Shown here piece after piece: positions 1-64,000 of a stretch of 64,000 nucleotides of DNA. Within the stretch, counting starts at the first letter, position 1, and each line of letters begins with the position of its first letter. The stretch lies in the IMG/VR virus record IMGVR_UViG_3300008113_000003, positions 1-64,000 of that record; one strand, given 5' to 3'. The notes under the pieces are model-generated. The model was not told where the DNA came from. It did not search any database and was given only the letters and a program-made list of their open reading frames with translations. The position numbers were made by a program, and so were the translations under genes.

Positions 1-275
1 TCTAGCCCATTGTCTAAACAATATTTAGTTATTTCGGGGTACCTATCTTCTTTGCATGCGGTAAAGATTACCACATATGCACCAGTTTGTTTTGCGGTAT
101 TTAAAATTTCAAACACACGTTTAAAGTCTTGGTTTTGCATCTTCCATGGGGAGATGGTATCATCATAATCACAAGCTATGATTATTTTACCATGTAATTT
201 CCATTCTTCTTCCAATCTTTCAAGATATGGAATTGACTCAGGATTCTTGTCAAAATATTCTTTCATTGTGCTCAT
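1..275 (-). CDS. HAD-superfamily hydrolase, partial (runs off window)
   Basis: Manual translation MSTMKEYF...KIIIACDYDDTISPW...VVIFTAC: HAD motif I DxDDT and motif II Thr. Confidence 0.7.
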   Translation of the reverse strand, partial: MSTMKEYFDKNPESIPYLERLEEEWKLHGKIIIACDYDDTISPWKMQNQDFKRVFEILNTAKQTGAYVVIFTACKEDRYPEITKYCLDNGL

Positions 276-277
276 GC

Positions 278-385
278 TTAACGCTTATCAAAATAGGTGG
301 TGAATAATGCTAAAAGCGCAATACATACGCAAATGCCGATTACGATGATCCCCACAACTTGGGCTACTGGGTGTAAATTTTCCAT
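278..385 (-). CDS. small membrane protein (35 aa)
   Basis: Manual ORF MENLHPVAQVVGIIVIGICVCIALLALFTTYFDKR filling the gap exactly. Confidence 0.55.
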   Translation of the reverse strand: MENLHPVAQVVGIIVIGICVCIALLALFTTYFDKR

Positions 386-386
386 A

Positions 387-1358
387 TTAAAATACGTTTT
401 GTTGTTTTACTAATGAATGAATTGTTTTGTGTCTTGAGAACGTATCCACAATGGTCCCGTCTCGAACATCTTTAACACTATTTGTACAATAGATACCGTC
501 AAAGTGTTGTACTAAGAAATCAAAACCAAAACTGAAGATACCGTGAGTTACAATCAGGTAATTCTTACCGTAATGTTCACGTTTAACGGAACTTGATAGT
601 TTTCTAACCTCATCAACCGCCTTAGCTATCTCAATGAATGTTCTACCCCCATCGCAAATGTCATCAATGATGAACACATCTTTATCAGCGTCATTTACTG
701 ACATAGGTACATTGGTGTAATCGATCTTACCTGTTTCAAGGTCACGATGTTTAGATGCGATGATAACCTCGTTTCTGTATTTAACCGCTTCAGCAACATG
801 AAACACTTTTTTCAACGCACCAGCATCTGGAGAGATGAATCGAACATTTTCAAAATTCTCTGCACTCCAAGTTTCAAAACCTTTTGATAAGAAGTAATCT
901 ACCAAAGCAAATGAAACAAGATCGATGTTATCTTCTTTTTCGAAGTTATTAATACACGCTTCAAGTACATCCGAATGCGGATCAAGAATTGTTACTTTAC
1001 TGTAACCTTGCGAGTTAATGATTGGTGCGATCACTGTCTTAACATAATTGATCCCACCTTCCATAAACTTACGGTCACTTCTGGCACCAATACAATATGG
1101 GATGTAAAGTTCGATGTTTTTAACACCAACTTCTTTCAATGCTTGTGTTGCACAGATGATAAGTTCAAGGTCACTAAAAGTGTTCAGCCTTGATTTAATC
1201 ATGATACCATGTTGCTTATCAGACTCTCTAAGTGATCCGAATGTGTTGTACCCATTTTCAATCAATCTTATCGATTGTTGACCATCAGGGAAACGACTAA
1301 GTTCATATTTGAATGTAAATATGTCGTTGGGGTTTACCAAGTTTAATGTTTCTGCCAT
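387..1358 (-). CDS. prs: ribose-phosphate pyrophosphokinase family protein (Prs/Adps-like)
   Basis: FPDGQ, IPY..ARSDR, LDPHS, SPDAGA, IIDDICDGGRT (PRPP-binding loop), VTHGIFS. Confidence 0.9.
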   Translation of the reverse strand: MAETLNLVNPNDIFTFKYELSRFPDGQQSIRLIENGYNTFGSLRESDKQHGIMIKSRLNTFSDLELIICATQALKEVGVKNIELYIPYCIGARSDRKFMEGGINYVKTVIAPIINSQGYSKVTILDPHSDVLEACINNFEKEDNIDLVSFALVDYFLSKGFETWSAENFENVRFISPDAGALKKVFHVAEAVKYRNEVIIASKHRDLETGKIDYTNVPMSVNDADKDVFIIDDICDGGRTFIEIAKAVDEVRKLSSSVKREHYGKNYLIVTHGIFSFGFDFLVQHFDGIYCTNSVKDVRDGTIVDTFSRHKTIHSLVKQQNVF

Positions 1359-1360
1359 GA

Positions 1361-1483
1361 TTATTCTTCGTCTTTATTTATTTCGTCTTGTTGTTTTCTG
1401 ATTTCACGGTCATGTCTATATGCCATGATGCCAACCGCTGTTACTATTACAAGTAAGGTTGAGACTGCTACGATTACGTCCAT
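1361..1483 (-). CDS. small membrane protein (40 aa)
   Basis: Manual ORF MDVIVAVSTLLVIVTAVGIMAYRHD... Confidence 0.5.
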   Translation of the reverse strand: MDVIVAVSTLLVIVTAVGIMAYRHDREIRKQQDEINKDEE

Positions 1484-1499
1484 ATTTTATAATTAATTT

Positions 1500-1887
1500 T
1501 TATTCTTCTTCATCAGTAAATTCATACCCATCCTCATCATAGTCATATTCCGCACAAGGATAAGGCCTACCTCTTTCATCCAAGTATTGCCAATATCCAT
1601 CATCTTCCTTGGTAATTTTGTCAACATGTTCATCCCCAGGATGTTCCAACATGTTCATCCCCAGGATGTTCAACCCAAGCCCAATCAACACCTTCAACAC
1701 CTTCGGGTAAATCTATAGGTAATCCCTCTTGTTCTTTACCGTAACGCCAATTGCATGAACACCCGATTTTATTATCGGGTTCCATCACGCAATCATCACA
1801 ATGAAATGGGTTTGCATTACCAGCGTAACCTGGCATATACATCCAAACGGCTTTTTTACCGCAATCACATTTGTGGTACTTCCCCAT
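1500..1887 (-). pseudogene. Cys-rich hypothetical protein frameshifted by a 25-bp tandem duplication
   Basis: ORFs 1630-1887 and 1500-1700 share EHPGDEHV; removing one copy of 1622-1646/1647-1671 gives one 120-aa ORF. Confidence 0.75.
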
Positions 1888-2552
1888 TATTTTAAGTCTT
1901 TTAGTTTCATCAATACCTCAACCAATGTTACAGTATCTTTTTCACAGTAGTCTGTAATACCATCAATATCTTTTTTGGTCCAGAATGCTTCATGAACTTT
2001 ATTACCTGTAACTTCCATGTTCTTTGGTGATTCAATACCAAGGCTGATACACATCAACTCCAACGTACCCAATGAACCGAAAGCACCGCACGCCCAAATC
2101 TCTTTGGTGTCAATAACTTTCATGTCCCATGGTTTTGTGTCGTAAGTTGGTAAAATCTTTGGTAAAGACATACCGTTGATGATCATGCGTTTCTCAAGCA
2201 TCGGGATATCAAACCCTTTGATGTTGTGACCACATAAGGTATAACCCTTTGCATGCACACGATCCATAATATCTTTCGCACCTTCAAGAATTGTTTTTTC
2301 ATCTTCTCCTGAGAATGATTGAACTCTCACCTCACCAGCAACCATGAACGCAAAACTAATACAAACAATTTTAGCGAACTCAGGTGTCAACGCTGCTTTG
2401 TTAACAAACAATTGATCAACTGTACTTTCAGCTTCCTCTGAATATTTCTTCTGGAAATAATCCAAGTAATTGTTAAATTGGAAAGCCAAAGCTTTATTTG
2501 ACTTCTGTAATTTTTTGTAGGTAGCATCGCAACCCACGGTTTCGATATCCAT
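1887..2552 (-). CDS. 3'-5' exonuclease (PolB-exo-like, DEDD)
   Basis: DIET, GHNIKGFDIP, YCEKD motifs; frame continues upstream to an ATA at 2580-2582. Confidence 0.85.
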   Translation of the reverse strand: MDIETVGCDATYKKLQKSNKALAFQFNNYLDYFQKKYSEEAESTVDQLFVNKAALTPEFAKIVCISFAFMVAGEVRVQSFSGEDEKTILEGAKDIMDRVHAKGYTLCGHNIKGFDIPMLEKRMIINGMSLPKILPTYDTKPWDMKVIDTKEIWACGAFGSLGTLELMCISLGIESPKNMEVTGNKVHEAFWTKKDIDGITDYCEKDTVTLVEVLMKLKDLK

Positions 2553-2578
2553 GAAAAGGATTTTGTCTAATGGTGTAA

Positions 2579-3091
2579 TTATCTTTTTAATGTGATTATT
2601 GCGAAATAATAATCTTCATCATATTCGACATCTATGTCAGAGTTTTCTCTAATATCGTAATGACACATATCACAATCCCACAAAGCCGTTCTAACACCCC
2701 TCTTAAACTCTTCCATGTCAACAACGTTAAAAGGATCGATATGACACGTCAAAACTTTCGGGAGATACTTATCCTCAAGTTCTTTGTGATAATCCCGTAG
2801 AGCCAGCCAATTAGGGTCCTCAACGCCATGTAGTTTCTCATTATGGTTATCGTACCAAACATCACTTAATCTTTTAGCTTCAGCAAACTCTTCTGGGGTA
2901 ACGGTGATCACCCTACTAGTGTGAATCATATCAACATCAAGACAGGGTAAATCCTTCCTAACGATCTGCTCACCAACATAATACCCGATTTGGTATTCCA
3001 TTGTCATCTCTTTGATCCACTTAATCCTTGCGTTGCGGATTTCTTCACGCTCTTCAGGCGTTATATCAAATATTTTATTGCGCTTTATCAT
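2579..3091 (-). CDS. hypothetical protein
   Basis: ORF in tightly packed operon; start adjusted to MIKRNK. Confidence 0.65.
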   Translation of the reverse strand: MIKRNKIFDITPEEREEIRNARIKWIKEMTMEYQIGYYVGEQIVRKDLPCLDVDMIHTSRVITVTPEEFAEAKRLSDVWYDNHNEKLHGVEDPNWLALRDYHKELEDKYLPKVLTCHIDPFNVVDMEEFKRGVRTALWDCDMCHYDIRENSDIDVEYDEDYYFAIITLKR

Positions 3092-3092
3092 A

Positions 3093-3497
3093 CTATTTTT
3101 GTTTATCAATTCTAATTACCGAACCCTGACCATACATTACTTGAATGTAATAAGACCCTAATTTATACATTTCACCAGTAAATTGGTTAGCGTAAATCTC
3201 ATATTCATCACCAACCTCAGAACCGTACTTCTCAGCTACCCCAAGTAAAATCCAAAATAATTTTTCACGTGGTTCATAACCTCTCCTATATTCACGATCT
3301 CTATATTTATCGGAACCATACCAGTTATCAAGATGTTCTATTGATCCGTCAATATCATCCTTAATACGATTCCACATACGATCAACCCATCGATCTTTAT
3401 ACTCGTCTTCTCGTCTAAGTTTCTCCGCAAATTTTTCCAAAGATTCTTTTCCTTCAGGGGAATCAAAGAATGCGTTTATTTCCTCAATGGTCATCAT
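3093..3497 (-). CDS. hypothetical protein
   Basis: ORF track, ATGA overlap with upstream gene. Confidence 0.65.
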   Translation of the reverse strand: MMTIEEINAFFDSPEGKESLEKFAEKLRREDEYKDRWVDRMWNRIKDDIDGSIEHLDNWYGSDKYRDREYRRGYEPREKLFWILLGVAEKYGSEVGDEYEIYANQFTGEMYKLGSYYIQVMYGQGSVIRIDKQK

Positions 3498-4237
3498 TGT
3501 TCTGTTGTTGGTTTAAGCCACATACCCGTACCAAACATGATCTCAAGTATCCTCGGGTTAATTATTCTAATCTTCTCAAACAACTCAAGGGTTTTTAACG
3601 TGTCATGTTTCATCATCTTGAATACCTCATCTCTGATTCTTTCTTGTGAAACAACCAGTTCAAGTTTATCAACCACACTGTCCATCAAACAAGTTTCCAT
3701 TATTGATGTTGAGATGGTAAATCCTTTGGTAATTGAGAATCTAAACGCTCTTAATAACCTCAACGGATCATCCAACATAGTATCTTTAGCATCCAATGGG
3801 GTGATCAACACTTTGTTCTCCAAAGCTGACATACCATCAAAAAAGTCAATGATATTACCATTCTCATCTTTTGCAAGTGCGTTCAAAGTAAAATCCCTAC
3901 GCTGTAAGTCATCATGTAAAGTCCCAGGAAGAACAATTGGTTGTCTTGTATCTTTGAAATAACCAACTTCTTTACGGGCCATAACAAAGTCAGCCACACC
4001 CTCATATTTGTGGTTCTTAGGGAATTTCGCCCTGATTGTAAAGCAATCATTTGTTACCAAGAAGATTTCAAAACCCTCTTCCTTAAGGTAATTCTCAAGC
4101 ACATCAAACATATCGGGTGCAGAGTAATGGGTCAATAGTAACTTCTCGTCAGGAACGGCAACATAGTCAACGTCCTTAGATTGAAGCCCTAAGATCTCAT
4201 CTCTTACTTTTCCACCTACTTCATAAAACTTAAACAT
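3494..4237 (-). CDS. cca: tRNA nucleotidyltransferase (CCA-adding)/poly(A) polymerase family, short form
   Basis: VGGKVRD...DVDY, DLQRRDFTLNALA, DDPLRLLRAFRF, SQERIRDE class II NTase motifs. Confidence 0.85.
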   Translation of the reverse strand: MFKFYEVGGKVRDEILGLQSKDVDYVAVPDEKLLLTHYSAPDMFDVLENYLKEEGFEIFLVTNDCFTIRAKFPKNHKYEGVADFVMARKEVGYFKDTRQPIVLPGTLHDDLQRRDFTLNALAKDENGNIIDFFDGMSALENKVLITPLDAKDTMLDDPLRLLRAFRFSITKGFTISTSIMETCLMDSVVDKLELVVSQERIRDEVFKMMKHDTLKTLELFEKIRIINPRILEIMFGTGMWLKPTTEQ

Positions 4238-4240
4238 AAC

Positions 4241-4795
4241 TTAATCCTCAAATAAATTAATTAGATACTTGTACATCTGATAATATTCGTGACCAGGATA
4301 TTCAACACCATCACCTCTAAGACCAAGTGCTTTGGTAAACTCCGTATTTTCTTTTTTATACATCTCAAACATACGACTACCTGTCATTTTTGAGTATTGT
4401 ACGTTAGCAATGCGATCACATAACTTAACAAATACAGCACCTGGTGTATTACGAATACCCTCATAGTATTTGTCGTTGGCACGTTCCTTTCTATTCTTAC
4501 CCTTCTCATTAGTTACAGCGTAAATAATATCCGCAGCTTCTTGACCTAAGGCATCTTTAACGTCATTGTAAGACACACGAGTATCTTCAATCAAATCGTG
4601 ACCCCAAGCACCAAGCATAATGTCGTTAACATCTTGGTTACCAGGGTGTAAATAATTCTTAGGTATCATCAGATACATAAATTTGTTAGCCATGTTAGCA
4701 ACCATGCGCAAATGAAACTCATAAGGCAAATACTTATCGTACATATGATTTGTATTCTCGTGTTGGGTTAATACCCATTTAATTTCTTTTTCCAT
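4241..4795 (-). CDS. HD-domain (p)ppGpp-hydrolase-like protein (Mesh1/SpoT-HD)
   Basis: LPYEFHL, GHDLIEDT, VKLCDRIAN motifs. Confidence 0.8.
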   Translation of the reverse strand: MEKEIKWVLTQHENTNHMYDKYLPYEFHLRMVANMANKFMYLMIPKNYLHPGNQDVNDIMLGAWGHDLIEDTRVSYNDVKDALGQEAADIIYAVTNEKGKNRKERANDKYYEGIRNTPGAVFVKLCDRIANVQYSKMTGSRMFEMYKKENTEFTKALGLRGDGVEYPGHEYYQMYKYLINLFED

Positions 4796-4801
4796 ATTTT
4801 T

Positions 4802-5020
4802 TTAATTAATTTCATCCCAAAATCTTGGTGCGTTAGCCAGTGCGATTACAAAATAGATAGCGTAGAAAACTCTACCAATAATGGTTGTAAATAACCACCA
4901 ATTCATCGGGTTCATATCCCATGCAATGAAACAACCAATGACGTATATGAATAGGTTTGCTATTAACAAAGGTAATAACACCATCCAAATAACATTGAGT
5001 ATCGCTTTAATCCTGTACAT
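4802..5020 (-). CDS. small membrane protein
   Basis: Two hydrophobic segments. Confidence 0.6.
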   Translation of the reverse strand: MYRIKAILNVIWMVLLPLLIANLFIYVIGCFIAWDMNPMNWWLFTTIIGRVFYAIYFVIALANAPRFWDEIN

Positions 5021-5029
5021 AACTTTTTT

Positions 5030-5401
5030 TTACAAAGATAAGGTAAATAAATTTAACCGCCAAATAAAATCGCAAAATATAGCAGCCTTTGTCTTGGTTG
5101 ATATTATGCAATAAAAATACTTTCTGGTCTTCCATTTTTCTTTTCGGCCAAGGAAGGATACGGTTTCAAATGGGAATGATTCCTCATCCGTAAAATCATA
5201 TTTATCTTTCATCTCAACCTCGAACAAATAGCGCTGGCCATTGTGTTCTGTTACGATGTCAATACCATAATCCTCATCAAATGTTTCTTCTTTGATCACG
5301 TGACCCTTACTAACCAGATAAGCGATTAATAGTTGTTTACCAACCAAATCGTTTTCAGCGTAGGACTCGGCAACGAATTTCCTTGCTTCGTATAAGCTCA
5401 T
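5030..5401 (-). CDS. PD-(D/E)xK nuclease-like protein, C-terminus possibly truncated
   Basis: GIDIV...FEVEMK; last residues run over the next gene's promoter. Confidence 0.55.
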   Translation of the reverse strand: MSLYEARKFVAESYAENDLVGKQLLIAYLVSKGHVIKEETFDEDYGIDIVTEHNGQRYLFEVEMKDKYDFTDEESFPFETVSFLGRKEKWKTRKYFYCIISTKTKAAIFCDFIWRLNLFTLSL

Positions 5402-5622
5402 TAATTAAAATAGTTTTTGATTTTATCAGCCAATATGATGATGATAAAATAAATTAAAAAACATAAACCAATAAAAATACCAACTGGTGGTATTAGTAAT
5501 AAACTTTTTTTAAACTTGTTTAAGTTTTCTTCATAAATCTCATTGTAACCATCTTTAATTAAGACAGCAAAATAAAAATTACCCAATATGAGTAATACGA
5601 TTAGTAAAATAGATCCTAGCAT
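5401..5622 (-). CDS. small membrane protein
   Basis: Two hydrophobic segments. Confidence 0.6.
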   Translation of the reverse strand: MLGSILLIVLLILGNFYFAVLIKDGYNEIYEENLNKFKKSLLLIPPVGIFIGLCFLIYFIIIILADKIKNYFN

Positions 5623-5663
5623 GTTATAATAATAATAAATATCGTTTATTAAGTAAAATGGAT

Positions 5664-6104
5664 TTATTTATATAATTCAATAAAATCACTGCAAACACCA
5701 AAAAAACCTTCGATGTTATCACCCTCAACTGGTTGATAAACTATACCACCAGGCACAACCTCACCAGATTCACACCACATGTAACCTCTATTTGTTAAAG
5801 ATATTTTATTACCGTCATGCCAAAAGAAATGTATATTACCACCTCTGGAATCCAGCTCAACAAATTTAGAAATAACCTCGATACTCTGGCAATGAATCCA
5901 TATTCTACTTCGGTTCCTTTCCAACCAATCAATATCTAATAAATCTTTTGGTCCATCGGTACCAAGATGTAACTTCCCATCCTTAACCCAGAGATCCAAC
6001 TTAACATCATAACCTTTGTTAATTGCTTCTTGGATGTATCTTTGTGTGTTTTCTAATTCTGAGTTAACACCATTAATATTACCTCTGTTGGATATTAGTT
6101 TCAT
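5664..6104 (-). CDS. GDPD-like (glycerophosphodiester phosphodiesterase fold) protein, degenerate
   Basis: ISNRGN..ENT..GYDVKLDLW..WIHC..GVCSD resembles the short HRG/EN/ExD family, with catalytic residues altered. Confidence 0.55.
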   Translation of the reverse strand: MKLISNRGNINGVNSELENTQRYIQEAINKGYDVKLDLWVKDGKLHLGTDGPKDLLDIDWLERNRSRIWIHCQSIEVISKFVELDSRGGNIHFFWHDGNKISLTNRGYMWCESGEVVPGGIVYQPVEGDNIEGFFGVCSDFIELYK

Positions 6105-6316
6105 GAGTTATTTCTTATGTGATCTTCGGTTTCTTGTGAATCATTTAATATCACCACTTCATTATTTTCTTCATCAACAGTTAATGTTGTGACTGGTTTA
6201 TCAACACGATACATGTATTGACCGTCAAGCATTCCGACTTCACCGTTAACCACGTTAAAATCTAAAAAGTCTTCTGGTAAGTTATCCAACCACGTCTTTA
6301 GTTCTCTTAATGTCAT
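6101..6316 (-). CDS. hypothetical protein
   Basis: ORF track, overlapping stop/start. Confidence 0.6.
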   Translation of the reverse strand: MTLRELKTWLDNLPEDFLDFNVVNGEVGMLDGQYMYRVDKPVTTLTVDEENNEVVILNDSQETEDHIRNNS

Positions 6317-6519
6317 AGTCTTTTGTTTATTTCATGGAGAACTTCTGTACTTTCAGAACGTTTATTGTAGACAGCATCCCATAGTGTTTTATTTTTAAAT
6401 TTTGGGTGTGGCTGCGTCTTAGCCCATCTTTCACCCCATTGAAAATCGTTGACTGTCCAAGTCAATTTTCTGTTTGGTTTCTTAACAAAGAAACTTCTAA
6501 TTAATCTAATCAAGTACAT
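6313..6519 (-). CDS. hypothetical protein
   Basis: ORF track. Confidence 0.55.
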   Translation of the reverse strand: MYLIRLIRSFFVKKPNRKLTWTVNDFQWGERWAKTQPHPKFKNKTLWDAVYNKRSESTEVLHEINKRL

Positions 6520-6730
6520 CTCCAGTGAATAAAAATATAAGTGGTACTATAACATATTTGATCCATATCAGAGCCATAAAAACTATAACGGTATATGTTA
6601 CAATCGCCACCCAATTGTATTGTTTTATTTTATTAAAAAACCCGATGTTTTCGAGCATTATGTATCCGCTTATAAATGGGTAGAATATCATACCCATAAC
6701 AAACGTTAATATTCTTTTTAATGTTTCCAT
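6506..6730 (-). CDS. small membrane protein
   Basis: Hydrophobic segments. Confidence 0.6.
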   Translation of the reverse strand: METLKRILTFVMGMIFYPFISGYIMLENIGFFNKIKQYNWVAIVTYTVIVFMALIWIKYVIVPLIFLFTGDVLD

Positions 6731-6732
6731 AA

Positions 6733-6942
6733 TTAATATTCTAGATCTTCAAAAATACGGATGCCAAAATCCCACACCAAGAAGTTAACGCTTATCACCC
6801 AAAGGTTTGTTGAAACACCAGTTTCAATAAAATTACCTTCTGGGTTGTGCGTAAAGTACGGACATGGTAGTAAAGCTATTTGCTTGAACCCACCTTTAGT
6901 CCAAGTCCTGTAACAATAACCTTCAATTCTAATTTTTTTCAT
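6733..6942 (-). CDS. hypothetical protein
   Basis: Start adjusted to MKKIRIE (ATGA overlap). Confidence 0.55.
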   Translation of the reverse strand: MKKIRIEGYCYRTWTKGGFKQIALLPCPYFTHNPEGNFIETGVSTNLWVISVNFLVWDFGIRIFEDLEY

Positions 6943-7076
6943 ATTCCTATTACCAATTCCCATTTAAGCCAACCGATTATTAATTCGTAGTTACCATTTA
7001 ACCATCTACTATGTGTTACTTTAACGTATGGTAACACATATATTTGGGACATGACTGTATCTATACCTATTCTCAT
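6939..7076 (-). CDS. hypothetical protein (45 aa, not in ORF track)
   Basis: Manual ORF MRIGIDTVMSQIYVLPY...WELVIGI fills the gap after thyA. Confidence 0.55.
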   Translation of the reverse strand: MRIGIDTVMSQIYVLPYVKVTHSRWLNGNYELIIGWLKWELVIGI

Positions 7077-7078
7077 AA

Positions 7079-8225
7079 TTAGTTACTTAAGGGTGCTTTA
7101 ATTGTTGGATGTGATTGGTAGTTTTCAACCATAAAATCTGCTGGGTTTAGATGGTGGAATAGTGATTGATCCTCACTTAAAGATTTGTAGAACTCATCCG
7201 TTTTCATGTGTTTTAAAACAGGTAGTGGGTATGGTTCTCTTGTTCTTTTTGGTGTTGGTGTATAATACCCATCATCAAAGTCTGGTAAATTATTTGGGTC
7301 AAAATATCTTTCCATACCAGTTTCGTAATTATTTGTGAACCAAATATTATATCTTTCCTCGTCAGTTAACTCTCTACCGATTTGTTCTTTAGCTTGTTCA
7401 ATATGGTTCAAGTAAAGGTGTGTGTCACCTAAGTTTCCAATCAATTCATCTGGAACCATGTTAACAGCTTTGGCGATGATCTCAAGTAACAAACCATAAG
7501 ATGCGATATTGAATGGTAAACCTAAGAATGTATCTACTGAACGTTGATTCCACATTAAAGAGATTGCTCTGGTTGGGATATTTTCTTCATTCATCCATTT
7601 CGTGGTCATTTCTTTCGGATGCTGGTCATAGTCACCATTATCTAATCTTGAATACTTCAATGGGTCTTCATTTGTTCTACTTTTCAATATTACATATCTC
7701 TCTTCAAAACTCAACCCTCTTGTATAAACTTGAAATCCATAATGACAAGGTGGAAGAACCATTTGGTCTAATCCACCTACATTCCAAGCATTAACCATTA
7801 ATCGTCTTGAGTCTGGGTTTGTTTTAAGGTCGTTGATTAGGTTTGCAATTTGGTCTATACCCGTTGTTGTGACATGATAAACTTTATCACCTTTTTCATT
7901 TGGTACTCGTTTGAACCCCTCACCCCAACTTCTCCATTGCTTACCATACACGGGGCCTAATTCACCCCATTGTTTAGCAAACTCATCATCGGTCTTAATC
8001 ATGTTAATGAATTGTTCCTGATTCCAGATTAAATCGGGGTCACCTTCACTCGTATTCATAAAGTTTTTGAAAGCGTCTCCGTCCCAGATATGGCAATTAT
8101 TATCAACAAGGAACTTAATGTTTGTATCACCACGTAGGAACCATAGTAGTCCTGTCTTTCTTTTCAACTCCGTAATCTAAAATTGATTGAAGTAAATCTT
8201 GATATTGTTTGTCCAGATTATTCAT
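7079..8225 (-). CDS. thyA: thymidylate synthase, with apparent internal deletion/frameshift near 8150
   Basis: LLWFLRGDTN, LGPVYGKQWR, LPPCH, QRSVD.FLGLPFNIASY; true N-terminus MNNLDKQYQDLL...KDRT is in another frame. Confidence 0.92.
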
Positions 8226-8252
8226 GTTATAATAATAGTAAAATGATTTTAA

Positions 8253-8675
8253 TTAAGCAAGTGCTTTTGCGATTTCTCTACCAATCTCACGCTCTTTAAT
8301 TGTTGCTCTTTTATCGTGCAGTTTCTTACCACGAGCCAATGCTATTTCCATCTTAAAAACACCACGTTCATTCTTGAATATCTTGTAAGGAACGATAGTA
8401 AGGCCTTTGATTAAATCCTTTTGTAACTTAACCAGTTCTTTCTTCTTGAGTAGTAACTTTCGATCCCTGATCGGTTCGTGGCTGTAAGCGGTTCCGTTAC
8501 CAGTTATGTTAATATTTTTAACATAAAGCTCATCATCAACAAAAACGCAGAAAGCTTCAGTCATTGATATCTTACCATCCTTAATCGACTTCACCTCTGA
8601 CCCGTGGAGTTGCATACCAGCGACCTCAGTCCTGATAAACTCATATTCAAACCTAGCTTTCTTATTTACAAACAT
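8253..8675 (-). CDS. smpB: SsrA-binding protein SmpB
   Basis: NKKARFEY, EVAGMQLHGSEVKSIK, RDRKLLL, GKKLHDKR. Confidence 0.95.
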   Translation of the reverse strand: MFVNKKARFEYEFIRTEVAGMQLHGSEVKSIKDGKISMTEAFCVFVDDELYVKNINITGNGTAYSHEPIRDRKLLLKKKELVKLQKDLIKGLTIVPYKIFKNERGVFKMEIALARGKKLHDKRATIKEREIGREIAKALA

Positions 8676-8679
8676 AATT

Positions 8680-9273
8680 TTATTTTTTAGCAATGAATGT
8701 TCCCATACATTTTTCTTCAAAGTTTTTTAACACATCACCCTTTTTCATCTCAACATTGAAACCCAAATTTAAGAACCTATGTATAATTTGTTCAGCTTTA
8801 TCTTCGTAGTTGTAATGAAACTCAACAATCCATGTGTTAATCGATTTGATAAAGTCATTGGTTAGTGTATCAAACATTTCATATTCCGATCCCTCAATGT
8901 CAACCTTCATCAAGGTTGGTTGTTCTAATCCGTTCTCTTGAATAAACTGCTCAATATTAATACACTGAACATCAACAGAATTTGGGTTACCTAAATCAGT
9001 GTATAAACTATTACCCACACTGTGCCTACCCATATTAAACTGTTTAATCTCATGTTTACCAGTGATTGCTTTATCATAAATCATAACACGAGGGTGGTAT
9101 GTGTGAAATGTTTCGTAAAGATAAGGTATTAAATAATTTGTTGGTTCAAACGAGTATATTTGTTTGGCTATTAAAGACCACATAGTAAATACACCCACAT
9201 TGGCACCAAGATCGTAAACAACATCATCTTCTGTGATAACAATCTTACCGCCATATTCATCGTTATAGAACAA
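8680..9273 (-). CDS. FkbM-family SAM methyltransferase (N-terminus possibly missing)
   Basis: YDLGANVG, SFEP, MKVDIEGSE, VEFH. Confidence 0.85.
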   Translation of the reverse strand: MFYNDEYGGKIVITEDDVVYDLGANVGVFTMWSLIAKQIYSFEPTNYLIPYLYETFHTYHPRVMIYDKAITGKHEIKQFNMGRHSVGNSLYTDLGNPNSVDVQCINIEQFIQENGLEQPTLMKVDIEGSEYEMFDTLTNDFIKSINTWIVEFHYNYEDKAEQIIHRFLNLGFNVEMKKGDVLKNFEEKCMGTFIAKK

Positions 9274-9806
9274 ATCAGTTCTATTATTTGTTCAAGTTTT
9301 ATTATGTGTTTGTCCTTTGGGTTTACTTCAATGTATTTCTCAACATTACCTCTTATCTTTGGTGTTATAATCGGATACGGGTTTGCCTTAACATCCATGA
9401 AAAATTGTTTGTTAAGGTTGATACCACGAATGATCTTCTTCCCATTTTGTTTATCATCTTGCACATGAACAATCAAATGTAACTTACCTTCACCAGTAAC
9501 AACTTTTTTGTATGTGTTATTCAGTTTGTCTGGCCTAAACCATAGATCATCAAATATCATCATGGGTACATTGGGTCCAGTAACCTCAATATGTATATCT
9601 TTGCTTTCGATATACAAGTCAGCGTCACCTTTTTCATGGTTGTTATCCTGGGCGCTACCAGATATGTAATCAGTTGTACCAGCACCAAGACCCACAATAT
9701 CAACCCTTAAACCTGTTTCAGCTTCAATTATTTCTTTGATGAGATTCTCTTTGGTAGCTGATTGTTCCCAACTATCTTTATATGCGTCCTTCCAAAAATT
9801 ACTCAT
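9171..9806 (-). CDS. hypothetical protein, possible PD-(D/E)xK-like nuclease
   Basis: GDADLY...HIEVT; the 100-bp overlap with the FkbM gene looks abnormal. Confidence 0.5.
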   Translation of the reverse strand: MSNFWKDAYKDSWEQSATKENLIKEIIEAETGLRVDIVGLGAGTTDYISGSAQDNNHEKGDADLYIESKDIHIEVTGPNVPMMIFDDLWFRPDKLNNTYKKVVTGEGKLHLIVHVQDDKQNGKKIIRGINLNKQFFMDVKANPYPIITPKIRGNVEKYIEVNPKDKHIIKLEQIIELICSITMNMAVRLLSQKMMLFTILVPMWVYLLCGL

Positions 9807-10299
9807 TGTTGTTTAACATATTGTTTATATAATTCATCCCGATAGTACTACCTGATATATAACCCATAAAATTACTCATGAAATTTGGGTCAAATGTCAA
9901 TGTATCCATAAAAGTTTCATTGTCATCTATTTGATACCAAGTTTTAAATTCGGATTCAGCTTCTTTAGATATTTTAACCTCAATTTTTTCTTCAGAAATT
10001 GTCCCACCGCATAACGTACAAACTTGTTTAACCAAAGTTATATCACCAATAATATTAGGTATTATTATCTTATGTTCTTTATCAGTAGCAACGGAACCAT
10101 TTTCATCCGTATGGTCACATATTTTGGGGAAATTTTTTATCTTAAGTTCGGTATCCAATAGCATATTCTGGTGGGCATAGTTAAGCGCCTCAACCTTTTT
10201 CTCGAGCTCATCTTTTATTTTTTTGATATCGGAAGCTATCCTATCTTTTTTAAGATGGAGTTCTGTTAACTCATTCTTTCTTTCTAAAAACGGATTCAT
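9799..10299 (-). CDS. hypothetical coiled-coil/Zn-binding protein
   Basis: CDH...CTLC; promoter 4 nt upstream of ATG. Confidence 0.6.
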   Translation of the reverse strand: MNPFLERKNELTELHLKKDRIASDIKKIKDELEKKVEALNYAHQNMLLDTELKIKNFPKICDHTDENGSVATDKEHKIIIPNIIGDITLVKQVCTLCGGTISEEKIEVKISKEAESEFKTWYQIDDNETFMDTLTFDPNFMSNFMGYISGSTIGMNYINNMLNNNE

Positions 10300-10334
10300 G
10301 TGACAAAAGTAAGAAAAAGAATTAATAAAACCAA

Positions 10335-10365
10335 ATAAAAAACCCCGCTTTTTTAGGGCGGGGTA
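10335..10365 (-). terminator. intrinsic terminator after ferritin-like gene
   Basis: GC hairpin (cccgc/gcggg) followed by a U-tract on the minus strand. Confidence 0.6.
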
Positions 10366-10388
10366 TAATATTGATGATACGCAATGTT

Positions 10389-11082
10389 TTATAGATAAGT
10401 TTGTTCGAAATAAAGTACTTCGAACTTGTTGTTTTTGTCAACCAATTCAAGTGCGTTTAACAAATCGTTGTACTCAACAACAGATTCTATAAACTTGTAA
10501 AAAGTCAAACGTTGTTAAATCTGTACCAAACAATTTAGCAGACGACATATTGTATTTGTCCATCAAATCTAATTCAATGGCATAAGCTTTTTCGATAATC
10601 TCAACAAGACCTGTAAATCTTTGGTTTGTATCGGTTACAGGGATTGTAGGTATGATATTAAAATCAGTCATATAATCCATCAAACCTTTAGCGTGCTCTA
10701 ACTCAGTTAAAGCTTCAGCTTCAAAGAAAGCGGTTGCTTTCTTATAGTTAGCGTCTCTACACCAATTAGCAGCGTTTGCATAGAAGTAGTGAGCTGTATA
10801 TTCATCTTTTAATCTAGCTGTTAACTCACCGATTGTTTCTGGGTTTAATTTTCTAAGGTTTGAACCACCCATACTTGGTTCCATTTCAATTGTTGGCATC
10901 CCAGCGCCCCCAGCTGTTTGATCTACTGGCATATCCATCGGTTCGTCAATGACAGCATCTACTGGCGGAGCATCAATACCTTCTGGGTTATTGATATCTA
11001 GGTCTTCAATAGCTTCATTCAATGATTTTTTATTTAGGTTTAAATCCATAAATTCTGATTTTTTAAATTTAAAATTACTCAT
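10389..11082 (-). CDS. ferritin-like protein with acidic N-terminal extension; frameshift near 10490
   Basis: DEYTAHYFY, FFEAEALTELEHA, FDFLQ; final helix ESVVEYNDLLNALELV...EQTYL continues in another frame. Confidence 0.8.
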
Positions 11083-11128
11083 ATCCTTTGTTTTACTATA
11101 AATACTTCTTTTTGTTTAAAAGTACCCC

Positions 11129-11818
11129 TTATTTATTGTTTAAAAAATTATTTAGTTTAGACAGGTTCATCGTAACATTTTTAGGTACATGTGGTGGTGA
11201 CAATATTAACTTAACATCTTTTCTTGATTGAGAAGCCAAATGATAAATTGTTTTGGTTTCTGTCCCAACATTATAAACACCAACTGCTTGGTTATTAACC
11301 AGTTGTATAACCAAATCGGAAATAACTGGTGTGTAATCAGCGTTTGTCTTAACATCATACCAAGCGCTATCATAAGGGAATGGGTATGGTTTGTGTGATA
11401 GCCTACAGATAAGATAGTTTTTTGCGAACGTTTTAATATGCGAGTCCGCTAATAATTTGGTTAGGCTATACCAATTTATATCTGGAACTGGTACATCCAT
11501 TTCGGAAGCATTCTCAATTGAGTTTGAGTAAACATAATCTGTTGAGATGTGGACTAATTTTTTACCAGTTTCTTCACAGAAATTAACTAGGTACGTTGGA
11601 AACAAGTAATTAATTTGCATCATTGATGCTTCATCCTGGGAATATGTGTTAGTGTTGGCAATACAGTTTACAATTACATCATAAGGTAACATATTGTGTA
11701 ACCAACTGTCAAAATTACTAACATCAAAACCATCTTTTTTTCTTGATAAGTAATCCCAACCAGTTTGTTTTATAATCTCACTGGCTAACTTACCATCACC
11801 TAATACTAAGATCTTCAT
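11129..11818 (-). CDS. dTDP-4-dehydrorhamnose reductase-like (RmlD) SDR
   Basis: LVLGDGKLA, VNCIA, HISTDYVY, YSLTK. Confidence 0.85.
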   Translation of the reverse strand: MKILVLGDGKLASEIIKQTGWDYLSRKKDGFDVSNFDSWLHNMLPYDVIVNCIANTNTYSQDEASMMQINYLFPTYLVNFCEETGKKLVHISTDYVYSNSIENASEMDVPVPDINWYSLTKLLADSHIKTFAKNYLICRLSHKPYPFPYDSAWYDVKTNADYTPVISDLVIQLVNNQAVGVYNVGTETKTIYHLASQSRKDVKLILSPPHVPKNVTMNLSKLNNFLNNK

Positions 11819-12300
11819 ACTAATTCTAATTGATTTTTATACCACTTAGGTACGTCTCTACCCTTCCAAGAGGCAAAACCAGATTTAGCACCACAGTAAT
11901 AGTTGCGATACGACTCAACCGCATCATCAACTTTATATTCGTCAGGCATTGCTTTAGCTGGCTCAGTGAACCCTTTGTCCTCAATGTTTGGTTTATTCAC
12001 AATACACCACTCAATTACATCTTGCGACTTATGTCTTTTACCATATCGATAGGTGTATTCGTAACACAACTCAAGACCTAACTCACACAAATACAAGTAG
12101 TTAGACAAAGACTCACGGGTCCAGATTGAACACGGATGGTTCTTATGTGATAACTTGTAAGGTGCTGCGGATTGACTATCTGTTATCCAATGAACACCAC
12201 ATAACAATTGCGCTGTTTCAAGTATCATCTTTACAACGTGCTTGTCAACATGACTTTGCGCACATTTTTTAACATCGTAATCTAATAAGAATATATTCAT
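11815..12300 (-). CDS. pyrimidine-dimer DNA glycosylase/DenV-like family protein
   Basis: MNIFLLD, DKHVVKMILETAQLL, HKNHPCSIW, EYTYRYGKRH, AMPD, YRNYY. Confidence 0.75.
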   Translation of the reverse strand: MNIFLLDYDVKKCAQSHVDKHVVKMILETAQLLCGVHWITDSQSAAPYKLSHKNHPCSIWTRESLSNYLYLCELGLELCYEYTYRYGKRHKSQDVIEWCIVNKPNIEDKGFTEPAKAMPDEYKVDDAVESYRNYYCGAKSGFASWKGRDVPKWYKNQLELV

Positions 12301-12336
12301 GGGGTAAAGATAAATACTTTTTAATTAACAACCAAA

Positions 12337-12657
12337 TTATCTAGCGAATTTTGAGTAATCTGGTTTTATACCATGTTCATCTAAAGTATGACCAAGAAAA
12401 CTAATCTCATCCTCACGTAACTTAGTTGACTCCTCAAAATAATCTAATATTGTTTCCATTTCAACCCTTAATGAATCACTGACAGCTTCTAATGAATCAA
12501 CCCTGCATTCTTGTACTTTAATGTTATTTTGTAACTCATAGTTCTTTTGTTTTAAACTAAGGTTATCAGATACCATGTATGCTGCAATTACTGACACACA
12601 CACCACCGTTATTATTAACCATGCTATTGTATCTAATTTGTGTTCTTTTTTAATCAT
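12337..12657 (-). CDS. membrane-anchored coiled-coil protein
   Basis: N-terminal TM segment followed by heptads. Confidence 0.6.
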   Translation of the reverse strand: MIKKEHKLDTIAWLIITVVCVSVIAAYMVSDNLSLKQKNYELQNNIKVQECRVDSLEAVSDSLRVEMETILDYFEESTKLREDEISFLGHTLDEHGIKPDYSKFAR

Positions 12658-12668
12658 AACTTTATTTT

Positions 12669-13232
12669 TTAAGGTATATATAAGATTGTTGGATTATCTT
12701 TATGTATGTCGATCATCCATTTAAATTTATTTAGATTAAACGGGCTTGAAATTATGTGACACCCACTTTTAGTTGGTATCTCCGCATAGATCTTACCGCC
12801 AGCTTTGATGATATCTTGAACCCTGTCATCCTTCTCAGCCATCCATTCGTCATCAAAGTCAACAATCCACTTCTTGTTCTTATCAGAATGGTGTTTACCA
12901 CAGATTGTATCATAGGTATTCTTTACAGACTTGTGATTACCATCAGCAATAAGGTTAGCGGTTCTCCTCAAACATTCTAATGCAATCTTCTTATCATCCC
13001 GAACATTCAACCTAAGATAAGCCCTAGCATTGTTTAACTGACACTCACGGACAGCATACAGGTAGTACTTATGGTAATCTTCCAAAGAGTATATCTGGTA
13101 ATTAGATATAACTTTGTTGTTACCAGTAAGTTCTGGGTTATCTTTCCTGCGTTTTATTACTTGCAGAAAATAGAACTTCGAGTTATCCTCAAAGGTCATA
13201 AAAGGTTTAAGTAGTTCGAAATTATCGACCAT
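12669..13232 (-). CDS. conserved phage hypothetical protein
   Basis: FYFLQVIKRRKDNP, WIVDFD, TKSGCHII motifs; function unknown. Confidence 0.65.
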   Translation of the reverse strand: MVDNFELLKPFMTFEDNSKFYFLQVIKRRKDNPELTGNNKVISNYQIYSLEDYHKYYLYAVRECQLNNARAYLRLNVRDDKKIALECLRRTANLIADGNHKSVKNTYDTICGKHHSDKNKKWIVDFDDEWMAEKDDRVQDIIKAGGKIYAEIPTKSGCHIISSPFNLNKFKWMIDIHKDNPTILYIP

Positions 13233-13717
13233 TACATTCCGTATTGATTAGGTTCAACAGTATGTTCAATTTGAACTCTAACACAATCTTGTGGTTGCGC
13301 TTCGTTCTTTAAAAAATTGTTTATATAACCCATAATGTTAGCGGCCCCAATTGGGTTAGCTGAGTGAACATAAACATGTGGAAAAGGGAAATAAGGTGTT
13401 GTTCTTTTCTTAGAACCTCTATCCATATCCAAGTATTCTGGGTGGACATTATAGAACTCATCGATCAACCATTTGGCGCAATCCAAACCAGTTTTCTCTT
13501 TGATGTTATTGTAATCCAACTTATAGTTTTTAATACCGTTGTAATACTCTGCCATGGCTGTCTCACCAAGATCATGGTCCAATGAAATGTGTTCGATATT
13601 ATCGAAACCAAGTTCATTTATTTTAGCCACGAACTCATCGTAACTACGAACGACAACCCATTCATTTGCTGTGGGTGTGCGTACATCATCTAAATAGATA
13701 TTATATTTCTGTGTCAT
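13232..13717 (-). CDS. cyclic-phosphate-processing receiver-like domain protein
   Basis: IYLDDVR, ISLDHDLG, TGLDCAKWL, VHSANPIGA. Confidence 0.75.
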   Translation of the reverse strand: MTQKYNIYLDDVRTPTANEWVVVRSYDEFVAKINELGFDNIEHISLDHDLGETAMAEYYNGIKNYKLDYNNIKEKTGLDCAKWLIDEFYNVHPEYLDMDRGSKKRTTPYFPFPHVYVHSANPIGAANIMGYINNFLKNEAQPQDCVRVQIEHTVEPNQYGM

Positions 13718-13753
13718 GACACAAAAGTAATAAGATTTATTTAAATAACCAAA

Positions 13754-13975
13754 CTATTTTTTAGATTTTTTATTGAACAAGAAATACAGCCCAAAGAAAA
13801 GTGCCGCAATACAATAGAAAATAACGTCCGTAATCCAGTAAGAATTTGTCCAGTTCATCGTCATCTTGAACAGTGCATCGAACCCAAAAGGGTTGAAAAA
13901 CATAGCAAGCATTAAACAGATTGTGGAAAGCTTTTTTAAGAAAGCTGCTCTCCAAGTTTTTGTTTCTACTGTCAT
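13754..13975 (-). CDS. small membrane protein
   Basis: Two TM segments. Confidence 0.55.
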   Translation of the reverse strand: MTVETKTWRAAFLKKLSTICLMLAMFFNPFGFDALFKMTMNWTNSYWITDVIFYCIAALFFGLYFLFNKKSKK

Positions 13976-14053
13976 CGTCCATACTCAGATATTAGGATGT
14001 TTATAATCAACACAGAATGTGTATCATAAACATAAATATAAAGTATTTACGGT

Positions 14054-14620
14054 TTATTCTAAAAATGCGATAATTTTTTCTTTAATACCTGATTGTTTGA
14101 TACCCTCAATACCACTTGGTGTGAGTACAAAGTTATCTAACCCCCAGTCTTTCCAGGATTCACCGTTCTTGCCCATGTCCAAATCATCAACAGCAACCCA
14201 ATGAGTAATTTCGGGGTTATCGTGTAAATATTGTTTAATTTCGATAACACGAGTCATTTCCAAGTCCCATTGTGGTGACCATATCCAATTATTATACCAT
14301 GTACATTGACCCAAATCTGGTGTCAACGCAATTGGTTTTTTAATAATCCCTTTGGATTCGTAGTACTCACCCATTTCTTCAAGGTTTGCCCATCGTTTCC
14401 AATCGGATGATACAACAATCTCGGCACCAGTCTTTTGAATGATCCCATTGAGAACCTTGACAGCCTTTTGATTGAAGTTATCAAATCGATATTCAACTGG
14501 CATTTCTCTAGTGGTCATGGATAATTTACGTCCACCCCATTTATCTTGTTTCTTAAAACGATTACCCCACTCTGAGGATAGACAGATTACTCCGTCATGG
14601 TCTAAAAATATAACTTTCAT
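14054..14620 (-). CDS. HAD phosphatase, Swiss-army-knife RNA-repair type
   Basis: IFLDHDGV, VVSSDW, EIKQYL, VAVDD. Confidence 0.8.
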   Translation of the reverse strand: MKVIFLDHDGVICLSSEWGNRFKKQDKWGGRKLSMTTREMPVEYRFDNFNQKAVKVLNGIIQKTGAEIVVSSDWKRWANLEEMGEYYESKGIIKKPIALTPDLGQCTWYNNWIWSPQWDLEMTRVIEIKQYLHDNPEITHWVAVDDLDMGKNGESWKDWGLDNFVLTPSGIEGIKQSGIKEKIIAFLE

Positions 14621-14621
14621 A

Positions 14622-15257
14622 TTATTTTCTTCTTAATATTAAATTCTCGTAATTCTCTTCTTTTTTGAATTGTCTATCAATTCTATACAAGTGATTCGGG
14701 GTTAAACCAAACCATGGGTCAGAATGGTGGAATCTCACAAATTGTTCTGGCAACATATCAGAATCATCGTCTAATATTGCGTAGTCTACGACCTCTGGAT
14801 GCTTATCCAACCATTCTTGAATTTCCTGGCCCCTTAACTCTCTTCGATCACCTGTAATTCCAACAAAGGTGCCTTCTTTGAAACCGAGTTCAGTCAACGC
14901 ATCTGCCCATCTTTCGGGTGTAGATACATAACCTTCAATACCAAAGTGATGTTTCCACACCGAAGAAACGCAAATCTTGGTATCTGTTTCGTTACACCAT
15001 TCACTAAGCCATTGCCATTTTTGTGGGCAAGTCTCTTCTTGTAATCGCTCAAATTGGTAATTGAACGTGAAAGACTTTTTGGGTGGTTTATAGTCGGCCA
15101 GTGAAACACCTTTAGATTGAATACCGAATAGTTTTCTAAAACGGTATTTTAACTCATACCACCATGTTATGGGTTTTCTCCACCGTCTCTTATGTCTCTC
15201 CTTATAAAAAACGGTGGAGTTCATAACCCCATCAATATCCAAAAAGATTACTTTCAT
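14622..15257 (-). CDS. HAD phosphatase, Swiss-army-knife RNA-repair type (paralogue)
   Basis: IFLDIDGV, VSSVW, RGQEIQEWL, AILDDDSDM. Confidence 0.82.
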   Translation of the reverse strand: MKVIFLDIDGVMNSTVFYKERHKRRWRKPITWWYELKYRFRKLFGIQSKGVSLADYKPPKKSFTFNYQFERLQEETCPQKWQWLSEWCNETDTKICVSSVWKHHFGIEGYVSTPERWADALTELGFKEGTFVGITGDRRELRGQEIQEWLDKHPEVVDYAILDDDSDMLPEQFVRFHHSDPWFGLTPNHLYRIDRQFKKEENYENLILRRK

Positions 15258-15946
15258 GCGTATTGTGTTCTTAATAATTTAACGATGTCCATAGCATCAT
15301 CAATTGCGTTATGGGTAACGTGTGGATCCATCTTTGCACGCTCTTTACAAAGTGACAGCCCTGGGATAGCCTCATCATTCTTCCAATCAACAAATAGAAT
15401 TGACGGATCGATTGTTCTACCTCTAGCTTTCAACACTTGCTTCCATCTTGGTAATCTCTCCAAGAACTTATTATCGAAGTTAGCGAAGTTCTTACCAGCA
15501 CCGTTAAAGTAATACGGTTTCATCTTGGATGTCAATGCTGGGTAAGTCTTACCGTTAATCACCTCAACCACTCTATTCTGATAAAGAGGGTTAAAAGTAT
15601 CGGGACCGCCATCCAAAGCTTTGTGATCATATAAGAAATGGAAGATTCGTCTGGTGACATCTTCTTCATAAAGATATTCACGACCAGTTTTTTCCACTAT
15701 CTCAGCCTTAGCCTCTGGAGTCTTAGCTATTTTATAACTAAGGATATCAGAGATGAGTTCTTTGTTCATATTAAGAGCAAAGATTTCACCCTCAATACGT
15801 TCACGTATGATTGCGATTTCGAGTTTAGGTAACTCGTCAAACGGTTTCAAATTATTGGTGTCCTCAACAACCAATCCGATTGATAATGTTTGAGTATTCT
15901 CGTTATCCAAACCTGTTGTTTCTATGTCAATGCTTACGTATATCAT
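15254..15946 (-). CDS. DEDDh 3'-5' exonuclease
   Basis: SIDIETTG, GKNFANFD, HNAIDDA. Confidence 0.85.
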   Translation of the reverse strand: MIYVSIDIETTGLDNENTQTLSIGLVVEDTNNLKPFDELPKLEIAIIRERIEGEIFALNMNKELISDILSYKIAKTPEAKAEIVEKTGREYLYEEDVTRRIFHFLYDHKALDGGPDTFNPLYQNRVVEVINGKTYPALTSKMKPYYFNGAGKNFANFDNKFLERLPRWKQVLKARGRTIDPSILFVDWKNDEAIPGLSLCKERAKMDPHVTHNAIDDAMDIVKLLRTQYA

Positions 15947-16968
15947 TACTTTTCGTTTTTTAATAAGAATTTATTTGAAATAGCTTTGAAGCTTACAGTT
16001 CTGTCCATGGTTCTGAACACAACACCTTCTCGATCAAATCTGTCGTTAAGTACTGACTTACCATCAGCAAACGCCAAACACTCATCGATTGTTTGTGGTA
16101 ACTTCATTGTCAAGTTAGTTAACATCGGAACAATCTCCAATTTAAACTGATGTTCAAATAAAGCTAAGAACATTGGTAAACCATAGTAAGTTTGAGAATC
16201 GATATCAAAGGCGTTGAAGAATCTAACGGTATGGCCCTTAATCTTATATGGGTTACCCTGAATACCTTCTCCGATTAACTCACCTTGTATGGCCAAGTTC
16301 CGTCCATTCTCACGTAACTTTTCTTCAAGTTTTAACTCACGAGCCACCTTCCAGAAAGTATTACCTTCAGTCTCCTCAAGGTCTAAGTTTCTAGAACAAA
16401 CACCAAAGACATCACCATTCAAATAGAATGTTGCGGAGCTACCATCAAGTTTTTCGGTTACATAGAAATCCAAACCTTCCTCAACCCATTTTGCGTAGTC
16501 TTTGGTCAAGTTCTGTACACGCTCCTCATCTGTCTTGCGTAAGAAACCTGGGAAGTTACCACGAACCTTACCAGCAAGTTCAGCTGGAATAGGTGGTTCA
16601 TATTTAACGATACCCAATCTCTCAGTAACATCAAGACCCTCATAAGCTGTCCAACCAAAGTCCCCAAAGATACTTATAGGTAAGATCAAACCTTGTGAAA
16701 CTTGCCCACGAAGTCTGATTGTTTTAAGACGGAAACCTTCTTGGTCACCCATTCTCTTAAATGAACTCTTACGTAAGAACTCAAACTCTTCCCTAACGGG
16801 TAAAAACGAGTCGATCTCACAGTAAACTACATAGTCACCAACTTTGTGACCAACATTCTTTGCAACAACAACATCCCAGTTGTTGATACGTGCAACTTCA
16901 ATAGCATCAGCGCCTTCAATAGGTCTGATATCGGCTATTACTTGTATGCTTGCTAACTTTCTTTCCAT
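15946..16968 (-). CDS. RNA ligase, DRB0094/Rnl5 family
   Basis: RKLASIQ, PIEGADAIE, LRGQVSQGL, KTDEER, TEKLDGSS, REGVVF, FKAISN. Confidence 0.9.
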   Translation of the reverse strand: MERKLASIQVIADIRPIEGADAIEVARINNWDVVVAKNVGHKVGDYVVYCEIDSFLPVREEFEFLRKSSFKRMGDQEGFRLKTIRLRGQVSQGLILPISIFGDFGWTAYEGLDVTERLGIVKYEPPIPAELAGKVRGNFPGFLRKTDEERVQNLTKDYAKWVEEGLDFYVTEKLDGSSATFYLNGDVFGVCSRNLDLEETEGNTFWKVARELKLEEKLRENGRNLAIQGELIGEGIQGNPYKIKGHTVRFFNAFDIDSQTYYGLPMFLALFEHQFKLEIVPMLTNLTMKLPQTIDECLAFADGKSVLNDRFDREGVVFRTMDRTVSFKAISNKFLLKNEK

Positions 16969-17252
16969 TCTTTTTTATATTTTAATTCCCAATGTTTTCT
17001 GTATTCTCTAACATTAATCATTCTGATTGGGTATTCCCAATAACGGTCTTCATGCCAAATAGTAATAAACAAAACAAGTGTTGATGGTGGGACGTGACTT
17101 TCTTTTGCCCACTTAAACAATTGTTTTATATTACCCTTTTGTCTTATCTTCTTAGCAAAGGTAGGAAAATCACAATCCCAAACCATCGGGAATGTGTTTA
17201 ATATACCTGAGCCAACACCCTTATAACCTATGTTATGAATAACTTGTTTCAT
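16953..17252 (-). CDS. hypothetical protein
   Basis: ORF track. Confidence 0.55.
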   Translation of the reverse strand: MKQVIHNIGYKGVGSGILNTFPMVWDCDFPTFAKKIRQKGNIKQLFKWAKESHVPPSTLVLFITIWHEDRYWEYPIRMINVREYRKHWELKYKKEWKES

Positions 17253-17253
17253 C

Positions 17254-17670
17254 TTATAATTTAACCTCGAAACGATCCTTCATCGCTTGTAGTTTATCCT
17301 CTGGTACACCATGTTCATTAACACCACCATGTCTGTTCTCAACAATGATACTGAATACTTTATAGTTCCATTGTTTTGCTAAAGCATAGTACGGTTCCAT
17401 CTCCCACTCCTGTGTGAATGTGTTTGATACTATGATTGTGCTGTTATGGCCAGCAGTGTAGTTCACTAACATTGCTCGCTCAACACTATTTTGACACCAC
17501 TTATGTGCATCCTTTATTTTAGCTGGGTCAAATTTATAAACCCCGTCTTCCATGAAGTACATGTCGGCTTCAAAATGTGCGTAGCCAGACCCACCTGCCC
17601 CCAATAGTTTGGCAGTTGTGCTCTTACCAGATCCTGGTATTCCTCTTACTAATATTAATTCTTTACTCAT
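17254..17670 (-). CDS. P-loop polynucleotide-kinase-like protein
   Basis: RGIPGSGKST, EADMYF, VSNTF, HGVP. Confidence 0.85.
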   Translation of the reverse strand: MSKELILVRGIPGSGKSTTAKLLGAGGSGYAHFEADMYFMEDGVYKFDPAKIKDAHKWCQNSVERAMLVNYTAGHNSTIIVSNTFTQEWEMEPYYALAKQWNYKVFSIIVENRHGGVNEHGVPEDKLQAMKDRFEVKL

Positions 17671-18298
17671 GATGGTCGTATGCGATCATTGATCTTTTTT
17701 CTCTTTTTTCCATTAACTTCAGGATGTCTTTTAATTCGTATGGCTCCATCCCGTTTGAACCATCCATTCCAACGTCCATCATCTTACCTGGGCCGAATTT
17801 CAAATGGGCTGGCAAGTGAACGTGTCCGTGCAAGTGGATAACACCTTGGTTAAGGTCATGCCAAGACGCAATAGGAAAATGGCACAATACCATTCTATGA
17901 ACGTCATGGGAGCCACCCTTATCGACTTTAAGCGTCAGGTAATGGTATTTACTCACAGAAGCGAATAAGCCCTGTATATCCTCTTTATTTCGATCGATGT
18001 GGTGATCATGATTACCAAGCACCAAGTGGATGTTTTGACACATAATTCTGTGTCGAAGTTCAGCGATTCTTTCAAACCCACCAAACGACCAGTCACCTAA
18101 GTGAAATAGGATATCGTCTGGGCCAACATTGTTGTTGATCGCATTCACAATTGCAGCGTTCATCTTATCCAAAGATTCAAAATCTCTGGTCTTACCCTCA
18201 TCTGGCCAATTAGATGTTGCACGGCAAATATTGCTGTGTCCGTAATGTGTATCCGATGTGAACCATACCTTTTGGTTCCTTCCTACTTGTAGTTTCAT
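17663..18298 (-). CDS. calcineurin-like metallophosphoesterase
   Basis: SDTHYGH, LGDWS, GNHD, CHFP, HGHVH; start adjusted to MKLQVG. Confidence 0.88.
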   Translation of the reverse strand: MKLQVGRNQKVWFTSDTHYGHSNICRATSNWPDEGKTRDFESLDKMNAAIVNAINNNVGPDDILFHLGDWSFGGFERIAELRHRIMCQNIHLVLGNHDHHIDRNKEDIQGLFASVSKYHYLTLKVDKGGSHDVHRMVLCHFPIASWHDLNQGVIHLHGHVHLPAHLKFGPGKMMDVGMDGSNGMEPYELKDILKLMEKREKRSMIAYDHHE

Positions 18299-18311
18299 TT
18301 TGCAAATATAA

Positions 18312-18563
18312 TTAAAAATAATCATTACACCAAATTGGTGTCTTTTCTCCCACATACCCGCCATGGATATTGTAGTAGTAATGCTCTAAAGCATCTTCTT
18401 CAGTCATCTCATCATTAATGATAAGTATATCGATAATTTTACTCATGGAGTAGATAAGTCTACCAGTTTGGTCATCATAACCTATGATAGCCTCATCTAA
18501 TCCATCAGCTTTTAAGAACTCATCCTCTGGATTCTGTTCAATTATTAAATCTAGCATGCTCAT
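18312..18563 (-). CDS. conserved phage hypothetical protein
   Basis: ADGLDEAIIG...YNIHGGYVGEKTPI. Confidence 0.65.
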   Translation of the reverse strand: MSMLDLIIEQNPEDEFLKADGLDEAIIGYDDQTGRLIYSMSKIIDILIINDEMTEEDALEHYYYNIHGGYVGEKTPIWCNDYF

Positions 18564-19630
18564 ATTTTTCTGTATTCTGGATAAATTAAGTCCCAAATTA
18601 TTTTACTGCAATCTCTTTTGTCTAACATTGTAAACAAAATAGACGGGTGCTTGTATTGCAAAGCATATTGAGCAAAGGTTGCTCTATACTTTTCTTTTGG
18701 TACATTGTGGGTTCCCAAACCTTTCACTATTGTATTAAAAATCCAAGTGTACTCCTTTTCAAGGGTTTTAAACTGAGAAGTTAACTCATCTACATAGATT
18801 TTAATCTTTGCATGAAATTCATCTGGTACGTCAACCAATGAAGCCATTAAATCTTCACCGTTGGATAATGTTTCCCAGATGTTTCTTGTCGAAAAGTTTG
18901 TCATGATTTTGTGTAATCTAACATACTCCTCAAACTTGATCTTAACACGATAACCAGATGGGTAGAATCTAATAACAAACCCCTCTTTACCAGATTCATT
19001 TAAATTTTGGTATCTTTTAAATAAATCTTCAGTTAATGGATCTATCGAAGTCCAAACAACATCCTCATAGTCTATACCAGAAGCTCTAAACATAGATTTT
19101 GCTGTCGCCCAATTCAACTCACCCTCAGGTGTTGTTGCACCAAGAAATGTTATCATATCTTCACCATAGTCAACAACAATCCTGTTCTCAGGATAGATGA
19201 TCTCACATAGGTAAGTAACATTAGGGATAAAACGTTTTAAATCGTATTTTGATTTAAGAATTTCCAAACCTTTAACAGATTGGTCAGATGTAAATGAACC
19301 CCTTGTTGCTAATAACCATTCACCATTATAGTTAAATAAAATACCCAAAGAGCCGTCCATTTTTTCTTGGACATAAACATACTCGCTATCCCATGGAATG
19401 ATATCCTTATCAATAACTTCTTCATAGTTAAAGAATTTTGGGAATGGTTTAGCAATCACAGCACCAGAATCATCAGTGACAAGTCCACGGCATGCAATAG
19501 TAACCTCATCCCATAACATTTCGTACTGCACCTTTTCGGTGTAGTTCCAAATTGTCAATGGAAGAGTTGGGTGTGTTTGTTTATACAACAACCCATCCTC
19601 GTGATACTTGTTTAATGTTTCTAAGTTCAT
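18560..19630 (-). CDS. T4 Rnl1-like RNA ligase
   Basis: CRGLV, FPKFFN, EKMDGSL, ATRGSF, EGFVI, KIK..EY. Confidence 0.9.
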   Translation of the reverse strand: MNLETLNKYHEDGLLYKQTHPTLPLTIWNYTEKVQYEMLWDEVTIACRGLVTDDSGAVIAKPFPKFFNYEEVIDKDIIPWDSEYVYVQEKMDGSLGILFNYNGEWLLATRGSFTSDQSVKGLEILKSKYDLKRFIPNVTYLCEIIYPENRIVVDYGEDMITFLGATTPEGELNWATAKSMFRASGIDYEDVVWTSIDPLTEDLFKRYQNLNESGKEGFVIRFYPSGYRVKIKFEEYVRLHKIMTNFSTRNIWETLSNGEDLMASLVDVPDEFHAKIKIYVDELTSQFKTLEKEYTWIFNTIVKGLGTHNVPKEKYRATFAQYALQYKHPSILFTMLDKRDCSKIIWDLIYPEYRKI

Positions 19631-19890
19631 AACCTATTTGCTATTTTTCTGATAATTTCTTCTTCTTCGTTTGTTAACCTTAATCTACCTCTACCAGCTA
19701 ATTTACCTATAACCTCATCCCATTCTTCATCTAAAAGATTTTTATCCTCTGTTGGGACACTGTTAATTGGGTTGACGATGTAACCATCTTCAGCTAATGC
19801 ATCGATTAATTCTCCAATCTCTCTTTTTGAGCATGCACTGACAAATTCACTTGGGTCAATGTCGATGTCTTCTACGTAAAATTCTGGCAT
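19627..19890 (-). CDS. hypothetical protein
   Basis: ORF track; promoter upstream. Confidence 0.6.
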   Translation of the reverse strand: MPEFYVEDIDIDPSEFVSACSKREIGELIDALAEDGYIVNPINSVPTEDKNLLDEEWDEVIGKLAGRGRLRLTNEEEEIIRKIANRL

Positions 19891-19967
19891 AGTATTTTTA
19901 TTTGTTCAACAAAAGTAAACAAAAAAGACTTAACAAGCAAATTTTTTTAGAAAAATTGTTTAAAAAT

Positions 19968-19993
19968 AAAAAAGCCCCATCTCTGGGGCTTTC
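19968..19993 (-). terminator. intrinsic terminator
   Basis: agcccca-tctc-tggggct hairpin plus U-tract. Confidence 0.75.
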
Positions 19994-19995
19994 TC

Positions 19996-22900
19996 TTATG
20001 CTGGTTGTTGGCCAGTCATTGGTATTTGTTTATCTGGTCTCAGATATTTTTTGTTTAATGTATCAATTAAAATTTTCATAACCGATAACATGTTCTTTTC
20101 ATCCAACTTAGTATCTGTTTGTCTACTGATAACTTCAGCCGCTTTTTTAGATAAACCAATTCTGAATGAATCTTTTTGGCCACTTAAATCATAACCCTCA
20201 ACATTGTCTGGTTTGAATGTGTCAACAGGGAAGTTCCCACCTGCTATTTCTTCACCTGGCTCAAGTGCTGTTATATTAGCAAGAGCTTTTGAGTACATAG
20301 CGATATCACCACCGCTTTCTCTAATATATTGAACCATCTTATTTTTAGGCATCATTGCGGCACCCATTAATACTGCTTGTAAAAACCCAACTAATTTTGG
20401 TGCACTAAGTCTATCCATAGGATTTTGTTGGTTGTACCTCATGGTAATTTTACTTTGGAAAGCTGGAATTACGCTAGATAAAGACATCATTAATTTATAG
20501 TTAGCACTTTGTTTAATAGCGTCTGAATTAGCAGCATTCGCTTCATCAATTCTATTTAAAGTTGCAATATATGCAGCCATGTCCCCACCACCTTGTTTGA
20601 TATAGGTTTTCATTCTACTTTCTGGTATAAACGCTATCGCATTTAAAGTAACAGTTAAATAGTTTCCTAACTTAATCGAACTAATCTTTTGGTCATCTGG
20701 ATACATATCATTATAAGCTTTAGCGATTGTTCTTGCATATGTAGGTGCAACCACGGCTAATGATTTCATTATCTTAAAGTGTCTTCCGTTTTGATTAATC
20801 TGTTCTTGCCCAGCGTTTTCTTCACCACCTTCTTCTGGTGCAGCAACCCTAGCTTCTTCAATCATTATAGCGATCATTTCAGCTTTGGTAAGAACTGAAC
20901 CTTCTTCCAAGTTTTGACCAGCCGCTCTAAAACCACCAAATGTGCCACCACTATTTCCAGTGTTCAAGCCTTTGTTCATTTCAGCTTTACCTGTTGAGGT
21001 TAAACCTGGGCTTTCTTTACCACCCTTTTGTCCAGTTAAGTAATCAGCTTGTGCGGCTTTATTACCTTCTGGGTTTTTACTCATTTGATCAATTAAGTAA
21101 GAGAAGATTGAGTACAACGTTGTGATGTAACTTGGTAAATTAGCTAAGAATGTACGTCTATCATTATAAACCTTATTCATAGCACCTTTGGATTGAACTC
21201 TTTCAGCTCTTTCTTTAAGTTTATTAATTTGTATTTTACCTAATTGGTCTACAATGCTATTACCGTTTTTGAATTTAACGGAATATAAAGCTTTATTAAA
21301 ATCACTAACAAATATTTTTAAACTCTTAGCGTCTGATTGTAATAAATTATCAATTGTTAAATCTTTAGTACTAACCACTGGATTTTGGTTAGCGCTTTGG
21401 ATCATAGCATTTAACTTAGGGTCTTGGCTATTGAAACCTTTAACCATCTCCATAAGTTGTTTTAATTTTTCAATATTTGTTTTAAGTAATTTCAATTGAT
21501 TTGAACTTAAACCGATATCATCCAATGTTTCTTCAGATACTGATTGAAGGCTTTCCATCAATTTCAATAGATCATCAGCGTCTTTAGGTGTTACTTGTAA
21601 GTTACTTGGAACTTCACCAGCACCGCTATAAACTTTATCAGCATTACTGGTACCACCTTTTCCGTAAGTATCTTTGTTAACTTGTGATCTGAAATTATAA
21701 AGATCCTTAAAATAGTTTTTAAGTTTGTTATATAACACAAGGTCACTACCTTGTTTTTGTTTCTTTGGATCTGGGTTTGGATTTGGATCTGGATTCGGGT
21801 TTGGATTTGGATCTGGATCTGGATCGATTGGGTTCTCATTACTCATGGCAACTGGTCTTAAACGTTGCATTAAGTCGTTTAATATTTGTGCCCTTGACGA
21901 TCTCCTACCTTTGTATCTAAGTAAAGCTAGGGCAACAGCGCCAATAATCCCCGCTTTACCCATAAACATTAAAGCTTTTTTATTAGCGCCAGCAACAGTT
22001 GCTGTTGTTGCAACAGTTTTTAATTTCCATGCCGTAACTGCATTAACAATAATACTAACTATTTGACCATTCCTTTTAATTGTCATTAAATCACCTGGTA
22101 ACCTACCAGTACCTGCCCAATTAGTTTTAGAACCAAATGTTTGTTCAAGTGGTTTATTATAAAACTCTGAATTTGGGTTCGTAACTTGGGTGATAATTCC
22201 TTTTGATTCTGCATGATTACAGAGATCTGTAGGACCCGTACCTGTTGTAGCATCAATACCTGTTTGAAGATTACCCCCACCAATAGCTTTAAGCGCTTCA
22301 GCTACATCTTTACCTGTTGATTTTGGTGTTAACACAACTTTACTTTGAGCTGCGTTTACAGTTTGTGTCCAACCATCACCTGGTTTTACACTAGTAATTG
22401 CTGTACCTATTTTATTCTCAACAGTTTTTTCAAGTACTTCTTTTGTACCATGAATAACTTCATTGGGTGTTAAAATACCTTTGATAAGCCAACCAAGACC
22501 GCTAAAACCCATTAAAACAGGTAAATTCCAGGACTTAAGCGTATTCATTCTTGTTGAATCGTAAGCTTGTAATTTACCTTGTGCGATATCCTTTTTAGTT
22601 TGGGCACCTTTTGCGGCTAACATTGTTTTTTCATAATCAATATCAGCTTGTCTATTTTTACCCGCTTGTCTATTAGCTTGAAATTTACCAACAGCACGAC
22701 CTAATGAGCTAGCAATACCTTCATCTATTGATTCTAAAGCATCATTATCATTTAAATCGGTTGTATCTTCTTTAATAACATCACTATCAGCACCTTCTTC
22801 CTCTTCATTGAACACCGAAAATTTAGCGCTTAAATCATAATCTAAAAATCTGTTAACATATATTTTTAAATCATTAATTAAGTCATTTGCCTGAACATCA

Positions 22901-23403
22901 GTCATGAAATCTTTATCGTTTGGATCTAATTTAGCTCTTGCAACTATGGTATCGTAGACAGAACCTATCTGTGATACAATTTGAACGAAAAGTAATTGAT
23001 CCGTTGTATTGGGGAAATCTGGTGCTATTTCTTTTATTTGTTTATCCAAATCCCTGATAATACCATTGTTTTCTTTTTTTAAAATGGTTTGAATTTTTTG
23101 TGCATTAGCCTTGTCAAGACCCCATCTTGTTTCTAATTCCCAGTTATTTGGGTTAAAGGCTTTAGCAATAGTTTTAAGCACACCCTTTTCAGGGTTTTTC
23201 ATCTTAAGTTTAGCCAAAGCAACACCACCCTTTTTATAAACTGTATTAGGTAACATACCCTTGATTTTTTCCCATAAACCCTCATCTAGATTTTCAGGGT
23301 CAAGTTTTGAGATTTGAAGTTCTAATAATTCTACTTCATTTAATGGTTGTAATCCCATTTTCTCTCTAATGGTATTAACCTCATTTAACATATTTTTTTC
23401 CAT
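19996..23403 (-). CDS. large (1135 aa) probable virion/late protein with PD/PN linker
   Basis: TATTTAT motif upstream; PDPDPNPNPNPD repeat; hydrophobic segment; many L/I-x-E motifs. Confidence 0.65.
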   Translation of the reverse strand: MEKNMLNEVNTIREKMGLQPLNEVELLELQISKLDPENLDEGLWEKIKGMLPNTVYKKGGVALAKLKMKNPEKGVLKTIAKAFNPNNWELETRWGLDKANAQKIQTILKKENNGIIRDLDKQIKEIAPDFPNTTDQLLFVQIVSQIGSVYDTIVARAKLDPNDKDFMTDVQANDLINDLKIYVNRFLDYDLSAKFSVFNEEEEGADSDVIKEDTTDLNDNDALESIDEGIASSLGRAVGKFQANRQAGKNRQADIDYEKTMLAAKGAQTKKDIAQGKLQAYDSTRMNTLKSWNLPVLMGFSGLGWLIKGILTPNEVIHGTKEVLEKTVENKIGTAITSVKPGDGWTQTVNAAQSKVVLTPKSTGKDVAEALKAIGGGNLQTGIDATTGTGPTDLCNHAESKGIITQVTNPNSEFYNKPLEQTFGSKTNWAGTGRLPGDLMTIKRNGQIVSIIVNAVTAWKLKTVATTATVAGANKKALMFMGKAGIIGAVALALLRYKGRRSSRAQILNDLMQRLRPVAMSNENPIDPDPDPNPNPNPDPNPNPDPKKQKQGSDLVLYNKLKNYFKDLYNFRSQVNKDTYGKGGTSNADKVYSGAGEVPSNLQVTPKDADDLLKLMESLQSVSEETLDDIGLSSNQLKLLKTNIEKLKQLMEMVKGFNSQDPKLNAMIQSANQNPVVSTKDLTIDNLLQSDAKSLKIFVSDFNKALYSVKFKNGNSIVDQLGKIQINKLKERAERVQSKGAMNKVYNDRRTFLANLPSYITTLYSIFSYLIDQMSKNPEGNKAAQADYLTGQKGGKESPGLTSTGKAEMNKGLNTGNSGGTFGGFRAAGQNLEEGSVLTKAEMIAIMIEEARVAAPEEGGEENAGQEQINQNGRHFKIMKSLAVVAPTYARTIAKAYNDMYPDDQKISSIKLGNYLTVTLNAIAFIPESRMKTYIKQGGGDMAAYIATLNRIDEANAANSDAIKQSANYKLMMSLSSVIPAFQSKITMRYNQQNPMDRLSAPKLVGFLQAVLMGAAMMPKNKMVQYIRESGGDIAMYSKALANITALEPGEEIAGGNFPVDTFKPDNVEGYDLSGQKDSFRIGLSKKAAEVISRQTDTKLDEKNMLSVMKILIDTLNKKYLRPDKQIPMTGQQPA

Positions 23404-23474
23404 AATTTAAAAAGCGTATTTAGATACTTATAAATATCTGGTTTTTACTAAAAAACCTTTATTTTGGGTAATTT

Positions 23475-24158
23475 TTATACCCTGTACCAAACAGTATCGC
23501 ACTGCTCCTTTAACATTTCAACCTTATAAGCTTCTTTAAAACCATATCTGGTTAATAAATCACATAGGTCTTGGTAAAGTTTCTGCCCTTTCCAGATTTC
23601 AACGTATTCACCCTCAGTGTGTATAAATTTAACCTTTCTAAGATTTAATGAAAAACTTTCAAGAACCTCATATGTTAAACCTTCTACATCCAATTTAAGT
23701 AAATCAATTTCTGGTTCATCAATTAAATTAACAAGGTCTTCACCTGTAATCGCAATCACATTAACCCATGTTTCACCGAAAACTGGGCCAGCTGTCTTTG
23801 GTAATAAAGAACTCATACCAAGACCACCAAGATCTAAATTCTGGATTGCATTGAATTTCAATATACCTCTTTCTGGTGCAACCGCTGCCTCGATAACCCT
23901 GTAATTTGGGTGATCTATTCTAATAAGGTTGGCACAATAAGGGTGTGCATCAACAATAAAAACTTTATTATCAGGTATGTTAAAGTATTTTTTAAGATAG
24001 TCAGCGTGGTACCCATCTCTTGATCCAATTTCTAAGACGTTCTTAGGTGGTTCATTAAAGTACTTACCGTACTCCTCAGCGAATCTTTTCATTTCGCCAA
24101 AATAGTCACTGGTATTTTCAACCAGATCTTTTAATATATCATCGTGATTTTTTGTCAT
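23475..24158 (-). CDS. FkbM-family methyltransferase
   Basis: LEIGSRDG, LKLDVEG. Confidence 0.8.
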   Translation of the reverse strand: MTKNHDDILKDLVENTSDYFGEMKRFAEEYGKYFNEPPKNVLEIGSRDGYHADYLKKYFNIPDNKVFIVDAHPYCANLIRIDHPNYRVIEAAVAPERGILKFNAIQNLDLGGLGMSSLLPKTAGPVFGETWVNVIAITGEDLVNLIDEPEIDLLKLDVEGLTYEVLESFSLNLRKVKFIHTEGEYVEIWKGQKLYQDLCDLLTRYGFKEAYKVEMLKEQCDTVWYRV

Positions 24159-24330
24159 GTAAAAAGCAATATTTGTTATCTTTTTCTGTTAACCCAACAC
24201 GATGCGTTGTCCCATTGTAATTAACTTTTATTGTGTTATCCTGTACCACTGGGTCAATAACAACCCCCTCATATAAAGCACCCAAAAAGTTAAAGGTGAT
24301 TTCCTCACCTTTTTTAAAACTTAATCCCAC
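24139..24330 (-). CDS. hypothetical protein
   Basis: ORF track. Confidence 0.55.
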   Translation of the reverse strand: MGLSFKKGEEITFNFLGALYEGVVIDPVVQDNTIKVNYNGTTHRVGLTEKDNKYCFLHDKKSR

Positions 24331-24989
24331 CAGCCTTCAATATTTTCTTCCATTATTCTAAATAAAAGCTTTCTAGCTCTTTCATGGTTATATCTACCAA
24401 TGTTCATCGCAATTCTTTGCTTAGCATCAACCTCGGTTTCACCTTCCCTAGCTTCAACACCGAAAATTTGTAACTCTTTATTGGCTAACACTTTCTTGTA
24501 AACCAATGGATATTTTTTGAAGTAATCATCAAAATGCTCGGATGTGGTTTGCATATCCAACTCCTTGTACCCTGGTTTATCTGGGATATCTAAGAAGTCC
24601 CATTTTGTTTCATGATAATCCATGTACTCACTAGAATAGAACTCATCCTGGACCTTATCCATCAGATTGGCGCATAATCTCATACGTTTGGCATCCATGG
24701 CCGCTCTGGTATGAAAATCACGATCACCGATGTATTTAGCTTGCCATCTTAGTTTATTCTTCATAAGCTCCCAGATGTAATGGTCATCCCAGTCACGATC
24801 TTTCCAGATAATTGGGAACCATCTGATAAGTTTATTAACGGATGACCTGAACTCTTTTATTCTCCAGCCAATTGTTTTCCAATAAACCTTATCGTAAATG
24901 TCGTTTAATAAATTTTTAAACCAATTAGATTTAGCCTCAATCTCATCATCAAAATCAAAATTAATTTGCTTTGAGTTTTCTATTCCCAT
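24321..24989 (-). CDS. conserved phage hypothetical protein
   Basis: WFPIIWKDRDWD motif, C-terminal GWWD. Confidence 0.65.
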   Translation of the reverse strand: MGIENSKQINFDFDDEIEAKSNWFKNLLNDIYDKVYWKTIGWRIKEFRSSVNKLIRWFPIIWKDRDWDDHYIWELMKNKLRWQAKYIGDRDFHTRAAMDAKRMRLCANLMDKVQDEFYSSEYMDYHETKWDFLDIPDKPGYKELDMQTTSEHFDDYFKKYPLVYKKVLANKELQIFGVEAREGETEVDAKQRIAMNIGRYNHERARKLLFRIMEENIEGWWD

Positions 24990-25381
24990 ATCACTCTTTT
25001 TGTTTTTCTAATAAATTTAGTTACACTGATGTTAACTCTTCTCCTAAAACATTTAAATTTAATGTTAAATTGTTTTAAGTGATCCATTGTGTAATCAGCC
25101 TTAATGAAGGCGTTTAATTCTTTAACTAATTTTTTATCACGCTTCATCGCTTTAACGTAATACTCGTTAAATAAATTGTCATTATAAACGGTGTATTTTC
25201 CGTTTACAAAATCGGCTAACTCACAAGTGGTTCTTGTTAACCCATCAAAGCACAATATTTTAAATGTGTTTTCTTCACGTGGGTTCTTCTCGACAATCAA
25301 CTGGTTGTAATCGTCTACGGATAGCAACACCTTTGTAACAGGTGCACGCCTTAAATCTAAATCTGATTCAGTATATAACAT
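24980..25381 (-). CDS. hypothetical protein
   Basis: ORF track. Confidence 0.55.
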   Translation of the reverse strand: MLYTESDLDLRRAPVTKVLLSVDDYNQLIVEKNPREENTFKILCFDGLTRTTCELADFVNGKYTVYNDNLFNEYYVKAMKRDKKLVKELNAFIKADYTMDHLKQFNIKFKCFRRRVNISVTKFIRKTKRVIWE

Positions 25382-25386
25382 AACGT

Positions 25387-25602
25387 TTATTTCTCTTTTT
25401 CTATCTTATTACTACTAACATGTATCAAAAGACTGAATAATATCTTCAATCCAAATGCTTGTAAAAATGTAATCGCCTTAATACCAGGGATTGCTGGTAT
25501 TAAACAATAATTCCATAGTAACATAATCGGTAATGCTGTGATTACAGCATACAATGCTAATATAAACAAAAAACCTAAAATTGTCCCTAATAATTTAGCC
25601 AT
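25387..25602 (-). CDS. small membrane protein
   Basis: LWN...ITFLQAFGL hydrophobic pattern. Confidence 0.6.
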   Translation of the reverse strand: MAKLLGTILGFLFILALYAVITALPIMLLWNYCLIPAIPGIKAITFLQAFGLKILFSLLIHVSSNKIEKEK

Positions 25603-25922
25603 AATATATTTTATAATTTAATTTTATCCGTTGTACCAATTGTCATATTCATCATATTGCCAAGTAATAGGTTTTTTGTACTTTTTTTTAATTTCCTCTA
25701 ACTTATTAATGTAATGGTTGATGTCAAACTCTTCTGGTTTGGTTTCTGTTAATGTTGATTTTACTTCTTCAAAAATGAGACTATTTAAGTTTTGCATTTT
25801 CAGTTTTGTGTGGGTGTTTTATTTGATTTTTATTATTAAAATATTTTATACCAATTACGGTTAATGATATTGTAATATGCAATGCAATTAATACCGACAG
25901 TATCCTACTGTATAAATCACAT

Positions 25923-26465
25923 TTACTGTTCTGTGAGTCCTGTTTCGAGTATGACATAATTTTTTTGTTGAAAGTCTACATTAAATTTCCTCATTAAAGT
26001 CTTTAAAGAGTCAATTGGGTTTAATAACGGGTATAACTCAGCAGCATCCTTTGGCATGTTATAATTTGGATAGCTATGCCCTGACTCTTTAATCCATTTA
26101 TGATTCTGATTCATAAACTGAAAGGGTCTACCTGAGTCATCAATAAAATCAAATCTTTCCCAACCCGTTTTATCCCTGGGTTCGGTCCAACTTTCTTCAT
26201 ACTTAACAAATCTGTCAATATGGCCAGTAATTTTATCAGGATTATCATATATGTCATGTAAATCACCGATTAATTTATGTTTACTACACTCAATACCAGT
26301 AAACTCCAATAGAATCTCTATATCTTCTCCACGTTTTTTTATTAACTTACAGGTTGTCTCATCGATATATATCTCATCGTGAGCACCTTCCAACAAAACA
26401 AATAAAAGTCTTGTTGTGTAAGTATTGGCGTAGACACCACCCCAAATTCTATTTTCGTTGTCCAT
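25923..26465 (-). CDS. hypothetical protein
   Basis: ORF track; promoter upstream. Confidence 0.6.
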   Translation of the reverse strand: MDNENRIWGGVYANTYTTRLLFVLLEGAHDEIYIDETTCKLIKKRGEDIEILLEFTGIECSKHKLIGDLHDIYDNPDKITGHIDRFVKYEESWTEPRDKTGWERFDFIDDSGRPFQFMNQNHKWIKESGHSYPNYNMPKDAAELYPLLNPIDSLKTLMRKFNVDFQQKNYVILETGLTEQ

Positions 26466-26547
26466 ATTGTTACAAATATAATAAAAGTTTGGGAATAAAC
26501 AAATTTTTTTACCGAGAAACTTCTATTTATCTTAAATAGAACGAAAT

Positions 26548-27147
26548 ATGAAAAAAATTTTATTGTTAATATTCTTCGGATTATTACTAATCACGCAACA
26601 AGTTTTTGCGCAAAGGACTCAAGTGGCTTTTAAAAATGAACTTTTTACTGGTGTATATTCAGAAGTTTATCAACAACCACTATGGATAACATATAAAGTT
26701 TTATGTCCAACAGGCACCGCATCCAGAGAAGGTATGGATTTTTATACCAATGATAGTATAAAAACCTCAGATGATCTTGACTACGCCAACAATGAGTATG
26801 ATAAAGGTCATTTAGCCCCAGCAGCTGACTTTAACTGTGATAAAGCTATGCTATTTAAGACTTTTAGTTACTTAAATTGCGCTTTACAACAAGAAAATCT
26901 AAACCGTGGTGTTTGGAGATTCCTTGAATTACATGAAAGAGAGCTTGCAAAGGGTGGTAACGCTGTTACAGTTAAAATAGAATTAAGTTTTACAAGTGGT
27001 TCGAAAAAATTACCAACAGGTGCAACAATTCCAGATGGTTTTGTTAAAACAATTATAGTTAATAATAAAACTGTTGAGAAGTATTATTTTCCCAACACAG
27101 CCCCAACCAAAGGTAAAAAATACCAAGATTACATGATTAAGTTTTAA
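26548..27147 (+). CDS. exported DNA/RNA non-specific endonuclease (NucA/EndA family)
   Basis: Signal peptide MKKILLL...VFA; YDKGHLAPAAD, TF..LN..Q..LNRGVW..LE. Confidence 0.88.
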   Translation: MKKILLLIFFGLLLITQQVFAQRTQVAFKNELFTGVYSEVYQQPLWITYKVLCPTGTASREGMDFYTNDSIKTSDDLDYANNEYDKGHLAPAADFNCDKAMLFKTFSYLNCALQQENLNRGVWRFLELHERELAKGGNAVTVKIELSFTSGSKKLPTGATIPDGFVKTIIVNNKTVEKYYFPNTAPTKGKKYQDYMIKF

Positions 27148-27349
27148 GACTTAATCTTTTTTTTGTTTACTTTAACAGCTTTATTAGTAGTTTTGATATA
27201 ATTTTCAACCATTTTATTTTGGTTGGTCATTGCAATTTTAATCTCCGTAAGTTTTTTATATGTTTTCATGTTGCAAAGATAGTATAAAGTTTGTTAACAA
27301 CAAAATATTTTATATTATTAAGATATTTATAGTAAAATAACTCGATAAA

Positions 27350-27913
27350 ATGGGATCAACAAGAACACCTACTGCGGGAACGATTAAAATGAGCGATTTG
27401 GATAAGTCGATTATCCAAGGATGGACTTCAAATTCTCCAAACCAATCATTACAACATTACGCTGTGGATGATTTTAATCCTGGTACCCAACCAAATGGGT
27501 TTGCATATTGTTATGGTACTCCTGGTACCGCTTCACCACACAGATTAAGTTATTTTTACAACATATTAGGTTGGGTTGATTATACAATTGTAGCGGTAAA
27601 CGTTAATAATGTTGGGTTTATAACGGTTGATTTTAATCCGATGAACGGTTCAAACGGCACCCCACCTAGCTCAATGACACTAGATACTACATTAAGTACT
27701 CTACCAAACGGATCAGCTCAAGCTGAAGGTGCTCACTGGGAGACTTTACAGTTTGTTGTGAATGTTGGTGGTATGACAGGCGGTTCATTTGACGTTTATT
27801 TTGAGGGTACTTACATAGATACGATAACTGGTAACGGTATATATGTTTATGATAATGGGGGGTTAGGGTATACAAATGGATCTGGTAGTGCACCCGAGGT
27901 TAGATTCCAATAA
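27350..27913 (+). CDS. probable virion structural protein
   Basis: G/N/T/S-rich beta-type composition; TATTTAT upstream. Confidence 0.55.
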   Translation: MGSTRTPTAGTIKMSDLDKSIIQGWTSNSPNQSLQHYAVDDFNPGTQPNGFAYCYGTPGTASPHRLSYFYNILGWVDYTIVAVNVNNVGFITVDFNPMNGSNGTPPSSMTLDTTLSTLPNGSAQAEGAHWETLQFVVNVGGMTGGSFDVYFEGTYIDTITGNGIYVYDNGGLGYTNGSGSAPEVRFQ

Positions 27914-27924
27914 AAAATTAAATA

Positions 27925-29286
27925 ATGGCAAATTTAGGAAGAAAAATAACTAGTATTGGTACTTTAAACAGTTTTACAGCAAAAGTTGTATATGACGCTA
28001 GTACTAGATACGGTACAGCGCAAGCTAACCAAACTTTTCAAGTGGGTTATGAATATACTGGATCAAATTTCTTTAAGAGTCTTAATAGGCCACCAAAATT
28101 AAGAATTTTATCAATATTTCAACCACTTCTTAGTGGTAACCCAAACGCATCAAATGACACATATGTCGCATTCCAGGTTTATGATTATACCTTAAGCGCT
28201 TGGCGTGGGCCTTGGTGTAAAAGAGCTAACCAAAACGCTTCTTGGACATACGTTGATTATTTTGTTACAACAATTGATTCATTTGGTAGGAAATATGGTA
28301 ACTACTACACTGGGGCTAATTCTATTGCCACAACCTTTACCCCGCCAACAGCACTTTTTAGCCAAAGCGCTTCTCTATCTTTAACCACATTAGCTGGCAG
28401 AACAGTAACAGCCATAGCTGGTCACAACCCTAGCGCTTTTGTTCTTGGTGGTAGCACCAACAAACTGTACCATTTTCATGGTTTTTTAACTTTAGCTGGT
28501 TATAGCGGTACATGGTGTTTTTATTCTATATCCGCTAATGGTGCTGGTATCGGTTTTAACCATCTATTGGACGTGGCACCGTATAATACTGGTACCTATC
28601 CAAACGTTTTACCCGCAACTAATAAATTAGCAAGTGAGTGGCGATTAGCAACTTTTTGTAATATAGATAATTTGGGTTATAGTCCGAGGATTAGAATTAA
28701 TAGTACTGGTCTTGGTCCTGTAAAAGCTTATTTTGGTCAAGATCCAGGTAGTATGTTTCCTAACGGAGTTGATAATATTAACGTTTTTGAGGCTGAGGTT
28801 TGGTGTACCTATGACCCTGGGGATCCAGCTACTTTCTTTTTAACACCTCTTTGGTCACCAGGTGGTAGCACTGAGGAATCGGAACAGGGGGTTGAGGGTA
28901 CGCAAGCTGCTAACTATGCACCAGCTGGTTGGTATGGTACATCTGCTGAAAATTCATATGCGTATTGGGATGGTTTGGGTGCCTGGACACCTAACTCTTA
29001 CGCCACATACCAAGTGGCACCAACTAGTACAGAATTTACTTACTATGGTTTTTACCAATCACAGGATCCTATGGAAGTTTGTTCAACAGGACCTCAAGGT
29101 TTGGCAATGATTGGTTACTACGATACCTCAACAGGTTTTGATATGATGACGCAATTATTTTCTGACAGTTTACTACAAAACCCTATTTCGACTTTTGTAC
29201 CAAATAGATTCTATTACAATCAAACAGATGGTGTGGCATTTTCAGCTGATCCAAGTGCTAGAGTGCAAGTAACATTTAAATGTTAA
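27925..29286 (+). CDS. probable virion/fibre-associated protein
   Basis: Aromatic/G/T-rich composition; APAGWY..YWDG motif. Confidence 0.55.
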   Translation: MANLGRKITSIGTLNSFTAKVVYDASTRYGTAQANQTFQVGYEYTGSNFFKSLNRPPKLRILSIFQPLLSGNPNASNDTYVAFQVYDYTLSAWRGPWCKRANQNASWTYVDYFVTTIDSFGRKYGNYYTGANSIATTFTPPTALFSQSASLSLTTLAGRTVTAIAGHNPSAFVLGGSTNKLYHFHGFLTLAGYSGTWCFYSISANGAGIGFNHLLDVAPYNTGTYPNVLPATNKLASEWRLATFCNIDNLGYSPRIRINSTGLGPVKAYFGQDPGSMFPNGVDNINVFEAEVWCTYDPGDPATFFLTPLWSPGGSTEESEQGVEGTQAANYAPAGWYGTSAENSYAYWDGLGAWTPNSYATYQVAPTSTEFTYYGFYQSQDPMEVCSTGPQGLAMIGYYDTSTGFDMMTQLFSDSLLQNPISTFVPNRFYYNQTDGVAFSADPSARVQVTFKC

Positions 29287-29867
29287 ATAATCTTATGAAT
29301 GATTTTGTATTTTGCGGCTTCTTGGGCTGACATATACCAATCTTCTTTTCGATCTTTGTAATCTTCCATTTTATTAACAGGTATTTTAGTTCTACTTAAA
29401 ACGTAGTCGTCATATACCTTTTGAAGTCTTTCACATTCTTTAAGATTTTGTTTTGCCCCAGTAATATTACCCCAAAATACATCTGATATCTCATGATACA
29501 TCAATGTTGCTGTTTTATGGGCAAATCTAACGTGAGTTGAGATGTAAATAATAAAACCCATGGACATTGCGGAACCGTAGCAATACCCATGGATTGGTGT
29601 TTTTGAGTGTTCAATCGCAGCAATCAAAGCGAAACCATCATAAACCGAACCACCAAAACTATTAACAACTAACTTAATCGGTTCCCTTTCATAATCCTGT
29701 AAATCTTCCTCAAACTCATCATCAAGAGTGTTGATGTCAAGAATTGATTCAATTATATCTGCAACGCTTGATGCGGTAATGTCTGAACTTAATACGATGT
29801 TCCTGGAATTATTATCCTTTACATCAATATTTGATTTAAATTTTTTCTTATACGATTTTTTTAACAT
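29283..29867 (-). CDS. ClpP-like serine protease (divergent)
   Basis: VNSFGGSVYDG, AMSMG (Ser), MYHE (His), DWYMSAQEA (Asp). Confidence 0.85.
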   Translation of the reverse strand: MLKKSYKKKFKSNIDVKDNNSRNIVLSSDITASSVADIIESILDINTLDDEFEEDLQDYEREPIKLVVNSFGGSVYDGFALIAAIEHSKTPIHGYCYGSAMSMGFIIYISTHVRFAHKTATLMYHEISDVFWGNITGAKQNLKECERLQKVYDDYVLSRTKIPVNKMEDYKDRKEDWYMSAQEAAKYKIIHKII

Positions 29868-29869
29868 AA

Positions 29870-30181
29870 CTACATGATTTCATCAAGGGATTCCGTAATT
29901 ATCTTAACGGGTTGTACACCTAATGTTGTTTTAACAATCTCGTTATTTTTAACATATTTTAATGTTGGTATTGATCTAACTCCGTAGGCTCTTGAGAGTT
30001 CCTCGTTTTGATCAACATTAATTTTGCAAAAAACAACGTCTTTTTGCTCTTGACTAACCTGCTCTAGGATAGGCATTAATTGTTTGCATGGCCCACACCA
30101 ATCGGCATAAAAATCCATAACTACCGCACTATTCTCACTAAGAATCTGCTCTAAATGTTCTTTGTTTTCTATCTGTATCAT
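29870..30181 (-). CDS. trxA: thioredoxin
   Basis: DFYADWCGPCK, VRSIPT. Confidence 0.93.
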   Translation of the reverse strand: MIQIENKEHLEQILSENSAVVMDFYADWCGPCKQLMPILEQVSQEQKDVVFCKINVDQNEELSRAYGVRSIPTLKYVKNNEIVKTTLGVQPVKIITESLDEIM

Positions 30182-30227
30182 ATTTATAATTATACTGTAA
30201 TATTGTAAAGAGTAAAGAATTTTAACC

Positions 30228-30626
30228 TTATGACTTATAGGTTTCCTTTAATTTTTTTGTTTTCTCAATAACAGGTAGCTCTTCACTGTCTGTTCCAACC
30301 ACAACTGTATGATAATCAGCCATATCTATTTTAGCGATTTCAGCCAATAATCTAAAACTGTCCCCATTATTTGTAATAAAAGAAGGTTCTGAGTGATTTT
30401 GTAGCCACCCCGTGATTGCATCGGTTATATAACTTTCTGAGTCTTTTAGAATAATCACTGTACGATCTTCATTACCCTCAAAATGAAACATGTAATCATT
30501 GTAAAGTAAGTCTTTACCTATAACCCCATCATTAATAGGTTCAGCGTAAAAACTACCGATACTACTTAACAAATATAAAGCTTTTAGCTTATCACCACTA
30601 CTTAGTGTGTTAAAATATATATTCAT
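30228..30626 (-). CDS. hypothetical protein
   Basis: ORF track; leaderless-type promoter. Confidence 0.6.
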   Translation of the reverse strand: MNIYFNTLSSGDKLKALYLLSSIGSFYAEPINDGVIGKDLLYNDYMFHFEGNEDRTVIILKDSESYITDAITGWLQNHSEPSFITNNGDSFRLLAEIAKIDMADYHTVVVGTDSEELPVIEKTKKLKETYKS

Positions 30627-30650
30627 GTTACAAAATTAATAAATTAGTTT

Positions 30651-31196
30651 TTAATAACCAAATGTAAGAACCAAATCTTTATATTTTATCTTATCTGGTT
30701 TTTTTGAAACCATGTCCATGTGGTCAATATCAATGATTTTTTCATCATCAATACGTTTTTCATAATTGGTGGTTTGTCTGGTGAACTTTGAGTATCTTTT
30801 TAAGTTTGTTGCGATAAACTCATCAATCTCGCCACGTTCTTCTGGTGATGTTTCAGTTATTACAATCCTAACAAGATAAAGTTTTTCTTCATTTAAGTAA
30901 TATCTCGGTATCAAAACAAACGACAACCGATTTCTAAATTTTGATAAGAAATTTAATAAATCTTTATCAAAACGATCTTTGGCAAAAATACTTTTGTTCA
31001 AAGCGGACAACACACCCAATTGAGATACCGTAAAAATACGTTTTTCGGCTTGTGGTTGATCCCCATTTAAATCTTGTGCCGTTAAATAATATAGTGATTT
31101 TTTAAATAAAAAATTGTTATTAAATGACAAGTATTCATTTACCATTTTACTAAAAAAGGTTGGTGAAATTATATTAACCTTGATATTTTTTGCCAT
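30651..31196 (-). CDS. hypothetical protein
   Basis: ORF track; loosely similar to 31221-31622. Confidence 0.6.
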   Translation of the reverse strand: MAKNIKVNIISPTFFSKMVNEYLSFNNNFLFKKSLYYLTAQDLNGDQPQAEKRIFTVSQLGVLSALNKSIFAKDRFDKDLLNFLSKFRNRLSFVLIPRYYLNEEKLYLVRIVITETSPEERGEIDEFIATNLKRYSKFTRQTTNYEKRIDDEKIIDIDHMDMVSKKPDKIKYKDLVLTFGY

Positions 31197-31220
31197 TGTT
31201 ACAAAAATAAGAAAAAGATT

Positions 31221-31622
31221 TTAATAATCAAAAATAAATTTTGTGGTATTGTCTTTTTCGCTCTTACCCTTTTTAATAACTTCTTTGATATTAACACCAG
31301 CCTGATTGAATAATTTCATTATCTTTTTCTTAGTGACAATACCCGTTTTATTGCTATCGCAACTATACACAACATACATAGGGGTAAGTTCTTCAGTATT
31401 ATATTGGAAGACGAAGAATAACTTCTTTTTAAACAAAGATAACTCATTAAAAAATGAGTTATCAAGTGATGACATTAAATGATTTTGTTTTTTTGTTAAG
31501 GTTATAAGTATGTGAAAGTTATAAAAATTCATGAGCATTGTTGCATGCTCATACTTTTTAATATCCAAATACCTTATTACATTGTCATCCACCTTTATAA
31601 AGGTGGCGTATATTTGTCCCAT
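31221..31622 (-). CDS. hypothetical protein
   Basis: ORF track. Confidence 0.55.
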   Translation of the reverse strand: MGQIYATFIKVDDNVIRYLDIKKYEHATMLMNFYNFHILITLTKKQNHLMSSLDNSFFNELSLFKKKLFFVFQYNTEELTPMYVVYSCDSNKTGIVTKKKIMKLFNQAGVNIKEVIKKGKSEKDNTTKFIFDY

Positions 31623-31945
31623 TAGAATGAGAATTTGTAGGTCTCCTCAAGATCACTCTTTGTTATGTTACTTAATAACCAAATATGTTCTTCCTTGATT
31701 AAGATTAAAGTTCCAAAACCCTGGGCAAAATTTTTATAATTATTAACGTTAGCCTCGTTGTAATCACCGCTTTTTAATATATCAACAAACACTCTCCCAT
31801 TGATGATATATTCTGGTCTAATCAGAAACCTTTCGTTAACGAAAAATATTTCAGCATTTTCTTTTACGCTTAAATTATTCTTAAGACACCAATTTAAAAA
31901 AGATCTGTTAAGCTCAATATTTATTTTTCTATTCTGATTACTCAT
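31622..31945 (-). CDS. hypothetical protein
   Basis: ORF track. Confidence 0.55.
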   Translation of the reverse strand: MSNQNRKINIELNRSFLNWCLKNNLSVKENAEIFFVNERFLIRPEYIINGRVFVDILKSGDYNEANVNNYKNFAQGFGTLILIKEEHIWLLSNITKSDLEETYKFSF

Positions 31946-32008
31946 ACATATAAGTATCTGCTTTTAATACATTAATATAGAAAAAGGGGGTTCTTTGACT
32001 TTATTTTA

Positions 32009-32398
32009 TTAGTCCGTTAACAAGTCTTTTGACTCATTAGTATTGTTGTTTATTTTAGTTAGCATTTTGTCGAATCTTGAATCAACGTATCGATTCAGTT
32101 CGTCAACATGTCGGTGAGCTTCTTGGTCAACCCTTTCGAGCTCTCTTGATAGGTCGGTAGATCTTTCATGAATTGTTCGATGTACCTCATCAAATTGTTT
32201 GTGAATTTCTCTTCGGATTTCATCTAAATCACGAACAAGGTCATTTCTACCTTCTTGATTATATCTTTCGATATGGTTTATTGTATCTTCTTGGTTTGAT
32301 TGTTTTTTCGTTAATCTAGCAACCATCACAACCCCGATCACAAGTAAAATTGCAACCAAAGCAGTAACAATTCCTAAACTGAAATAAATTGTTTCCAT
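32009..32398 (-). CDS. membrane-anchored coiled-coil protein
   Basis: N-terminal TM, heptads, YVDSRFDK. Confidence 0.65.
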   Translation of the reverse strand: METIYFSLGIVTALVAILLVIGVVMVARLTKKQSNQEDTINHIERYNQEGRNDLVRDLDEIRREIHKQFDEVHRTIHERSTDLSRELERVDQEAHRHVDELNRYVDSRFDKMLTKINNNTNESKDLLTD

Positions 32399-32447
32399 GT
32401 TTAAAAATTTTTTTTAATGTATTATCTCAAAGAACCCCTTTTTCTTG

Positions 32448-32536
32448 CGGAAGGTACTGGATTCGAACCAGTGGATCCCTTTTCGGAGATCAACAGTTTA
32501 GCAAACTGCCGCATTCGGCCTCTCTGCCAACCTTCC
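32448..32536 (-). tRNA. tRNA-Ser(GCT)
   Basis: GGAAGGT acceptor, GCAGT-TTGCTAA-ACTGT, long variable arm; CCA not encoded. Confidence 0.92.
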
Positions 32537-32540
32537 GATG

Positions 32541-32614
32541 TGGTCCCACTTGGGATCGAACCAAGCACCTACTGATTATGAGTCAGTTGCTCTAACCGAA
32601 TGAGCTATAGGACC
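32541..32614 (-). tRNA. tRNA CAT anticodon, probably Ile2 (lysidine type)
   Basis: GGTCCTATAGCTCA...ACTGA-CTCATAA-TCAGT; Ile2 vs elongator Met is inferred. Confidence 0.85.
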
Positions 32615-32619
32615 AAATT

Positions 32620-32704
32620 CGGTGGGGAGTAGTCACGGCCAGCTCTGATCCTTCCTCACCTATCTTATAACCGTGGCAAAATCTGGCTCGACCCTAGTTA
32701 TAAT
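32620..32704 (-). ncRNA. candidate structured RNA between tRNAs
   Basis: Hairpins TATAAC/GTTATA and GGTGAGGA/TCCCCACC; loops carry complementary GCCAG/CTGGC. Confidence 0.45.
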
Positions 32705-32705
32705 G

Positions 32706-32793
32706 TGGCGGAGAGTGAGGGATTCGAACCCCCGTTAGCTTTCACTAAAACAGTTTTCAAGACTGCCGCATTCGACCGCTCTGCCAACTCTCC
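32706..32793 (-). tRNA. tRNA-Ser(TGA)
   Basis: GGAGAGT acceptor, GCAGT-CTTGAAA-ACTGT, CCA encoded. Confidence 0.93.
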
Positions 32794-32827
32794 GTATTCT
32801 TTTATAAATATAAGTAAAAAATTTTAA

Positions 32828-33292
32828 TTAAGCAAGTTTTTCCTTATCTTTTTCAATGGTTTTCTTTGATACAAGCCCTCTACCGTATTTAGTTATACGT
32901 TCTTTGTATCTTTCTTTAACATGTGGGCTAATAGGGATTGGTGTACCATCTTCATCAATCCTAACGAATTTAATGTTTGTGTGTGTAACAATTTCCTGGT
33001 CACCTGTACGAACATTGTGTTTCCTAACTTCGATATATAAAGACACCGATGTATTACCAAACTCAATAACTTTACCATAGATCTTAAGTAATGCGTTAAC
33101 TTTAACGGCTTTCTTAAAGATTAATTCATCAATCTTGATGGTAACAACCATTGGTGTATCACAAATCTGCGCAGCGTATGCGGCTGAAGCGTCATCAATT
33201 AAACTCACTAGTGTACCACCGAACATATTGTCGTGTACACCTATATCACCCTTCTTACAAATGTAGGTAGTTATTAATTCCATCTGTTCCAT
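32828..33292 (-). CDS. acyl-CoA thioesterase (hotdog fold, YciA-like)
   Basis: NMFGG.LVSLIDDA, GNTSV, FVRIDEDG.P. Confidence 0.85.
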   Translation of the reverse strand: MEQMELITTYICKKGDIGVHDNMFGGTLVSLIDDASAAYAAQICDTPMVVTIKIDELIFKKAVKVNALLKIYGKVIEFGNTSVSLYIEVRKHNVRTGDQEIVTHTNIKFVRIDEDGTPIPISPHVKERYKERITKYGRGLVSKKTIEKDKEKLA

Positions 33293-33545
33293 TAAACAAT
33301 TTTAAGTACTTATTCCTAATTTCTAAAGATTTTCTTTTAAGACTGAAGGACTCACTGTCAATTGCCTGAACAATAATTTGTTCTTCTTCTTCAGTTACGT
33401 GTTCTAACATAAAATCAAATTCGTTGTCAGTAAGATTGTAAAATGATAAAAACATATCATCCATTAAATCAAACACACCATGTTGTCCTGGTTGGTTTGA
33501 TTTTAAACACGCTTGCACCTCTGGCCTTAAAACTTTCATATTCAA
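33255..33545 (-). CDS. hypothetical protein
   Basis: ORF track. Confidence 0.55.
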   Translation of the reverse strand: MNMKVLRPEVQACLKSNQPGQHGVFDLMDDMFLSFYNLTDNEFDFMLEHVTEEEEQIIVQAIDSESFSLKRKSLEIRNKYLKLFNGTDGINNYLHL

Positions 33546-33581
33546 AAAATTAGGGCGATATAAAATAATACCGCCCGTTAG

Positions 33582-33964
33582 TGGAGATGAGGGGATTCGA
33601 ACCCCTGTCTTGTCTAGCCATTAATTAACCCTCGTTCACATGCTTATTCAGTTTTGCTAAACTGACAAACTTCACAATTCCCTTATTTTTACGGTTCGGT
33701 TTACTGAGAACTAATCTTCCGCTCGCTGTTACGGTAGCGAATACCGTTTTGCAGTTTTGGGTGACTGTTGTCAGCCAAGCTTTCGCTTAGACTAATTCTA
33801 GATCTGCAAACTCAACAGACTGACCGTTAAACGTGATGTTTCCGTCAGCATCGATAAAGCTCTCGCCATTTAAAACTGTATATAGGTTATTAAAGTGTTT
33901 CCAATACTAACACTGCATGCATCAAATTAAAGAACGTATCTATCAATCAATTCCAGTCATCCCC
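33582..33964 (-). ncRNA. ssrA: tmRNA; tag ORF 33787-33867 encodes (A)GESFIDADGNITFNGQSVEFADLELV
   Basis: 5' GGGGATG pairs with 3' CATCTCC-A with G3:U70; T-arm GGGGTTCGAATCCCC; 383 nt; no anticodon arm. Confidence 0.92.
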
Positions 33965-33970
33965 ATGTTC

Positions 33971-34057
33971 TGGTACCGAGAGCGGGACTCGAACCCGCAC
34001 GGACGTAATGTCCAAGGGATTTTAAGTCCCTCGTGTCTACCATTTCACCACCTCGGC
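33971..34057 (-). tRNA. tRNA-Leu(TAA)
   Basis: AGGGA-CTTAAAA-TCCCT, long variable arm, CCA encoded. Confidence 0.93.
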
Positions 34058-34071
34058 ATTGAAATCTGTTA

Positions 34072-34079
34072 CAAAAGTA
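34072..34079 (-). promoter_or_regulatory. Bacteroidota-type -7 promoter element (TACTTTTG) for tRNA-Leu/tmRNA
   Basis: Matches TAnnTTTG with TTG about 20 nt upstream; same motif recurs before many genes. Confidence 0.7.
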
Positions 34080-34169
34080 AGTGCTAAAAGTTGAATAAAC
34101 AAGCGTTTTAGAAAAAAAACCTAATTTTTTTATTAAAATAGGTTATATTTATGGATAAATACTTCATAA

Positions 34170-34949
34170 ATGAATTTAATCCAGGAAATAAAAAGAATGA
34201 GACAGATTATGTCTGTTATTAATGAAGAAAAAACCAACATTTCAATATCATGCCCAAAATGTGATCATGGTTGGACGATTGATAGTGAGGACAAAGATCC
34301 TTACCTATGCCATACATGTGGTTACGACAAACTTGAGGGTAAGTATGAACTTGAAAAACTCGCTAAATGGAAAAAAGAAAATAATGTCAATGAGAATGAA
34401 GATGAGGATAATGAAGATGGTCAATATAATGATTACACCTTTGACATTAGAACTGACTTAGCTGAACTTAAACAAGAATTGATTAGTGTTGGTGTAAATG
34501 ATAACACCAGATTACATTTAACACATGATAGTGAATTAAAAAAAATAAACACACCACAAAGAGCTTATGGGCCAAAACCAGATGGTCTTTGGTATTGCGT
34601 TGGGTTTGGTTGGTTGGATTTTACAACTCGTGATTTCCAATCATTTTATACAGTTGGTAACCGTGTATATCCGTTTGAGATAAGTTTAGATGGTTTAAAT
34701 GTTCTTAAGATAACTAACTACGAAGAATTAGTTGCATTTGAAAAGGCTTATTCAGCACCACCTCAATTTAAGTTTAGAGACAATTTTGATATTAACTGGT
34801 CTAGAGTCGCTGAAAGTTATGATGGTATTGAAATAGCACCTTACCTATATGAGGCTAGGTATGAACATAGATGGTACCAGGGCTGGGACGTGGCATCTGG
34901 ATGTATCTGGAACACAGCTAATTTAAAATCAAAAAAACTCCTACAATAA
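34170..34949 (+). CDS. Zn-ribbon-containing late protein
   Basis: CPKC...CHTC; KPDGLWY..WDVASGCIW domain; TATTTAT upstream. Confidence 0.65.
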   Translation: MNLIQEIKRMRQIMSVINEEKTNISISCPKCDHGWTIDSEDKDPYLCHTCGYDKLEGKYELEKLAKWKKENNVNENEDEDNEDGQYNDYTFDIRTDLAELKQELISVGVNDNTRLHLTHDSELKKINTPQRAYGPKPDGLWYCVGFGWLDFTTRDFQSFYTVGNRVYPFEISLDGLNVLKITNYEELVAFEKAYSAPPQFKFRDNFDINWSRVAESYDGIEIAPYLYEARYEHRWYQGWDVASGCIWNTANLKSKKLLQ

Positions 34950-35001
34950 AGGTATTTATTAAAAATACAAAGTATTTATAATATAGTAAAATTGTTTAAA
35001 C

Positions 35002-35769
35002 ATGAAAATTAAATTAACCTTAGATCAAATAAAGAATTTAGTTAATGAAGGTAAATTACCTTATAGATTCTTGGAAGACAATAACCCAGAAGACAATGAG
35101 CCAACAGGTGATGAAATGCCTGATGATGGTGAGGGTGAGGGTAATGATGATGAAACACCAAAAGAGCCTGATATGTCACCTGATGATCAAATCAGAAACA
35201 TTAAAGGTGGTAGCATCTTAGATTTCTTGGAAAATATGCCAAAAAGAGGTTCTTTCGGTTATATTTTTTACACAGCACCAGTATCTGTTAATAAATTTTA
35301 TATTAACGACAACGGTGAGAAAGAATTAAACCCAATGGCTGGTAAATTATTTAAAAACACTGTTTTCAAATTCCAATTCGACAAATCTTACAATAGAGCG
35401 GTTGAAATTAAAAACGAGAAGACTGGTGATGATTACGAAGTTGGTGCAAGAAATTCTGGTTACAAAGATGTTGAGGGTTACAACATGCTTTTATCTGGTA
35501 AAAGTGGTTTATATTTCCCAATTGTTTTAGATGATTTTAGAACTGATCAAAATAGTAATTACGCTTTAATGAACGATGCTGGTAATTACGAAGTGGTTTC
35601 AAAAGAAGAGATTCAAAAATATTTAAAACCAGTTTCAGGTACGTCAACATTCGTTGACTACAGATCATTGATTGTTCAAAGAGTTTTCCAAATTAGAGCT
35701 GGGGGTAGAACATTTATAAACTCAGAATTCCCTTACGAATATTTAGGACCGAAGAATTTACAGAAATAA
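35002..35769 (+). CDS. late hypothetical protein with acidic linker
   Basis: TATTTAT upstream; MKIKLT...LVNEG leader. Confidence 0.65.
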   Translation: MKIKLTLDQIKNLVNEGKLPYRFLEDNNPEDNEPTGDEMPDDGEGEGNDDETPKEPDMSPDDQIRNIKGGSILDFLENMPKRGSFGYIFYTAPVSVNKFYINDNGEKELNPMAGKLFKNTVFKFQFDKSYNRAVEIKNEKTGDDYEVGARNSGYKDVEGYNMLLSGKSGLYFPIVLDDFRTDQNSNYALMNDAGNYEVVSKEEIQKYLKPVSGTSTFVDYRSLIVQRVFQIRAGGRTFINSEFPYEYLGPKNLQK

Positions 35770-35795
35770 AAAAAGCCCCGATTAAGGGGCTTTTT
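35766..35795. terminator. bidirectional terminator between convergent genes
   Basis: aaaaaaagcccc-gattaa-ggggcttttt. Confidence 0.8.
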
Positions 35796-35797
35796 CT

Positions 35798-36829
35798 TTA
35801 CTTATTAAATCGTTTAAACGATGCTTCAGTTATTAGATTATACTTGGCACGTCCGATAAACTCACTCAGGTCTTTCGCATCAGTGTAACTCATAGCTGAT
35901 GTTAGATAATGTTTAAAGTTATCAACCCAACCATCTATAGTATATTCAACAGCATGCACCCTTACAACACCTTCGGATGTTTTAACATCTTTCTTACCCC
36001 AACTCGCTTGTACTTCTTTTGTTGACATACCTCTAAATTTCTTGTGGAGTTTACCACCAGCTTTAAAAAATTCCTTCGCTTTTAAATTATATTGGTTAAT
36101 CTTTTCACCATCCTCATCAACTGTCTCACCAGCACTTTCCAGGGCTTTATTAAAGATCGAACCAAGCATTACATAGTCAGCACCTAAAGCCAACGCTTTA
36201 ATCACATCGGAATACTTCTTGAAACCACCGTCTGCTACGATATAAGCCGCTTTTTGTAGCGTACAGGAAACTTTATATGTTTCAACTATCAAAGATGCCA
36301 TTGGGTACCCAACCCCTGTGTGTACGGTTGTTAAACAACCACCACCGTTCCCAATCCCAATTCTAACATAATCGGCACCAGCGTCAGATAACAAAGCGTA
36401 TGTTTCTGGATTAGCAACATTACCAACCATTAAAACCAACGAATCACCGTATTTTTCTTTAGATTTTTTAGTTAATTCGTGTACAGCTGGCATGTGTCCA
36501 TTTGCAACATCCAAAAGAATATAATGTTTTAAATCTTTTGGTTGATTGTTTTTAATAAACACCTCTTCAAATTGATTAAGTCCGTATGAAACCCACTCAC
36601 TAAAACTCGTCTTAGGGTGTAGGTTAGTAACAGCTGTTCTTGGTAAAATTACGTTAATACACTCTTCTTTAAAAAAGTGAGCATTATGTGTGTTAACAAC
36701 AGTATCCATAGGTGCTGTAAATAACGGCAACCCACCTTTGTTATCAAATGGGTATATTTCCGATCTGGAGTTAATTCTTGTTACCGCATTGGGCATCAAT
36801 AGCACATCATCGAAGTCAAATAAAGTCAT
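35798..36829 (-). CDS. GMP reductase/IMP dehydrogenase family
   Basis: DFDDVLL, APMDTV, DVANGH, GIGNGGGCLT, ADGG, FRGMST, SEG. Confidence 0.88.
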   Translation of the reverse strand: MTLFDFDDVLLMPNAVTRINSRSEIYPFDNKGGLPLFTAPMDTVVNTHNAHFFKEECINVILPRTAVTNLHPKTSFSEWVSYGLNQFEEVFIKNNQPKDLKHYILLDVANGHMPAVHELTKKSKEKYGDSLVLMVGNVANPETYALLSDAGADYVRIGIGNGGGCLTTVHTGVGYPMASLIVETYKVSCTLQKAAYIVADGGFKKYSDVIKALALGADYVMLGSIFNKALESAGETVDEDGEKINQYNLKAKEFFKAGGKLHKKFRGMSTKEVQASWGKKDVKTSEGVVRVHAVEYTIDGWVDNFKHYLTSAMSYTDAKDLSEFIGRAKYNLITEASFKRFNK

Positions 36830-36877
36830 ATTTTAATATTTTGGATAAAAGTAGTAAATAAAAACTACAAAACCAAA

Positions 36878-37864
36878 TTATATCTCAACTATTCTAGCCG
36901 AATCTATGTAAAACCTATCATTTGGTTTTCTTAAATCCAATTCCCTAAAAATTGAACCGTTTACAAATATCTTAATATACAAAGCATTTTCATAATTAAC
37001 TTCCAAATTAACCCATAGACATTTGTAGTATGGTGCTATAAATGATTTTGTCTTGTTACCACCGTCTTTACAGTAAATTAGTACATCGATAAGGTTTGGT
37101 TGTGGGTTACTTAAATTATCATGTGTAATGTGTAAAACGCCATCAACCGTATGTATACAATATTTATCAGTTAACCCTAAAGTATAGTTTTGGTTAATTT
37201 TCATTGTTGATTTTACCTCATCACTATTTTCAACCTTTACGTTAACCTTTGACCATAAAATATCATAAACCAACCCTTCTGTTATGGGAAATAATTTAGT
37301 GTGATATCTTCTTTTATATTCGGATAATAAAAAATTTTCATCATATGTAAATTGATTGAATGAGAATTTTTTTACATTAAAACTAATAGGTAATAATAAA
37401 TGTTTATGTTCGTGATCCCTTTCTGGTTTAAAACCAACTAAATCATATTCACCTGCCATAATTGTTTTAGACACATTGTTAAAATAGGTGAAATCGTTTA
37501 TCTCACAATCATACTCTAATAAATGTACAATATCATAGTTAAGCGTCTTTAAATAAGACATCGCCCCAACCAATAATTTATATACTGGTAGTATCGTGAT
37601 AGCCGATTTTAAGTTTATAAATTCAAACTTCTTATTATTTATTCTACTATAAGACCAAAATTGTGCATCGGTATCGTACACCAATTTATTATCTTTATCA
37701 AATATCGTGTAATAACACATATCCTCAATATCTTTAGGTATTTGTGTATGCGAAACAACCATTATTTGTTTACCATGCTTATTAATACTATATACCAATT
37801 GTCTAAGCATTTGTTGTTTCTCAAATGAAGGTGTGTGTGACAATATTAGATAAATCTCTTTCAT
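36878..37864 (-). CDS. hypothetical protein, possible glycosyltransferase-like
   Basis: ILSH..VVSH..HLLEYD pattern; next to sugar genes. Confidence 0.5.
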   Translation of the reverse strand: MKEIYLILSHTPSFEKQQMLRQLVYSINKHGKQIMVVSHTQIPKDIEDMCYYTIFDKDNKLVYDTDAQFWSYSRINNKKFEFINLKSAITILPVYKLLVGAMSYLKTLNYDIVHLLEYDCEINDFTYFNNVSKTIMAGEYDLVGFKPERDHEHKHLLLPISFNVKKFSFNQFTYDENFLLSEYKRRYHTKLFPITEGLVYDILWSKVNVKVENSDEVKSTMKINQNYTLGLTDKYCIHTVDGVLHITHDNLSNPQPNLIDVLIYCKDGGNKTKSFIAPYYKCLWVNLEVNYENALYIKIFVNGSIFRELDLRKPNDRFYIDSARIVEI

Positions 37865-37865
37865 A

Positions 37866-38807
37866 TTACTTAACCCATTTCATTATAGTCGAACCCCAGG
37901 CCCAACCTGAACCAATCGCTGTAAATACGATGATATCACCTTTATTAATCTGTTTATTCATAATAGCGTCATCCAATGCTATTGGTACTGATGCCCCAGC
38001 TATATTCGCATATTTGTTCATAACAGTTTTAACCTTGTCCATGGGCAAACCAACTTCGTTAGCAACTATTTTTAATATATTAATACTTGGTTGATGTGGT
38101 ATGAGCATATCTACTTCCTCAGCTTTAATATTTGATTTCTCAAGTACGCTTTTTATTGAGGTTGGTAGCACCTTAATCGCTTGTTCCCAAACCTCTTTAC
38201 CCCTCATCACAAATGGTGAATCAAGTGGCATATTAAAACCAGTCATACCTGTATCTTTACCATTAGCACTACTTTCAAATGACATCCACCCTTCTTCATC
38301 ATAACCTAAAACAATCGCACCAGCTCCGTCACCAAAAAATACGGAGTGTTGATTAGTCCAATCTGTATGTTTTGAGTAAGCTTCTGTTGCGATAATTAAA
38401 ACGTTTTTATGTACTTTATGACTTATAAGTGGTATCATAAGGTTAATTGCGTAAACAAAGCCAGAGCAAACAGCGTTTATATCAAAAGCTGGTATATCTC
38501 TATCGATGTTAAATTTATTATGTATAATACATGCTGTTGATGGTGATATTTTCTCTGGGCTAGATGTTGCAACAATAATTAAGTCAATATCATCAATTCC
38601 CATATTAGCTGATTCAAGCGCCTTTAACGCTGCTTTATAACCCATTTCAGATGGGGATTCTTCAGCAACTCTCCTCTCATCAATACCAAGTTTATCTTTA
38701 ATCCAGCTATGCGTTGTGTCAACACTTTTCTCAAGATCATAATTAGTTACAACCTTACTTGGTAAGTGGGAACCAACACCTTTTATACCAACATTATTAT
38801 AAACCAT
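37866..38807 (-). CDS. fabH: 3-oxoacyl-ACP synthase III
   Basis: AFDINAVCSGF, FGDGAGA, PHQPS, NIAGAS catalytic C/H/N. Confidence 0.92.
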   Translation of the reverse strand: MVYNNVGIKGVGSHLPSKVVTNYDLEKSVDTTHSWIKDKLGIDERRVAEESPSEMGYKAALKALESANMGIDDIDLIIVATSSPEKISPSTACIIHNKFNIDRDIPAFDINAVCSGFVYAINLMIPLISHKVHKNVLIIATEAYSKHTDWTNQHSVFFGDGAGAIVLGYDEEGWMSFESSANGKDTGMTGFNMPLDSPFVMRGKEVWEQAIKVLPTSIKSVLEKSNIKAEEVDMLIPHQPSINILKIVANEVGLPMDKVKTVMNKYANIAGASVPIALDDAIMNKQINKGDIIVFTAIGSGWAWGSTIMKWVK

Positions 38808-39339
38808 AATCTAACATTTTATTCTCCCTATTTTTAATTAATTTAAGTGGATTACCACCATATATACCATAAGCAGGTAGGTTTTTACTAACCAAACTTA
38901 AGGCACCAATTGCGGTACCCTCTTCGATCGTTACCCCAGGTAAAACAACGACATTACAACCCAAAACAACATATTTTTTTAAATGTACCGTCTGGTGCCT
39001 TACATTCGTATATTCTTTTGGGACTGTTGGCCCAACCAAGTAATTACCCGAAAAATCATCAGATGACGAATAAATTGAGACTTTACCTGATATCTGTGTG
39101 TGATCTTCACAAACTATTGCCCCAGAACCAATTAAATGCGCATAACATGCGATATGTATATAGTTACCTAATTTAATACCACCTTCACCAGCACTTAAAA
39201 TACAAAAATCATCTATTCTAACATTCGAACCAATCTCAATGTTTTTAGCATTATAAATTGACGCTTTATCTGATATTAAAACGTTTTCACCTAACGATTT
39301 AAAACCCATTTTTTCTAACTCACCTCTACTGTAAAACAT
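38797..39339 (-). CDS. hexapeptide-repeat sugar acyltransferase
   Basis: IGSNVRIDDFC, SSDDFSG, LPGVTIEEG, GGNP. Confidence 0.88.
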   Translation of the reverse strand: MFYSRGELEKMGFKSLGENVLISDKASIYNAKNIEIGSNVRIDDFCILSAGEGGIKLGNYIHIACYAHLIGSGAIVCEDHTQISGKVSIYSSSDDFSGNYLVGPTVPKEYTNVRHQTVHLKKYVVLGCNVVVLPGVTIEEGTAIGALSLVSKNLPAYGIYGGNPLKLIKNRENKMLDYGL

Positions 39340-39340
39340 A

Positions 39341-39994
39341 TTATCTATTCGCTTTTGTATAAACCTCAAATTTTGATAAATCTGGGTAAGGTAATTCTAA
39401 ATCTTCATTATGTTTTGGTTTACCTTGTATATCATAAAATTGCCCCATAAGTAGTAAACCTCTAGTTGCTAACTCTGGCATCATATAGTAATTCCACCCC
39501 AACATATCCAAATTATCATCATGATAAGAACATTCACGTCTACCAGAATATCTGGCACGTTTAAACCAAAGATAAGCTTCGTGACTATCTGTCAAAATAG
39601 CACCACCCTTTGATAATTTGAAGTGTTTGTAAGGCCCTGTAAATGAGATACACATGTGTGTCCCAGTTTTATACATATTGTTTGTAAAACTTAATGCGGA
39701 ATCCCAAACATTACTACCTTTAAGTTCGTAGGCACCTTTGATGGTTTTACCTTCAACAGGTTCAAAATCTACTTTTAAACCATTATGTATGATTTCACAA
39801 GGAACCGATGGATACGTCCTACTAGGTATAGTAATTGTATCAACTTTTATAGATTTTTTTACATTTTTTTCGTAATATAACGCCAAGAATAAAGCGTTAC
39901 TTTGGTTATCAACTGTAACCACATAAGGAGCACCAGTATAATCGGATAGTGCTTTTTCGAAATCTTCAGTTATTTTATAAACACCGTTTGCCAT
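39341..39994 (-). CDS. DegT/DnrJ/StrS sugar aminotransferase (short form)
   Basis: FEKAL, TYPSVP, DSA, SF..YK, KGGAIL, GWNY.M. Confidence 0.82.
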   Translation of the reverse strand: MANGVYKITEDFEKALSDYTGAPYVVTVDNQSNALFLALYYEKNVKKSIKVDTITIPSRTYPSVPCEIIHNGLKVDFEPVEGKTIKGAYELKGSNVWDSALSFTNNMYKTGTHMCISFTGPYKHFKLSKGGAILTDSHEAYLWFKRARYSGRRECSYHDDNLDMLGWNYYMMPELATRGLLLMGQFYDIQGKPKHNEDLELPYPDLSKFEVYTKANR

Positions 39995-40063
39995 ATATTT
40001 TTTTATATAATTATATGAAAATAAACGGAAAAAACAAGTGTTTAGAATAACATATTGGAAAAA

Positions 40064-40140
40064 TGGAGCCTGAAGAGGGATTCGAACCCCCGACATCCTC
40101 ATTACAAGTGAGGCGCTCTGGCCAGCTGAGCTATTCAGGC
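40064..40140 (-). tRNA. tRNA-Thr(TGT)
   Basis: CCTCA-CTTGTAA-TGAGG; CCA encoded. Confidence 0.93.
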
Positions 40141-40144
40141 AATT

Positions 40145-40217
40145 TGGTCTGGATCAGAGGCCTTCTGCCAGACGAGACCTCGTAGTTGACTTTCGTCAGA
40201 GCTTACCGAGACACCAT
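40145..40217 (-). ncRNA. candidate structured RNA
   Basis: TGAC-GAAA-GTCA tetraloop, CTCG/CGAG, TCTGG/CCAGA, closing TGGT/ACCA. Confidence 0.45.
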
Positions 40218-40221
40218 TTTT

Positions 40222-40332
40222 AAAAAACCCCGACCACCATTTCAGTCCGAAGACATGCTTTCAGTGAACTTGGATCCTAATCCCGTTTCTTCGGGTCGTT
40301 CACTGGTGGCACCAGCCTCTGTGAGGGTTTTT
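40222..40332 (-). ncRNA. candidate structured RNA
   Basis: AAAAAACCC/GGGTTTTTT, CAGTGAAC/GTTCACTG, GTC-TTCG-GAC. Confidence 0.5.
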
Positions 40333-40334
40333 TG

Positions 40335-40425
40335 TGGCTGACACAGGACTCGAACCTGCACTGGGCAACCTTACAACCTTTCGGTCTTGGGGGCTTGGGC
40401 ACCATCCCGCATTACGCAGTCAGCC
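40335..40425 (-). ncRNA. tRNA-like RNA without canonical anticodon arm
   Basis: GGCTGAC/GTCAGCC-A acceptor, GCAGGTTCGAGTCCTGT T-arm, expanded middle with GAAA tetraloop. Confidence 0.6.
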
Positions 40426-40429
40426 ATTT

Positions 40430-40690
40430 TTCCCCACCTTGAGATTACAGATGAGTAGTCATATCGGTTTGTTTACTTTGAAACAACCTGCTGGGCATCC
40501 CCGTTAAAAAAAGTCAAACTACTGGGAGCTTCTGTTACCTAGCTTTATTCCCACGAGACTGGCGTTTTATAGAGCCACATCCAGTTTCTACCCATGGGAT
40601 AGTCTTTTACGTGGATATTAGGATGTCCAGTCCGATACCCTATCAAGTTTAAATGAGACATTGACAAGTCTGCTGAGTATCTCTCACCCA
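40430..40690 (-). ncRNA. candidate large structured RNA(s), about 260 nt
   Basis: Nested CTTGA/TCAAG, TATCGG/CCGATA, CTGGACATCC/GGATGCCCAG; 5' hairpin GAGATA-CTCAGCA...TGTCTC. Confidence 0.5.
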
Positions 40691-40693
40691 TTG

Positions 40694-40767
40694 TAGTGAT
40701 AACGAGACTCGAACTCGTAACCTAATGCGTATAAGGCATGTGCTCTCACCAATTGAGCTATATCACT
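40694..40767 (-). tRNA. tRNA-Ile(TAT)
   Basis: AGTGATA acceptor, ATGC-CTTATAC-GCAT, ACGAG-TTCGAGT-CTCGT. Confidence 0.85.
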
Positions 40768-40801
40768 AGCATGTGCTCTCACCAATTGAGCTATATCACT
40801 A
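40736..40801. repeat. 33-bp tandem duplication of the tRNA-Ile 5' half
   Basis: gcatgtgctctcaccaattgagctatatcacta twice. Confidence 0.95.
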
Positions 40802-40805
40802 GTTA

Positions 40806-40883
40806 TTACCATGGTCTGCCTTGTAGTACAGACTGTACCCCTTTAAGTGACTCACTAACCCTAGGTGTGGGTAGCATGGCAAT
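40806..40883 (-). ncRNA. candidate three-way-junction RNA
   Basis: TTGCCATG/CATGGTAA closing TACCC/GGGTA and GTCTGT/GCAGAC. Confidence 0.45.
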
Positions 40884-40885
40884 TG

Positions 40886-41007
40886 TAGTCAGGACAGGAC
40901 TTGAACCTGTATTCTCTATTATTATCACCAAGTTTCGGTTACATTGTTTCTGTTTGCTTGGTATAGAGTTTAGGATACTTTCAGCGTCTACATTCCGCCA
41001 CCTGACT
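40886..41007 (-). ncRNA. tRNA-like RNA (AGTCAGG scaffold) with non-tRNA insert
   Basis: AGTCAGG/CCTGACT-A, Leu-like D arm, ACAGGTTCAAGTCCTGT; insert CTCTAT/ATAGAG, ACCAAG/CTTGGT. Confidence 0.65.
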
Positions 41008-41169
41008 ATTTCACTTTACGGTCCAAAGTGTAAGCAGGTTTAGTTGCGGACTTTCCTTCCTGATGGGGGCTCTTTTCGTGACACGTACACCATTCTTACG
41101 AACAGTCCCATTGGTCATCACTGGCACGTTATCCATCTTTTTAACACGTAGCCACCGTGTTGCTCATCG

Positions 41170-41260
41170 TAGTCAGGACAGGATTCGAACCTGAACTCCC
41201 CATTATAGGGAGCGTGATACAGCCCCCGAAGCAGCTGTGACACCCATTTGCCACCTGACT
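41170..41260 (-). ncRNA. tRNA-like RNA (second AGTCAGG scaffold)
   Basis: Same acceptor and T-arm as 40886-41007, different middle; no 7-nt U33 anticodon loop. Confidence 0.65.
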
Positions 41261-41469
41261 ATTTGAGGGAGAGAGCCCTCAGTGTTGTGTGGTGTACCGC
41301 CATCAGCCAATAGTTTAAGTTTGTTGTTTAACCACCCTTAACTTAAAATAACTGTTATGACCGCACTCTCTTTTCTCAAGAGAACAACACAATGGTGCTA
41401 GAGGTTGGTTTACATTCAGTGACCATGGCTTGTACTTCGCCTCAAGGGTCAAGCCCTATACCTCTATCG

Positions 41470-41541
41470 TAGTCGGTACGGGATTCGAACCCGTGTGGCA
41501 AGGATGAAAACCTTGAATCCTAACCCCTAGATGAACCGACC
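41470..41541 (-). tRNA. tRNA-Glu(TTC)
   Basis: CAAGG-TTTTCAT-CCTTG. Confidence 0.9.
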
Positions 41542-41546
41542 AAATA

Positions 41547-41685
41547 AAAACAATGATGGAGTACCCGTCTCGCTCCATTCTTAACAGCTTCATCAGAGTT
41601 TTCTCTGGGCCCAGGCTGAGGGTGCTGAATTCCGATTCCACTCTGGATTGTCGACATCCGTTGAGTGGGGAAAACCATTGTTTTT
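41547..41685 (-). ncRNA. candidate multi-stem RNA
   Basis: AAACAATG/CATTGTTT closing CCACTC/GAGTGG, CAGAG-AAAA-CTCTG, ATGGAG/CTCCAT. Confidence 0.5.
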
Positions 41686-41687
41686 TG

Positions 41688-41759
41688 CTGTGATGGGGAA
41701 TTCCGAGATCCCGACCTGAGAGTTAACAGCTCCCTGCTCTGCCTCTGAGCTACATCACA
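41688..41759 (-). tRNA. tRNA-Asn(GTT) with non-canonical T-loop
   Basis: GGGAG-CTGTTAA-CTCTC; T-arm GGGATCTCGGAATTCCC lacks GTTC. Confidence 0.82.
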
Positions 41760-41764
41760 ATTTG

Positions 41765-41879
41765 CGGGGATGAGAGGAATCGAACCTCTGGTTCAGGCTT
41801 GAGATGCAAAATTATATGCTGTATGGAATCTCATCAGATTCACTTTTTTTACAGCGTGTTACCACTACACCACACCCCC
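41765..41879 (-). ncRNA. tRNA-like RNA whose anticodon arm is replaced by a TGAGAT-..ATACAGCA..-ATCTCA module
   Basis: GGGGGTG/CATCCCC-G acceptor, D arm, AGAGGTTCGATTCCTCT T-arm. Confidence 0.7.
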
Positions 41880-41883
41880 AATT

Positions 41884-42084
41884 ACTAATGAGTCGACCAA
41901 ATTTTTTACCAGTGCGGAATAAAGAAGGCTATTGGTGTGTGCCTTTCATACTCAGTTGGGATTGCGGCCCCATGAGTTCCCGATGCGCCATTGTCTTTCA
42001 TTAACTTTTCTCCGTCCTATCTGTTGTGGGATTCTGGCAGTGTTCCCTCAGGATACTCGTTTAATTACTCTTTCATCATTAGTT
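41884..42084 (-). ncRNA. candidate rod-like RNA, about 200 nt
   Basis: ACTAATGA/TCATTAGT ends; TGCCAG/CTGGTA, CGGA/TCCG, ACTCA/TGAGT nested helices. Confidence 0.5.
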
Positions 42085-42085
42085 G

Positions 42086-42157
42086 AGCGGATAGTGAGAA
42101 TCGAACTCACATCTCCAGCTTGGAAGGCTGGAGTAATAGCCATTATACGACATCCGC
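42086..42157 (-). tRNA. tRNA-Gly(TCC)
   Basis: CCAGC-CTTCCAA-GCTGG. Confidence 0.92.
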
Positions 42158-42158
42158 A

Positions 42159-42234
42159 TGGAGCGGGAGACCAGGTTCGAACTGGCGACCCCAACCTTGG
42201 CAAGGTTGTGCTCTACCGACTGAGCTACTCCCGC
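42159..42234 (-). tRNA. tRNA-Gly(GCC)
   Basis: AACC-TTGCCAA-GGTT; CCA encoded. Confidence 0.95.
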
Positions 42235-42450
42235 ATTTGTGACTACTCCCTGGGAAGTTTCGTCACGATTAACGTGAATGGGGTGATCAAACCCACTAAC
42301 ATCACGGGCATAGGTTTTCACAATAAACCATTACCAAAAACGCCAGTTTTTAACACCCAAAACTGAATAAACGGTCCGACTCTTTGTAACCCCGATTTTA
42401 AGTGTATGTTACTACCGTCTCGAACAGACCCCTACTGCGAACACTCCCAG

Positions 42451-42595
42451 TAGCCCCAGTAGGAATCGAACCCACCTTGTAAATTACATGCAATAATCCT
42501 TAGACTTTCGCTCCGATCCTAGTATTAAGGAGTGTCTAACCATTTTACCATCATTTACCCACTCGCAGCTACGTTAACGTGCTTGCTATAGAGCT
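42451..42595 (-). ncRNA. tRNA-like RNA with long insert
   Basis: AGCTCTA/TGGGGCT-A acceptor, GTGGGTTCGATTCCTAC T-arm; insert TTAGAC/GTCTAA, CTCC/GGAG. Confidence 0.55.
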
Positions 42596-42602
42596 ATTTT
42601 AG

Positions 42603-42675
42603 TAGCGGGAGAGGGATTCGAACCCCCGACCTCTAGGTTATGAGCCTAGCGAGCTACCTCTGCTACTACCCCGCA
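42603..42675 (-). tRNA. tRNA-Met(CAT), initiator-like
   Basis: 1:72 mismatch, GCGGGG acceptor, AGCTCG, CTAGG-CTCATAA-CCTAG. Confidence 0.88.
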
Positions 42676-42843
42676 ATATCTTATGGTTTTGCCTCACCAA
42701 AAAGCTTCCATTGTATGAAGTCCAATAGATAAAGTCCTCGGTTTCTTAGTAAAACTAACTTTCAGGAACTTCACCTGCCTTCTAGTATACATGTACCTCT
42801 CAGTTAAGAGTCAGTACGAGCTTTCTTACTTTAGTTAGTTTTG

Positions 42844-42917
42844 TGATCCCGACAGGATTCGAACCTGTGACCTACTGCTTAGAAGGCAGTTGCTCTATCC
42901 AGCTGAGCTACGAGACC
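42844..42917 (-). tRNA. tRNA-Arg(TCT)
   Basis: ACTGC-CTTCTAA-GCAGT. Confidence 0.94.
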
Positions 42918-42965
42918 AAATTTCGGAATGCGTTTTTTGTCAAAGTAAAAGTTTAAGATAAAATA

Positions 42966-43095
42966 CAGGATGAATTGTACGTGCTCTAACCAACTGAGCT
43001 ACTCTGAACGTGCCACTTAAGGCTGTGTTCAAAGGTTGGATTCGAACCAACGACCACGAGGTTAACAGCCTAAAGAAATATGCAGAAACCATCCT
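42966..43095 (-). ncRNA. circularly permuted tRNA-Asn(GTT)-like RNA with Y-RNA (YrlA)-like closing stem
   Basis: Order anticodon-T arm-acceptor 3' strand-linker-acceptor 5' strand-D arm, enclosed by AGGATG/CATCCT. Confidence 0.8.
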
Positions 43096-43111
43096 CATTA
43101 TTTTATCTTTG

Positions 43112-43185
43112 CGGTCCATACGGGACTCGAACCCGTGATCTCTGCCGTGACAGGGCAGCGTCCACTCCAGCTGGACTGATGGACC
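43112..43185 (-). tRNA. tRNA-Asp(GTC)
   Basis: CTGCC-CTGTCAC-GGCAG. Confidence 0.93.
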
Positions 43186-43196
43186 GTTTTGATTTT

Positions 43197-43213
43197 CCAA
43201 TATGTCAAAGAAC
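43197..43213 (-). promoter_or_regulatory. boxA-like antitermination element
   Basis: GTTCTTTGACATATTGG. Confidence 0.55.
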
Positions 43214-43255
43214 ATGATAGGGAACCACGGTTTTATGGCAAAGCCAACCTATCTT

Positions 43256-43331
43256 TGGTGGTGCGGGCAGGAATCGAACCTGCGACACAGGGATTTTCAG
43301 TCCCTTGCTCTACCAACTGAGCTACCGCACC
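43256..43331 (-). tRNA. tRNA-Phe(GAA)
   Basis: AGGGA-CTGAAAA-TCCCT; CCA encoded. Confidence 0.95.
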
Positions 43332-43337
43332 AAATAT

Positions 43338-43393
43338 CGGGATGGATTTTGTTTGTATTTATCCGTTACATGTTAATGTGCTGTAACCATCCC
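43338..43393 (-). ncRNA. minimal Y-like hairpin GGGATGG-TTACAGCA...CCATCCC
   Basis: 7-bp helix followed by the TACAGCA motif shared with other array RNAs. Confidence 0.65.
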
Positions 43394-43411
43394 CTTTATC
43401 TTTCGATGCTA

Positions 43412-43512
43412 CAAAATTAAGAAGGATTTTTTAAACTTCCAAATGTTTGCAACATTTTTTTTTATTTTTTTCTCAAAGAACGTTTTCTTTTCAGAATTGT
43501 GGTACAAAACTA
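43412..43512 (-). promoter_or_regulatory. two TAnnTTTG promoters (43505-43512, 43412-43419) and boxA-like GTTCTTTGAGA (43471-43481) heading the tRNA array
   Basis: Motif matches, each with upstream TTTG. Confidence 0.65.
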
Positions 43513-43574
43513 ATAACTAATTTCTTTACCACCAAATATATTTTAAAGTTTTTTCATTTTTTTTCTTTTAAACG

Positions 43575-43602
43575 AAAAAACCCAGAGATCTCTCCCTGGG
43601 TT
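43575..43602 (-). terminator. intrinsic terminator of putative attenuator
   Basis: AACCCAGGG-AGAGAT-CTCTGGGTT-TTTT. Confidence 0.75.
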
Positions 43603-43637
43603 CCTTATTGTATCTAGTATATTTTTACTTGAGATTT

Positions 43638-43703
43638 TTACAATAGGAACCCTGGGCGATTCTCATCACCAAATGTTCTTCCTATATTTGTAAAGTTTCT
43701 CAT
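43638..43703 (-). CDS. putative attenuator leader peptide MRNFTNIGRTFGDENRPGFLL
   Basis: Manual ORF; 3' end complementary to the terminator 5' arm; codons match downstream tRNAs. Confidence 0.7.
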   Translation of the reverse strand: MRNFTNIGRTFGDENRPGFLL

Positions 43704-43764
43704 CGAAATTCTTATTATTTTTCTATATATACTTCAATATTACGAAAAGTTTCAAAAAAAACAA

Positions 43765-44118
43765 TTATTTTTCTAAAAAATTTTTCAAACTATGAATTGT
43801 TTGTCTGAAAATGTAGTCTTTAGATTTTTGCTCAGTTGGTAATTCTTCGTATGGAACATAGCATGGGTGTTCCTTTTTATCCGCATCTTTAACAGGTCCA
43901 TACTTCCAACCTTCTTCAGTTTTTTGTTTCATCCATGAGTCATGTGATGCTGAAGGTGATGCTTCAGGGTTATTGATGTGAAACTGCACACCGTTAACTG
44001 CTGATGATTTTTGCCAATCTGGTGCATTATCCCAATCTGGTTGTGAATGATCACCTATGCTTTCGCAATAAGCTCTATTCAATTCATGTGCTACTCTAGC
44101 GATTTCTTGTATAGTCAT
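43765..44118 (-). CDS. RyR-domain protein
   Basis: HDSWM..K..EGWKYG..KD..KKEHPCYVPYEELP..QKSKD; start adjusted. Confidence 0.82.
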   Translation of the reverse strand: MTIQEIARVAHELNRAYCESIGDHSQPDWDNAPDWQKSSAVNGVQFHINNPEASPSASHDSWMKQKTEEGWKYGPVKDADKKEHPCYVPYEELPTEQKSKDYIFRQTIHSLKNFLEK

Positions 44119-44128
44119 AACTTTATTT

Positions 44129-44596
44129 TTATCTACAATAATTATCCGCTGCTGAGCTTGCGGCCCATGCATCTGGCTTACCAACGGCATCATATCCCAT
44201 TGATTTAGCGTAACCAATACCCGCTTCGTACAATTGATTTGACTTCTCACTTTGTTTTGAATTGTAATCAACGTGCACAGTTATTTTAACATTAATGTCC
44301 TTCAAAGATTCAGCAACATTAACTGATCTAACAACTTCAGACCATAACTTTGGGTGCATGTTTGCTACAGGATCACCTTTCTTTGGTCTTGGTTCAATTT
44401 CTTTAAGGTGTATAACATGGGCACCTCTACCAAACTCATATAAACAAATTGTTGTAACATAATTAACTTTGTCACCAACTTCTTGTGAGTCGCAGCCAAT
44501 ATAAACCTCAGAATCTGGGTGTTGTCCTAACCACTCTGATACATACTCGGACACATTCTCAATAATAACTCCATCTCTTGTCCTAAAATTTTTCAT
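44129..44596 (-). CDS. RNase H-like YkuK (DUF458) family protein
   Basis: YIGCDSQ, EV.RS, VHVDYN, KPDAWAASSAAD. Confidence 0.85.
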   Translation of the reverse strand: MKNFRTRDGVIIENVSEYVSEWLGQHPDSEVYIGCDSQEVGDKVNYVTTICLYEFGRGAHVIHLKEIEPRPKKGDPVANMHPKLWSEVVRSVNVAESLKDINVKITVHVDYNSKQSEKSNQLYEAGIGYAKSMGYDAVGKPDAWAASSAADNYCR

Positions 44597-44599
44597 CTC

Positions 44600-46189
44600 T
44601 TATATTTTAAATGTGGTGAAACCTGTTTCACCGTTGTTGTCTTTAATAAAATTAATATGTTGTGCTCTCCCATCTTTATGGATAATCACATGCGATTGTA
44701 ACCATGAGCTTGGGCCAATATTATAACCAACTCTTAGTTTTGTTGAGGTACCAACCGCTAAAGCACCGTCTTTTCTCCCTGGTGAATGGTAATGACCAAC
44801 AATGATCTTCGTGTTTAGTGTTCTAAACTGATTTAGAGACCCTCTGCTGCCATTTGAACCCACATCGCCATGTTGTCCTAGTTCCCAATCTTTAACAATG
44901 TAAGAAGCGTTCCTATTCAATGTGATGAACTTAGGAAACTTCTGGTTAATTATCTCTGGTATAACACCTTTAACATCACCTTTAGCGTATTGTCTCAGAA
45001 GCATTGCGGAGTATTCCATATACATCAAAGAGTTTTTACTTGTTGGTTGTCTTTTCCAATCCTCATTCTTTAACCATCGATCTAAAAAGTCATCATGGTT
45101 ACTTCTAACAATAACAACATTTTTATAATCTCTAAAAGACTCCAACCCCTCGAGCATATTATTTATCTCGTTTTCAACTGAGTTGGTGCCGTTCATTTCT
45201 TTCGCAAACTGAATAAACGGATCTTTCATTTCATGGTGGCTAATTGAGTTACCGTCAAACACGTCATGTAGGATAACATGTTCTGGTTTCATTTTACCCA
45301 ATAATTCATGTGTCTTATCAATCACATCTTGATCATGATGTCCATAGTGAATGTCACCAAACACAATTGCTGACAATGAATCAACTTTACTCACCTGACC
45401 ACCCTCAACTTTATGACAAAGATCGGTAAAATTACCAGTTCTATCATGTGCTGTTACTTGTCTAACATAGAATGTATCCTCATCTTTAATCTCAACGATC
45501 GCAAAACCATATGTGTGGTGAAACTCACCTTTCTTACCAGCTTTTGAATCCGTGTAGTTTAATTTGGTTACAGCGCCTGTGGTTAACATCATTTTTGGTT
45601 TATTACCCTCAAGAACTGAAATCATTTCAAGCTGTACTTTCGGTGCGCCAAAGATGCACGAATTAATACCACTCACACCTTGCAAACCGCTCATTGGGTT
45701 GGTTGCTGTTGGTTGGATCTTAAAGTCGGACATGATTGACACATATTTGTGCACATCATGTCTATTCGCATCCAAATAAGGTACAACAGCGCTGTCCCAC
45801 TCTTCATGGTCTTTATCTGTAAACACTGATGTTGGGTTTTTGTAACGTCCAGCAATAACGTGTATATCAGCACCTAAAAAGTCAGCATATGCTTTTATAT
45901 TTTCAAAGAATGGTTTATGTACTGGTGTGTCATTCTGAGCCCAAGTAATAAGGAACATTTTTTGTTCTTTATTTGTTTGTCTCTGCTTAGCCATCAGATA
46001 TTGTTCTGACTCAACCTCAACCTTTTCTTTAAAGTTTAATTTTTCAGAACACCATTTTCTAACTGTTCTTTCGGATTTACCAAATAAATCCATAAGCAAT
46101 TTCATTCTATCATCCCAAGATAAATCCTTGTCGGTGTAAATCTCTCTTGCTTTGTTAATTTGTTGTTCTGTTAAATCTTTAAATTTCAT
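44600..46189 (-). CDS. HTH plus metallophosphoesterase-type nuclease (T5 A1-like by recollection)
   Basis: N-terminal SERTVRKW; GDIH, HDVFD, SNHD, HGD.GSNGSRG, GHYH. Confidence 0.7.
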   Translation of the reverse strand: MKFKDLTEQQINKAREIYTDKDLSWDDRMKLLMDLFGKSERTVRKWCSEKLNFKEKVEVESEQYLMAKQRQTNKEQKMFLITWAQNDTPVHKPFFENIKAYADFLGADIHVIAGRYKNPTSVFTDKDHEEWDSAVVPYLDANRHDVHKYVSIMSDFKIQPTATNPMSGLQGVSGINSCIFGAPKVQLEMISVLEGNKPKMMLTTGAVTKLNYTDSKAGKKGEFHHTYGFAIVEIKDEDTFYVRQVTAHDRTGNFTDLCHKVEGGQVSKVDSLSAIVFGDIHYGHHDQDVIDKTHELLGKMKPEHVILHDVFDGNSISHHEMKDPFIQFAKEMNGTNSVENEINNMLEGLESFRDYKNVVIVRSNHDDFLDRWLKNEDWKRQPTSKNSLMYMEYSAMLLRQYAKGDVKGVIPEIINQKFPKFITLNRNASYIVKDWELGQHGDVGSNGSRGSLNQFRTLNTKIIVGHYHSPGRKDGALAVGTSTKLRVGYNIGPSSWLQSHVIIHKDGRAQHINFIKDNNGETGFTTFKI

Positions 46190-46194
46190 ATCTA

Positions 46195-46587
46195 CTATAA
46201 TTTACTTTCAAGTTTTTGTAATTGTTCATGTTTCTTAGCGAAATCGGCTATTAGATCCTCATGTTCATCAACAGCTTTGTTAATCATGGTCATTTTATCA
46301 TACCAAATCTTTGTCATTGTTGTTTTGATCAAATTATCTTCTGTTTCAGCTAATAAAGTCATAACGGTTGGTTCGATAACTTCAATAAGCTGGTTTTGTA
46401 ACTCAATTATTTCAACACGTTTAAGCGCAAATTTATCCTGCAAACCTATTAACTCCTCATTCAAGGAATTAGCTGCGGTTCTGATTCTTTTTGTTAAATC
46501 ATCGGTTTCAACTAGGTTGGTTAAGTCCACGCCTTGTTTAATTAATTTGTTTACGCTCCACTTAGCGATACTGTACAATAATCCCAT
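46195..46587 (-). CDS. coiled-coil hypothetical protein
   Basis: ORF track. Confidence 0.6.
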   Translation of the reverse strand: MGLLYSIAKWSVNKLIKQGVDLTNLVETDDLTKRIRTAANSLNEELIGLQDKFALKRVEIIELQNQLIEVIEPTVMTLLAETEDNLIKTTMTKIWYDKMTMINKAVDEHEDLIADFAKKHEQLQKLESKL

Positions 46588-46627
46588 ATTTTATAATAAT
46601 AAAAAATTTTTTATTAAAAAACAAATT

Positions 46628-47023
46628 CTAGCCAACATTTTTTTGGGAATCACCTCTCCAAACTCTGTATGAGTCCGAATCAAAGTGTGTTGTTGACACT
46701 TCAAATACAACACCATCTGTTATTGCTTCCAATTGATGTGGTTGACCTGGTAACTGTCTAACGGAATCACCTGGGTAAAGGTATTGCTCATTCACCTCAG
46801 CTGTCTCAGTATCGATCCATCTATAAATGAACGACCCTTTATCCACAAACCAAGTTTCATCTTTAATCATGTGGTAGTGCATTGAGAACTTACACCCCTT
46901 TTTAAAAACTAATAACTTTCCACAATAAAGTTCGTTATTAGCGATTATAACTTCGTTACCCCATCCTTTGGGGATATTACATTCTGGGCATTCCAGTAAA
47001 TTAACTACCTTTGGTTTCTCCAT
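46628..47023 (-). CDS. cupin (sugar isomerase-like)
   Basis: KGWG.E, SMHYH..KDET, PGQPH, EVST. Confidence 0.8.
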   Translation of the reverse strand: MEKPKVVNLLECPECNIPKGWGNEVIIANNELYCGKLLVFKKGCKFSMHYHMIKDETWFVDKGSFIYRWIDTETAEVNEQYLYPGDSVRQLPGQPHQLEAITDGVVFEVSTTHFDSDSYRVWRGDSQKNVG

Positions 47024-47243
47024 TTTCTAAACTAAAAATTCTAAGTGCATTTATTATTACTTCTGATTCTTCAAGCGAGAAAGCGCCTTTTGATTGTGCA
47101 TATCTTAACGCAGCGTTTACGGTTAAGATAATCTCCGCTTCCGAGCCTTCTTTTACTTTTCCAAGAAAAGTTTGGTATTCTTCATCTGACATGTAAGCTA
47201 ATACACCGAATAGCACGCCTTTTGGTTTTTGTTCGTTACTCAT
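47001..47243 (-). CDS. conserved hypothetical protein
   Basis: AQSKGAFSLEESE; start adjusted to MSNEQ. Confidence 0.6.
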   Translation of the reverse strand: MSNEQKPKGVLFGVLAYMSDEEYQTFLGKVKEGSEAEIILTVNAALRYAQSKGAFSLEESEVIINALRIFSLENGETKGS

Positions 47244-47244
47244 A

Positions 47245-47934
47245 TTAATGGTTAAATTCGTAAAATTTATCGATACCAAGCAACATAAAGTTAGTATCTT
47301 CTATTAATTCTTCTTTTGTAAAATGAAAGTGTCCGTTGAACCAATATTCAACTCTATTACCGTTTAATTTCAACGTTCTGTACATTGTTTCAAAATCTTT
47401 TCTTTCTTGTAGTAATGCATCATGCAAAGAAGGGTCTTGTGCAACAAACCACCAAACTAATTCGTTAAAATGAACTGGTTCACAGAAACTTGGGGAGCTA
47501 TGCGCAATCACAACATCAATGTTTTCTTCAATCGCATTTAACTTATCAACATCTAAAACAAATCTTTCTTCTGGCCAATAATCAACACCAGCTCTTCTTT
47601 GGCATCTATCAATACTAATGGCACCACCAACAAATAGATAACTCCTACCCTCAATGTTTCTAACAGTATAGTCAGGTAAGAACTCTATATTACTAAAGTT
47701 GTAGTTACCGTCAAAATATGCTGGGTCATCGTGATTACCACGAATAATTAATAAATTGTTATTGTTTTTTGCTAGTTTTTTATTGATGTCGATCATCTCC
47801 TCGTCCATTCTAGCACGACTACGGAAACCAACGCCAAAATCACCAACCTGTATAATAGTGGTGTCTTTTACGGCCATGGCCTTCATGTAAAGTTTTTGGA
47901 AATTACCGTGAATATCCCCTAATATCTGTACCAT
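47245..47934 (-). CDS. metallophosphoesterase
   Basis: GDIHG, VGDFG, RGNHD, GGAISID, GHFH. Confidence 0.88.
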   Translation of the reverse strand: MVQILGDIHGNFQKLYMKAMAVKDTTIIQVGDFGVGFRSRARMDEEMIDINKKLAKNNNNLLIIRGNHDDPAYFDGNYNFSNIEFLPDYTVRNIEGRSYLFVGGAISIDRCQRRAGVDYWPEERFVLDVDKLNAIEENIDVVIAHSSPSFCEPVHFNELVWWFVAQDPSLHDALLQERKDFETMYRTLKLNGNRVEYWFNGHFHFTKEELIEDTNFMLLGIDKFYEFNH

Positions 47935-47954
47935 AGGTACAAAAATAGTAAAAT

Positions 47955-48188
47955 TTAGTGAATAACCAAATCTTTATGGTCAATTTTTTTCAATTCGGTA
48001 TCTAATTCGTGTTTTTTTCTTTTCTTATGGTTGTATTTGTAAACATTAAAAAACAAATACGGTAGATATATAAAGTAGAATGACCATAAGAATAATGTTA
48101 CCCCACCACCAAATAATAATAGGAATGGTGAAAAAATGATCACGATATCCATGCTACAGGATATTATTTCAATTTGTCTATAACTCAT
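47955..48188 (-). CDS. small membrane protein
   Basis: Hydrophobic; start uncertain. Confidence 0.45.
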   Translation of the reverse strand: MSYRQIEIISCSMDIVIIFSPFLLLFGGGVTLFLWSFYFIYLPYLFFNVYKYNHKKRKKHELDTELKKIDHKDLVIH

Positions 48189-49399
48189 GTTGTTACTCTT
48201 CTAAGTTTCCCATTTAAGAAGGATTTATAATTAGGACCTTTCAAAATAATAATTTCATTACCTTCCCTTTTAAATCTGAAGATACCAGCTGCTTCAGCTG
48301 CATCAAGCAATGTCTGTAAATAACCTTGCTTATGTTTTAAATTATTTTGTTCAAAAAAGTCGTCCAGAATTGGTTTTCTAGCTGTGCTAATGAAACCTAT
48401 TAAGTCTAAAATAATTTTGTTCTTATTTGGTGAACTAAAAGAGTACGAGAAACTTGGATTGTCTGTTTTCCAGAAAATAAACTCAGTATTAAACGGTTCT
48501 AATGTAATAACTCTAGTATCGATGAATTTTTTAAGTAGATTAAAATATGTTTTACGGAAAAATCTTTCTGCTACAAAAGCGTCCGTTGGGATTCTATAAA
48601 TTTCAAAGAAATGGTTAATAAAAATTTTACCTTGTCTGTTTTTAACTTTGATTTTAACTTTGTTTGAATCACCTGGGAATAAAACTGTTTCAACAAGAAT
48701 TGTTGGTGCTTTAACTGATTCCCATGTAATCATTAATTTACCATCCTCTTTTAACGTTTTAATTGGTTTCCAATCCCCAAGATCTGTAGATAATTTATAA
48801 TCATTAAACTTACTTTCAAATACGGATTTTAAAACCAAATCCACTCTCCTTGGGTTTTGTGTTTTTTTAGCTTTTGCTTGTATTGGAATATGGGGTGTTT
48901 GACCCGCTGTTGGTTCCTTTGTAATTGGAACGTTTTTTACTGTATTTTTTACCTGTTTATTGATAACAGGCGAAGGTTTTGGTGCTGGGGCTGGTGGTAC
49001 TGGTACTGGGGCTGGTTTTGGCTCCAACTCAGCATCAATCTCATTAAATAAATCCTCTAATAATTCATCACCTTCTTTTAAGATAGGTATTTTCATTTGG
49101 TACCCATCGTAAAAATCAGATGAATTAATGTCAACAGCATCCATATCAATGGAATAACCAGACTCTTCTAAAAGACCTGAGATTCTGTTATGTAGAAAAT
49201 CTTCTAGAAAAAAATCTAAAGAGGTTTCCTCATCAAAATTTTTTGTCGCTTTTTTAATCTCATCGATTGTGATGATTTCACGATATAAACCCGTGTTTTC
49301 CAGGCGATTATATGACAACTGAACACGGTTGTTTTCCGATTTTCCTTCACTAAGGATTTGTTCAATTATCAATTTTCTATATTGGTCAGATTTTCTCAT
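48185..49399 (-). CDS. late hypothetical protein with Pro-rich linker
   Basis: TATTTAT upstream; PKPAPVPVPPAPAPKP. Confidence 0.65.
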   Translation of the reverse strand: MRKSDQYRKLIIEQILSEGKSENNRVQLSYNRLENTGLYREIITIDEIKKATKNFDEETSLDFFLEDFLHNRISGLLEESGYSIDMDAVDINSSDFYDGYQMKIPILKEGDELLEDLFNEIDAELEPKPAPVPVPPAPAPKPSPVINKQVKNTVKNVPITKEPTAGQTPHIPIQAKAKKTQNPRRVDLVLKSVFESKFNDYKLSTDLGDWKPIKTLKEDGKLMITWESVKAPTILVETVLFPGDSNKVKIKVKNRQGKIFINHFFEIYRIPTDAFVAERFFRKTYFNLLKKFIDTRVITLEPFNTEFIFWKTDNPSFSYSFSSPNKNKIILDLIGFISTARKPILDDFFEQNNLKHKQGYLQTLLDAAEAAGIFRFKREGNEIIILKGPNYKSFLNGKLRRVTT

Positions 49400-49643
49400 T
49401 ATATATAAATATCTTGTTTTTTCGCTTTATTCTTAAAAATAAAACTAATATTATTGTATTAATGATTTTAGAGGTAAGAATATGTAGAAAAATGGCTGAA
49501 GTGCATGTCATCGACAGCGCCAACAGCCACCCAATTTCAATAATAAAAAGTAATTTAGAATCCTTAAATTCGCTTATTTTTGATCTTATGGGTAAATACA
49601 CCATAACAACGATTAAACGCAATAGGAAGCCGTTATTAACAAA

Positions 49644-51326
49644 TTAATTATCGTATTTGATAATCGCAACTTCTGGACCTCTTTTATTTTTACTTAAAGA
49701 GGTTATCTTTTCTCCGCTTATTGAGGTATCATCAATACAAATAGCAATAATCTCGGGTAATGAACTTAATTTATCGGGGATATTTGATAATTTTTCGTTA
49801 CCGTGAAAATCCACCAAATATAATTTATTACAATCCAATATGTCATCTGTAATTGTTTTTATATTACAGTTAGATGCTGTTAATCTAGCTAAACTACTCA
49901 ACGTGTTTATACCAGTTGGTAACTCTTTTAATTTACTGTTGTAATCCAAAACAATGTCAGTTAAATTAACCAAACCAGTTAAATCAAATTTATTTTCAAT
50001 TTTGCAGCCAGATAAATCAATAAAATTTAAACCTGTTAACTGATTAACCCAAGACGGAACCTCAGTCAACAAATTATTTCTAACCTTTAAATATTTTAAG
50101 TTCTTAAGGTTTTTGATTGACTCGGGTAATGACTCTAAACCGCAATCAGAAAAGTCTAATTTTTCCAAACTTTCGATGTCACCAATTTCATTTAAAATAT
50201 CAGAATCCATTTTATTACCACTGAAATCCAAAACTTTGGGTTTAGACTCCTTCAACATTTTAATGATTTGATCACCGTAACCTAATTTCAATAAAAACTG
50301 AATGTCATCATTAACTTTGTTCTTTAACTGTCTTTTTGGTAAAACAGTTTTAGTAATGTACTTTTTAAAATAGTCTTTAATATCTTTATTTGTATAAAAG
50401 AAGTCGTTTATGTCAATCGGTCTGTCTGGAACGTTCATATATTGCTGATCCTCAAAATGGAATTGCATGCGGACATTTGGGTCGTTTTTAGCGGCTTTCT
50501 TGGAACCATAACCTTTCTTAATTAACACGAATAACTCACCACGTCCATGATATGAGTCAAACATATTACCATATCTTGTACCAGCAGTACACCAAGTTGT
50601 GTATTTACCAAATTCAACGTTTGCTTCTCTATCATGAGTTATAACAATAACCCAATCTTTGTTTTCAAAAACTAATTCAGCACGCCCAATCATTGGGTCG
50701 TATTCCTTATTTTTTTCAATAAAGTTTTGGTGGTTTTGTATACATCTTAATTCCTTCGGATCTAGAGTGTGTACATTATCAGAAGAACCGTCATCATCCA
50801 TCATAGTGTATGGTAACACAACCTCATTAAGCGTTTGGTAATCTGGGTATTTGTTAATATCTCTCTTACTTTCCGCTAAAACGTTTGTTTTTTTAAGGAA
50901 AGCAAAAGTTTCCAATGACGATTTAACAGTTGTATATAAATCCTCATAAAAATTATGGTTAATAACGGCATCAGGGTTATTTGGGGTGTAAGAGATTAAT
51001 TGGTTTCTATATAAACCGAGTAACCATTGCAAGTTTTCTTTATTTGGGGTTGGATCGCACTCAACTAGAAAGCTAAAAGCAACCTCTCTTGGTGTTTTTT
51101 CTTCACCCAAATAATCGGTTGGGGGTATCCCCATATTTGATAGGAAGGAGAATAACCTGTAATCATAGAAAAGATCTTCTGGGTCATTATACACCATATG
51201 GTGCAAACTAGTAAAACCCTCGTGTCTATTGTCAAACTTAGTTAACTGTTGTCTTTTAACAGCCTTTCTATATGTCGCCTTAAATGAGTTATCATAGAGA
51301 TACTCAACTCTAGATTTTTTTTCCAT
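49644..51326 (-). CDS. leucine-rich-repeat protein with N-terminal phage TxWCT domain
   Basis: LEKLDFSDCGLESLPESIKNL, LKYLKVRNNLLTEVP, LARLTASNC; about 8 LRRs. Confidence 0.85.
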   Translation of the reverse strand: MEKKSRVEYLYDNSFKATYRKAVKRQQLTKFDNRHEGFTSLHHMVYNDPEDLFYDYRLFSFLSNMGIPPTDYLGEEKTPREVAFSFLVECDPTPNKENLQWLLGLYRNQLISYTPNNPDAVINHNFYEDLYTTVKSSLETFAFLKKTNVLAESKRDINKYPDYQTLNEVVLPYTMMDDDGSSDNVHTLDPKELRCIQNHQNFIEKNKEYDPMIGRAELVFENKDWVIVITHDREANVEFGKYTTWCTAGTRYGNMFDSYHGRGELFVLIKKGYGSKKAAKNDPNVRMQFHFEDQQYMNVPDRPIDINDFFYTNKDIKDYFKKYITKTVLPKRQLKNKVNDDIQFLLKLGYGDQIIKMLKESKPKVLDFSGNKMDSDILNEIGDIESLEKLDFSDCGLESLPESIKNLKNLKYLKVRNNLLTEVPSWVNQLTGLNFIDLSGCKIENKFDLTGLVNLTDIVLDYNSKLKELPTGINTLSSLARLTASNCNIKTITDDILDCNKLYLVDFHGNEKLSNIPDKLSSLPEIIAICIDDTSISGEKITSLSKNKRGPEVAIIKYDN

Positions 51327-51393
51327 GGCACAATATTAGTAAATAATCTTTTAACAACAAAATATTTTCAAAGTTTTTTTCATATTTATATGT

Positions 51394-51582
51394 ATGCTAT
51401 ACATCGAAGTAAAGGGTAATATAGAAAAAGCCCTAAAGACCTACAAAAATAAGGTTTTTAAAACAAAGATTCACGATGAATTACGTGAAAGAAAAGAATT
51501 TAAAAAGAAATGCGTTGAAAGACGTGAAGAAATCTTAAAAGCTAAACACAAACAGTATTTACAGACTAAAGAAGAAGCTTAG
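51394..51582 (+). CDS. rpsU: 30S ribosomal protein bS21
   Basis: IEV..NIEKALK.YK.K...ELRERKEF.K..V.RR. Confidence 0.85.
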   Translation: MLYIEVKGNIEKALKTYKNKVFKTKIHDELRERKEFKKKCVERREEILKAKHKQYLQTKEEA

Positions 51583-52036
51583 TTGAATTTATGTAATCAA
51601 CTGATTCAAATAAATTCTTACCTCTTTCCTGCGTTTTGATGAATTTCTTAACAAGCTGACCCGCAACTGCGTTTGCCTCGTCTTCTATTTCACCACCAAT
51701 GTCTTGTACTGGTTTTACAATACGATCATCTTCATATTGTTTCTTATGAACCATTTCATGGGCCACACTTCTCATGACATCACCTAACATTCTGTTTTTT
51801 GCGTAAACACAAACAAGTTTATCTTTATCACGATAAAATGCTGTTGTTACAACACCATTTTTATCACGATCATGGCATAACAAACATTTGAAGTCGCCAG
51901 ACAAGTCTAATTCTTTACAACAAAACTCAATAAAAGCTTTTGCTGTCTCAAACTTATCCTCAGGGAACTCAAGACCATCTTCGATTTCTAAATCGCAAGA
52001 CGGACCTTTACCTTTTATAACTTCTAATAGTCTCAT
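51566..52036 (-). CDS. zincin-like metallopeptidase domain protein
   Basis: RSVAHEMVH..Q, EDEANA. Confidence 0.7.
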   Translation of the reverse strand: MRLLEVIKGKGPSCDLEIEDGLEFPEDKFETAKAFIEFCCKELDLSGDFKCLLCHDRDKNGVVTTAFYRDKDKLVCVYAKNRMLGDVMRSVAHEMVHKKQYEDDRIVKPVQDIGGEIEDEANAVAGQLVKKFIKTQERGKNLFESVDYINSTKLLL

Positions 52037-55000
52037 TATAATAAATTGTTTATGTCTCTATTTTTAAACGAACCTGCGGTTCCGTTTGTCCCAAACAGTA
52101 AATAATTAACAGGTGTTGCTTGAACGTATTGTTGTTTTTGTGTATTAACAACCAACCAATCATAACCATCGTATAATAACTCAACACTTTCTAAAGTTTC
52201 TAACGGGAAGAAATATCCACCATTTGTAACTCTAGTGTTTATGTTAGATGCGATAATTCTATCTTGTGTACCCCCTGAAACCCATTTACTCGCAACAATT
52301 AAATCATTTAAATTATTTAAGTTGTTTCTTTTTGTGACAAACTTAATAACTCTACTCTCATCGTTTGCGCTTACAAATGGTGGTAATACAACAATATAGT
52401 TTTCTGTTGATCCCGTGTTAACCACATCTAAAACAACATATGTTAATTTAGCTGTAAAACCTGTTACCTGTAATTCTTTAACCTGTATTGTATCCGTATT
52501 AGAACTTGTTGTAAATATAAGATTAAATGTATCACCAGTAAAGCTATTTTCATCTAAGAAAATAAATCCATGTGTTGTTACACCTTCTTTTGATTGCACA
52601 TCGTCAGTTGGATCGAAATCAACTTGGACTGTTGTGCTATCACTGTTTTGTATTTCAAGTATTGTATTAGTTAATGTTACGCCTGTTACAGCTGTGCCAC
52701 CACTTGTTGATGTAAATCCGCTTGTACCTGATGAACCAGATACAGCCATCACATCCCAATCAGGGTTTGAGTCTGGTGGGTTTGAACCTATACCAGAAGC
52801 CGTTGTGTTTGTAAATATATAAGTTATTCCGTTGTAATAAACAACATCATTTAAGCCATAAGATATTGTTGACCCAGTTATTGGATCACCGTCCCAAACA
52901 CCTAACCAATTAAAGCTATATCCTGAAGAACCACTTGTTCCTGATTCACCTGAAGATCCTGATGTACCATCAACGCCTGAGGTTCCAGAAGAACCCGAAC
53001 TCCCTGATGAACCCGCAATAGCGCCAACCGAAGTCACTACAAAAGAATAATATGAATTACCTTCAGTATAATAACCTACTGAATGTGTTGTTGAATCATT
53101 ATTGCTAATGTATAATCTAACAATCATTCTATTTGTTGGGTCAATAGTTGTTGTTGGTAATACAATATCCATATTAACTTCAACAGGAATTATCGAACTA
53201 ACCCAACCAATTAGTACAACATTTGATGTTATTGTCGGTCCAATCGGTGTTCCAGTGTTATCAGCTAATTGTATTTCAACATAAGCATCAATATCATCAT
53301 TACTTGCAGGTTTCAAATAATGTAAATGAAATCTTTGCACACCACCAGGTATTACCGAAAACCCTAATTCAGGTGTTATATAATCAGAAACCAATACGTT
53401 TTGTTGTCCGCTAGTTAAATTTGTTGTTACTGTTTGTGTTGTTCCTGTTGATGGTTGTGTCGATAAAACTTTGTAACCTGAAACATCGCTGTTTTGGCTC
53501 TCATTAAAATAATATGTTTGACCAACCGAAATACCACTCACACCTGATGTTCCGCTTTCTCCTGAAGTTCCTGATTCCCCAGATGTTCCTGAAGATCCAC
53601 TTTCTCCGCTCGTTCCAGACTCACCTGATGTACCACTCTCTCCTGAGGTTCCGTTTTCACCAGATGTTCCACTTTCTCCTGAAGTTCCTGATTCCCCTGA
53701 TGTTCCTGATTCCCCTGATGTTCCTGATTCACCGCTTGTTCCTGATTCCCCTGATGTTCCTGATTCCCCTGATGTTCCTGATTCACCGCTTGTTCCAGAC
53801 TCGCCTGATGTACCATCAACACCGTTTATACCAGAAATACCTGATGTTCCTGATTCACCTGATGTACCACTCTCTCCAGAACTACCTGAAGAACCAGACT
53901 CACCTGATGTTCCTGATTCACCTGAAGTACCACTCTCTCCAGAACTACCTGAAGAACCAGATTCTCCACTTGTACCAGATTCTCCGTTTGTACCAGATTC
54001 ACCTGAAGATCCAGCAGAACCACTCTCACCGCTTGTACCAGATTCTCCTGAACTACCTGAAGAACCACTCTCACCGCTTGTACCAGATTCTCCTGAAGAA
54101 CCACTCTCACCGCTTGTACCAGATTCTCCTGAAGTACCACTCTCTCCTGAGGTTCCTGAAGATCCAGATTCGCCACTTGTACCAGATTCTCCAGAACTAC
54201 CTGAAGAACCAGATTCTCCACTTGTACCATTCTCACCTGAAGTACCGCTCTCACCAGAAATACCTGACGTACCATCAACACCGTTTACGCCAGAAATACC
54301 AGAGGTTCCTGATTCACCAGATGTTCCTGAAGATCCAGACTCACCTGATGTACCACTCTCTCCTGAGGTTCCGTTTTCACCTGATGTTCCTGAAGATCCA
54401 GATTCACCAGATGTTCCAGATGTTCCCGATTCACCACTTGTTCCTGAAGATCCAGATTCACCAGATGTTCCTGATTCACCAGATGTTCCTGATTCACCAG
54501 ATGTTCCTGAAGATCCAGATTCACCAGATGTTCCTGAAGATCCAGATTCACCAGATGTTCCTGATTCACCGCTTGACCCAGAGGAGCCACTTTCACCAGA
54601 TGTTCCGCTTTCGCCAGAAATACCTGACGTACCATCAACACCGTTTACACCCGAAATACCACTTGTTCCTGATTCTCCTGAGGTTCCTGATTCTCCTGAG
54701 GTTCCTGAGGTTCCTGATTCTCCTGAGGTTCCTGAAGATCCTGATTCACCGCTTGTTCCTGAAGATCCTGATTCTCCTGAGGTTCCTGATTCACCGCTTG
54801 TTCCTGAAGATCCTGATTCTCCTGAGGTTCCTGATTCACCACTTGTTCCTGATTCACCACTTGTTCCTGAAGATCCTGATTCTCCTGAGGTTCCAGCAAC
54901 ACCGCCAGTTCCACCACCGCCACCAGATATATCAATAGTTACAATTTTATAGCCACCAACTCCTGTTGTTGAGCTAATTCCGTTAATACCAGTACCAGTA

Positions 55001-55713
55001 AACTCTATATAACTTGCACCAGCGATACCACTTGTACCGTATTTAATAACAGGGAACTCATCAGTGTAATTTAATGCGTCTAAATTATATTGAGCTTCAG
55101 CTGATCCAGCTTGTAATGTCGCATAAACACTTGCTGGTATAGCCCATTGTAAAGATTTATTATCAGTTATTTCAGATATAGCATTATAAGCTGCGTCTAA
55201 GGGTACTCTTTGTAAACTTGAATATGATCCATCTTCAGCAAATTTAGCAAAAAATGAAATAGTAGATGATGAGGGTCTTTCTGTTACCTTTATTATCTCA
55301 AATAGGTTAAATATACCGATTAATTGGATAAAGGCATTTGCATCAACAGCATTGTTAATAATTTTAAAACCCTCAACAACATCATTCGTTGTTGTTAAAC
55401 CATTAACTTCTAAATACGTTGTATCTTCGCAATAAAAAACACCATCTGGTGTTGCGGTTGTTATCGTAATACCTGTATTTGTACCTGTCGCTAGATTATC
55501 AATTTCAAATGAATTGGCACCAATATTTATACTAGTAATTACAGATCCAGTTGGTATATCTGTACCTGAAACCACCAATCCCTCAACCAAATTGTTTATA
55601 TCAACGACATTTGTAATGGTGTTACTACTATTTGTTGTATCACCAGTTATATTGGGGCCGTAGGTTACCCAACTTGGTATTAGTATTGTACCTGTAATTA
55701 AACTATGACTCAT
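52036..55713 (-). CDS. collagen-like (Gly-X-Ser) fibre protein, 1225 aa
   Basis: About 450 aa of GES/GTS/GSS triplets; carbohydrate-binding-like module (YGLNDVVYYNG..PDW). Confidence 0.8.
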   Translation of the reverse strand: MSHSLITGTILIPSWVTYGPNITGDTTNSSNTITNVVDINNLVEGLVVSGTDIPTGSVITSINIGANSFEIDNLATGTNTGITITTATPDGVFYCEDTTYLEVNGLTTTNDVVEGFKIINNAVDANAFIQLIGIFNLFEIIKVTERPSSSTISFFAKFAEDGSYSSLQRVPLDAAYNAISEITDNKSLQWAIPASVYATLQAGSAEAQYNLDALNYTDEFPVIKYGTSGIAGASYIEFTGTGINGISSTTGVGGYKIVTIDISGGGGGTGGVAGTSGESGSSGTSGESGTSGESGTSGESGSSGTSGESGTSGESGSSGTSGESGSSGTSGESGTSGTSGESGTSGESGTSGISGVNGVDGTSGISGESGTSGESGSSGSSGESGTSGESGSSGTSGESGSSGTSGESGTSGESGTSGESGSSGTSGESGTSGTSGESGSSGTSGENGTSGESGTSGESGSSGTSGESGTSGISGVNGVDGTSGISGESGTSGENGTSGESGSSGSSGESGTSGESGSSGTSGESGTSGESGTSGESGSSGESGTSGESGSSGSSGESGTSGESGSAGSSGESGTNGESGTSGESGSSGSSGESGTSGESGTSGESGSSGSSGESGTSGESGTSGISGINGVDGTSGESGTSGESGTSGESGTSGESGTSGESGTSGESGTSGESGTSGESGTSGENGTSGESGTSGESGTSGESGSSGTSGESGTSGESGTSGVSGISVGQTYYFNESQNSDVSGYKVLSTQPSTGTTQTVTTNLTSGQQNVLVSDYITPELGFSVIPGGVQRFHLHYLKPASNDDIDAYVEIQLADNTGTPIGPTITSNVVLIGWVSSIIPVEVNMDIVLPTTTIDPTNRMIVRLYISNNDSTTHSVGYYTEGNSYYSFVVTSVGAIAGSSGSSGSSGTSGVDGTSGSSGESGTSGSSGYSFNWLGVWDGDPITGSTISYGLNDVVYYNGITYIFTNTTASGIGSNPPDSNPDWDVMAVSGSSGTSGFTSTSGGTAVTGVTLTNTILEIQNSDSTTVQVDFDPTDDVQSKEGVTTHGFIFLDENSFTGDTFNLIFTTSSNTDTIQVKELQVTGFTAKLTYVVLDVVNTGSTENYIVVLPPFVSANDESRVIKFVTKRNNLNNLNDLIVASKWVSGGTQDRIIASNINTRVTNGGYFFPLETLESVELLYDGYDWLVVNTQKQQYVQATPVNYLLFGTNGTAGSFKNRDINNLL
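53530..54900 (-). repeat. 9/18/27-bp coding repeats (GTS-GES-GSS) with GISG(V/I)NGVDG interruptions
   Basis: Directly visible in DNA and protein. Confidence 0.95.
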
Positions 55714-55727
55714 TTATATATTTTTTT

Positions 55728-57950
55728 TTAAAAAACCATTCTTATTCCATTGGAGTTTGATGCACCTAATGAACCTAAATTAAACACATGGTAATTACTA
55801 GCCGTAGCTAATGTCATTGAGGCACCCACAATAGTACCAGCAACAACATCTTGAACCCTTATTATTGGGAAATATGCGTTATTAGTTGCACTATTTGCAC
55901 CACCACCGTTTGTAGCTGATATTGGTGTTGTTAATGCATATGTTGTACCCGATCTTGAACCAGTTGCGTGGTAATAACTCATCAACTGAACATCACCACC
56001 AGATGGGGCAACAATCGTAGCGCCAGCGGCTGAAACAGATGAGACTGTAAAACCTAATGAATATGCCGCAGCTGACCCTGAAGATGTACCTGAACTTGAT
56101 GAAACGGTGATATCAAATGTGTTTGTTGAAACGTTACTAACAACGCAATATTCATTATCAATATTAACATTTCTAATGATGACAGCATCACCATTACTCC
56201 TACCATGATTATTATGTGTTACGGTTACAGTTGAACCACTTCTACTCCAAGATAAACCAGTATTAACTGTCGCACTTGAGACAATGTATATGTTTGCTGA
56301 ACCACTATTATATGCTAAATATCTGGATACATTGTTATAAACTGTTGATGTGCCACCGCCAGCTGATGATGTACCGCTTGTACCAGCTACACCAGATTCG
56401 CCAGAAGATCCAGCTGACCCTGAAGAACCAGGTGAACCAATACCAGATGTACCTGAAGAACCAGGTGAACCAATACCAGATGTACCTGAAGAACCAGGTG
56501 AACCAATACCAGATGTACCTGAAGAACCAGCTTCCCCTGAAGAACCAGCAGATCCTGATGAACCAGCTTCCCCTGAAGAACCAGCAGATCCTGATGAACC
56601 TGTTGCACCAATTGTTCCTTGTAAATTTGTTGTTGATGGGTTTTGTGGCCCAGATGATGAAAAAGCAAAACTGGTTACGTCAATCGATAATTGACCCGTA
56701 CCAGCGTTATAGGTTATTACAGTACCATTAGCATAATTTAAATTATCATATGCTATAATAACGGATTGACCCGTTGAGTATGATAAATTTGTTAATGTTG
56801 TTACAATTAATGGTACACCGACAGCCAATGTTGAATAATCAACTGGTGTTGAAGATAAACCTAAATATTTGTCACTATAACCAGACGTTCCTGATGTACC
56901 AGGTCCGCCACTCGTACCAGATGTTCCTGGCCCACCACTTGTTCCTGAAGAACCAGCGGATCCTGAAGAACCTGATGACCCAGTGTTACCACTTGTTCCT
57001 GAAGAACCAGCGGATCCTGAAGAACCAGCGGATCCAGATGTACCGTCACCACCAGAAGCACCATCCAAGTTAACAACCCAGCTACTATGTAAACCACTGC
57101 CAACAACTCTTGTTGGGGTACCAAATGTTAAAATACCTGTGGCACCATCATAGTTTATAACCTCACATTCTTGGTAATTACTTATATCATAAGCAATTAT
57201 AATTGATTGTGCAACTGTATAAGCTAAACCTGTTGCAACTGTTATCGCACCAGGACTACCTAATGTAAATGGTGTTGAGGATGTTGTTTTATATAAATCA
57301 CCATTGGCACCACTTGTCCCTGTTTCACCTGATGAACCTGAAGAACCACTTACACCGCTTGTACCAGTAAAACCTGAAGAACCAGCAGATCCTGAAGATC
57401 CAGGTGAACCAACACCTGATGTTCCTGAAGAACCAGCAGATCCTGAAGATCCAGTGATACCAGATGTACCAGATTCCCCTGAAGAACCTGATGACCCTGA
57501 AGAACCAGTGATACCACTTGTTCCTGAGTTACCAGATGTCCCCGAAGTTCCAGTACCACCACCAGCTATTGAGCTTAAATCAACGTCAACTGTGCTACCA
57601 TCAGCAGCTGTAAAGGTTATAATATTTGTACCGCTATCAAAAGTAGCATTAACGAATTCAGCGCCAGTTCCACCACCGCTTCCAGAGATTTTTCTCCAAA
57701 GAGTAATAGGTGTGCCATCAACAGTTATTGTTTCAGCAAAATTACCACCATTATTATCATAGACAAACGCAGTGTGCGTTTCAAGGCACAAATATAATGT
57801 TGTTGTCCCAGTTACAGTTACGTATGCAAACTGATCAGCCCTGAAGTCTTTTGCCGACCATTCGACAATCTCAAGGAACTGCATATTCGCATCCAACTCA
57901 TTATGTGTTAATGGTCTGGATAGATTTGCTCTTAATACTAAATTTGACAT
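55728..57950 (-). CDS. collagen-like Gly/Ser-rich fibre protein
   Basis: N-terminal LVLR....RPLTHNELDAN fibre motif; three GSS/GTS tracts separating duplicated domains (AYTVAQSIIIAYD / SYSTGQSVIIAYD). Confidence 0.8.
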   Translation of the reverse strand: MSNLVLRANLSRPLTHNELDANMQFLEIVEWSAKDFRADQFAYVTVTGTTTLYLCLETHTAFVYDNNGGNFAETITVDGTPITLWRKISGSGGGTGAEFVNATFDSGTNIITFTAADGSTVDVDLSSIAGGGTGTSGTSGNSGTSGITGSSGSSGSSGESGTSGITGSSGSAGSSGTSGVGSPGSSGSAGSSGFTGTSGVSGSSGSSGETGTSGANGDLYKTTSSTPFTLGSPGAITVATGLAYTVAQSIIIAYDISNYQECEVINYDGATGILTFGTPTRVVGSGLHSSWVVNLDGASGGDGTSGSAGSSGSAGSSGTSGNTGSSGSSGSAGSSGTSGGPGTSGTSGGPGTSGTSGYSDKYLGLSSTPVDYSTLAVGVPLIVTTLTNLSYSTGQSVIIAYDNLNYANGTVITYNAGTGQLSIDVTSFAFSSSGPQNPSTTNLQGTIGATGSSGSAGSSGEAGSSGSAGSSGEAGSSGTSGIGSPGSSGTSGIGSPGSSGTSGIGSPGSSGSAGSSGESGVAGTSGTSSAGGGTSTVYNNVSRYLAYNSGSANIYIVSSATVNTGLSWSRSGSTVTVTHNNHGRSNGDAVIIRNVNIDNEYCVVSNVSTNTFDITVSSSSGTSSGSAAAYSLGFTVSSVSAAGATIVAPSGGDVQLMSYYHATGSRSGTTYALTTPISATNGGGANSATNNAYFPIIRVQDVVAGTIVGASMTLATASNYHVFNLGSLGASNSNGIRMVF

Positions 57951-58067
57951 TTATTTATAAAATTTCTTTGATTTTATTATTCCTTAATATAAATAGTTAT
58001 TAATCGGAGAAAATGTCATGTAAACCGATTAAAACTTAATTTATTAAATTGTGTGTAATTAAACCTT

Positions 58068-59270
58068 TTATAATAACCTTTCAATCGATATAAAGTTATT
58101 AAGATAAGTACTACCTACTTGTAATGTAATACGATATGCTATATTGGTCGCATCATCGGTAATAATGTATATTGATGTATCGCCAGCCCCAGTAAAGTTC
58201 CAACCAAACACTGAACTACTAGGTGTTGTCGTTATTGATAACGCACCAGCGCTCCCACCCATACTATTGTTAGTTAGGAAATAATGGGCACCAACAAAAC
58301 AACCATATGAACCCGATAATGTTGCCACACTTAAACCACGATTACCTGAACCTGTTAATGTTGCTTTAATATTATCCAGTGTTACATATGTTCCAGCGTT
58401 TACAAAACCAGATGCGTATTTAACACCACCGTCACCAGATGTTCCAGAAGAACCAGCATCACCAGATGTTCCAGAAGAACCAGCTGAACCTGAAGAACCA
58501 GGGCCATTTAATTCCTGTACATTTATTGTTGGTGCCGTTGATTCACCAAAACTAATATTACCACCACTGATTTCAACAGCTTTTAAATAATATGTGTATG
58601 TACCAGCAGATGGGTTATCAATATAAGAAAGCGCAAATGGCGAATTTTCACTTCCACCACTACCTTCAGTGTGAACAATTGCGCCTAAAGCTGTTGAACC
58701 TCTATATAATTGTAATTTAGACCAATAACCAGCACCAGCATTTTCAGCATCACCATAGGCTGTCACTTTAACTGGACTACCTGTTGTTGTGATCGAAACA
58801 CTTACAATATTTTGTGCCGATCCACTTGCACCTAATGTGACTCTAGCACCGCCACCAGCTTGTGCATAATTTAAAACGTATGCTGGTGTGCTTCCAGATG
58901 AGCCAGATGAACCACTTGTTCCTGATGTACCTTTTACACCCGATGTACCTGATGTACCAGCAGAACCTGATGATCCTGTATTACCTGATGATCCAGAAGT
59001 ACCTGAACTGCCTGAAGAACCAAAAGTTCCACTTAACCCTGATGTACCAGATATCCCTGATGTACCAGATAAACCAGAAGTACCAGCATTTCCATCTCTA
59101 AGGATTACATCCCAATTAGATGTATCCATGTCTGGAGACGGTGAACCTACTGGTCTATAATTTAAACAGATATAATAAATTCCATTATATGTAACGTGAT
59201 TGTCTTGGTCGTAGGTAACTGTACTGGAACCTGCACCACCTAACCACTCTCCTAACCATTGATATGCCAT
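58068..59270 (-). CDS. collagen-like Gly/Ser-rich fibre protein
   Basis: WLGEW..Y..NG..Y..SP..WD module plus GTS tracts; TATTTAT upstream. Confidence 0.78.
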   Translation of the reverse strand: MAYQWLGEWLGGAGSSTVTYDQDNHVTYNGIYYICLNYRPVGSPSPDMDTSNWDVILRDGNAGTSGLSGTSGISGTSGLSGTFGSSGSSGTSGSSGNTGSSGSAGTSGTSGVKGTSGTSGSSGSSGSTPAYVLNYAQAGGGARVTLGASGSAQNIVSVSITTTGSPVKVTAYGDAENAGAGYWSKLQLYRGSTALGAIVHTEGSGGSENSPFALSYIDNPSAGTYTYYLKAVEISGGNISFGESTAPTINVQELNGPGSSGSAGSSGTSGDAGSSGTSGDGGVKYASGFVNAGTYVTLDNIKATLTGSGNRGLSVATLSGSYGCFVGAHYFLTNNSMGGSAGALSITTTPSSSVFGWNFTGAGDTSIYIITDDATNIAYRITLQVGSTYLNNFISIERLL

Positions 59271-59305
59271 GTCGATTTTTTTATTATAAATACCAACAGG
59301 ACATA

Positions 59306-59330
59306 AAAAAAGCCATCCGAAGATGGCTTG
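59306..59330 (-). terminator. intrinsic terminator after clpP
   Basis: aagccatc-cgaa-gatggctt (UUCG loop on minus strand) plus U-tract. Confidence 0.8.
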
Positions 59331-59334
59331 TTTA

Positions 59335-60003
59335 TTATTTCTTTGGTTTTCGATTCATTACCGAGTCGATCATCCCGTATTCCTTAGCTTCATCAGCTCT
59401 CATCCAGTAATCTCTCTCAGAATCAGCGTACACTTTATCATAGGTTTGACCAGTGTGGTGAGAAATGATATCGTACAATTCTTTCTTCAATTTACCAATC
59501 TCTCTTGCTGTGATCTCGATATCAGTTGCTTGGCCTTCGGCACCACCCAATGGTTGGTGAATCATAACCCTTGAATGTGGTAATGCGTAACGTTTACCTT
59601 CAGCGCCAGCGCAGAGTAATACAGCGGCCATTGATGCCGCCAATCCTGTGCAAATTGTCGATACTTCTGGTTTAATGTATTGCATTGTGTCGTAGATACC
59701 CAAACCAGAATAAACAGAACCCCCTGGAGAGTTGATGTAGATCTGAATACCAGCTTCTTTGTCAATTGATTCCAAGAAAAGTAATTGTGCTTGAATAATG
59801 TTAGATACTTGATCGTTAATACCAGTACCCAAGAAAATAACCCTCTCCATCATCAATCTTGAGAATACGTCCATTTGTGTAACGTTCATTTCTCTTTCTT
59901 CAATAATATAAGGGGTTATTGAACTGTTAAATCTGCTAAGTGTTTCAGACTTAATTCCCATGTGCTTTGTAGCGTACTGATTAAACTCTTTTCCTAAATT
60001 CAT
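59335..60003 (-). CDS. clpP: ATP-dependent Clp protease proteolytic subunit (Bacteroidota-like)
   Basis: TPYIIEER, MDVFSRLM, YINSPGGSV, AASMAA, MIHQP, ERDYWM. Confidence 0.96.
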   Translation of the reverse strand: MNLGKEFNQYATKHMGIKSETLSRFNSSITPYIIEEREMNVTQMDVFSRLMMERVIFLGTGINDQVSNIIQAQLLFLESIDKEAGIQIYINSPGGSVYSGLGIYDTMQYIKPEVSTICTGLAASMAAVLLCAGAEGKRYALPHSRVMIHQPLGGAEGQATDIEITAREIGKLKKELYDIISHHTGQTYDKVYADSERDYWMRADEAKEYGMIDSVMNRKPKK

Positions 60004-60035
60004 ATGTTGTTTTTATTTTTACAAATGTAATACTA

Positions 60036-61706
60036 TTATTTCAGATAAACAAGATTTTCGGTTATAGATTTTAAATCTTTTTGCGAAAACTTTTCCTTAA
60101 GCAAATCTTCAAAACGTTTTCTTGAATAGTGTGCTTTCAAACCAACGTATTTAAACTTATTTTTGTTCTTGTGATAGTTACGGTTAAAATTACCAAAAGC
60201 TTTCTCCAAAACATAATTTTTTGTTAGTCCGTTTAATGTTATTCTTTTATTATAAATACGATAATTTATATCATTCTCATAAACCATTAATTTCATCTTT
60301 TCGGTTTTATAAGTAATGTGTATTGTTGAATAAAAGGTTGGATTATCTCCTCTAAAAATATTGTGAGACAACTTTTCAGTTTCAATTTTTTTATTTATAT
60401 GTTTTGTTACCGAACATTTTGAATTTTTAGGTAACTGTTTTTTTAATCGATTTAAAAAACCTTTTGATACCGTATATAAACCAGTTTCTTCGGTAGATTG
60501 GTGTAAAGCTGATAATATTGACCCAACCGATGATAAATACATTAAATAACCAGATGCTTTAATACCATATACATCACGTAAATTACGTAGTGTTTTTAAC
60601 ATACGTATTAATGTATCAAGAGTTGTATCTTTAATTATTGATCTAAAAAATTCTTTGTTTTCAATTAAAATATCTAACGGTAGTTCTAGCGGGTTGTGGT
60701 AAAAACCTACCTGACTATTATCACGACTATAAACAATATTAAGTAATTGTTGACTTGATTTAATTTCGGATAAATTATAACCTAATTTATATAAGATTGT
60801 TACCGCCTCTTCATTTATGCGATAATAGTTTTCTTTTATGTTATCTTTTGACGTGGTATGAAACCAATCACCCTTATCTTCCTTATCTTGATTACTAACA
60901 TAAATGTTCATATTTAATTGATCTTTATAATCAAATAAACCAGCGATGAATAATTCATCGGTACCAAAATAATTAGCATAATAAGTGTATATGCTCTTAC
61001 CCGCATAGCTTTTTTTATTCGTTTTAAAAGTATTAGCGTATTCTAAAACATTGTGCATGTTCGATAATTTAACACCAAGCCTTTTAAAAAAATTGTGCGC
61101 TATAAAAACAAATACGTAATTATGGGTGCGAATCTTTTTTTTATTATCACGATAAACAATCCTTAGATAGTCTTGTGAAAACATGCTGGTGATTTCTTGG
61201 TCATAACCAAGGGTTTTTATACTTTTATTTAAACCATCGTTAATGGACTCTCTCTTTATTAAGCCATCATCAAAAATTGATTCTATTATTGACATTACTT
61301 GATGGGTAAAAATAGTTTTCCTAACAGTAGGTATGCGTTTTTTTCTCCGTCTACCACCAGTATCAATACTATATGTCGTAAAATCACCAGTGGTTATGTC
61401 AATTGTCAAACTTTTATAACTCTTATACGTTTTTAACCTCATTGTTTTTATTTTTTTAATCTCAACAGGGTTTTTTCTAACAAAGTACCTTTTAAAGATC
61501 ACTTTATTTTTTTCGGTATCATGTTCAACAACAAACGTCTCTCTATGCACATAACATGGTACGTTGTTTTTTAAGGATTCTTTAAAATGCTCTTCATCGG
61601 TTTCCACTAGTTTGGATGATGCCCCAAAAATTTCATCACTACCTACGGTATCGGGTACCTCAACTTGTAATTTCTCAACAACTGACCTATGAATAGTATT
61701 AACCAT
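60036..61706 (-). CDS. hypothetical protein (556 aa)
   Basis: ORF track; promoter upstream. Confidence 0.65.
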   Translation of the reverse strand: MVNTIHRSVVEKLQVEVPDTVGSDEIFGASSKLVETDEEHFKESLKNNVPCYVHRETFVVEHDTEKNKVIFKRYFVRKNPVEIKKIKTMRLKTYKSYKSLTIDITTGDFTTYSIDTGGRRRKKRIPTVRKTIFTHQVMSIIESIFDDGLIKRESINDGLNKSIKTLGYDQEITSMFSQDYLRIVYRDNKKKIRTHNYVFVFIAHNFFKRLGVKLSNMHNVLEYANTFKTNKKSYAGKSIYTYYANYFGTDELFIAGLFDYKDQLNMNIYVSNQDKEDKGDWFHTTSKDNIKENYYRINEEAVTILYKLGYNLSEIKSSQQLLNIVYSRDNSQVGFYHNPLELPLDILIENKEFFRSIIKDTTLDTLIRMLKTLRNLRDVYGIKASGYLMYLSSVGSILSALHQSTEETGLYTVSKGFLNRLKKQLPKNSKCSVTKHINKKIETEKLSHNIFRGDNPTFYSTIHITYKTEKMKLMVYENDINYRIYNKRITLNGLTKNYVLEKAFGNFNRNYHKNKNKFKYVGLKAHYSRKRFEDLLKEKFSQKDLKSITENLVYLK

Positions 61707-61753
61707 AATATTATTTTGATTTTAGCAAAGATAAACAAAAAAATTTAACAAAC

Positions 61754-61783
61754 AAAAAAAGGTGGAAAATTTTTCCACCTTTT
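61754..61783. terminator. intrinsic terminator
   Basis: aaaaaaaggtggaaaa-ttttttccacctttt. Confidence 0.75.
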
Positions 61784-61790
61784 AAAGTCA

Positions 61791-61962
61791 TGAACGGTAT
61801 CGGAATCAGGTCTCGGGTTTTTATGCCCCCGTAACATAGTGCTAGACATAGCCGAAGCGTCTCTCGACCCACGGTTTAGTACCCACTTTACACCTTATAG
61901 TGGGGTTTTTTCTGGCTTAGTTGTATATTTGTAAAACTTGCCGAAAGTATTCCCACCGTTCA
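61791..61962 (-). ncRNA. candidate Y-like RNA immediately 3' of DUF2828 gene
   Basis: Ends pair TGAACGGT-GGGAAT/ATTCC-GAT-ACCGTTCA, followed by ACTTTCGGCAA motif variant; internal CCCACT/AGTGGG. Confidence 0.65.
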
Positions 61963-61968
61963 ATATTT

Positions 61969-63366
61969 TTAAGCTGTTATGCAAGCATAACGTTCGCTAT
62001 TCACTGTTTTGTTCATGATAGCAACTGGCGTGAAGTCATCCCCCGCTAAAAGCGATTTTAAGATCGCTGGAGAGAATCCGCTCACCAATGCGGCACCATG
62101 TTTACCAAAGCTAACTGGTACGTTATCATGTCTGCTTTGAATGTTCCAGAACACAATTTTTGGGGTTGTGTATCCAGCTTCATTGTAATGACGCTCAATC
62201 ATTTTCATAGCCGTTTCGTTTGAACGAGTAGCTTGATTGAACTCCATATCTGACATAATCAAGATAGTTGTTGGCATTTCTTCTTTTGGAACTGAGTGTT
62301 TAACAGCTTGGTCCAAAAGCATTCTGAAAGTGGCCTCAAGATCTGTGCTCATACCCCATTCAGCACTCTCCAATTGTTGCATTCTAGAAACAATGTCACC
62401 ATTTAAGTATTGCAACTTTGGTGTTGAGGAGAATGTGATGAAAGCGTCCTTAAATGGACCGACATTTCTTTCAGAGATGTATAATCCCAAAGAAACACAC
62501 ACATCCATACAAGAAAGATTTGCGTTATTACCCGCTGGTGTGCACATTGAACCAGATACGTCACATACTGGTAAAATTCTTTCCTCAGTGTTTGTCAAGT
62601 AGTTTGGAAGTGACTCCCACTGCTTAACGCCCACAACTTTGTCACCACCAAATTTTAATGACTTTAACACGTCATATGGATACAAAGCACCAGCCTTGAT
62701 TGTTTTTGCTGTATTTTTGAACTCATCAAATCTAACACCATCGTTTTTAACAAACGCTTTGGTGTATCTTGACATAGCCAAAGATGGTACGTGGTTGTAA
62801 GTGATTTGTGACCACTTACCAGCGCACATCAACTGCTCAACAACTTTGGTTTTTTCTACCAAAGATTTACGGTATTCTTTTGGGGATAAACCAAGATGTC
62901 TTTCCAAAGCAATTGCTTGTTTACCTTTTCTTGGCATCCATTTAGCACAAAGACCATCGTTGTTGTTTAAAGCAACCTCAATTAACCCTTTAGCTTGCCC
63001 TTCCAAAGAAGTACCAAACAATGACAACATGTCATCCCAACGACCAAACTCAGGGATATACTGAATATTCTTTGCCAAAGATTCTGAATGATTCTCAGCA
63101 AGATATTTAAGGATATCTCTAAAGATTTTTCTTTCACCAGCACCAGAACGTGCATCTCTAGCCCAGAAAAGAATTCTCAAAGCGGTCACAGGGCTTTCGT
63201 TGAAAGCCTTGCTAAATTTAGCAGTCAATCTACCAACATCTTGGCCACGCATTGCACCTATCATAAAGAATAGGTCAACACATGCATTCAAAGATGATGA
63301 GTTAGTTACCATACCATTTTCAGTGGTAGTATTTTCTGTTCTCAAAGCGTCAACTAAACGTGTCAT
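61969..63366 (-). CDS. DUF2828 family protein (helical repeat domain plus vWA; TROVE/Ro60-like by inference)
   Basis: TENG, VDLFF, ARDAR.GAGER, FGRWDD, AKWMPR, VPSLAM, MIDAS DVSGSM, SDMEF, VFWN, VSGFS. Confidence 0.82.
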   Translation of the reverse strand: MTRLVDALRTENTTTENGMVTNSSSLNACVDLFFMIGAMRGQDVGRLTAKFSKAFNESPVTALRILFWARDARSGAGERKIFRDILKYLAENHSESLAKNIQYIPEFGRWDDMLSLFGTSLEGQAKGLIEVALNNNDGLCAKWMPRKGKQAIALERHLGLSPKEYRKSLVEKTKVVEQLMCAGKWSQITYNHVPSLAMSRYTKAFVKNDGVRFDEFKNTAKTIKAGALYPYDVLKSLKFGGDKVVGVKQWESLPNYLTNTEERILPVCDVSGSMCTPAGNNANLSCMDVCVSLGLYISERNVGPFKDAFITFSSTPKLQYLNGDIVSRMQQLESAEWGMSTDLEATFRMLLDQAVKHSVPKEEMPTTILIMSDMEFNQATRSNETAMKMIERHYNEAGYTTPKIVFWNIQSRHDNVPVSFGKHGAALVSGFSPAILKSLLAGDDFTPVAIMNKTVNSERYACITA

Positions 63367-63440
63367 ATTGTTTATTATTTTAAATTGGGTACAAATATAG
63401 TAACAAAAATGTTAAAAACCAAATTTTTTTTAAAAATTTT

Positions 63441-63746
63441 TTAAATTTCTTTTGGTCCGTACAGAAATTCACCGTTATCGTCCATACCTTTAACCTCAAT
63501 TAGATCGTCTTTTAATAGATCCTCAAAAGTCTCCGATATTATATACTTATTGGTTTTATCAATCAAGTATTCCAACTGTCCTTCCATTAAAAGGCAAGAA
63601 CCAGTTTCTTCGTAATTTCGTGTTATTGTCTCGGTGAGAAACTTTTTTAAGATTTTTCGGTCCATAAACAAACCAGCTTTTTCAAAAAAGTTTTCTGAAT
63701 CCAAAACATACATAACATGTTTTACGTATTCTGTTATTTCTTTCAT
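63441..63746 (-). CDS. hypothetical protein
   Basis: ORF track. Confidence 0.6.
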   Translation of the reverse strand: MKEITEYVKHVMYVLDSENFFEKAGLFMDRKILKKFLTETITRNYEETGSCLLMEGQLEYLIDKTNKYIISETFEDLLKDDLIEVKGMDDNGEFLYGPKEI

Positions 63747-63769
63747 GGTACAATATTAAGAACTATTCC

Positions 63770-64000
63770 TTACATAACCAAATTTTTACCGTAAATTTTT
63801 TCAATATCATCTATGTACTCGTTTGACCACCCCTTTAATATGTTAAAGTAGTTTATAAAGTCTTTGTAGTTTTTTCTGTTAATAGTAAATGTTTCGGTGC
63901 GTGTGTCCTCAAACATGGTTTTTGTTTTCGAGTTAAAGTAAAGGCTTCCTATTGAGCATTCGTGTTGGTGATCGGTGTCCTGTATTTGATTTACGGACAA
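63770..64000 (-). CDS. hypothetical protein, partial
   Basis: Open to window edge. Confidence 0.5.
   Translation of the reverse strand: MSVNQIQDTDHQHECSIGSLYFNSKTKTMFEDTRTETFTINRKNYKDFINYFNILKGWSNEYIDDIEKIYGKNLVM

What the first reader, a model, noticed from the sequence alone, without database searches (positions are those of the whole stretch)
33582..33964. Phage tmRNA with a long non-canonical tag ending LELV, alongside its own SmpB and two ClpPs
Seen: predicted tag (A)GESFIDADGNITFNGQSVEFADLELV (26 codons; resume codon GGC inferred); smpB at 8253-8675; clpP at 59335-60003; a divergent ClpP at 29283-29867. Established: Bacteroidota tags start GE and typically end YALAA, and C-terminal AA is the ClpX degron. 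Inference: the phage rescues stalled ribosomes but either spares tagged products from host ClpXP or routes them to another protease. This complements the tRNA-stress theme.
Basis: partly seen in the sequence, partly recalled or inferred. Interest (0 to 1): 0.72.

Follow-up and report, generated by a model that had tools for sequence, protein, structure and literature searches.

The report
Phage tmRNA with long non-AA tag
A large freshwater phage of Bacteroidota carries its own, demonstrably expressed ribosome-rescue RNA (tmRNA) plus SmpB, and its tag is three times longer than its hosts' and lacks the usual Ala-Ala end; this is real, but it is a further example of a pattern already present in other phage tmRNAs such as that of mycobacteriophage Bxz1.

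Summary
Rfam finds a full-length tmRNA at 33579-33964 on the minus strand (60.7 bits, cut-off 47), although ARAGORN misses it at default settings. The resume context and the first two codons match Algoriphagus-type host tmRNAs. Four distinct clade members keep 26 codons. ARAGORN reads the same frame and stop in a relative whose tmRNA is only 69% identical. Four metatranscriptomes hold exact contigs of the RNA with sharp ends. smpB, a canonical clpP and a divergent ClpP-fold gene are present as stated.

The LELV end is not fixed, because relatives end LELA or LEVA. The contig has no Clp unfoldase and no Lon. A near-complete phage in another clade has a long-tag tmRNA without its own SmpB or ClpP. 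Long tags (18-45 codons) are common in huge-phage tmRNAs and most end AA or VA. Bxz1 already has a 25-codon acidic tag ending ALV. Thirty-five Bacteroidota tags are 8-10 codons long and 34 end (L/M)AA. What happens to tagged proteins remains untested.

Verdict: a new member of a known kind, of moderate interest.

The parts
33582..33964 (-). One-piece tmRNA (ssrA) gene, 383 nt up to the discriminator A. CCA is not templated: the next bases are CUA, and CAA in relatives.
   Evidence: Rfam RF00023, 60.7 bits, full length. The acceptor stem has a G3:U pair. The T-arm has two compensatory pairs and H2 pair 50/323 changes C-G to U-A. Exact RNA contigs span 33582/3-33956 in four metatranscriptomes.
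33880..33914 (-). Pseudoknot PK1 (tmRNA nt 51-56/66-71 and 58-64/79-85). A 12-nt single-stranded linker follows and ends in the resume context UUAAAU.
   Evidence: Pair check on the clade alignment: stem 1 is invariant. Stem 2 forms 6 of 7 pairs, with a G.U to G-C change in G002 and L281.
33790..33867 (-). Tag reading frame of 26 codons. The resume codon is GGC at 33867-33865. The encoded tag is (A)GESFIDADGNITFNGQSVEFADLELV.
   Evidence: The tag is 85% identical to L281 here, against 39% in the PK2-4 region.
33787..33789 (-). UAA stop codon of the tag. It sits in a small GNRA-capped hairpin inside H5.
33819..33849 (-). Hairpin inside the tag ORF (nt 116-121/141-146 and 124-127/133-136).
   Evidence: RNAalifold. 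Pair 124/136 is A-U, C-G or G-C in different members.
33765..33818 (-). H5-like helix (CUGUUG nt 147-152 with CAACAG nt 195-200). It encloses the last tag codons and the stop.
   Evidence: Both hexamers are conserved, also in L281, where the partner lies at nt 184-189.
33971..34057 (-). tRNA-Leu(UAA), 6 nt upstream of the tmRNA, with CCA encoded. The Leu(UAA)-tmRNA linkage is conserved across the clade.
   Evidence: ARAGORN and Rfam. The same order is seen in G001, G002, L271 and L281.
33543..33576 (-). Terminator-like hairpin plus T-run, 5 nt after the tmRNA 3' end.
   Evidence: 9-pair stem with 5 G-C pairs, then TAATTTTTTG.
34072..34079 (-). TACTTTTG, which matches the Bacteroidota -7 promoter motif TAnnTTTG, 14 nt upstream of tRNA-Leu. 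This is a possible promoter of the Leu-tmRNA unit.
   Evidence: Read directly from the sequence. The motif itself comes from my own knowledge of Bacteroides and Flavobacterium promoters. This is weak evidence.
8253..8675 (-). smpB (140 aa from the ATG).
   Evidence: TIGR00086, 153.6 bits. It is 61% identical to Algoriphagus SmpB, and the GKKLHDKR tail is kept.
59335..60003 (-). Canonical clpP (222 aa) with an intact Ser-His-Asp triad.
   Evidence: 245 bits to a solved ClpP.
29283..29867 (-). Divergent ClpP-fold serine protease (194 aa). The triad is intact and the N-terminal ~55 residues cannot be aligned. Its role is open: ClpP paralogue or maturation protease.
   Evidence: It is conserved in G001, G002 and G098.
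3494..4237 (-). PolyA_pol-family nucleotidyltransferase (the CCA-adding enzyme family). It could complete the CCA-less tmRNA and tRNAs.
   Evidence: PF01743, 64.1 bits. About 9 of 14 phage tRNA genes lack an encoded CCA.

Best explanation
This is a working, phage-encoded trans-translation module in a huge phage (206 kb contig, estimated 69% complete, so roughly 300 kb) whose host is probably in Cytophagales or a related Bacteroidota group.

How the RNA is made. The tmRNA is transcribed behind tRNA-Leu(UAA) and ends at its own terminator. It is trimmed to the discriminator base and then receives CCA. The host has the enzyme for this, and the phage encodes a nucleotidyltransferase of the CCA-adding family. 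This part is inferred.

How it acts. By analogy with known tmRNAs, host AlaRS charges it through the G3:U pair, it binds the phage SmpB, and it enters ribosomes stalled on broken mRNAs. Translation resumes at GGC and stops at UAA inside H5. The nascent chain gains a 27-residue tail, A-GES(F/Y)IDADGNI...ADLE(L/V)(V/A).

What the tag is. It is a lengthened derivative of the host-type 'GE(T/S)xYAMAA' tag. It keeps the resume context and GE, but replaces the YA(L/M)AA degron with a conserved, strongly acidic body (net charge -6) and a variable aliphatic dipeptide.

Which steps are shown and which inferred. Gene, fold, frame, clade conservation and RNA expression are shown here. The rest is inferred. 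My inference, held at about 45%, is that ribosome recycling is the main benefit to the phage. I also infer that the tag still marks products for removal, and that it does so as a composite signal: a conserved body that docks an adaptor or protease, plus a non-polar C-terminus. I do not think it acts as a strong stand-alone ClpX Ala-Ala degron. Any ClpP-dependent degradation would need a host unfoldase.
For: - The Rfam match is full length.
- Covariation supports the T-arm, H2 and the hairpins. PK1 and H5 hold in the clade alignment.
- The resume context and first two codons are homologous to Algoriphagus tmRNA.
- All four distinct clade sequences have 26 codons, although L281 is only 69% identical overall and 39% identical in PK2-4.
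- ARAGORN reads the same frame in L281.
- Pooled over five long-tag phage clades, variable columns fall 16/15/34 at codon positions 1/2/3, P=0.0012, so these tags evolve as translated sequence.
- Exact RNA contigs span 33582/3-33956 at depth 7-62, while flanking bins are at 0-2 and silent stretches at 0, in four metatranscriptomes.
- SmpB is intact.
- tmRNA, SmpB and ClpP also occur together in the near-complete huge phages G027 and G105, which belong to other clades.
- Host-phylum tags are 8-10 codons long and 34 of 35 end (L/M)AA.
- In an E. coli pentapeptide screen, Ala-Ala ends 91% of the top 100 tags. Leu and Val are depleted at the last position, and strong tags are neutral or positive (PMC10862746).
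- There is a precedent for a long tag going with a change of protease: Mesoplasma and Lon (PMC9382460).
Against: - Nothing here measures charging, tagging or degradation.
- The clade has only four distinct sequences, and its own third-position excess (3/3/7) is not significant alone.
- A 30-nt block of the tag (nt 140-169) is invariant even at wobble positions, and a hairpin with covariation lies inside the ORF. Part of the conservation is therefore RNA-structural and not peptide-level.
- The terminal dipeptide varies (LV, LA, VA), which could also mean the end is simply unconstrained.
- LVA- and AAV-type ends are still degraded in E. coli (PMC10862746, PMC9382460).
- No adaptor or unfoldase candidate was found in the contig.
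- E. coli degron rules may not carry over to Bacteroidota.
- The host assignment rests on SmpB and tmRNA similarity only.
Confidence: 0.55

Rival explanations
1. The tag is an ordinary proteolysis tag. The non-polar C-terminus with its free carboxylate (LV, LA or VA) is still read by host ClpXP, and also by ClpAP, FtsH or a Tsp-like protease. The long body is only a spacer or a rate enhancer. The phage's canonical ClpP merely adds proteolytic capacity during infection.
For: Most other long phage tags end in classical VAA, LAA or IAA, or in xVA, so long tags and ClpX-type ends clearly coexist. Two of the three ends in this clade finish in Ala. LVA-type tags are good ClpXP substrates and AAV is degraded more slowly (PMC10862746, PMC9382460). 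The phage ClpP is canonical with an intact triad, and no phage unfoldase exists.
Against: No member of the clade has Ala-Ala. The residue at position -3 from the C-terminus is Glu, and the last five residues carry a charge of -2. Acidic tags and tags ending in Val or Leu are disfavoured in the E. coli screen (PMC10862746). In canonical tmRNAs the last residues are the best-conserved part of the tag, and here they are the variable part.
Confidence: 0.25
2. The module works for rescue only. Ribosome release is the sole selected function and the tag has no proteolytic role. Its sequence and length are held by RNA-structural needs of the mRNA-like domain, or it simply makes truncated products soluble and harmless.
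For: A hairpin with a three-state covarying pair lies inside the ORF, and a 30-nt block is invariant even at wobble positions. The C-terminal dipeptide varies. G101 has a long-tag tmRNA but no ClpP or SmpB of its own. From my own knowledge: growth of lambda-immP22 hybrid phage needs charged tmRNA but not a degradable tag (Withey and Friedman).
Against: The third-position excess across five long-tag clades (P=0.0012) and the conservative amino-acid replacements point to constraint on the peptide. Codon number is conserved in all four distinct sequences of this clade, and also among the equal-length sequences compared within each of the other clades, although a rescue-only ORF could be much shorter. 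The end stays aliphatic.
Confidence: 0.15
3. The RNA is a decoy or inhibitor of host trans-translation, for example by titrating host SmpB or occupying stalled ribosomes. Alternatively it is a decaying host-derived ssrA remnant.
For: The Rfam score is low (60.7 bits) compared with 114-121 bits for the four Algoriphagus/Cognataquiflexum (Cyclobacteriaceae) tmRNAs and up to 198 bits across the Bacteroidota searched. A phage element consisting of the tRNA-like domain only is known in mycobacteriophage DS6A (PMC4131195).
Against: All functional parts are present and covary. The ORF is open and length-conserved in a 69%-identical relative. The phage brings its own intact SmpB. The RNA is abundant and discrete in natural samples.
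Confidence: 0.05

Closest known systems
Mycobacteriophage Bxz1 (Bixzunavirus) tmRNA
   Same: It is a phage-encoded one-piece tmRNA (RF00023, 73.9 bits). ARAGORN gives the tag ATDTDATVTDAEIEAFFAEEAAALV: 25 codons, strongly acidic, ending in Leu-Val and not Ala-Ala. It is listed among phages with ssrA in PMC4131195.
   Different: The host is an actinobacterium and there is no sequence similarity to this tmRNA. ARAGORN finds it at default settings. I did not test whether Bxz1 carries smpB or clpP.
Host-lineage tmRNA of Cyclobacteriaceae (Algoriphagus and relatives)
   Same: It has the same resume context (AUAAAU|GGC GAA) and the same first two tag residues, GE. Its SmpB is the closest cellular relative, at 61% identity.
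   Different: The tag has 9 codons, GETSYAMAA. The RNA scores 114-121 bits on RF00023 and is about 400 nt long. The tRNA-like domain differs in sequence (GGUUUUGACA against GGAAUUGAUU here).
tmRNA plus SmpB of published huge phages (Al-Shayeb et al. 2020, PMC7162821; LR756504, 636 kb)
   Same: These are huge phages with translation genes that include tmRNA and SmpB. The SmpB of LR756501 is 55% identical and that of LR756504 is 45% identical. LR756504 has a 24-codon tag and ARAGORN misses it at default settings.
   Different: The LR756504 tag ends in the classical AVAA. Tag sequences were not discussed in that paper.
Prevotella Lak megaphage tmRNAs
   Same: They are Bacteroidota-infecting megaphages with SmpB (44-45% identical) and a tmRNA that default ARAGORN misses.
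   Different: The tags are short and canonical, DDEI(D/E)FRMAA, at 10 codons.
Mesoplasma/Mycoplasma long ssrA tag read by Lon
   Same: It is a long tag whose recognition moved from ClpXP to another protease, as described in PMC9382460.
   Different: It is cellular and ends NYAFA. The switch there goes with loss of ClpXP in the organism. Here no Lon was found in the phage contig and the host's protease set is unknown.

Membership tests
tmRNA (Rfam RF00023, one-piece) | Full-length covariance-model match above the gathering score | tested here: met
   60.7 bits against 47, model positions 1-374 of 374.
tmRNA (Rfam RF00023, one-piece) | tRNA-like domain: 7-bp acceptor stem with G3:U70, discriminator A, T-arm, no anticodon arm | tested here: met
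   Pairs 1-7/377-383 with G3:U381. The T-arm 360-364/372-376 has two compensatory pairs.
tmRNA (Rfam RF00023, one-piece) | Long helix H2 and pseudoknot PK1 just upstream of the resume codon | tested here: met
   H2 spans 9-50/323-352, with pair 50/323 changing C-G to U-A. Both PK1 stems form, followed by a 12-nt linker. Most PK1 pairs never vary, so the covariation support for PK1 is thin.
tmRNA (Rfam RF00023, one-piece) | Short internal ORF without a start codon, resuming after a U-A-rich context and stopping in or near H5 | tested here: met
   GGC at nt 98 after UUAAAU, and UAA at nt 176-178 inside helix 147-152/195-200.
tmRNA (Rfam RF00023, one-piece) | Expressed as a discrete stable RNA | tested here: met
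   Exact contigs 33582/3-33956 in four metatranscriptomes, with flanks near zero. These are assembled contigs without strand information.
tmRNA (Rfam RF00023, one-piece) | Alanylation, SmpB binding and tagging activity | not testable with these tools
   Only the identity elements (G3:U, discriminator A) and a cognate smpB can be seen.
Canonical proteolysis tag (ClpX C-motif 1, ...LAA-COOH) | C-terminal Ala-Ala preceded by a non-polar residue | tested here: not met
   The ends are LELV, LELA and LEVA. By contrast, 34 of 35 Bacteroidota tags end (L/M)AA.
SmpB (TIGR00086 / PF01668) | Score above the equivalog cut-off, with the C-terminal basic tail present | tested here: met
   153.6 bits against 119.1. 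The tail GKKLHDKRATIKEREIGRE aligns to Algoriphagus SmpB.
ClpP (gene at 59335-60003) | ClpP-family score above the cut-off and a Ser-His-Asp triad | tested here: met
   PF00574 263.7 bits; PRK00277 295.9 against 249; PRK14514 360.6 against 361, which is just under. The triad aligns to a solved ClpP.
ClpP (gene at 29283-29867) | ClpP equivalog or subfamily score above the cut-off | tested here: not met
   39-66 bits against cut-offs of 228-361. The Pfam fold-level match is 83.7 bits. The triad is present.
ClpP-related head maturation protease (NF045542), for the gene at 29283-29867 | Score above the cut-off and a position in a head-assembly module | tested here: not met
   69.9 bits against 120. 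The neighbours are thioredoxin and auxiliary enzymes, not head genes. The best PHROG is phrog_94 'head maturation protease', but the canonical ClpP hits that same family more strongly, so this does not discriminate.
Mollicutes-type Lon-directed long ssrA tag | Long tag together with absence of ClpXP and recognition by Lon | tested here: inconclusive
   The length is similar (27 residues counting the Ala). No Lon is in the phage contig. A ClpP is present. The host's proteases were not examined.

The most novel reading that the evidence does not exclude
Long, clade-specific tags that drop the Ala-Ala end are an adaptive and repeatedly evolved feature of phage tmRNAs, seen here in a Bacteroidota huge phage and independently in mycobacteriophage Bxz1. 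On this reading they take rescued polypeptides out of the host ClpXP queue. They would work as an orthogonal degron read through the conserved tag body by a phage factor or a phage-ClpP-containing protease, or as a non-degradative 'parking' tail, so that the phage controls what happens to truncated proteins during infection.
Probability: 0.2. Interest if true: 0.7.

Novelty: new member of a known kind. Interest (0 to 1): 0.45.

Why it matters
Phage tmRNAs are known: 2.3% of phage genomes in one survey (PMC9004378) and huge phages in PMC7162821. Those surveys used ARAGORN, which at default settings misses this clade, the G027 clade, the Lak phages and the 636 kb phage. Phage trans-translation is therefore under-counted. 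I also found no paper in the searchable library that analyses the tags of phage tmRNAs.

The comparison made here gives a simple, testable pattern. Many huge-phage tmRNAs carry tags of 18-45 codons that evolve as coding sequence, while their host phylum uses 8-10 codons. A few phage tags, in this clade and in Bxz1, have also lost the Ala-Ala end.

If these tags have altered protease specificity, they would say something about how phages manage proteostasis and stalled ribosomes, for instance under RNA-cleaving host defences. They could also supply orthogonal degradation tags, as the Mesoplasma tag did. If they are ordinary degrons, the finding is a well-documented annotation with direct evidence of expression in nature.

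Tried and rejected
1. ARAGORN's alternative tag AKRYSLP (nt 214-237) is rejected. Relatives have an indel there, and the stem changes are compensatory (CGGUA/UACCG, AGAU/AUCU, CGAU/AUCG), so the stretch is structural and part of the PK2 region.

2. The two other frames are rejected. They give (M)ARALSMLTETSRLTVSLLSLQI and WRELYRC. Variable columns peak at codon position 2 or 1 in those frames, and they do not fit the host-type resume context.

3. The phage ORF at 11815-12300(-) also ends in LELV, which might have pointed to a natural substrate sharing the degron. Its G002 homologue ends RFELC, so I treat this as coincidence.

4. The tag peptide has no Pfam match even at E<=10 and no significant similarity to any phage ORF.

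5. ClpX (TIGR00382), AAA_2, Lon_C and RtcB were not found in the contig. The contig is estimated at 69% complete, so absence from the phage is not proven. A PF00004 AAA hit at 188504-188851 was not characterised. My one attempt used wrong coordinates and failed.

6. The sigma-70 promoter scan showed no enrichment, with 6 sites against 6.6 expected. That scan does not cover Bacteroidota promoters.

7. My single metagenome scan used a mis-specified pattern, with two variable bases where the window has one. It retrieved other clades and probable cellular tmRNAs, not the window's clade. The corrected pattern was run on viral contigs only.

8. DNA searches of GenBank phages with the tmRNA found only T-arm-sized matches.

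9. I did not run complex prediction, because I make no protein-protein binding claim that a pass would change. I did not send a hand-typed structure string for pair counting, and checked those pairs by script instead.

Full report
**What is there**

Rfam's tmRNA model matches window 33579-33964 on the minus strand over its whole length, at 60.7 bits against a gathering score of 47, E=2.8e-21. ARAGORN does not report it at default settings. At a relaxed threshold (-ps70) it finds the same gene but proposes a different tag, which it marks as not identified.

The RNA begins GGGGAUG, which pairs with CAUCUCC at the 3' end. The third pair is G:U and the discriminator is A. CCA is not templated. The bases after the discriminator are CUA here and CAA in relatives.

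**The reading frame**

Reading from GGC at 33867 gives GESFIDADGNITFNGQSVEFADLELV, with UAA at 33789-33787. Four lines of evidence support this frame:
- The Rfam alignment places the consensus resume codon on this GGC.
- The nearest cellular SmpB proteins are those of Algoriphagus and other Cyclobacteriaceae, at 61% identity. The tmRNAs of those genomes read AUAAAU|GGC GAA ACU UCU UAC GCC AUG GCU GCC UAA. Resume context and first two codons are therefore shared with the phage's UUAAAU|GGC GAG.
- Relatives from viral contigs keep exactly 26 codons. G001 and L271 read GESYIDADGNITFNGQSVEFADLELV, G002 reads GESYIDADGNIVLDGQSVEFADLELA, and L281 reads GESYIDADGNIVFEGQSVEFADLEVA. Variable columns fall 3/3/7 on codon positions 1/2/3 in this frame only, and the replacements are conservative (F/Y, T/V, F/L, N/D/E, L/V, V/A).
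- The L281 tmRNA is only 68.5% identical overall and 39% identical in the PK2-4 region, yet 85% identical in the tag ORF. ARAGORN at default settings calls L281 and reads the same frame and stop.

ARAGORN's alternative tag in the window lies in a stretch that has an indel in relatives and shows compensatory stem changes, so it is structural.

**Anatomy**

- RNAalifold on the four distinct sequences recovers the acceptor stem, the T-arm (two compensatory pairs), H2 (pair 50/323 changes C-G to U-A) and PK1 stem 1.
- PK1 stem 2 (nt 58-64/79-85) forms, with a G.U to G-C change in two members. A 12-nt linker then leads to the resume codon.
- CUGUUG (nt 147-152) pairs with CAACAG (nt 195-200, or nt 184-189 in L281). 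This helix encloses the last codons and the stop, as H5 does.
- tRNA-Leu(UAA), with an encoded CCA, lies 6 nt upstream. This linkage is kept in all clade members.
- A terminator-like hairpin and T-run follow 5 nt after the 3' end.
- A TACTTTTG motif lies 14 nt before tRNA-Leu and fits the Bacteroidota -7 promoter consensus. That reading rests on my own knowledge and is weak evidence.

**Expression**

Six freshwater and riverine metatranscriptomes hold 36-50% of the sampled words of a 1 kb stretch centred on the gene. I laid four of them on 31500-35500.
- They contain contigs identical to 33582/3-33956, with 0 differences at depth 7-62.
- Neighbouring bins are at 0-2, and the long coding stretches on both sides are at 0.
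- DNA carry-over would cover the stretch evenly, so this is a discrete, abundant RNA.
- Its 3' boundary lies at the predicted discriminator base.
- The missing eight 5' bases coincide with adapter read-through in one run.
- Contigs carry no strand information.

**Companion genes**

- smpB (8253-8675, minus strand) passes the equivalog cut-off and keeps the C-terminal tail.
- clpP (59335-60003, minus strand) is canonical, with an aligned Ser-His-Asp triad.
- The gene at 29283-29867 has the ClpP fold and the triad. It falls below every ClpP cut-off and below the head-protease cut-off, its first ~55 residues cannot be aligned, and it sits among auxiliary genes, not head genes. Its role stays open.
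- The contig has a large terminase and is a virus record estimated at 69% complete.
- It has no ClpX or AAA_2 unfoldase and no Lon.
- It does encode a PolyA_pol-family nucleotidyltransferase at 3494-4237. This fits the fact that the tmRNA and about 9 of 14 tRNA genes lack a templated CCA.

**How unusual is the tag?**

ARAGORN finds a tmRNA in all 35 Bacteroidota genomes whose tmRNA loci I extracted (5 with the closest SmpB plus the 30 best-scoring of a phylum sample). The tags are 8-10 codons long. Thirty-four end (L/M)AA and one ends LVA. Only seven start GE.

| tmRNA source | Tag length (codons) | C-terminal end |
|---|---|---|
| This clade | 26 | LELV, LELA, LEVA |
| G027 clade | 30 | ASVA, AFVA |
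| G105 | 20 | KVAA |
| 406-nt clade | 22 | VAVA |
| L276 | 18 | VAVA |
| L272 | 21 | VVAA |
| L207 | 21 | EVVA |
| AEELS... clade | 24 | A(V/I)AA |
| GKN... clade | 35-45 | VAA, LAA |
| 636 kb phage LR756504 | 24 | AVAA |
| Prevotella Lak phages | 10 | RMAA |
| Bacillus phage G | 13 | LQVA |
| Mycobacteriophage Bxz1 | 25 | AALV |

Pooled over five long-tag clades, variable columns are 16/15/34 at codon positions 1/2/3 (P=0.0012). Long tags are therefore a common, translated feature of huge-phage tmRNAs, and an acidic long tag ending in Leu-Val has a published precedent in Bxz1 (PMC4131195 lists that gene). What sets this clade apart is that none of its members has Ala-Ala and that the last two residues vary.

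**What the tag probably does**

Nothing here measures degradation. In an E. coli screen of C-terminal pentapeptides, Ala-Ala ended 91% of the top 100 tags. Leu and Val were depleted at the last position. Strong tags were neutral or positive, and LVA-type ends worked well (PMC10862746). AAV is a slower variant of LAA, and the long Mesoplasma tag is read by Lon (PMC9382460).

By those rules ...ADLELV should be a weak stand-alone ClpX signal but not necessarily inert, and LELA or LEVA may do better. The conserved length and body argue that the peptide matters. Part of that conservation is RNA-structural, however. A hairpin inside the ORF has a pair that takes three Watson-Crick states, and a 30-nt block has no wobble changes.

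tmRNA, SmpB and ClpP recur together in near-complete phages of two other clades, G027 and G105. G101, at 89% complete, has a 35-codon-tag tmRNA without either protein, so no obligatory link to a phage ClpP exists.

I therefore favour a rescue module whose tag is a composite removal signal with weakened ClpX-type recognition, at about 45%. An ordinary ClpXP tag comes next at about 25%, then a rescue-only tail at about 15%.

**Novelty**

Phage tmRNA and SmpB are documented (PMC4131195, PMC7162821, PMC9004378). The searchable literature gave no analysis of phage tag sequences. This is a new clade of a known kind. Its unusual tag has a precedent, and it comes with good evidence of expression in nature.

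Noticed in passing
window 33819-33849 (tmRNA nt 116-146): A hairpin lies inside the tag ORF. Pair 124/136 is A-U (window, G001), C-G (G002) or G-C (L281). The 'synonymous' Gly9 wobble base is therefore coupled to codon 13 (TTT, TTG or TTC; Phe or Leu). Some tag conservation, and one amino-acid change, are driven by RNA structure.
   Followed up: partly
window 33582-33970, RNA run X15: One metatranscriptome contig (419 nt, depth 61.9) joins 33970 back to 33582. That makes a 389-nt circle of the 6-nt 5' leader plus the tmRNA up to the discriminator base. It could be a ligated or circularised processing intermediate, a tandem copy in a relative, or a library or assembly artefact. I could not check it.
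   Followed up: no
window 33660-33935, RNA runs X15, X16, X17, X20: Further RNA contigs match parts of the tmRNA with 5-8 differences. One replaces 33731-33862, which includes most of the tag ORF, with 126 other letters. Relatives with different tag regions are therefore expressed in the same waters.
   Followed up: no
L076/G027, L255, L260, L295-L297 and others: ARAGORN at default settings misses many phage tmRNAs that Rfam finds: this clade, the G027 clade, the Lak phages and the 636 kb phage LR756504. Published phage surveys that used ARAGORN (PMC7162821, PMC9004378) probably under-count them.
   Followed up: partly
window 3494-4237 (-): The phage encodes a PolyA_pol-family nucleotidyltransferase, of the CCA-adding enzyme family (64.1 bits). 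About 9 of the 14 ARAGORN tRNA genes in the window lack an encoded CCA, as does the tmRNA.
   Followed up: partly
window 41688-41759 and 41765-41879 (-): Rfam calls two more tRNA-like genes that ARAGORN does not (46.5 and 43 bits). The second is 115 nt long, so it may carry an insertion or intron.
   Followed up: no
window 11815-12300 (-): A 161-aa ORF ends ...NQLELV, the same last four residues as the tag. Its homologue in G002 ends ...RFELC, so this is probably chance.
   Followed up: yes
window 7079-8167, 8680-9273, 23475-24158, 26548-27147, 29870-30181, 32828-33292, 35798-36829, 37866-40102: The region is rich in auxiliary genes. They include a thymidylate synthase matched in two stretches (possibly an insertion), two FkbM-type methyltransferases, a non-specific endonuclease, thioredoxin and a 4HBT thioesterase. 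There are also a GMP-reductase/IMPDH-like gene, a FabH-like ketoacyl synthase, a hexapeptide transferase and a DegT-type aminotransferase.
   Followed up: no
window 58068-59270 (-): A collagen-like Gly-X-Y repeat protein with tail-fibre PHROG matches lies directly beside clpP.
   Followed up: no
L193-L253 (metagenome contigs): A group of tmRNAs about 336 nt long shares the 5' motif GGGGAUGAnnUGGAAUUGAUU with phage tmRNAs but has short canonical tags (GNAEYAMAA, GNSEYAMAA, GETQLAMAA). They may be the cellular source lineage of some phage tmRNAs, or small phage versions. Their origin was not determined.
   Followed up: no

What the first reader, a model, noticed from the sequence alone, without database searches (positions are those of the whole stretch)
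41765..41879. tRNA scaffold with the CAGCA module grafted in place of the anticodon arm
Seen: normal acceptor, D and T arms, but about 65 nt replace the anticodon and variable arms, containing TGAGAT-TCCATACAGCATATAATTTTGC-ATCTCA. It is the non-permuted counterpart of 42966-43095. GAATCT can pair alternatively with AGATTC, so it may switch conformation. Inference: it keeps a free acceptor end that could receive CCA and be charged while bound by the Ro-like protein.
Basis: partly seen in the sequence, partly recalled or inferred. Interest (0 to 1): 0.7.

Follow-up and report, generated by a model that had tools for sequence, protein, structure and literature searches.

The report
Phage tRNA-shaped RNA carrying grafted module
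A large uncultured freshwater phage encodes, inside its tRNA gene array, a 115-nt RNA with normal tRNA acceptor, D and T arms but a 65-nt structured module where the anticodon arm should be. The same module also occurs in this phage clade in a circularly permuted tRNA-like RNA and as a stand-alone leader, so it looks like a natural "tRNA scaffold" for a non-decoding RNA whose partner is unknown.

Summary
The element is real: window 41879..41765 on the minus strand is a 115-nt tRNA-shaped gene (Rfam tRNA 43 bits) with about 65 nt in place of the anticodon and variable arms. Five further scaffold copies turned up in three related phage contigs. Across the six, the acceptor, D, T and one insert helix (H1, GAAUCU/AGAUUC) are 98.5% paired and 15 of 22 pairs show double changes.

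What it called the alternative pairing is the true helix.

The "CAGCA module" is real. It consists of an A-tract, H1, 3-4 nt and then C-N-G-C-A-W. It recurs in tRNA scaffolds, in the permuted tRNA-like RNA at 43096..42965, and as about 56-nt leaders just upstream of tRNAs.

- No Ro (TROVE) gene is found in this record or in a complete 299-kb relative, and Ro-binding motifs are absent.
- The discriminator and acceptor vary between copies, so charging is not a conserved feature.
- Excising the insert leaves no canonical anticodon arm, and a library contig spans it unspliced.
- A close relative lacks the whole gene.

Best reading: a processed, non-decoding tRNA-scaffolded ncRNA whose module binds an unidentified factor.

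The parts
41765..41879 (-). Element A: a 115-nt tRNA-shaped gene. It has acceptor, D and T arms plus a 65-nt insert in place of the anticodon and variable arms. A 5-nt spacer separates it from the next tRNA (Asn-like, 41759..41688).
   Evidence: Rfam tRNA 43 bits with a 50-nt insertion. Covariance model R1 scores it 125 bits. The gene is absent as a clean 120-bp indel in the close relative L017.
41873..41879 (-). Acceptor stem, 5' strand (GGGGGUG). It pairs with 41772..41766 (CAUCCCC). The discriminator G is at 41765.
   Evidence: All 7 pairs show changes on both sides across the six family members and 100% of cells are paired. The discriminator is G>A in a natural variant and U in the L004 orthologue.
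41856..41870 (-). D arm (GUGU / AGUGGUA / ACAC) with G18G19.
   Evidence: Rfam alignment. The arm is 92% paired in the family.
41844..41850 (-). A-tract (A7) entering helix H1 after 2 nt. This is the 5' junction strand of the module.
   Evidence: An A-rich strand is present at the equivalent place in the six scaffold copies (A5-A9, one interrupted by C) and in the leaders; in the permuted copies the corresponding strand is A/U-rich (UACAAUU in the window's B, UAUAAAUU in L017) rather than an A-tract. A natural variant has A6 plus an A>G change.
41826..41841 (-). Helix H1: GAAUCU - GAUG loop - AGAUUC.
   Evidence: Six pairs, 100% paired, 4 of them with double changes in the family. It is part of the minimum-free-energy fold. 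The loop varies (GAUG, GUAG, GUGU), or is replaced by the RNA ends in the permuted and leader forms.
41817..41821 (-). CAGCA motif (family consensus C-N-G-C-A followed by A/U), 4 nt after H1. This is the 3' junction strand of the module.
   Evidence: Aligned in 17 instances as CAGCA, CUGCA, CCGCA or CGGCA, always 2-5 nt after an H1 strand.
41790..41816 (-). Rest of the insert: A/U-rich (UAUAAUUUUGC...) and then CAUCUCAAGCCUGAACC up to the T arm. No conserved helix was found here.
Evidence: RNAalifold finds no consensus pairs here.
41773..41789 (-). T arm (AGAGG / UUCGAUU / CCUCU).
   Evidence: Five pairs, 100% paired, 3 with double changes.
42965..43096 (-). Element B: a circularly permuted tRNA-like RNA carrying the same module. 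Its order is H1 strand AGGAUG, GUUU, CUGCA-UAU, an anticodon-like hairpin, T arm, closed acceptor hairpin, D arm, an A/U-rich strand, then H1 strand CAUCCU.
   Evidence: Rfam YrlA gives a partial hit of 32.7 bits over model positions 24-84. Four orthologues give 26 consensus pairs, 6 of them compensatory. Positions 25-64 resemble the 3' part of tRNA-Asn genes.
43339..43394 (-). Stand-alone copy of the module (leader): GGGGAUGG-UUA-CAGCA-...-ACAAAAU-CCAUCCC. It ends 7 nt upstream of tRNA-Phe, the first tRNA of this block.
   Evidence: Read. Seven leader copies in five phages give a 7-bp H1 with 49 of 49 cells paired and 3 covarying pairs.
42918..42952 (-). Remnant (3' half only) of a second leader copy upstream of tRNA-Arg. 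The copy is intact in L017, L022 and L023.
   Evidence: Compared with L017 11882-11955 and the L022 and L023 copies.

Best explanation
Element A is a non-decoding, tRNA-shaped small RNA.

Steps inferred from what is known of RNase P, RNase Z and CCA-adding enzymes:
- The tRNA half (acceptor stem, T arm, D arm and elbow) serves as a processing and stability scaffold.
- A is co-transcribed with the neighbouring tRNAs and cut out by RNase P and 3' trimming.
- It probably receives CCA.

Shown here:
- The position of the anticodon arm is occupied by a clade-specific RNA module. A helix (H1) has an A-tract entering one strand and, 3-4 nt after the other strand, the motif C-N-G-C-A followed by A/U-rich sequence.
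- The same module works with H1 capped by a loop (A), with H1 formed by the RNA's own ends around a tRNA-like body (B), or alone as a leader before tRNAs.
- The functional surface is therefore the H1 junction, not the H1 tip and not an anticodon.

Inference, partner unknown: the module is a binding site for a protein or other factor, and the tRNA body supplies maturation, stability and possibly a second contact. This would be the modular logic of Y RNA/YrlA, but without Ro.
For: tRNA body:
- Rfam tRNA scores 43 bits and the tertiary-contact nucleotides are present (U8, A14, G18G19, C48, UUCGAUU).
- Six scaffold copies exist in four phage contigs. The acceptor, D, H1 and T helices are 98.5% paired, 15 of 22 pairs have changes on both sides, 0 of 500 shuffles reach this, and slid controls give about 40%.
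- Model R1 scores the distant copies 43-50 bits against at most 37 for ordinary tRNAs.

Module in three topologies:
- 17 aligned instances show G[GA]AUG-NN-UN-C-N-GCA-W on one side, and the opposite side is A-rich: an A-tract in the scaffold and leader copies, A/U-rich (UACAAUU, UAUAAAUU) in the permuted copies.
- The leader H1 is paired in 49 of 49 cells with 3 covarying pairs.
- The permuted form has 26 consensus pairs, 6 of them compensatory.

Not a decoder:
- There is no 5-bp stem with a 7-nt loop.
- ARAGORN with introns allowed gives mutually inconsistent solutions (Tyr-AUA, Tyr-GUA, Val-AAC, or none) at positions 29-33.

Context:
- A lies 5 nt from the next tRNA on the same strand.
- The phage encodes a PolyA_pol-family nucleotidyltransferase.
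- A metatranscriptome-library contig (depth 57) spans A unspliced.
- An identical A occurs in several independent freshwater runs.
Against: - No partner has been identified. No expression ends, CCA addition or stability have been shown. The RNA-library contig could be carried-over DNA.
- Only two deep lineages of the A subtype exist (the window and L004), plus one variant. Insert structure beyond H1 is therefore unresolved, and the alignment used for the pair counts was fitted to the model.
- The window and L004 copies are 44/48 identical from position 8 to the end of H1 but only 4/7 and 11/17 identical in the acceptor 5' strand and the T arm. This could reflect recombination between different tRNA bodies rather than compensatory evolution.
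- The gene is dispensable: a roughly 85-90% identical relative lacks it cleanly.
- Leader copies next to a promoter-like site would also fit a purely cis-acting role.
Confidence: 0.45

Rival explanations
1. One reading: a Y-RNA-like RNA bound by a Ro (Rsr/TROVE) protein through the module, with a free acceptor end that is CCA-tailed and aminoacylated while bound, and able to switch between two pairings.
For: - The permuted sibling B has the YrlA order T arm, closed acceptor, D arm and scores 32.7 bits on RF02553. That is the same range (33-47 bits) as YrlA-like RNAs next to rsr in Bacteroidota genomes.
- About 6% (19 of 301) of sampled Bacteroidota genomes encode TROVE proteins, so a host Ro cannot be excluded.
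- The overall architecture, an end-formed stem, an asymmetric A-rich loop and a tRNA-like domain, resembles YrlA.
Against: - No TROVE domain is found in the 206-kb record or in four relatives, including a 100%-complete 299-kb genome with the same RNAs.
- The Ro-contact motif GNCGAAN0-1G (PMC4201824) and the Bacteroidota form GUGYYGUAS are absent from A, B and the leaders.
- The RF02553 match covers only the tRNA-like part and lies below the gathering score of 69.
- The adjacent 529-aa ORF is T5 A1-like, not Ro.
- The discriminator and acceptor are not conserved.
- The proposed switch helix is not conserved.
Confidence: 0.1
2. The module is a cis-acting signal of the long untranslated tRNA transcript, for example a processing or anti-termination element. 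It is reiterated along the array, and A and B are just tRNA-like contexts in which copies of it landed.
For: - Stand-alone copies sit 7-13 nt upstream of tRNA-Phe and tRNA-Arg in five phages, with a conserved CCGA(A/U)AUUU-type spacer.
- The window's Phe leader begins about 15 nt after a TTTG-N20-TAATTTTG site. From memory, this matches the Bacteroidetes promoter consensus.
- Modules recur on the same strand at 43.39, 43.09, 42.94 (remnant) and 41.85 kb.
- Some leaders contain CUUUGAAAA-like strings that, from memory, are reminiscent of rrn boxA.
Against: - A purely cis role does not explain why whole tRNA bodies with paired acceptor and T stems are maintained around the module in at least two body types and in a permuted form.
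- The boxA-like strings are absent from the scaffold copies.
- L017 does without A, and the window does without half of the Arg leader.
Confidence: 0.17
3. A decaying or chimeric tRNA gene: a former tRNA whose anticodon region was overwritten by recombination with a leader or B-type module. It is tolerated but has no function of its own.
For: - There is a clean presence/absence polymorphism between close relatives.
- Arrays in this clade carry homing-endonuclease-like ORFs (NUMOD3 protein in L017) and other indels and partial duplications.
- The window and L004 copies have a mosaic identity pattern.
- In the L004 paralogue at 3505-3627 a 5-bp anticodon-like stem still flanks the insert.
Against: - Scaffold copies persist in four divergent phages with every acceptor, T and H1 cell but two still paired.
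- The tertiary nucleotides are intact.
- Module strands are conserved in sequence across contexts.
- An identical A is found in several independent water samples.
Confidence: 0.13
4. An intron-containing tRNA: the insert is excised, by self-cleavage or by a nuclease plus the phage RNA ligases, to leave an ordinary decoding tRNA.
For: - The insert sits in the anticodon region.
- The phage encodes Rnl1-like and Rnl2-like RNA ligases.
- In L004 3505-3627, removing 50 nt would leave a stem plus a 7-nt loop AUGUAGA.
Against: - For A itself no excision leaves a 5-bp stem and a canonical loop.
- ARAGORN's solutions differ in isotype and site between copies, and there is none for the orthologue.
- At 65 nt the insert is far below group I intron size, and no ribozyme family matches even at E<=10.
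- The nucleotides flanking CUGAUGA pair with each other, so this is not a hammerhead core.
- The only joint seen in RNA libraries skips the entire gene and equals the L017 DNA genotype, while another contig spans A unspliced.
- The module also exists permuted and stand-alone, where it cannot be an intron.
- There is no RtcB.
Confidence: 0.04

Closest known systems
YrlA (bacterial and phage Y-RNA-like RNAs, Rfam RF02553; Chen et al. 2014, PMC4201824)
   Same: Both are modular ncRNAs made of a tRNA-like domain (T and D arms, elbow nucleotides) plus a separate stem and loop module. The sibling element B has the same permuted order (T arm, closed acceptor, D arm, ends forming a stem). It scores like the rsr-adjacent Bacteroidota YrlA-like RNAs.
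   Different: A is not permuted: its acceptor is open and the module sits at the anticodon-arm position. No Ro gene lies nearby or anywhere in a complete relative. The Ro-contact motif is absent. The score is below the Rfam gathering threshold and comes only from the tRNA-like part.
Deinococcus radiodurans Yrn1 (Y RNA)
   Same: According to PMC4201824, its T- and D-like arms are oriented so that the RNA ends lie at the acceptor position and a stem-loop occupies the anticodon position. This is the same topology as A.
   Different: In Yrn1 the Ro-binding site lies in the end-formed stem. In A the ends form a plain acceptor stem and the special module is internal. RF01053 gave no match in the array.
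Engineered 'tRNA scaffold' for recombinant RNA expression, with the anticodon arm replaced by a cargo RNA (from memory: Ponchon and Dardel 2007)
   Same: The design is identical: acceptor, D and T arms are kept for processing and nuclease resistance, and the cargo is grafted on the anticodon stem position.
   Different: That is a laboratory construct. Here the arrangement is natural, evolves with compensatory changes and has permuted and free versions of the cargo.
Small stable RNAs encoded in phage tRNA clusters (from memory: T4 species 1 and 2 RNAs, rnaC and rnaD; T5 small RNAs)
   Same: These are non-tRNA stable RNAs encoded among phage tRNA genes and matured with them. Their function is unknown.
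   Different: No sequence comparison was possible with the tools. No similarity to cultured phages was found by blastn beyond tRNA parts.
Circularly permuted tRNA genes and other permuted ncRNAs (from memory: Cyanidioschyzon permuted tRNAs, two-piece tmRNA)
   Same: One RNA architecture is encoded in two circular permutations within a genome (A and the L022-type copies against B).
   Different: Those are processed back to a canonical molecule. Here the anticodon-like loops are not conserved (GUU, UCU, GUC, AUU in B orthologues), so no canonical tRNA is the product.

Membership tests
Canonical decoding tRNA | 7-bp acceptor stem, D arm with G18G19, and T arm with UUCRANY loop | tested here: met
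   Rfam tRNA scores 43 bits (gathering score 29). The arms were read and covary.
Canonical decoding tRNA | 5-bp anticodon stem with a 7-nt loop (U33, purine 37) and a normal variable region, 70-95 nt overall | tested here: not met
   65 nt lie between the D and T arms. ARAGORN's default scan does not call it. Only H1 is conserved in the insert.
Intron-containing tRNA | Removing the insert at one defined site leaves a canonical anticodon arm of the same isotype in orthologues | tested here: not met
   ARAGORN run with -i gives Tyr(AUA) for A, nothing for the orthologue, and Tyr(GUA) or Val(AAC) for others, at sites 29-33.
Intron-containing tRNA | A spliced form exists in RNA | tested here: inconclusive
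   One RNA-library contig spans A unspliced. The only joint skips the whole gene and equals a DNA genotype. These are assembler contigs only, with no reads of mature small RNAs.
Intron-containing tRNA | The insert belongs to a known self-splicing or self-cleaving class | tested here: not met
   No Rfam family other than tRNA and YrlA matches at E<=10 over 39.5-44.5 kb. The CUGAUGA flanks pair with each other and the loop letters vary.
YrlA / Y RNA | Permuted tRNA-like domain (T arm, closed acceptor-like stem-loop, D arm) inside an end-formed stem | tested here: not met
   A has an open acceptor and normal arm order. The sibling B does meet this feature.
YrlA / Y RNA | Ro-contact motif GNCGAAN0-1G near the 5' end (PMC4201824), or the form GUGYYGUAS seen in rsr-adjacent Bacteroidota RNAs | tested here: not met
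   The motifs are absent from A, B and the leaders. The only array matches (41441 and 40197) lie in unrelated spacers at the chance rate.
YrlA / Y RNA | Encoded within about 4 kb of a Ro60/Rsr (TROVE) gene on the same strand | tested here: not met
   PF05731 is not found in the 206-kb record (69% complete) or in four relatives, including one 100% complete. The controls gave matches.
YrlA / Y RNA | Reaches the Rfam RF02553 gathering score (69 bits) | tested here: not met
   A region: 24.2 bits, a hit that spans A's T arm plus the next tRNA. B: 32.7 bits over model positions 24-84 only. Note that rsr-adjacent Bacteroidota RNAs also stay at 33-47 bits.
YrlA / Y RNA | Physically bound by Ro/Rsr | not testable with these tools
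   This needs immunoprecipitation or an in-vitro binding assay.
tmRNA-like (tRNA-like domain plus tag ORF) | G3:U70 in the acceptor and a conserved tag reading frame ending in a stop | tested here: not met
   The acceptor has G3-C70. The 13-codon AUG..UGA frame in A has no stop in the two L004 copies (read). A separate true tmRNA lies at 33579-33964.
CNGCA-junction module family (defined here) | Helix H1 with an A-rich strand 1-3 nt before one strand and C-N-G-C-A-W 2-5 nt after the other | tested here: met
   A fits this alongside 16 other instances. The descriptor hits the family loci, against 1 hit in 1.16 Mb of unrelated loci. It is not specific enough on its own, giving 3 hits against about 1 expected in the genome.

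The most novel reading that the evidence does not exclude
These phages use a natural tRNA-scaffold system. One small RNA module (the H1 junction with A-tract and CNGCA) is displayed in trans on tRNA bodies, both unpermuted and permuted, and is also made as a free leader. In this reading it titrates or redirects a host factor that acts on tRNA-shaped RNAs, for example a tRNA-directed defence nuclease, an RNA quality-control protein of the Rsr type, or a processing enzyme. This would fit a phage that also carries its own tRNAs, tmRNA, CCA-adding-type enzyme and Rnl1/Rnl2 ligases.
Probability: 0.2. Interest if true: 0.8.

Novelty: new variant of a known kind. Interest (0 to 1): 0.6.

Why it matters
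tRNA-like non-coding RNAs are known (YrlA/Y RNAs, tmRNA, viral tRNA-like ends). A natural RNA that keeps a complete, open-ended tRNA body and swaps only the anticodon arm for a separately evolving module has not, to my knowledge, been described. It is the design that RNA engineers invented as the "tRNA scaffold".

One phage clade encodes the same module unpermuted, circularly permuted and free. This gives a rare natural experiment on which parts of an RNA are functional, and a direct handle for finding the partner by pull-down with three topologies as mutual controls. It would also show that part of what genome annotation counts as odd, intron-bearing or pseudo-tRNAs in large phages is a distinct class of ncRNA.

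Tried and rejected
1. Hammerhead or box C/D reading of CUGAUGAG. Rejected: the flanks pair with each other with compensatory changes, there is no GAAA or conserved CUGA partner, the loop letters vary, and there is no Rfam hit.
2. Mini-ORF or tmRNA-like tag (AUG..UGA, 13 codons). The frame is not conserved in the L004 copies.
3. Closing stem P1 GCUGUA/UACAGC from the MFE fold. 73% paired against 65% in shuffles (95 of 500), so it is not supported across the family.
4. A-tract pairing with a downstream U-run. Plausible in single sequences. In the L022-type copies RNAalifold instead pairs the U-run with a second A-run, and nothing consistent emerged.
5. CNGCAAA as a tRNA-Cys anticodon-loop mimic. 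The letter at the U33 position is A, C, G or U, so it is not a decoding loop. It remains possible as a protein-recognition mimic but was not tested.
6. A Bacteroidetes-type -7 box (TAATTTTG) inside A. There is no -33 partner and it is not conserved in the orthologues.
7. Wider family searches:
   - Four pattern scans of IMG/VR for the module and one for the permuted form found only this clade.
   - The metagenome scan found only identical copies.
   - A scan of 185,579 species genomes for the leader pattern gave only chance coding hits such as Walker-A sites.
   - blastn against 50,697 phage genomes matched only tRNA parts.
8. Literature searches for a described equivalent found only the YrlA paper.
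9. DNA runs were laid to harvest more natural variants. A was identical in three runs (X5, X10, X14); in X3 no piece covered A.

Full report
**Where the window comes from.** The window is the first 64 kb of a 206-kb IMG/VR virus record estimated to be 69% complete. All its tRNA genes and a tmRNA lie on the minus strand between 32.4 and 43.4 kb. Neighbouring genes include:
- a T5 A1-like metallophosphoesterase (44600-46189) and a PF04308 RNaseH-like protein;
- further away, Rnl2-like and Rnl1-like RNA ligases and a PolyA_pol-family nucleotidyltransferase.

No close relative exists among 50,697 deposited phage genomes.

**The observation.** On the minus strand, 41879..41765 reads as follows:
- acceptor GGGGGUG/CAUCCCC;
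- U8;
- D arm GUGU-AGUGGUA-ACAC;
- 65 nt of insert;
- C48;
- T arm AGAGG-UUCGAUU-CCUCU;
- discriminator G.

Rfam's tRNA model gives 43 bits with the anticodon arm replaced by an insertion. ARAGORN does not call it. The minimum-free-energy fold uses GAAUCU/AGAUUC, not TGAGAT/ATCTCA.

**Relatives of the element.**
- Pattern scans and a protein-anchored search recovered related phage contigs.
- L004 (a 120-kb contig) carries an orthologue at 2300-2420 and a paralogue on a different tRNA body at 3505-3627.
- My own scan for T arm plus acceptor found three more scaffold copies of a second subtype: L004 3173-3293, L022 13466-13587 and L023 11566-11688.
- A covariance model built from the first three scores these at 43-50 bits, above every ordinary tRNA (at most 37 bits).

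On the six-member alignment:
- The acceptor, D, H1 and T helices are 98.5% paired. 15 of 22 pairs have changes on both sides, 0 of 500 shuffles reach this, and partners slid by 1-3 columns give 38-45%. The caveat is that the alignment was fitted to the model.
- The MFE closing stem gives 73% against 65% (95 of 500).

The supported anatomy of the insert is therefore: A-tract, 2-3 nt, H1, 3-4 nt, C-N-G-C-A, then A/U-rich sequence.

**Natural variation.**
- A metatranscriptome-library contig (depth 57) spans A with these changes: one A fewer in the tract, A36G, the H1 loop GAUG changed to GUAG, and the discriminator changed from G to A.
- Three DNA runs from other studies hold A unchanged.
- Metagenome contigs hold identical copies.

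**Presence and absence.**
- L017, about 85-90% identical in DNA, joins window 41880 directly to 41760. It lacks A and its 5-nt spacer precisely.
- The same 120-nt skip occurs in an RNA-library contig. That joint is therefore a genotype, not a splice.

**The module in other topologies.**
- Element B (43096..42965) and its orthologues in L017, L022 and L023 read in this order: H1 strand AGGAUG, 4 nt, C[U/A/C]GCA, A/U-rich sequence, an anticodon-like hairpin, T arm, closed acceptor hairpin, D arm, A/U-rich sequence, H1 strand CAUCCU.
- B-type copies have 26 consensus pairs, 6 of them compensatory.
- The second scaffold subtype uses the same H1 sequence (CAUCC/GGAUG) closed by a GUGU loop. It is therefore the exact circular permutation of B.
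- Free copies of about 56-70 nt (H1 strand, 3 nt, C[A/G]GCA, about 35 nt, A-run, H1 strand) lie 7-13 nt upstream of tRNA-Phe and tRNA-Arg in five phages. Their H1 is paired in 49 of 49 cells with 3 covarying pairs.
- The window has an intact Phe leader (43394..43339) and only the 3' half of the Arg leader.
- Seventeen instances align on G[GA]AUG-NN-UN-CNGCA-W.
- B's positions 25-64 resemble the 3' part of tRNA-Asn genes. However, the loop letters differ among orthologues (GUU, UCU, GUC, AUU), so B does not decode either.

**Ro and Y RNA.**
- PF05731 (TROVE) is absent from the record. It is also absent from four relatives, one of them 100% complete at 298,833 bp and carrying scaffold, permuted and leader copies.
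- RF02553 matches only the tRNA-like part of B (32.7 bits, model positions 24-84) and, spuriously, A's T arm plus the next tRNA (24.2 bits).
- To calibrate, I sampled 301 Bacteroidota genomes. 19 have TROVE genes. The RNAs next to them score only 33-47 bits, so B's score is not by itself disqualifying.
- Those RNAs share a 5' motif GUGYYGUAS and a U-rich 3' strand, corresponding to the GNCGAAN0-1G Ro contact described in PMC4201824. Neither motif occurs in A, B or the leaders.
- Conclusion: B works like a YrlA in architecture, but neither A nor B can be filed as one, and a phage-encoded Ro is excluded for the complete relative.

**Charging and CCA.**
- CCA is not encoded: the discriminator G is followed by CAAAU.
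- The phage has a PolyA_pol-family enzyme, and A keeps the acceptor and T minihelix. CCA addition is therefore plausible by inference.
- The acceptor pairs differ in every copy and the discriminator is G, A or U. There is no G3:U70 and no G-1. No aminoacylation identity is conserved.

**Splicing.**
- ARAGORN with introns allowed gives inconsistent isotypes and sites, and nothing for the orthologue.
- No ribozyme or intron family matches.
- There is no RtcB, although Rnl1-like and Rnl2-like ligases exist.
- The module also exists where it cannot be an intron.

**Mechanism.**
- The best-supported reading is a processed, non-decoding tRNA-scaffolded RNA whose functional surface is the H1 junction (A-tract and CNGCA strands).
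- The H1 tip can be a loop of any sequence or the RNA's own termini. The anticodon-side contents are otherwise free to vary.
- What the junction binds is unknown.
- The cis-acting leader reading is the main rival. The chimeric-pseudogene reading is weakened by maintained pairing and intact tertiary nucleotides, but it is not excluded, because the window and L004 copies are mosaic (44/48 identical from position 8 to H1, 4/7 and 11/17 in the stems).

**Limits.**
- The family was found only in one phage clade.
- The A subtype has two lineages plus one variant.
- There are no reads of mature small RNAs.
- Host assignment to Bacteroidota rests on tRNA similarity to Cellulophaga phages and on a promoter-like site judged from memory.

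Noticed in passing
window 43339-43394 (-) and 43411-43445 (-): A stand-alone copy of the module forms the leader 7 nt upstream of tRNA-Phe. About 15 nt before it lies TTTG-N20-TAATTTTG. From memory this fits the Bacteroidetes -33/-7 promoter consensus and hints at a Bacteroidota host.
   Followed up: partly
window 40886-41007 (-) and 41170-41260 (-): Two further odd tRNA-like genes (122 and 91 nt) share the same acceptor (AGUCAGG/CCUGACU) and a similar T arm but carry different inserted domains without the CNGCA module. ARAGORN calls the shorter one tRNA-Pro(CGG) at low quality, and Rfam gives 33.4 and 25.8 bits.
   Followed up: partly
window 42446-42566 (-): Another non-canonical element: a T arm followed by a closed stem-loop (permuted style). 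It is preceded by a UCCUUA/UAAGGA helix, then UUAU-UGCAU and A/U-rich sequence. It may be a degenerate relative of the module.
   Followed up: no
window 40340-40660 (-); L004 3340-3500: A conserved non-coding stretch (GGGGAUGCC..ACUACUCAUC..CUCAAGGUGGGG) is followed by a tRNA-like end with acceptor GGCUGAC/GUCAGCC and a T arm but no normal D or anticodon arms. No Rfam family matches it.
   Followed up: no
window 40768-40800 (-): A 33-nt tandem duplication of the 5' half of the tRNA-Ile(UAU) gene sits directly upstream of the intact gene.
   Followed up: no
window 41688-41759 (-): A tRNA-Asn(GUU)-like gene with an aberrant T loop (CUCGGAAU). Rfam gives 46.5 bits and ARAGORN does not call it. 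It is the gene that abuts the A indel.
   Followed up: no
L017 11088-11729 (+), between tRNA-Asp and element B: A 213-aa ORF with NUMOD3 motifs (homing-endonuclease-like) is inserted in the relative's array and absent from the window. The arrays of this clade are hot spots of gene-sized indels.
   Followed up: partly
window 3494-4237 (-), 15946-16968 (-), 18560-19630 (-), 33579-33964 (-): The phage carries an RNA-maintenance set: a PolyA_pol-family (CCA-adding-type) nucleotidyltransferase, an Rnl2-like ligase with an OB domain, a T4 Rnl1-like ligase and its own tmRNA. No RtcB was found.
   Followed up: partly
window 44600-46189 (-): The 529-aa ORF next to the array matches phrog_1745 ('DNA transfer protein', T5 A1-like metallophosphoesterase) at E=5e-152. 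It has the size of Ro60 but is unrelated to it.
   Followed up: yes
L131-L144 (Bacteroidota rsr loci): YrlA-like and Deinococcus-Y-like RNAs next to TROVE genes in Bacteroidota all score below the Rfam gathering thresholds (33-47 bits against 69, and 39-43 against 80). They share a 5' GUGYYGUAGA motif. The Rfam models under-detect Y RNAs in this phylum.
   Followed up: partly

Follow-up and report, generated by a model that had tools for sequence, protein, structure and literature searches.

The locus studied here, in which a short open reading frame (ORF) precedes an array of tRNA genes, raises the question why the codons of this ORF coincide with the tRNAs encoded downstream of it, and whether the ORF takes part in their expression. 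It lies in a DNA stretch of 64,000 nucleotides (hereafter, the window), positions 1 to 64,000 of a phage genome of about 206 kb that carries a tmRNA gene (IMG/VR UViG 3300008113_000003). No close cultured relative was recognized, judged by the best matches of the neighbouring T5 A1-like protein, which came from Maribacter and Flavobacterium phages (42-47% identity). Our analysis indicates that the element is probably a ribosome-mediated transcription attenuator of the trp/his type, which would sense the phage's own isoacceptors and add transcription into the array, and, as part of the same best explanation, that it likely belongs to a family of attenuators preceding tRNA sub-arrays in large phages of Bacteroidota. 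According to this explanation, inferred from sequence alone, the 21-codon mini-gene probably allows the phage to match the production of tRNAs to their supply. The features of the locus, and the further leader types described below, are listed in Table 1; loci of relatives are given by their L numbers.

Table 1. Positions of the leader, its predicted regulatory regions and the tRNA array in the window, and of leaders of other types at other loci.
Feature	Position	Strand	Basis or remarks
Putative leader promoter, near-consensus Bacteroidota-type	43735..43765	minus	ATTG (43765-43762), 19 nt, TAATATTG (43742-43735)
Leader ORF, 21 sense codons and TAA (MRNFTNIGRTFGDENRPGFLL)	43638..43703	minus	ATG start; read from sequence
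Putative sensor, codons 2-15	43659..43700	minus	each codon read by the ten downstream tRNAs; with the ATG included, all ten are used
Region 1, 5' part of the ORF, predicted to pair with region 2 (anti-antiterminator)	43668..43694	minus	full-length minimum-energy fold
Region 2 (segment A of the earlier note), ORF end including TAA	43638..43657	minus	duplex energies
Region 3 (segment B of the earlier note), holds the whole terminator 5' arm; predicted antiterminator partner of region 2	43593..43613	minus	duplex energies
Predicted intrinsic terminator (3:4; B:C of the earlier note), 14-bp hairpin, GAGA loop, U6	43575..43606	minus	folding
Consensus Bacteroidota-type promoter, downstream of the terminator	43505..43536	minus	consensus match
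Second consensus Bacteroidota-type promoter, downstream of the terminator	43412..43443	minus	consensus match
tRNA array: Phe-GAA, Asp-GTC, Arg-TCT, Met-CAT, Gly-GCC, Gly-TCC, Asn-GTT, Glu-TTC, Ile-TAT, Thr-TGT and three atypical tRNA-like genes	40064..43331	minus	ARAGORN and Rfam
Three atypical tRNA-like genes inside the array	41765-41879, 40886-41007, 41170-41260	minus	
Type B leaders (core ...T-Y-Q-P-K-Q-(Y)-T-Q-G-G-K-P...)	L056 995-1157; L093 2768-2923; L051 about 1810-1970; many in L221-L290		28-36-codon ORFs and terminator; Pro-TGG starts 60-165 nt downstream, with Gln, Tyr, Thr, Gly, Lys tRNAs after it; about 19 different variants known from IMG/VR
Type C leaders (MR.TLQRQQLLQ...)	L092 5960-6099; L312 1556-; L216 6740-		with terminator, directly upstream of Arg-ACG, Leu-TAG, Gln-TTG, Leu-TAA
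Type D leaders (MRT.TNIFDFAFFAAEADE...)	L222 1398-; L239 703-; L288 3625-	minus in L239 and L288	with terminator, upstream of Phe-GAA, Glu-TTC, His-GTG, Asp-GTC, Ala-TGC

An earlier note, made without database searches, had quoted the ORF and ten conventional tRNA genes downstream of it, and had claimed that each of the first 15 codons is read by one of these tRNAs, with all ten used. All of this held. The ORF has 21 sense codons followed by TAA, as quoted; the ten tRNA genes were recovered by ARAGORN and Rfam, with the exception of Asn-GTT (41688-41759), which was called by Rfam only (46.5 bits) and whose anticodon was read from the sequence; and, under conservative wobble, 15/15 codons fall within the decoding set of the array, 10/10 tRNAs being used. 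The claim that these tRNAs cover only about a third of sense codons corresponds to 18 of 61 codons when counted, or to 42% of codon usage in the 48 long ORFs of the window. Further along the ORF, codons 16, 17, and 20 (CGC, CCA, and CTA) are read by no confidently called tRNA of the window, and the TTG codon is read by the distant Leu-TAA alone.

The codon match is much stronger than expected by chance. The covered run of 15 codons is the longest in all six frames of the 64 kb, the runners-up being 13, 12, and 11 codons long, and among the 1240 ATG-initiated ORFs of at least 15 codons the next-best covered run counted from the start codon is only 7. Under the codon usage of the window, a run of at least 14 codons after the ATG has a probability of 2e-5, and such a run that also uses all nine non-Met tRNAs a probability of about 1e-6; the permutation test suggested by the earlier note is therefore highly significant. 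The match extends to the choice between synonymous codons. In the core, threonine is encoded by ACA or ACG only, arginine by AGA only, and isoleucine by ATA only, the isoacceptors present in the array being favoured; this bias has p = 0.05 in the window and 0.002 over the states observed in the family. The leader is also the sole small ORF with a strong terminator that precedes tRNAs in the window.

The sequence between the sensor and the array has the anatomy of an attenuator. The pairing of the ORF end (segment A) with segment B, and the terminator hairpin B:C that shares B, had both been proposed in the earlier note and were confirmed, with energies of -25.8 kcal/mol for the antiterminator duplex (2:3, 43657-43638 with 43613-43593), a value reached by 0/500 shuffles of the ORF, and -18.3 kcal/mol for the terminator hairpin (3:4). 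Region 1, which the note had overlooked, completes the 1:2 / 2:3 / 3:4 geometry of the trp attenuator. The 1:2 duplex is modest in the window (-11.9 kcal/mol), and all 12 leaders folded show the 1:2 structure in their full-length minimum-energy fold; in the window, this fold consists of a hairpin within the ORF and the terminator, with z = -4.6 against shuffles. In a fold computed without the 3' arm of the terminator, regions 2 and 3 pair with each other, which ties up 11 of the 14 nt of the terminator 5' arm; in the isolated 2:3 duplex, region 3 spans all 14 (14/14). Antiterminator and terminator are thus predicted by folding to be mutually exclusive owing to their shared 5' arm, which is what an attenuator demands. 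The TAA codon (43640-43638) is situated inside region 2, and therefore a terminating ribosome would mask this region. In type A leaders, as we call the leader of the window and its homologues, the stop codon of the relatives lies 0-9 nt after region 2; in type B it lies about 35 nt beyond, and the sign of regulation is therefore less clear in that type.

On the minus strand between 44300 and 39300, the leader terminator is the only hairpin followed by a T-run, and no other terminator-like site was found along the read-through path from the leader to the end of the array. In 39500-45500, the built-in terminator scan returned nothing on the minus strand and so missed the hairpin and U6 of the leader, which both folding and our own scan find; since it overlooked a clear terminator, its negatives deserve caution. 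A degenerate tRNA, a tRNA-like element, and a known RNA family were considered as identities of the element and rejected, as Rfam gave no match on 43575-43765 at the gathering score or at E-values up to 5, with neither T-box nor leader families reported.

Transcription of the leader could start at its own promoter. The block listed in Table 1 begins immediately past the stop codon of the RyR-domain gene and is near-consensus only; its role as a promoter is inferred, and is supported by its conservation in relatives, types B and D having a perfect TATATTTG at the same place. The consensus used, TTTG-N18-21-TAnnTTTG, is over-represented in the window, with 17 matches where 3.2 would be expected, and the matches are almost always on the coding strand. 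Two full consensus promoters are found between the terminator and tRNA-Phe, and relatives have one or two at the same place. The expectation that no promoter should separate an attenuator from the genes it regulates is consequently not met here, and the attenuator would modulate expression of the array rather than be its main gate, a caveat that the earlier note had already raised and that held. Between the second promoter and tRNA-Phe there is also a hairpin GGGGATGG...CCATCCC (43394-43339, minus strand), conserved at the same place in L002, L025, L092, L029, L031, and L035, which may possibly be a 5' leader or a processing element of the tRNA precursor.

Conservation was analysed at two levels of divergence. 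In close relatives (L002 and the L025 group), the segment from the promoter-like block through the terminator is near-invariant, whereas the spacers and the downstream promoter region diverge. The sole change in the ORF is CCA to CCT in the L025 clade; it is synonymous, and with it the 2:3 helix becomes perfect (-30.9 kcal/mol). In the same clade, the RyR-domain gene (43765-44271, minus strand) is replaced after its first 50 residues (loci L011-L016), and since the conserved leader module starts at the same point where this gene is replaced, the module is an independent unit. The sensor does not vary among the three variants of the window's own clade; the evidence for co-variation between leader and array therefore comes from outside it. 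Likewise, a search of IMG/VR with a back-translated peptide pattern returned eight contigs with near-identical DNA and no synonymous variants.

Diverged type A homologues were found through synteny with the A1-like protein (L092, L029, L031, and L035) and by pattern scans (L151, L199, and L211). A metagenome scan based on region 2 and the terminator of this second clade gave 36 matches, of which five were true leaders, all close to L029 or L151. The leader is kept as an ORF in L092, L029, L151, L211, L031, and L035, as the earlier note had asked to be checked, and its length remains within 21-25 codons in ten type A variants despite the nucleotide divergence (24-25 codons in the diverged homologues). 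A terminator equivalent is present in every homologue, although its sequence differs in the diverged ones. Region 2 and region 3 change together: GGGTTCC/GGAACCC in the window is opposed by GGGCTTTCTA/TAGAAAGCCC in the diverged relatives, with G:U variants in L151 and L035, and the peptide end G-F-L-L is retained through synonymous change. Column-wise covariation on the MAFFT alignment was abandoned because both helices shift their register by one column between the two clades; helix covariation was assessed instead by per-sequence duplex energies, shuffles, and a cross-pair matrix. In this matrix, cognate region 2/3 duplexes are stronger than cross-clade ones, which points to covariation of the two regions. 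The antiterminator is significant in the window and in most relatives, the exceptions being L031 and the type B leader of L056, where it is not. Between clades, the pairing of region 2 with region 3, like that of the terminator (B:C), is maintained by compensatory change.

In a codon alignment of seven variants, a core of 13 columns has 89/89 codons within the decoding set of the array, even though 33 different states occur in this core, with 12 or more amino-acid replacements, such as I/T/M, G/T/M, T/F, D/G/N, and E/R. Only 10/21 codons in the columns before the core and 5/20 in those after it belong to the set, and of the nonsynonymous single-base neighbours of in-set codons a mere 30% are themselves in-set. 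As the core codons remain in the set through the replacements, selection acts on which tRNA reads the codon and not on the amino acid. The positions of the core are those at which stalling would place the ribosome on region 1 while region 2 stays accessible.

Several details of individual type A loci should be mentioned. The leader of L092 (1747-1824) has ATT twice and no ATA, and its array (2067-4179) is without Ile-TAT and has one CAT tRNA only; ATA does occur in the leaders of L029, L151, and L035, whose arrays contain Ile-TAT or else two CAT tRNAs; in L151, TCA occurs in the leader and Ser-TGA in the array. Differences of the kind seen in L092 and L151 may hint at co-variation on a fine scale, with a single case of each. 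In L031 (2890-3545) and L035 (10399-12006), the type A leader is separated from the array by an insertion that comprises a promoter and at least one protein gene, and these two loci have the weakest antiterminators (-8.8 and -11.5 kcal/mol, respectively); given both features, the attenuator is possibly decaying there.

Three further leader types surfaced through weak profile matches and then in an unbiased survey. The survey took in 175 distinct small ORFs whose ends lie no more than 400 nt before a group of at least four tRNAs on the same strand; all covered runs of at least 11 codons, and one run of 10 codons out of three, belonged to the leader family, the bulk of the ORFs having runs of 0-3. 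The peptides of types B, C, and D are unrelated to that of type A, and each type has a terminator and stands before a different tRNA sub-array. In type B, leaders with a complete array have runs of 11-17 covered codons, with all 7-8 tRNA types used (p about 3e-8); in the protein collection, this peptide is present as 'hypothetical protein' only. Type C has eight consecutive codons from a set of nine codons (p about 7e-8). In the type D leader of L222, 11/12 consecutive codons are covered, which was reached in 0/400,000 simulations. As a side remark, the type D sensor is without a His codon, and its GCC and GCT codons could be read by tRNA-Ala-UGC only with expanded wobble.

Mismatched combinations of leaders and arrays score low, and two types may occur in one genome (A and C in L092, L216, and the L151/L312 contig; D and B in L222 and L288), the genomes with type C also having either a type A leader or a type A array. 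Leader codons thus track array content across types, and the co-variation check proposed in the earlier note is positive, three unrelated leader types matching their own sub-arrays. Many leaders start with ATG AGA ACA and have a common promoter module, which suggests a common scaffold with the sensor rewritten for each array. As for cellular copies, a partial scan of representative cellular genomes with the type B core showed no leader next to tRNAs.

The following mechanism is proposed. A short transcript, initiated at the near-consensus promoter just past the RyR-domain gene or arising by read-through from that gene, would include the 21-codon ORF. First, when all sensed aminoacyl-tRNAs are plentiful, the ribosome would reach TAA and mask region 2, the 3:4 hairpin would form, and transcription would terminate at about 43575. 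Second, when any sensed tRNA is scarce, the ribosome would stall in the sensor over region 1, so that 2:3 forms, the 5' arm of the terminator is hidden, and the polymerase reads through into the tRNA genes. Third, without translation, 1:2 and 3:4 would form and transcription would stop. The net effect would be a negative feedback that tops up the array on demand, above the basal output of the two downstream promoters. Candidate triggers include low tRNA levels early in infection, cleavage of host tRNAs, and poor charging; that host anticodon nucleases are the trigger is speculation.

The his/trp-type reading of the earlier note is accordingly supported as far as the sequence goes, every computational check that the note had suggested having turned out in its favour, while translation of the ORF, termination at the hairpin, read-through driven by stalling, the sign of the response, and its trigger, nucleases included, remain inferences, made without expression data such as 3' ends or ribosome footprints. 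The other caveat of the note also stands, as a ribosome halted at codon 14 or 15 would already overlap region 2 in part. Besides, coupling of transcription and translation is not established in Bacteroidota.

Three rival explanations were weighed. The first, which is unlikely, regards the unit as an independent small gene, encoding a micropeptide or a small RNA and equipped with a promoter and a terminator of its own, so that the hairpin would merely end this gene and the upstream operon. The codon match would then be a translational timer, the peptide being made only once the phage tRNAs are present, and the output would be the peptide and not read-through. This view is favoured by the promoter-like element and the strong terminator of the unit, by the presence of separate promoters for the tRNA array, and by the C-terminal G-F-L-L, which is kept through synonymous change. 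However, the core of the peptide is not conserved, its replacements (at least 12) being mostly non-conservative while every codon stays within the tRNA set, and the peptides of the four leader types are unrelated. The peptide of the window has no match in Pfam or in the protein collection. Moreover, the end of the ORF is complementary to the 5' arm of the terminator to a degree that far exceeds chance, and the two co-vary; a plain terminator would require neither.

The second rival, which we also consider improbable, is an attenuator that senses amino-acid charging (starvation for about nine amino acids) or the overall capacity for translation, and not the isoacceptors of the phage. The mechanism indeed cannot separate a scarce tRNA from an uncharged one, and multivalent attenuators sensing several amino acids exist (ilvGMEDA, thr), which is a point for this rival. 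Against it, the synonymous choice follows the anticodons of the array and not just the amino acids (with the p-values given above), each leader type fits the sub-array directly downstream and not the amino-acid usage of the genome, and the regulated genes are the tRNAs themselves.

Finally, a chance ORF within a conserved terminator/promoter region, its codon match stemming from purine-rich and AT-rich composition and from the choice of 15 codons, a cut-off picked after the sequence had been seen, can practically be ruled out, for, in spite of the 42% of usage that the covered codons make up and of the roughly 0.2 runs of at least 15 codons expected, by an estimate from this coverage, somewhere in six frames of 64 kb, the run has the ATG as its first codon, draws on each of the ten tRNAs, and occupies the only position fit for an attenuator; moreover, diverged homologues show the same property, as do three unrelated leader types whose codon sets differ.

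The preferred reading, a ribosome-mediated attenuator sensing the phage's own isoacceptors, follows known attenuator logic. The leaders of the trp, his, leu, pheA, thr, and ilvGMEDA operons likewise have a short ORF rich in regulatory codons, the 1:2/2:3/3:4 pairings, an intrinsic terminator with a U-tract, and a stop codon whose position makes the terminating ribosome block region 2; in the multivalent thr and ilv leaders, several codon species are sensed at once as well. Unlike these leaders, the phage element precedes tRNA genes and not biosynthetic genes, is encoded by a phage, and has promoters downstream of its terminator. It would sense up to ten isoacceptors, mostly by one to three codons each and with no long run of a single codon, its synonymous choice tracks the downstream anticodons, and it has no match to Rfam leaders (His, Trp, Thr, Leu leaders and others).

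Control of a component of the translation apparatus by aminoacyl-tRNA availability is known from the pheST attenuator of E. coli, with its pheM leader. The likeness lies in the control of a translation component by a leader peptide; pheST, however, senses one tRNA (Phe), controls a synthetase and not a tRNA, and is cellular and not viral. T-box elements also decide between terminator and antiterminator by the state of a particular tRNA and have translation-related targets, but they bind the uncharged tRNA directly, by a specifier codon and the T-box sequence, without a ribosome or an ORF. The phage element instead has a conserved ORF with many sensed codons, and does not qualify as a T-box, for which stem I and the T-box sequence would be diagnostic. 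Phage tRNA arrays have been linked to codon-usage mismatch, host tRNA loss, and anticodon nucleases, and the regulated cargo here is such an array. To our knowledge, no codon-matched leader controlling transcription of phage tRNAs is known, work on the arrays being concerned with what the tRNAs do. The earlier note knew of no phage attenuator sensing many tRNAs either; we found no prior description in Rfam or the protein collection, and no description of a leader or an attenuator for phage tRNA genes in the full-text literature searched. What sets the element apart from known leaders is not the logic but that tRNA genes are the regulated genes, that up to ten isoacceptors are involved with choice at the level of anticodons, and that the element is viral and not the sole gate.

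A bolder reading, towards which we incline with no more than a slight preference, is that large phages of Bacteroidota split their tRNA genes into several operons, each with its own attenuator listing the downstream isoacceptors. Such a system would amount to a modular and self-referential homeostat: a test peptide would be translated as a gauge of the supply of each phage tRNA, and the outcome would set the transcription of the genes encoding that tRNA. It would comprise at least four leader types, that of the window being type A, and could possibly also restore tRNAs cleaved or depleted in the host.

Should the attenuator reading be true, this would be the first known attenuator that steers tRNA genes by reading their own tRNAs, and the most multivalent leader peptide described; phages would then regulate their tRNA arrays by demand instead of merely expressing them. 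The element offers a direct handle on the long-standing question of the purpose of phage tRNAs, be it codon compensation, host shut-off, or anti-defence, and synthetic biology could draw on it as a small, naturally occurring sensor of isoacceptor availability. The match between codons and anticodons can be recognized by computation alone, and other viral tRNA arrays can be screened for it.

The array itself contains, besides the conventional tRNA genes, three atypical ones. The first tRNA-like gene has normal acceptor, D, and T arms, and its anticodon arm is replaced by an insert of 50 nt containing CTGATGAG. The other two have a common AGTCAGG...CCTGACT acceptor stem and long inserts or a long variable arm; according to ARAGORN, one of them is a Pro-CGG of 92 nt, though the decoding identity of none of the three is known.

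Other contents of the window, in addition to the T5 A1-like protein, include a small tRNA cluster (Ser-TGA, Met-CAT, and Ser-GCT) at 32447-32793 and the tmRNA gene (33579-33964, minus strand; 60.7 bits in Rfam), which adjoins tRNA-Leu-TAA; the same pair was found in L092. An LRR protein is encoded at 49644-51326. Collagen triple-helix repeats (Pfam PF01391) characterize two very large proteins, probably fibres, whose genes are located at 52036-55713 and 55728-57950 on the minus strand.
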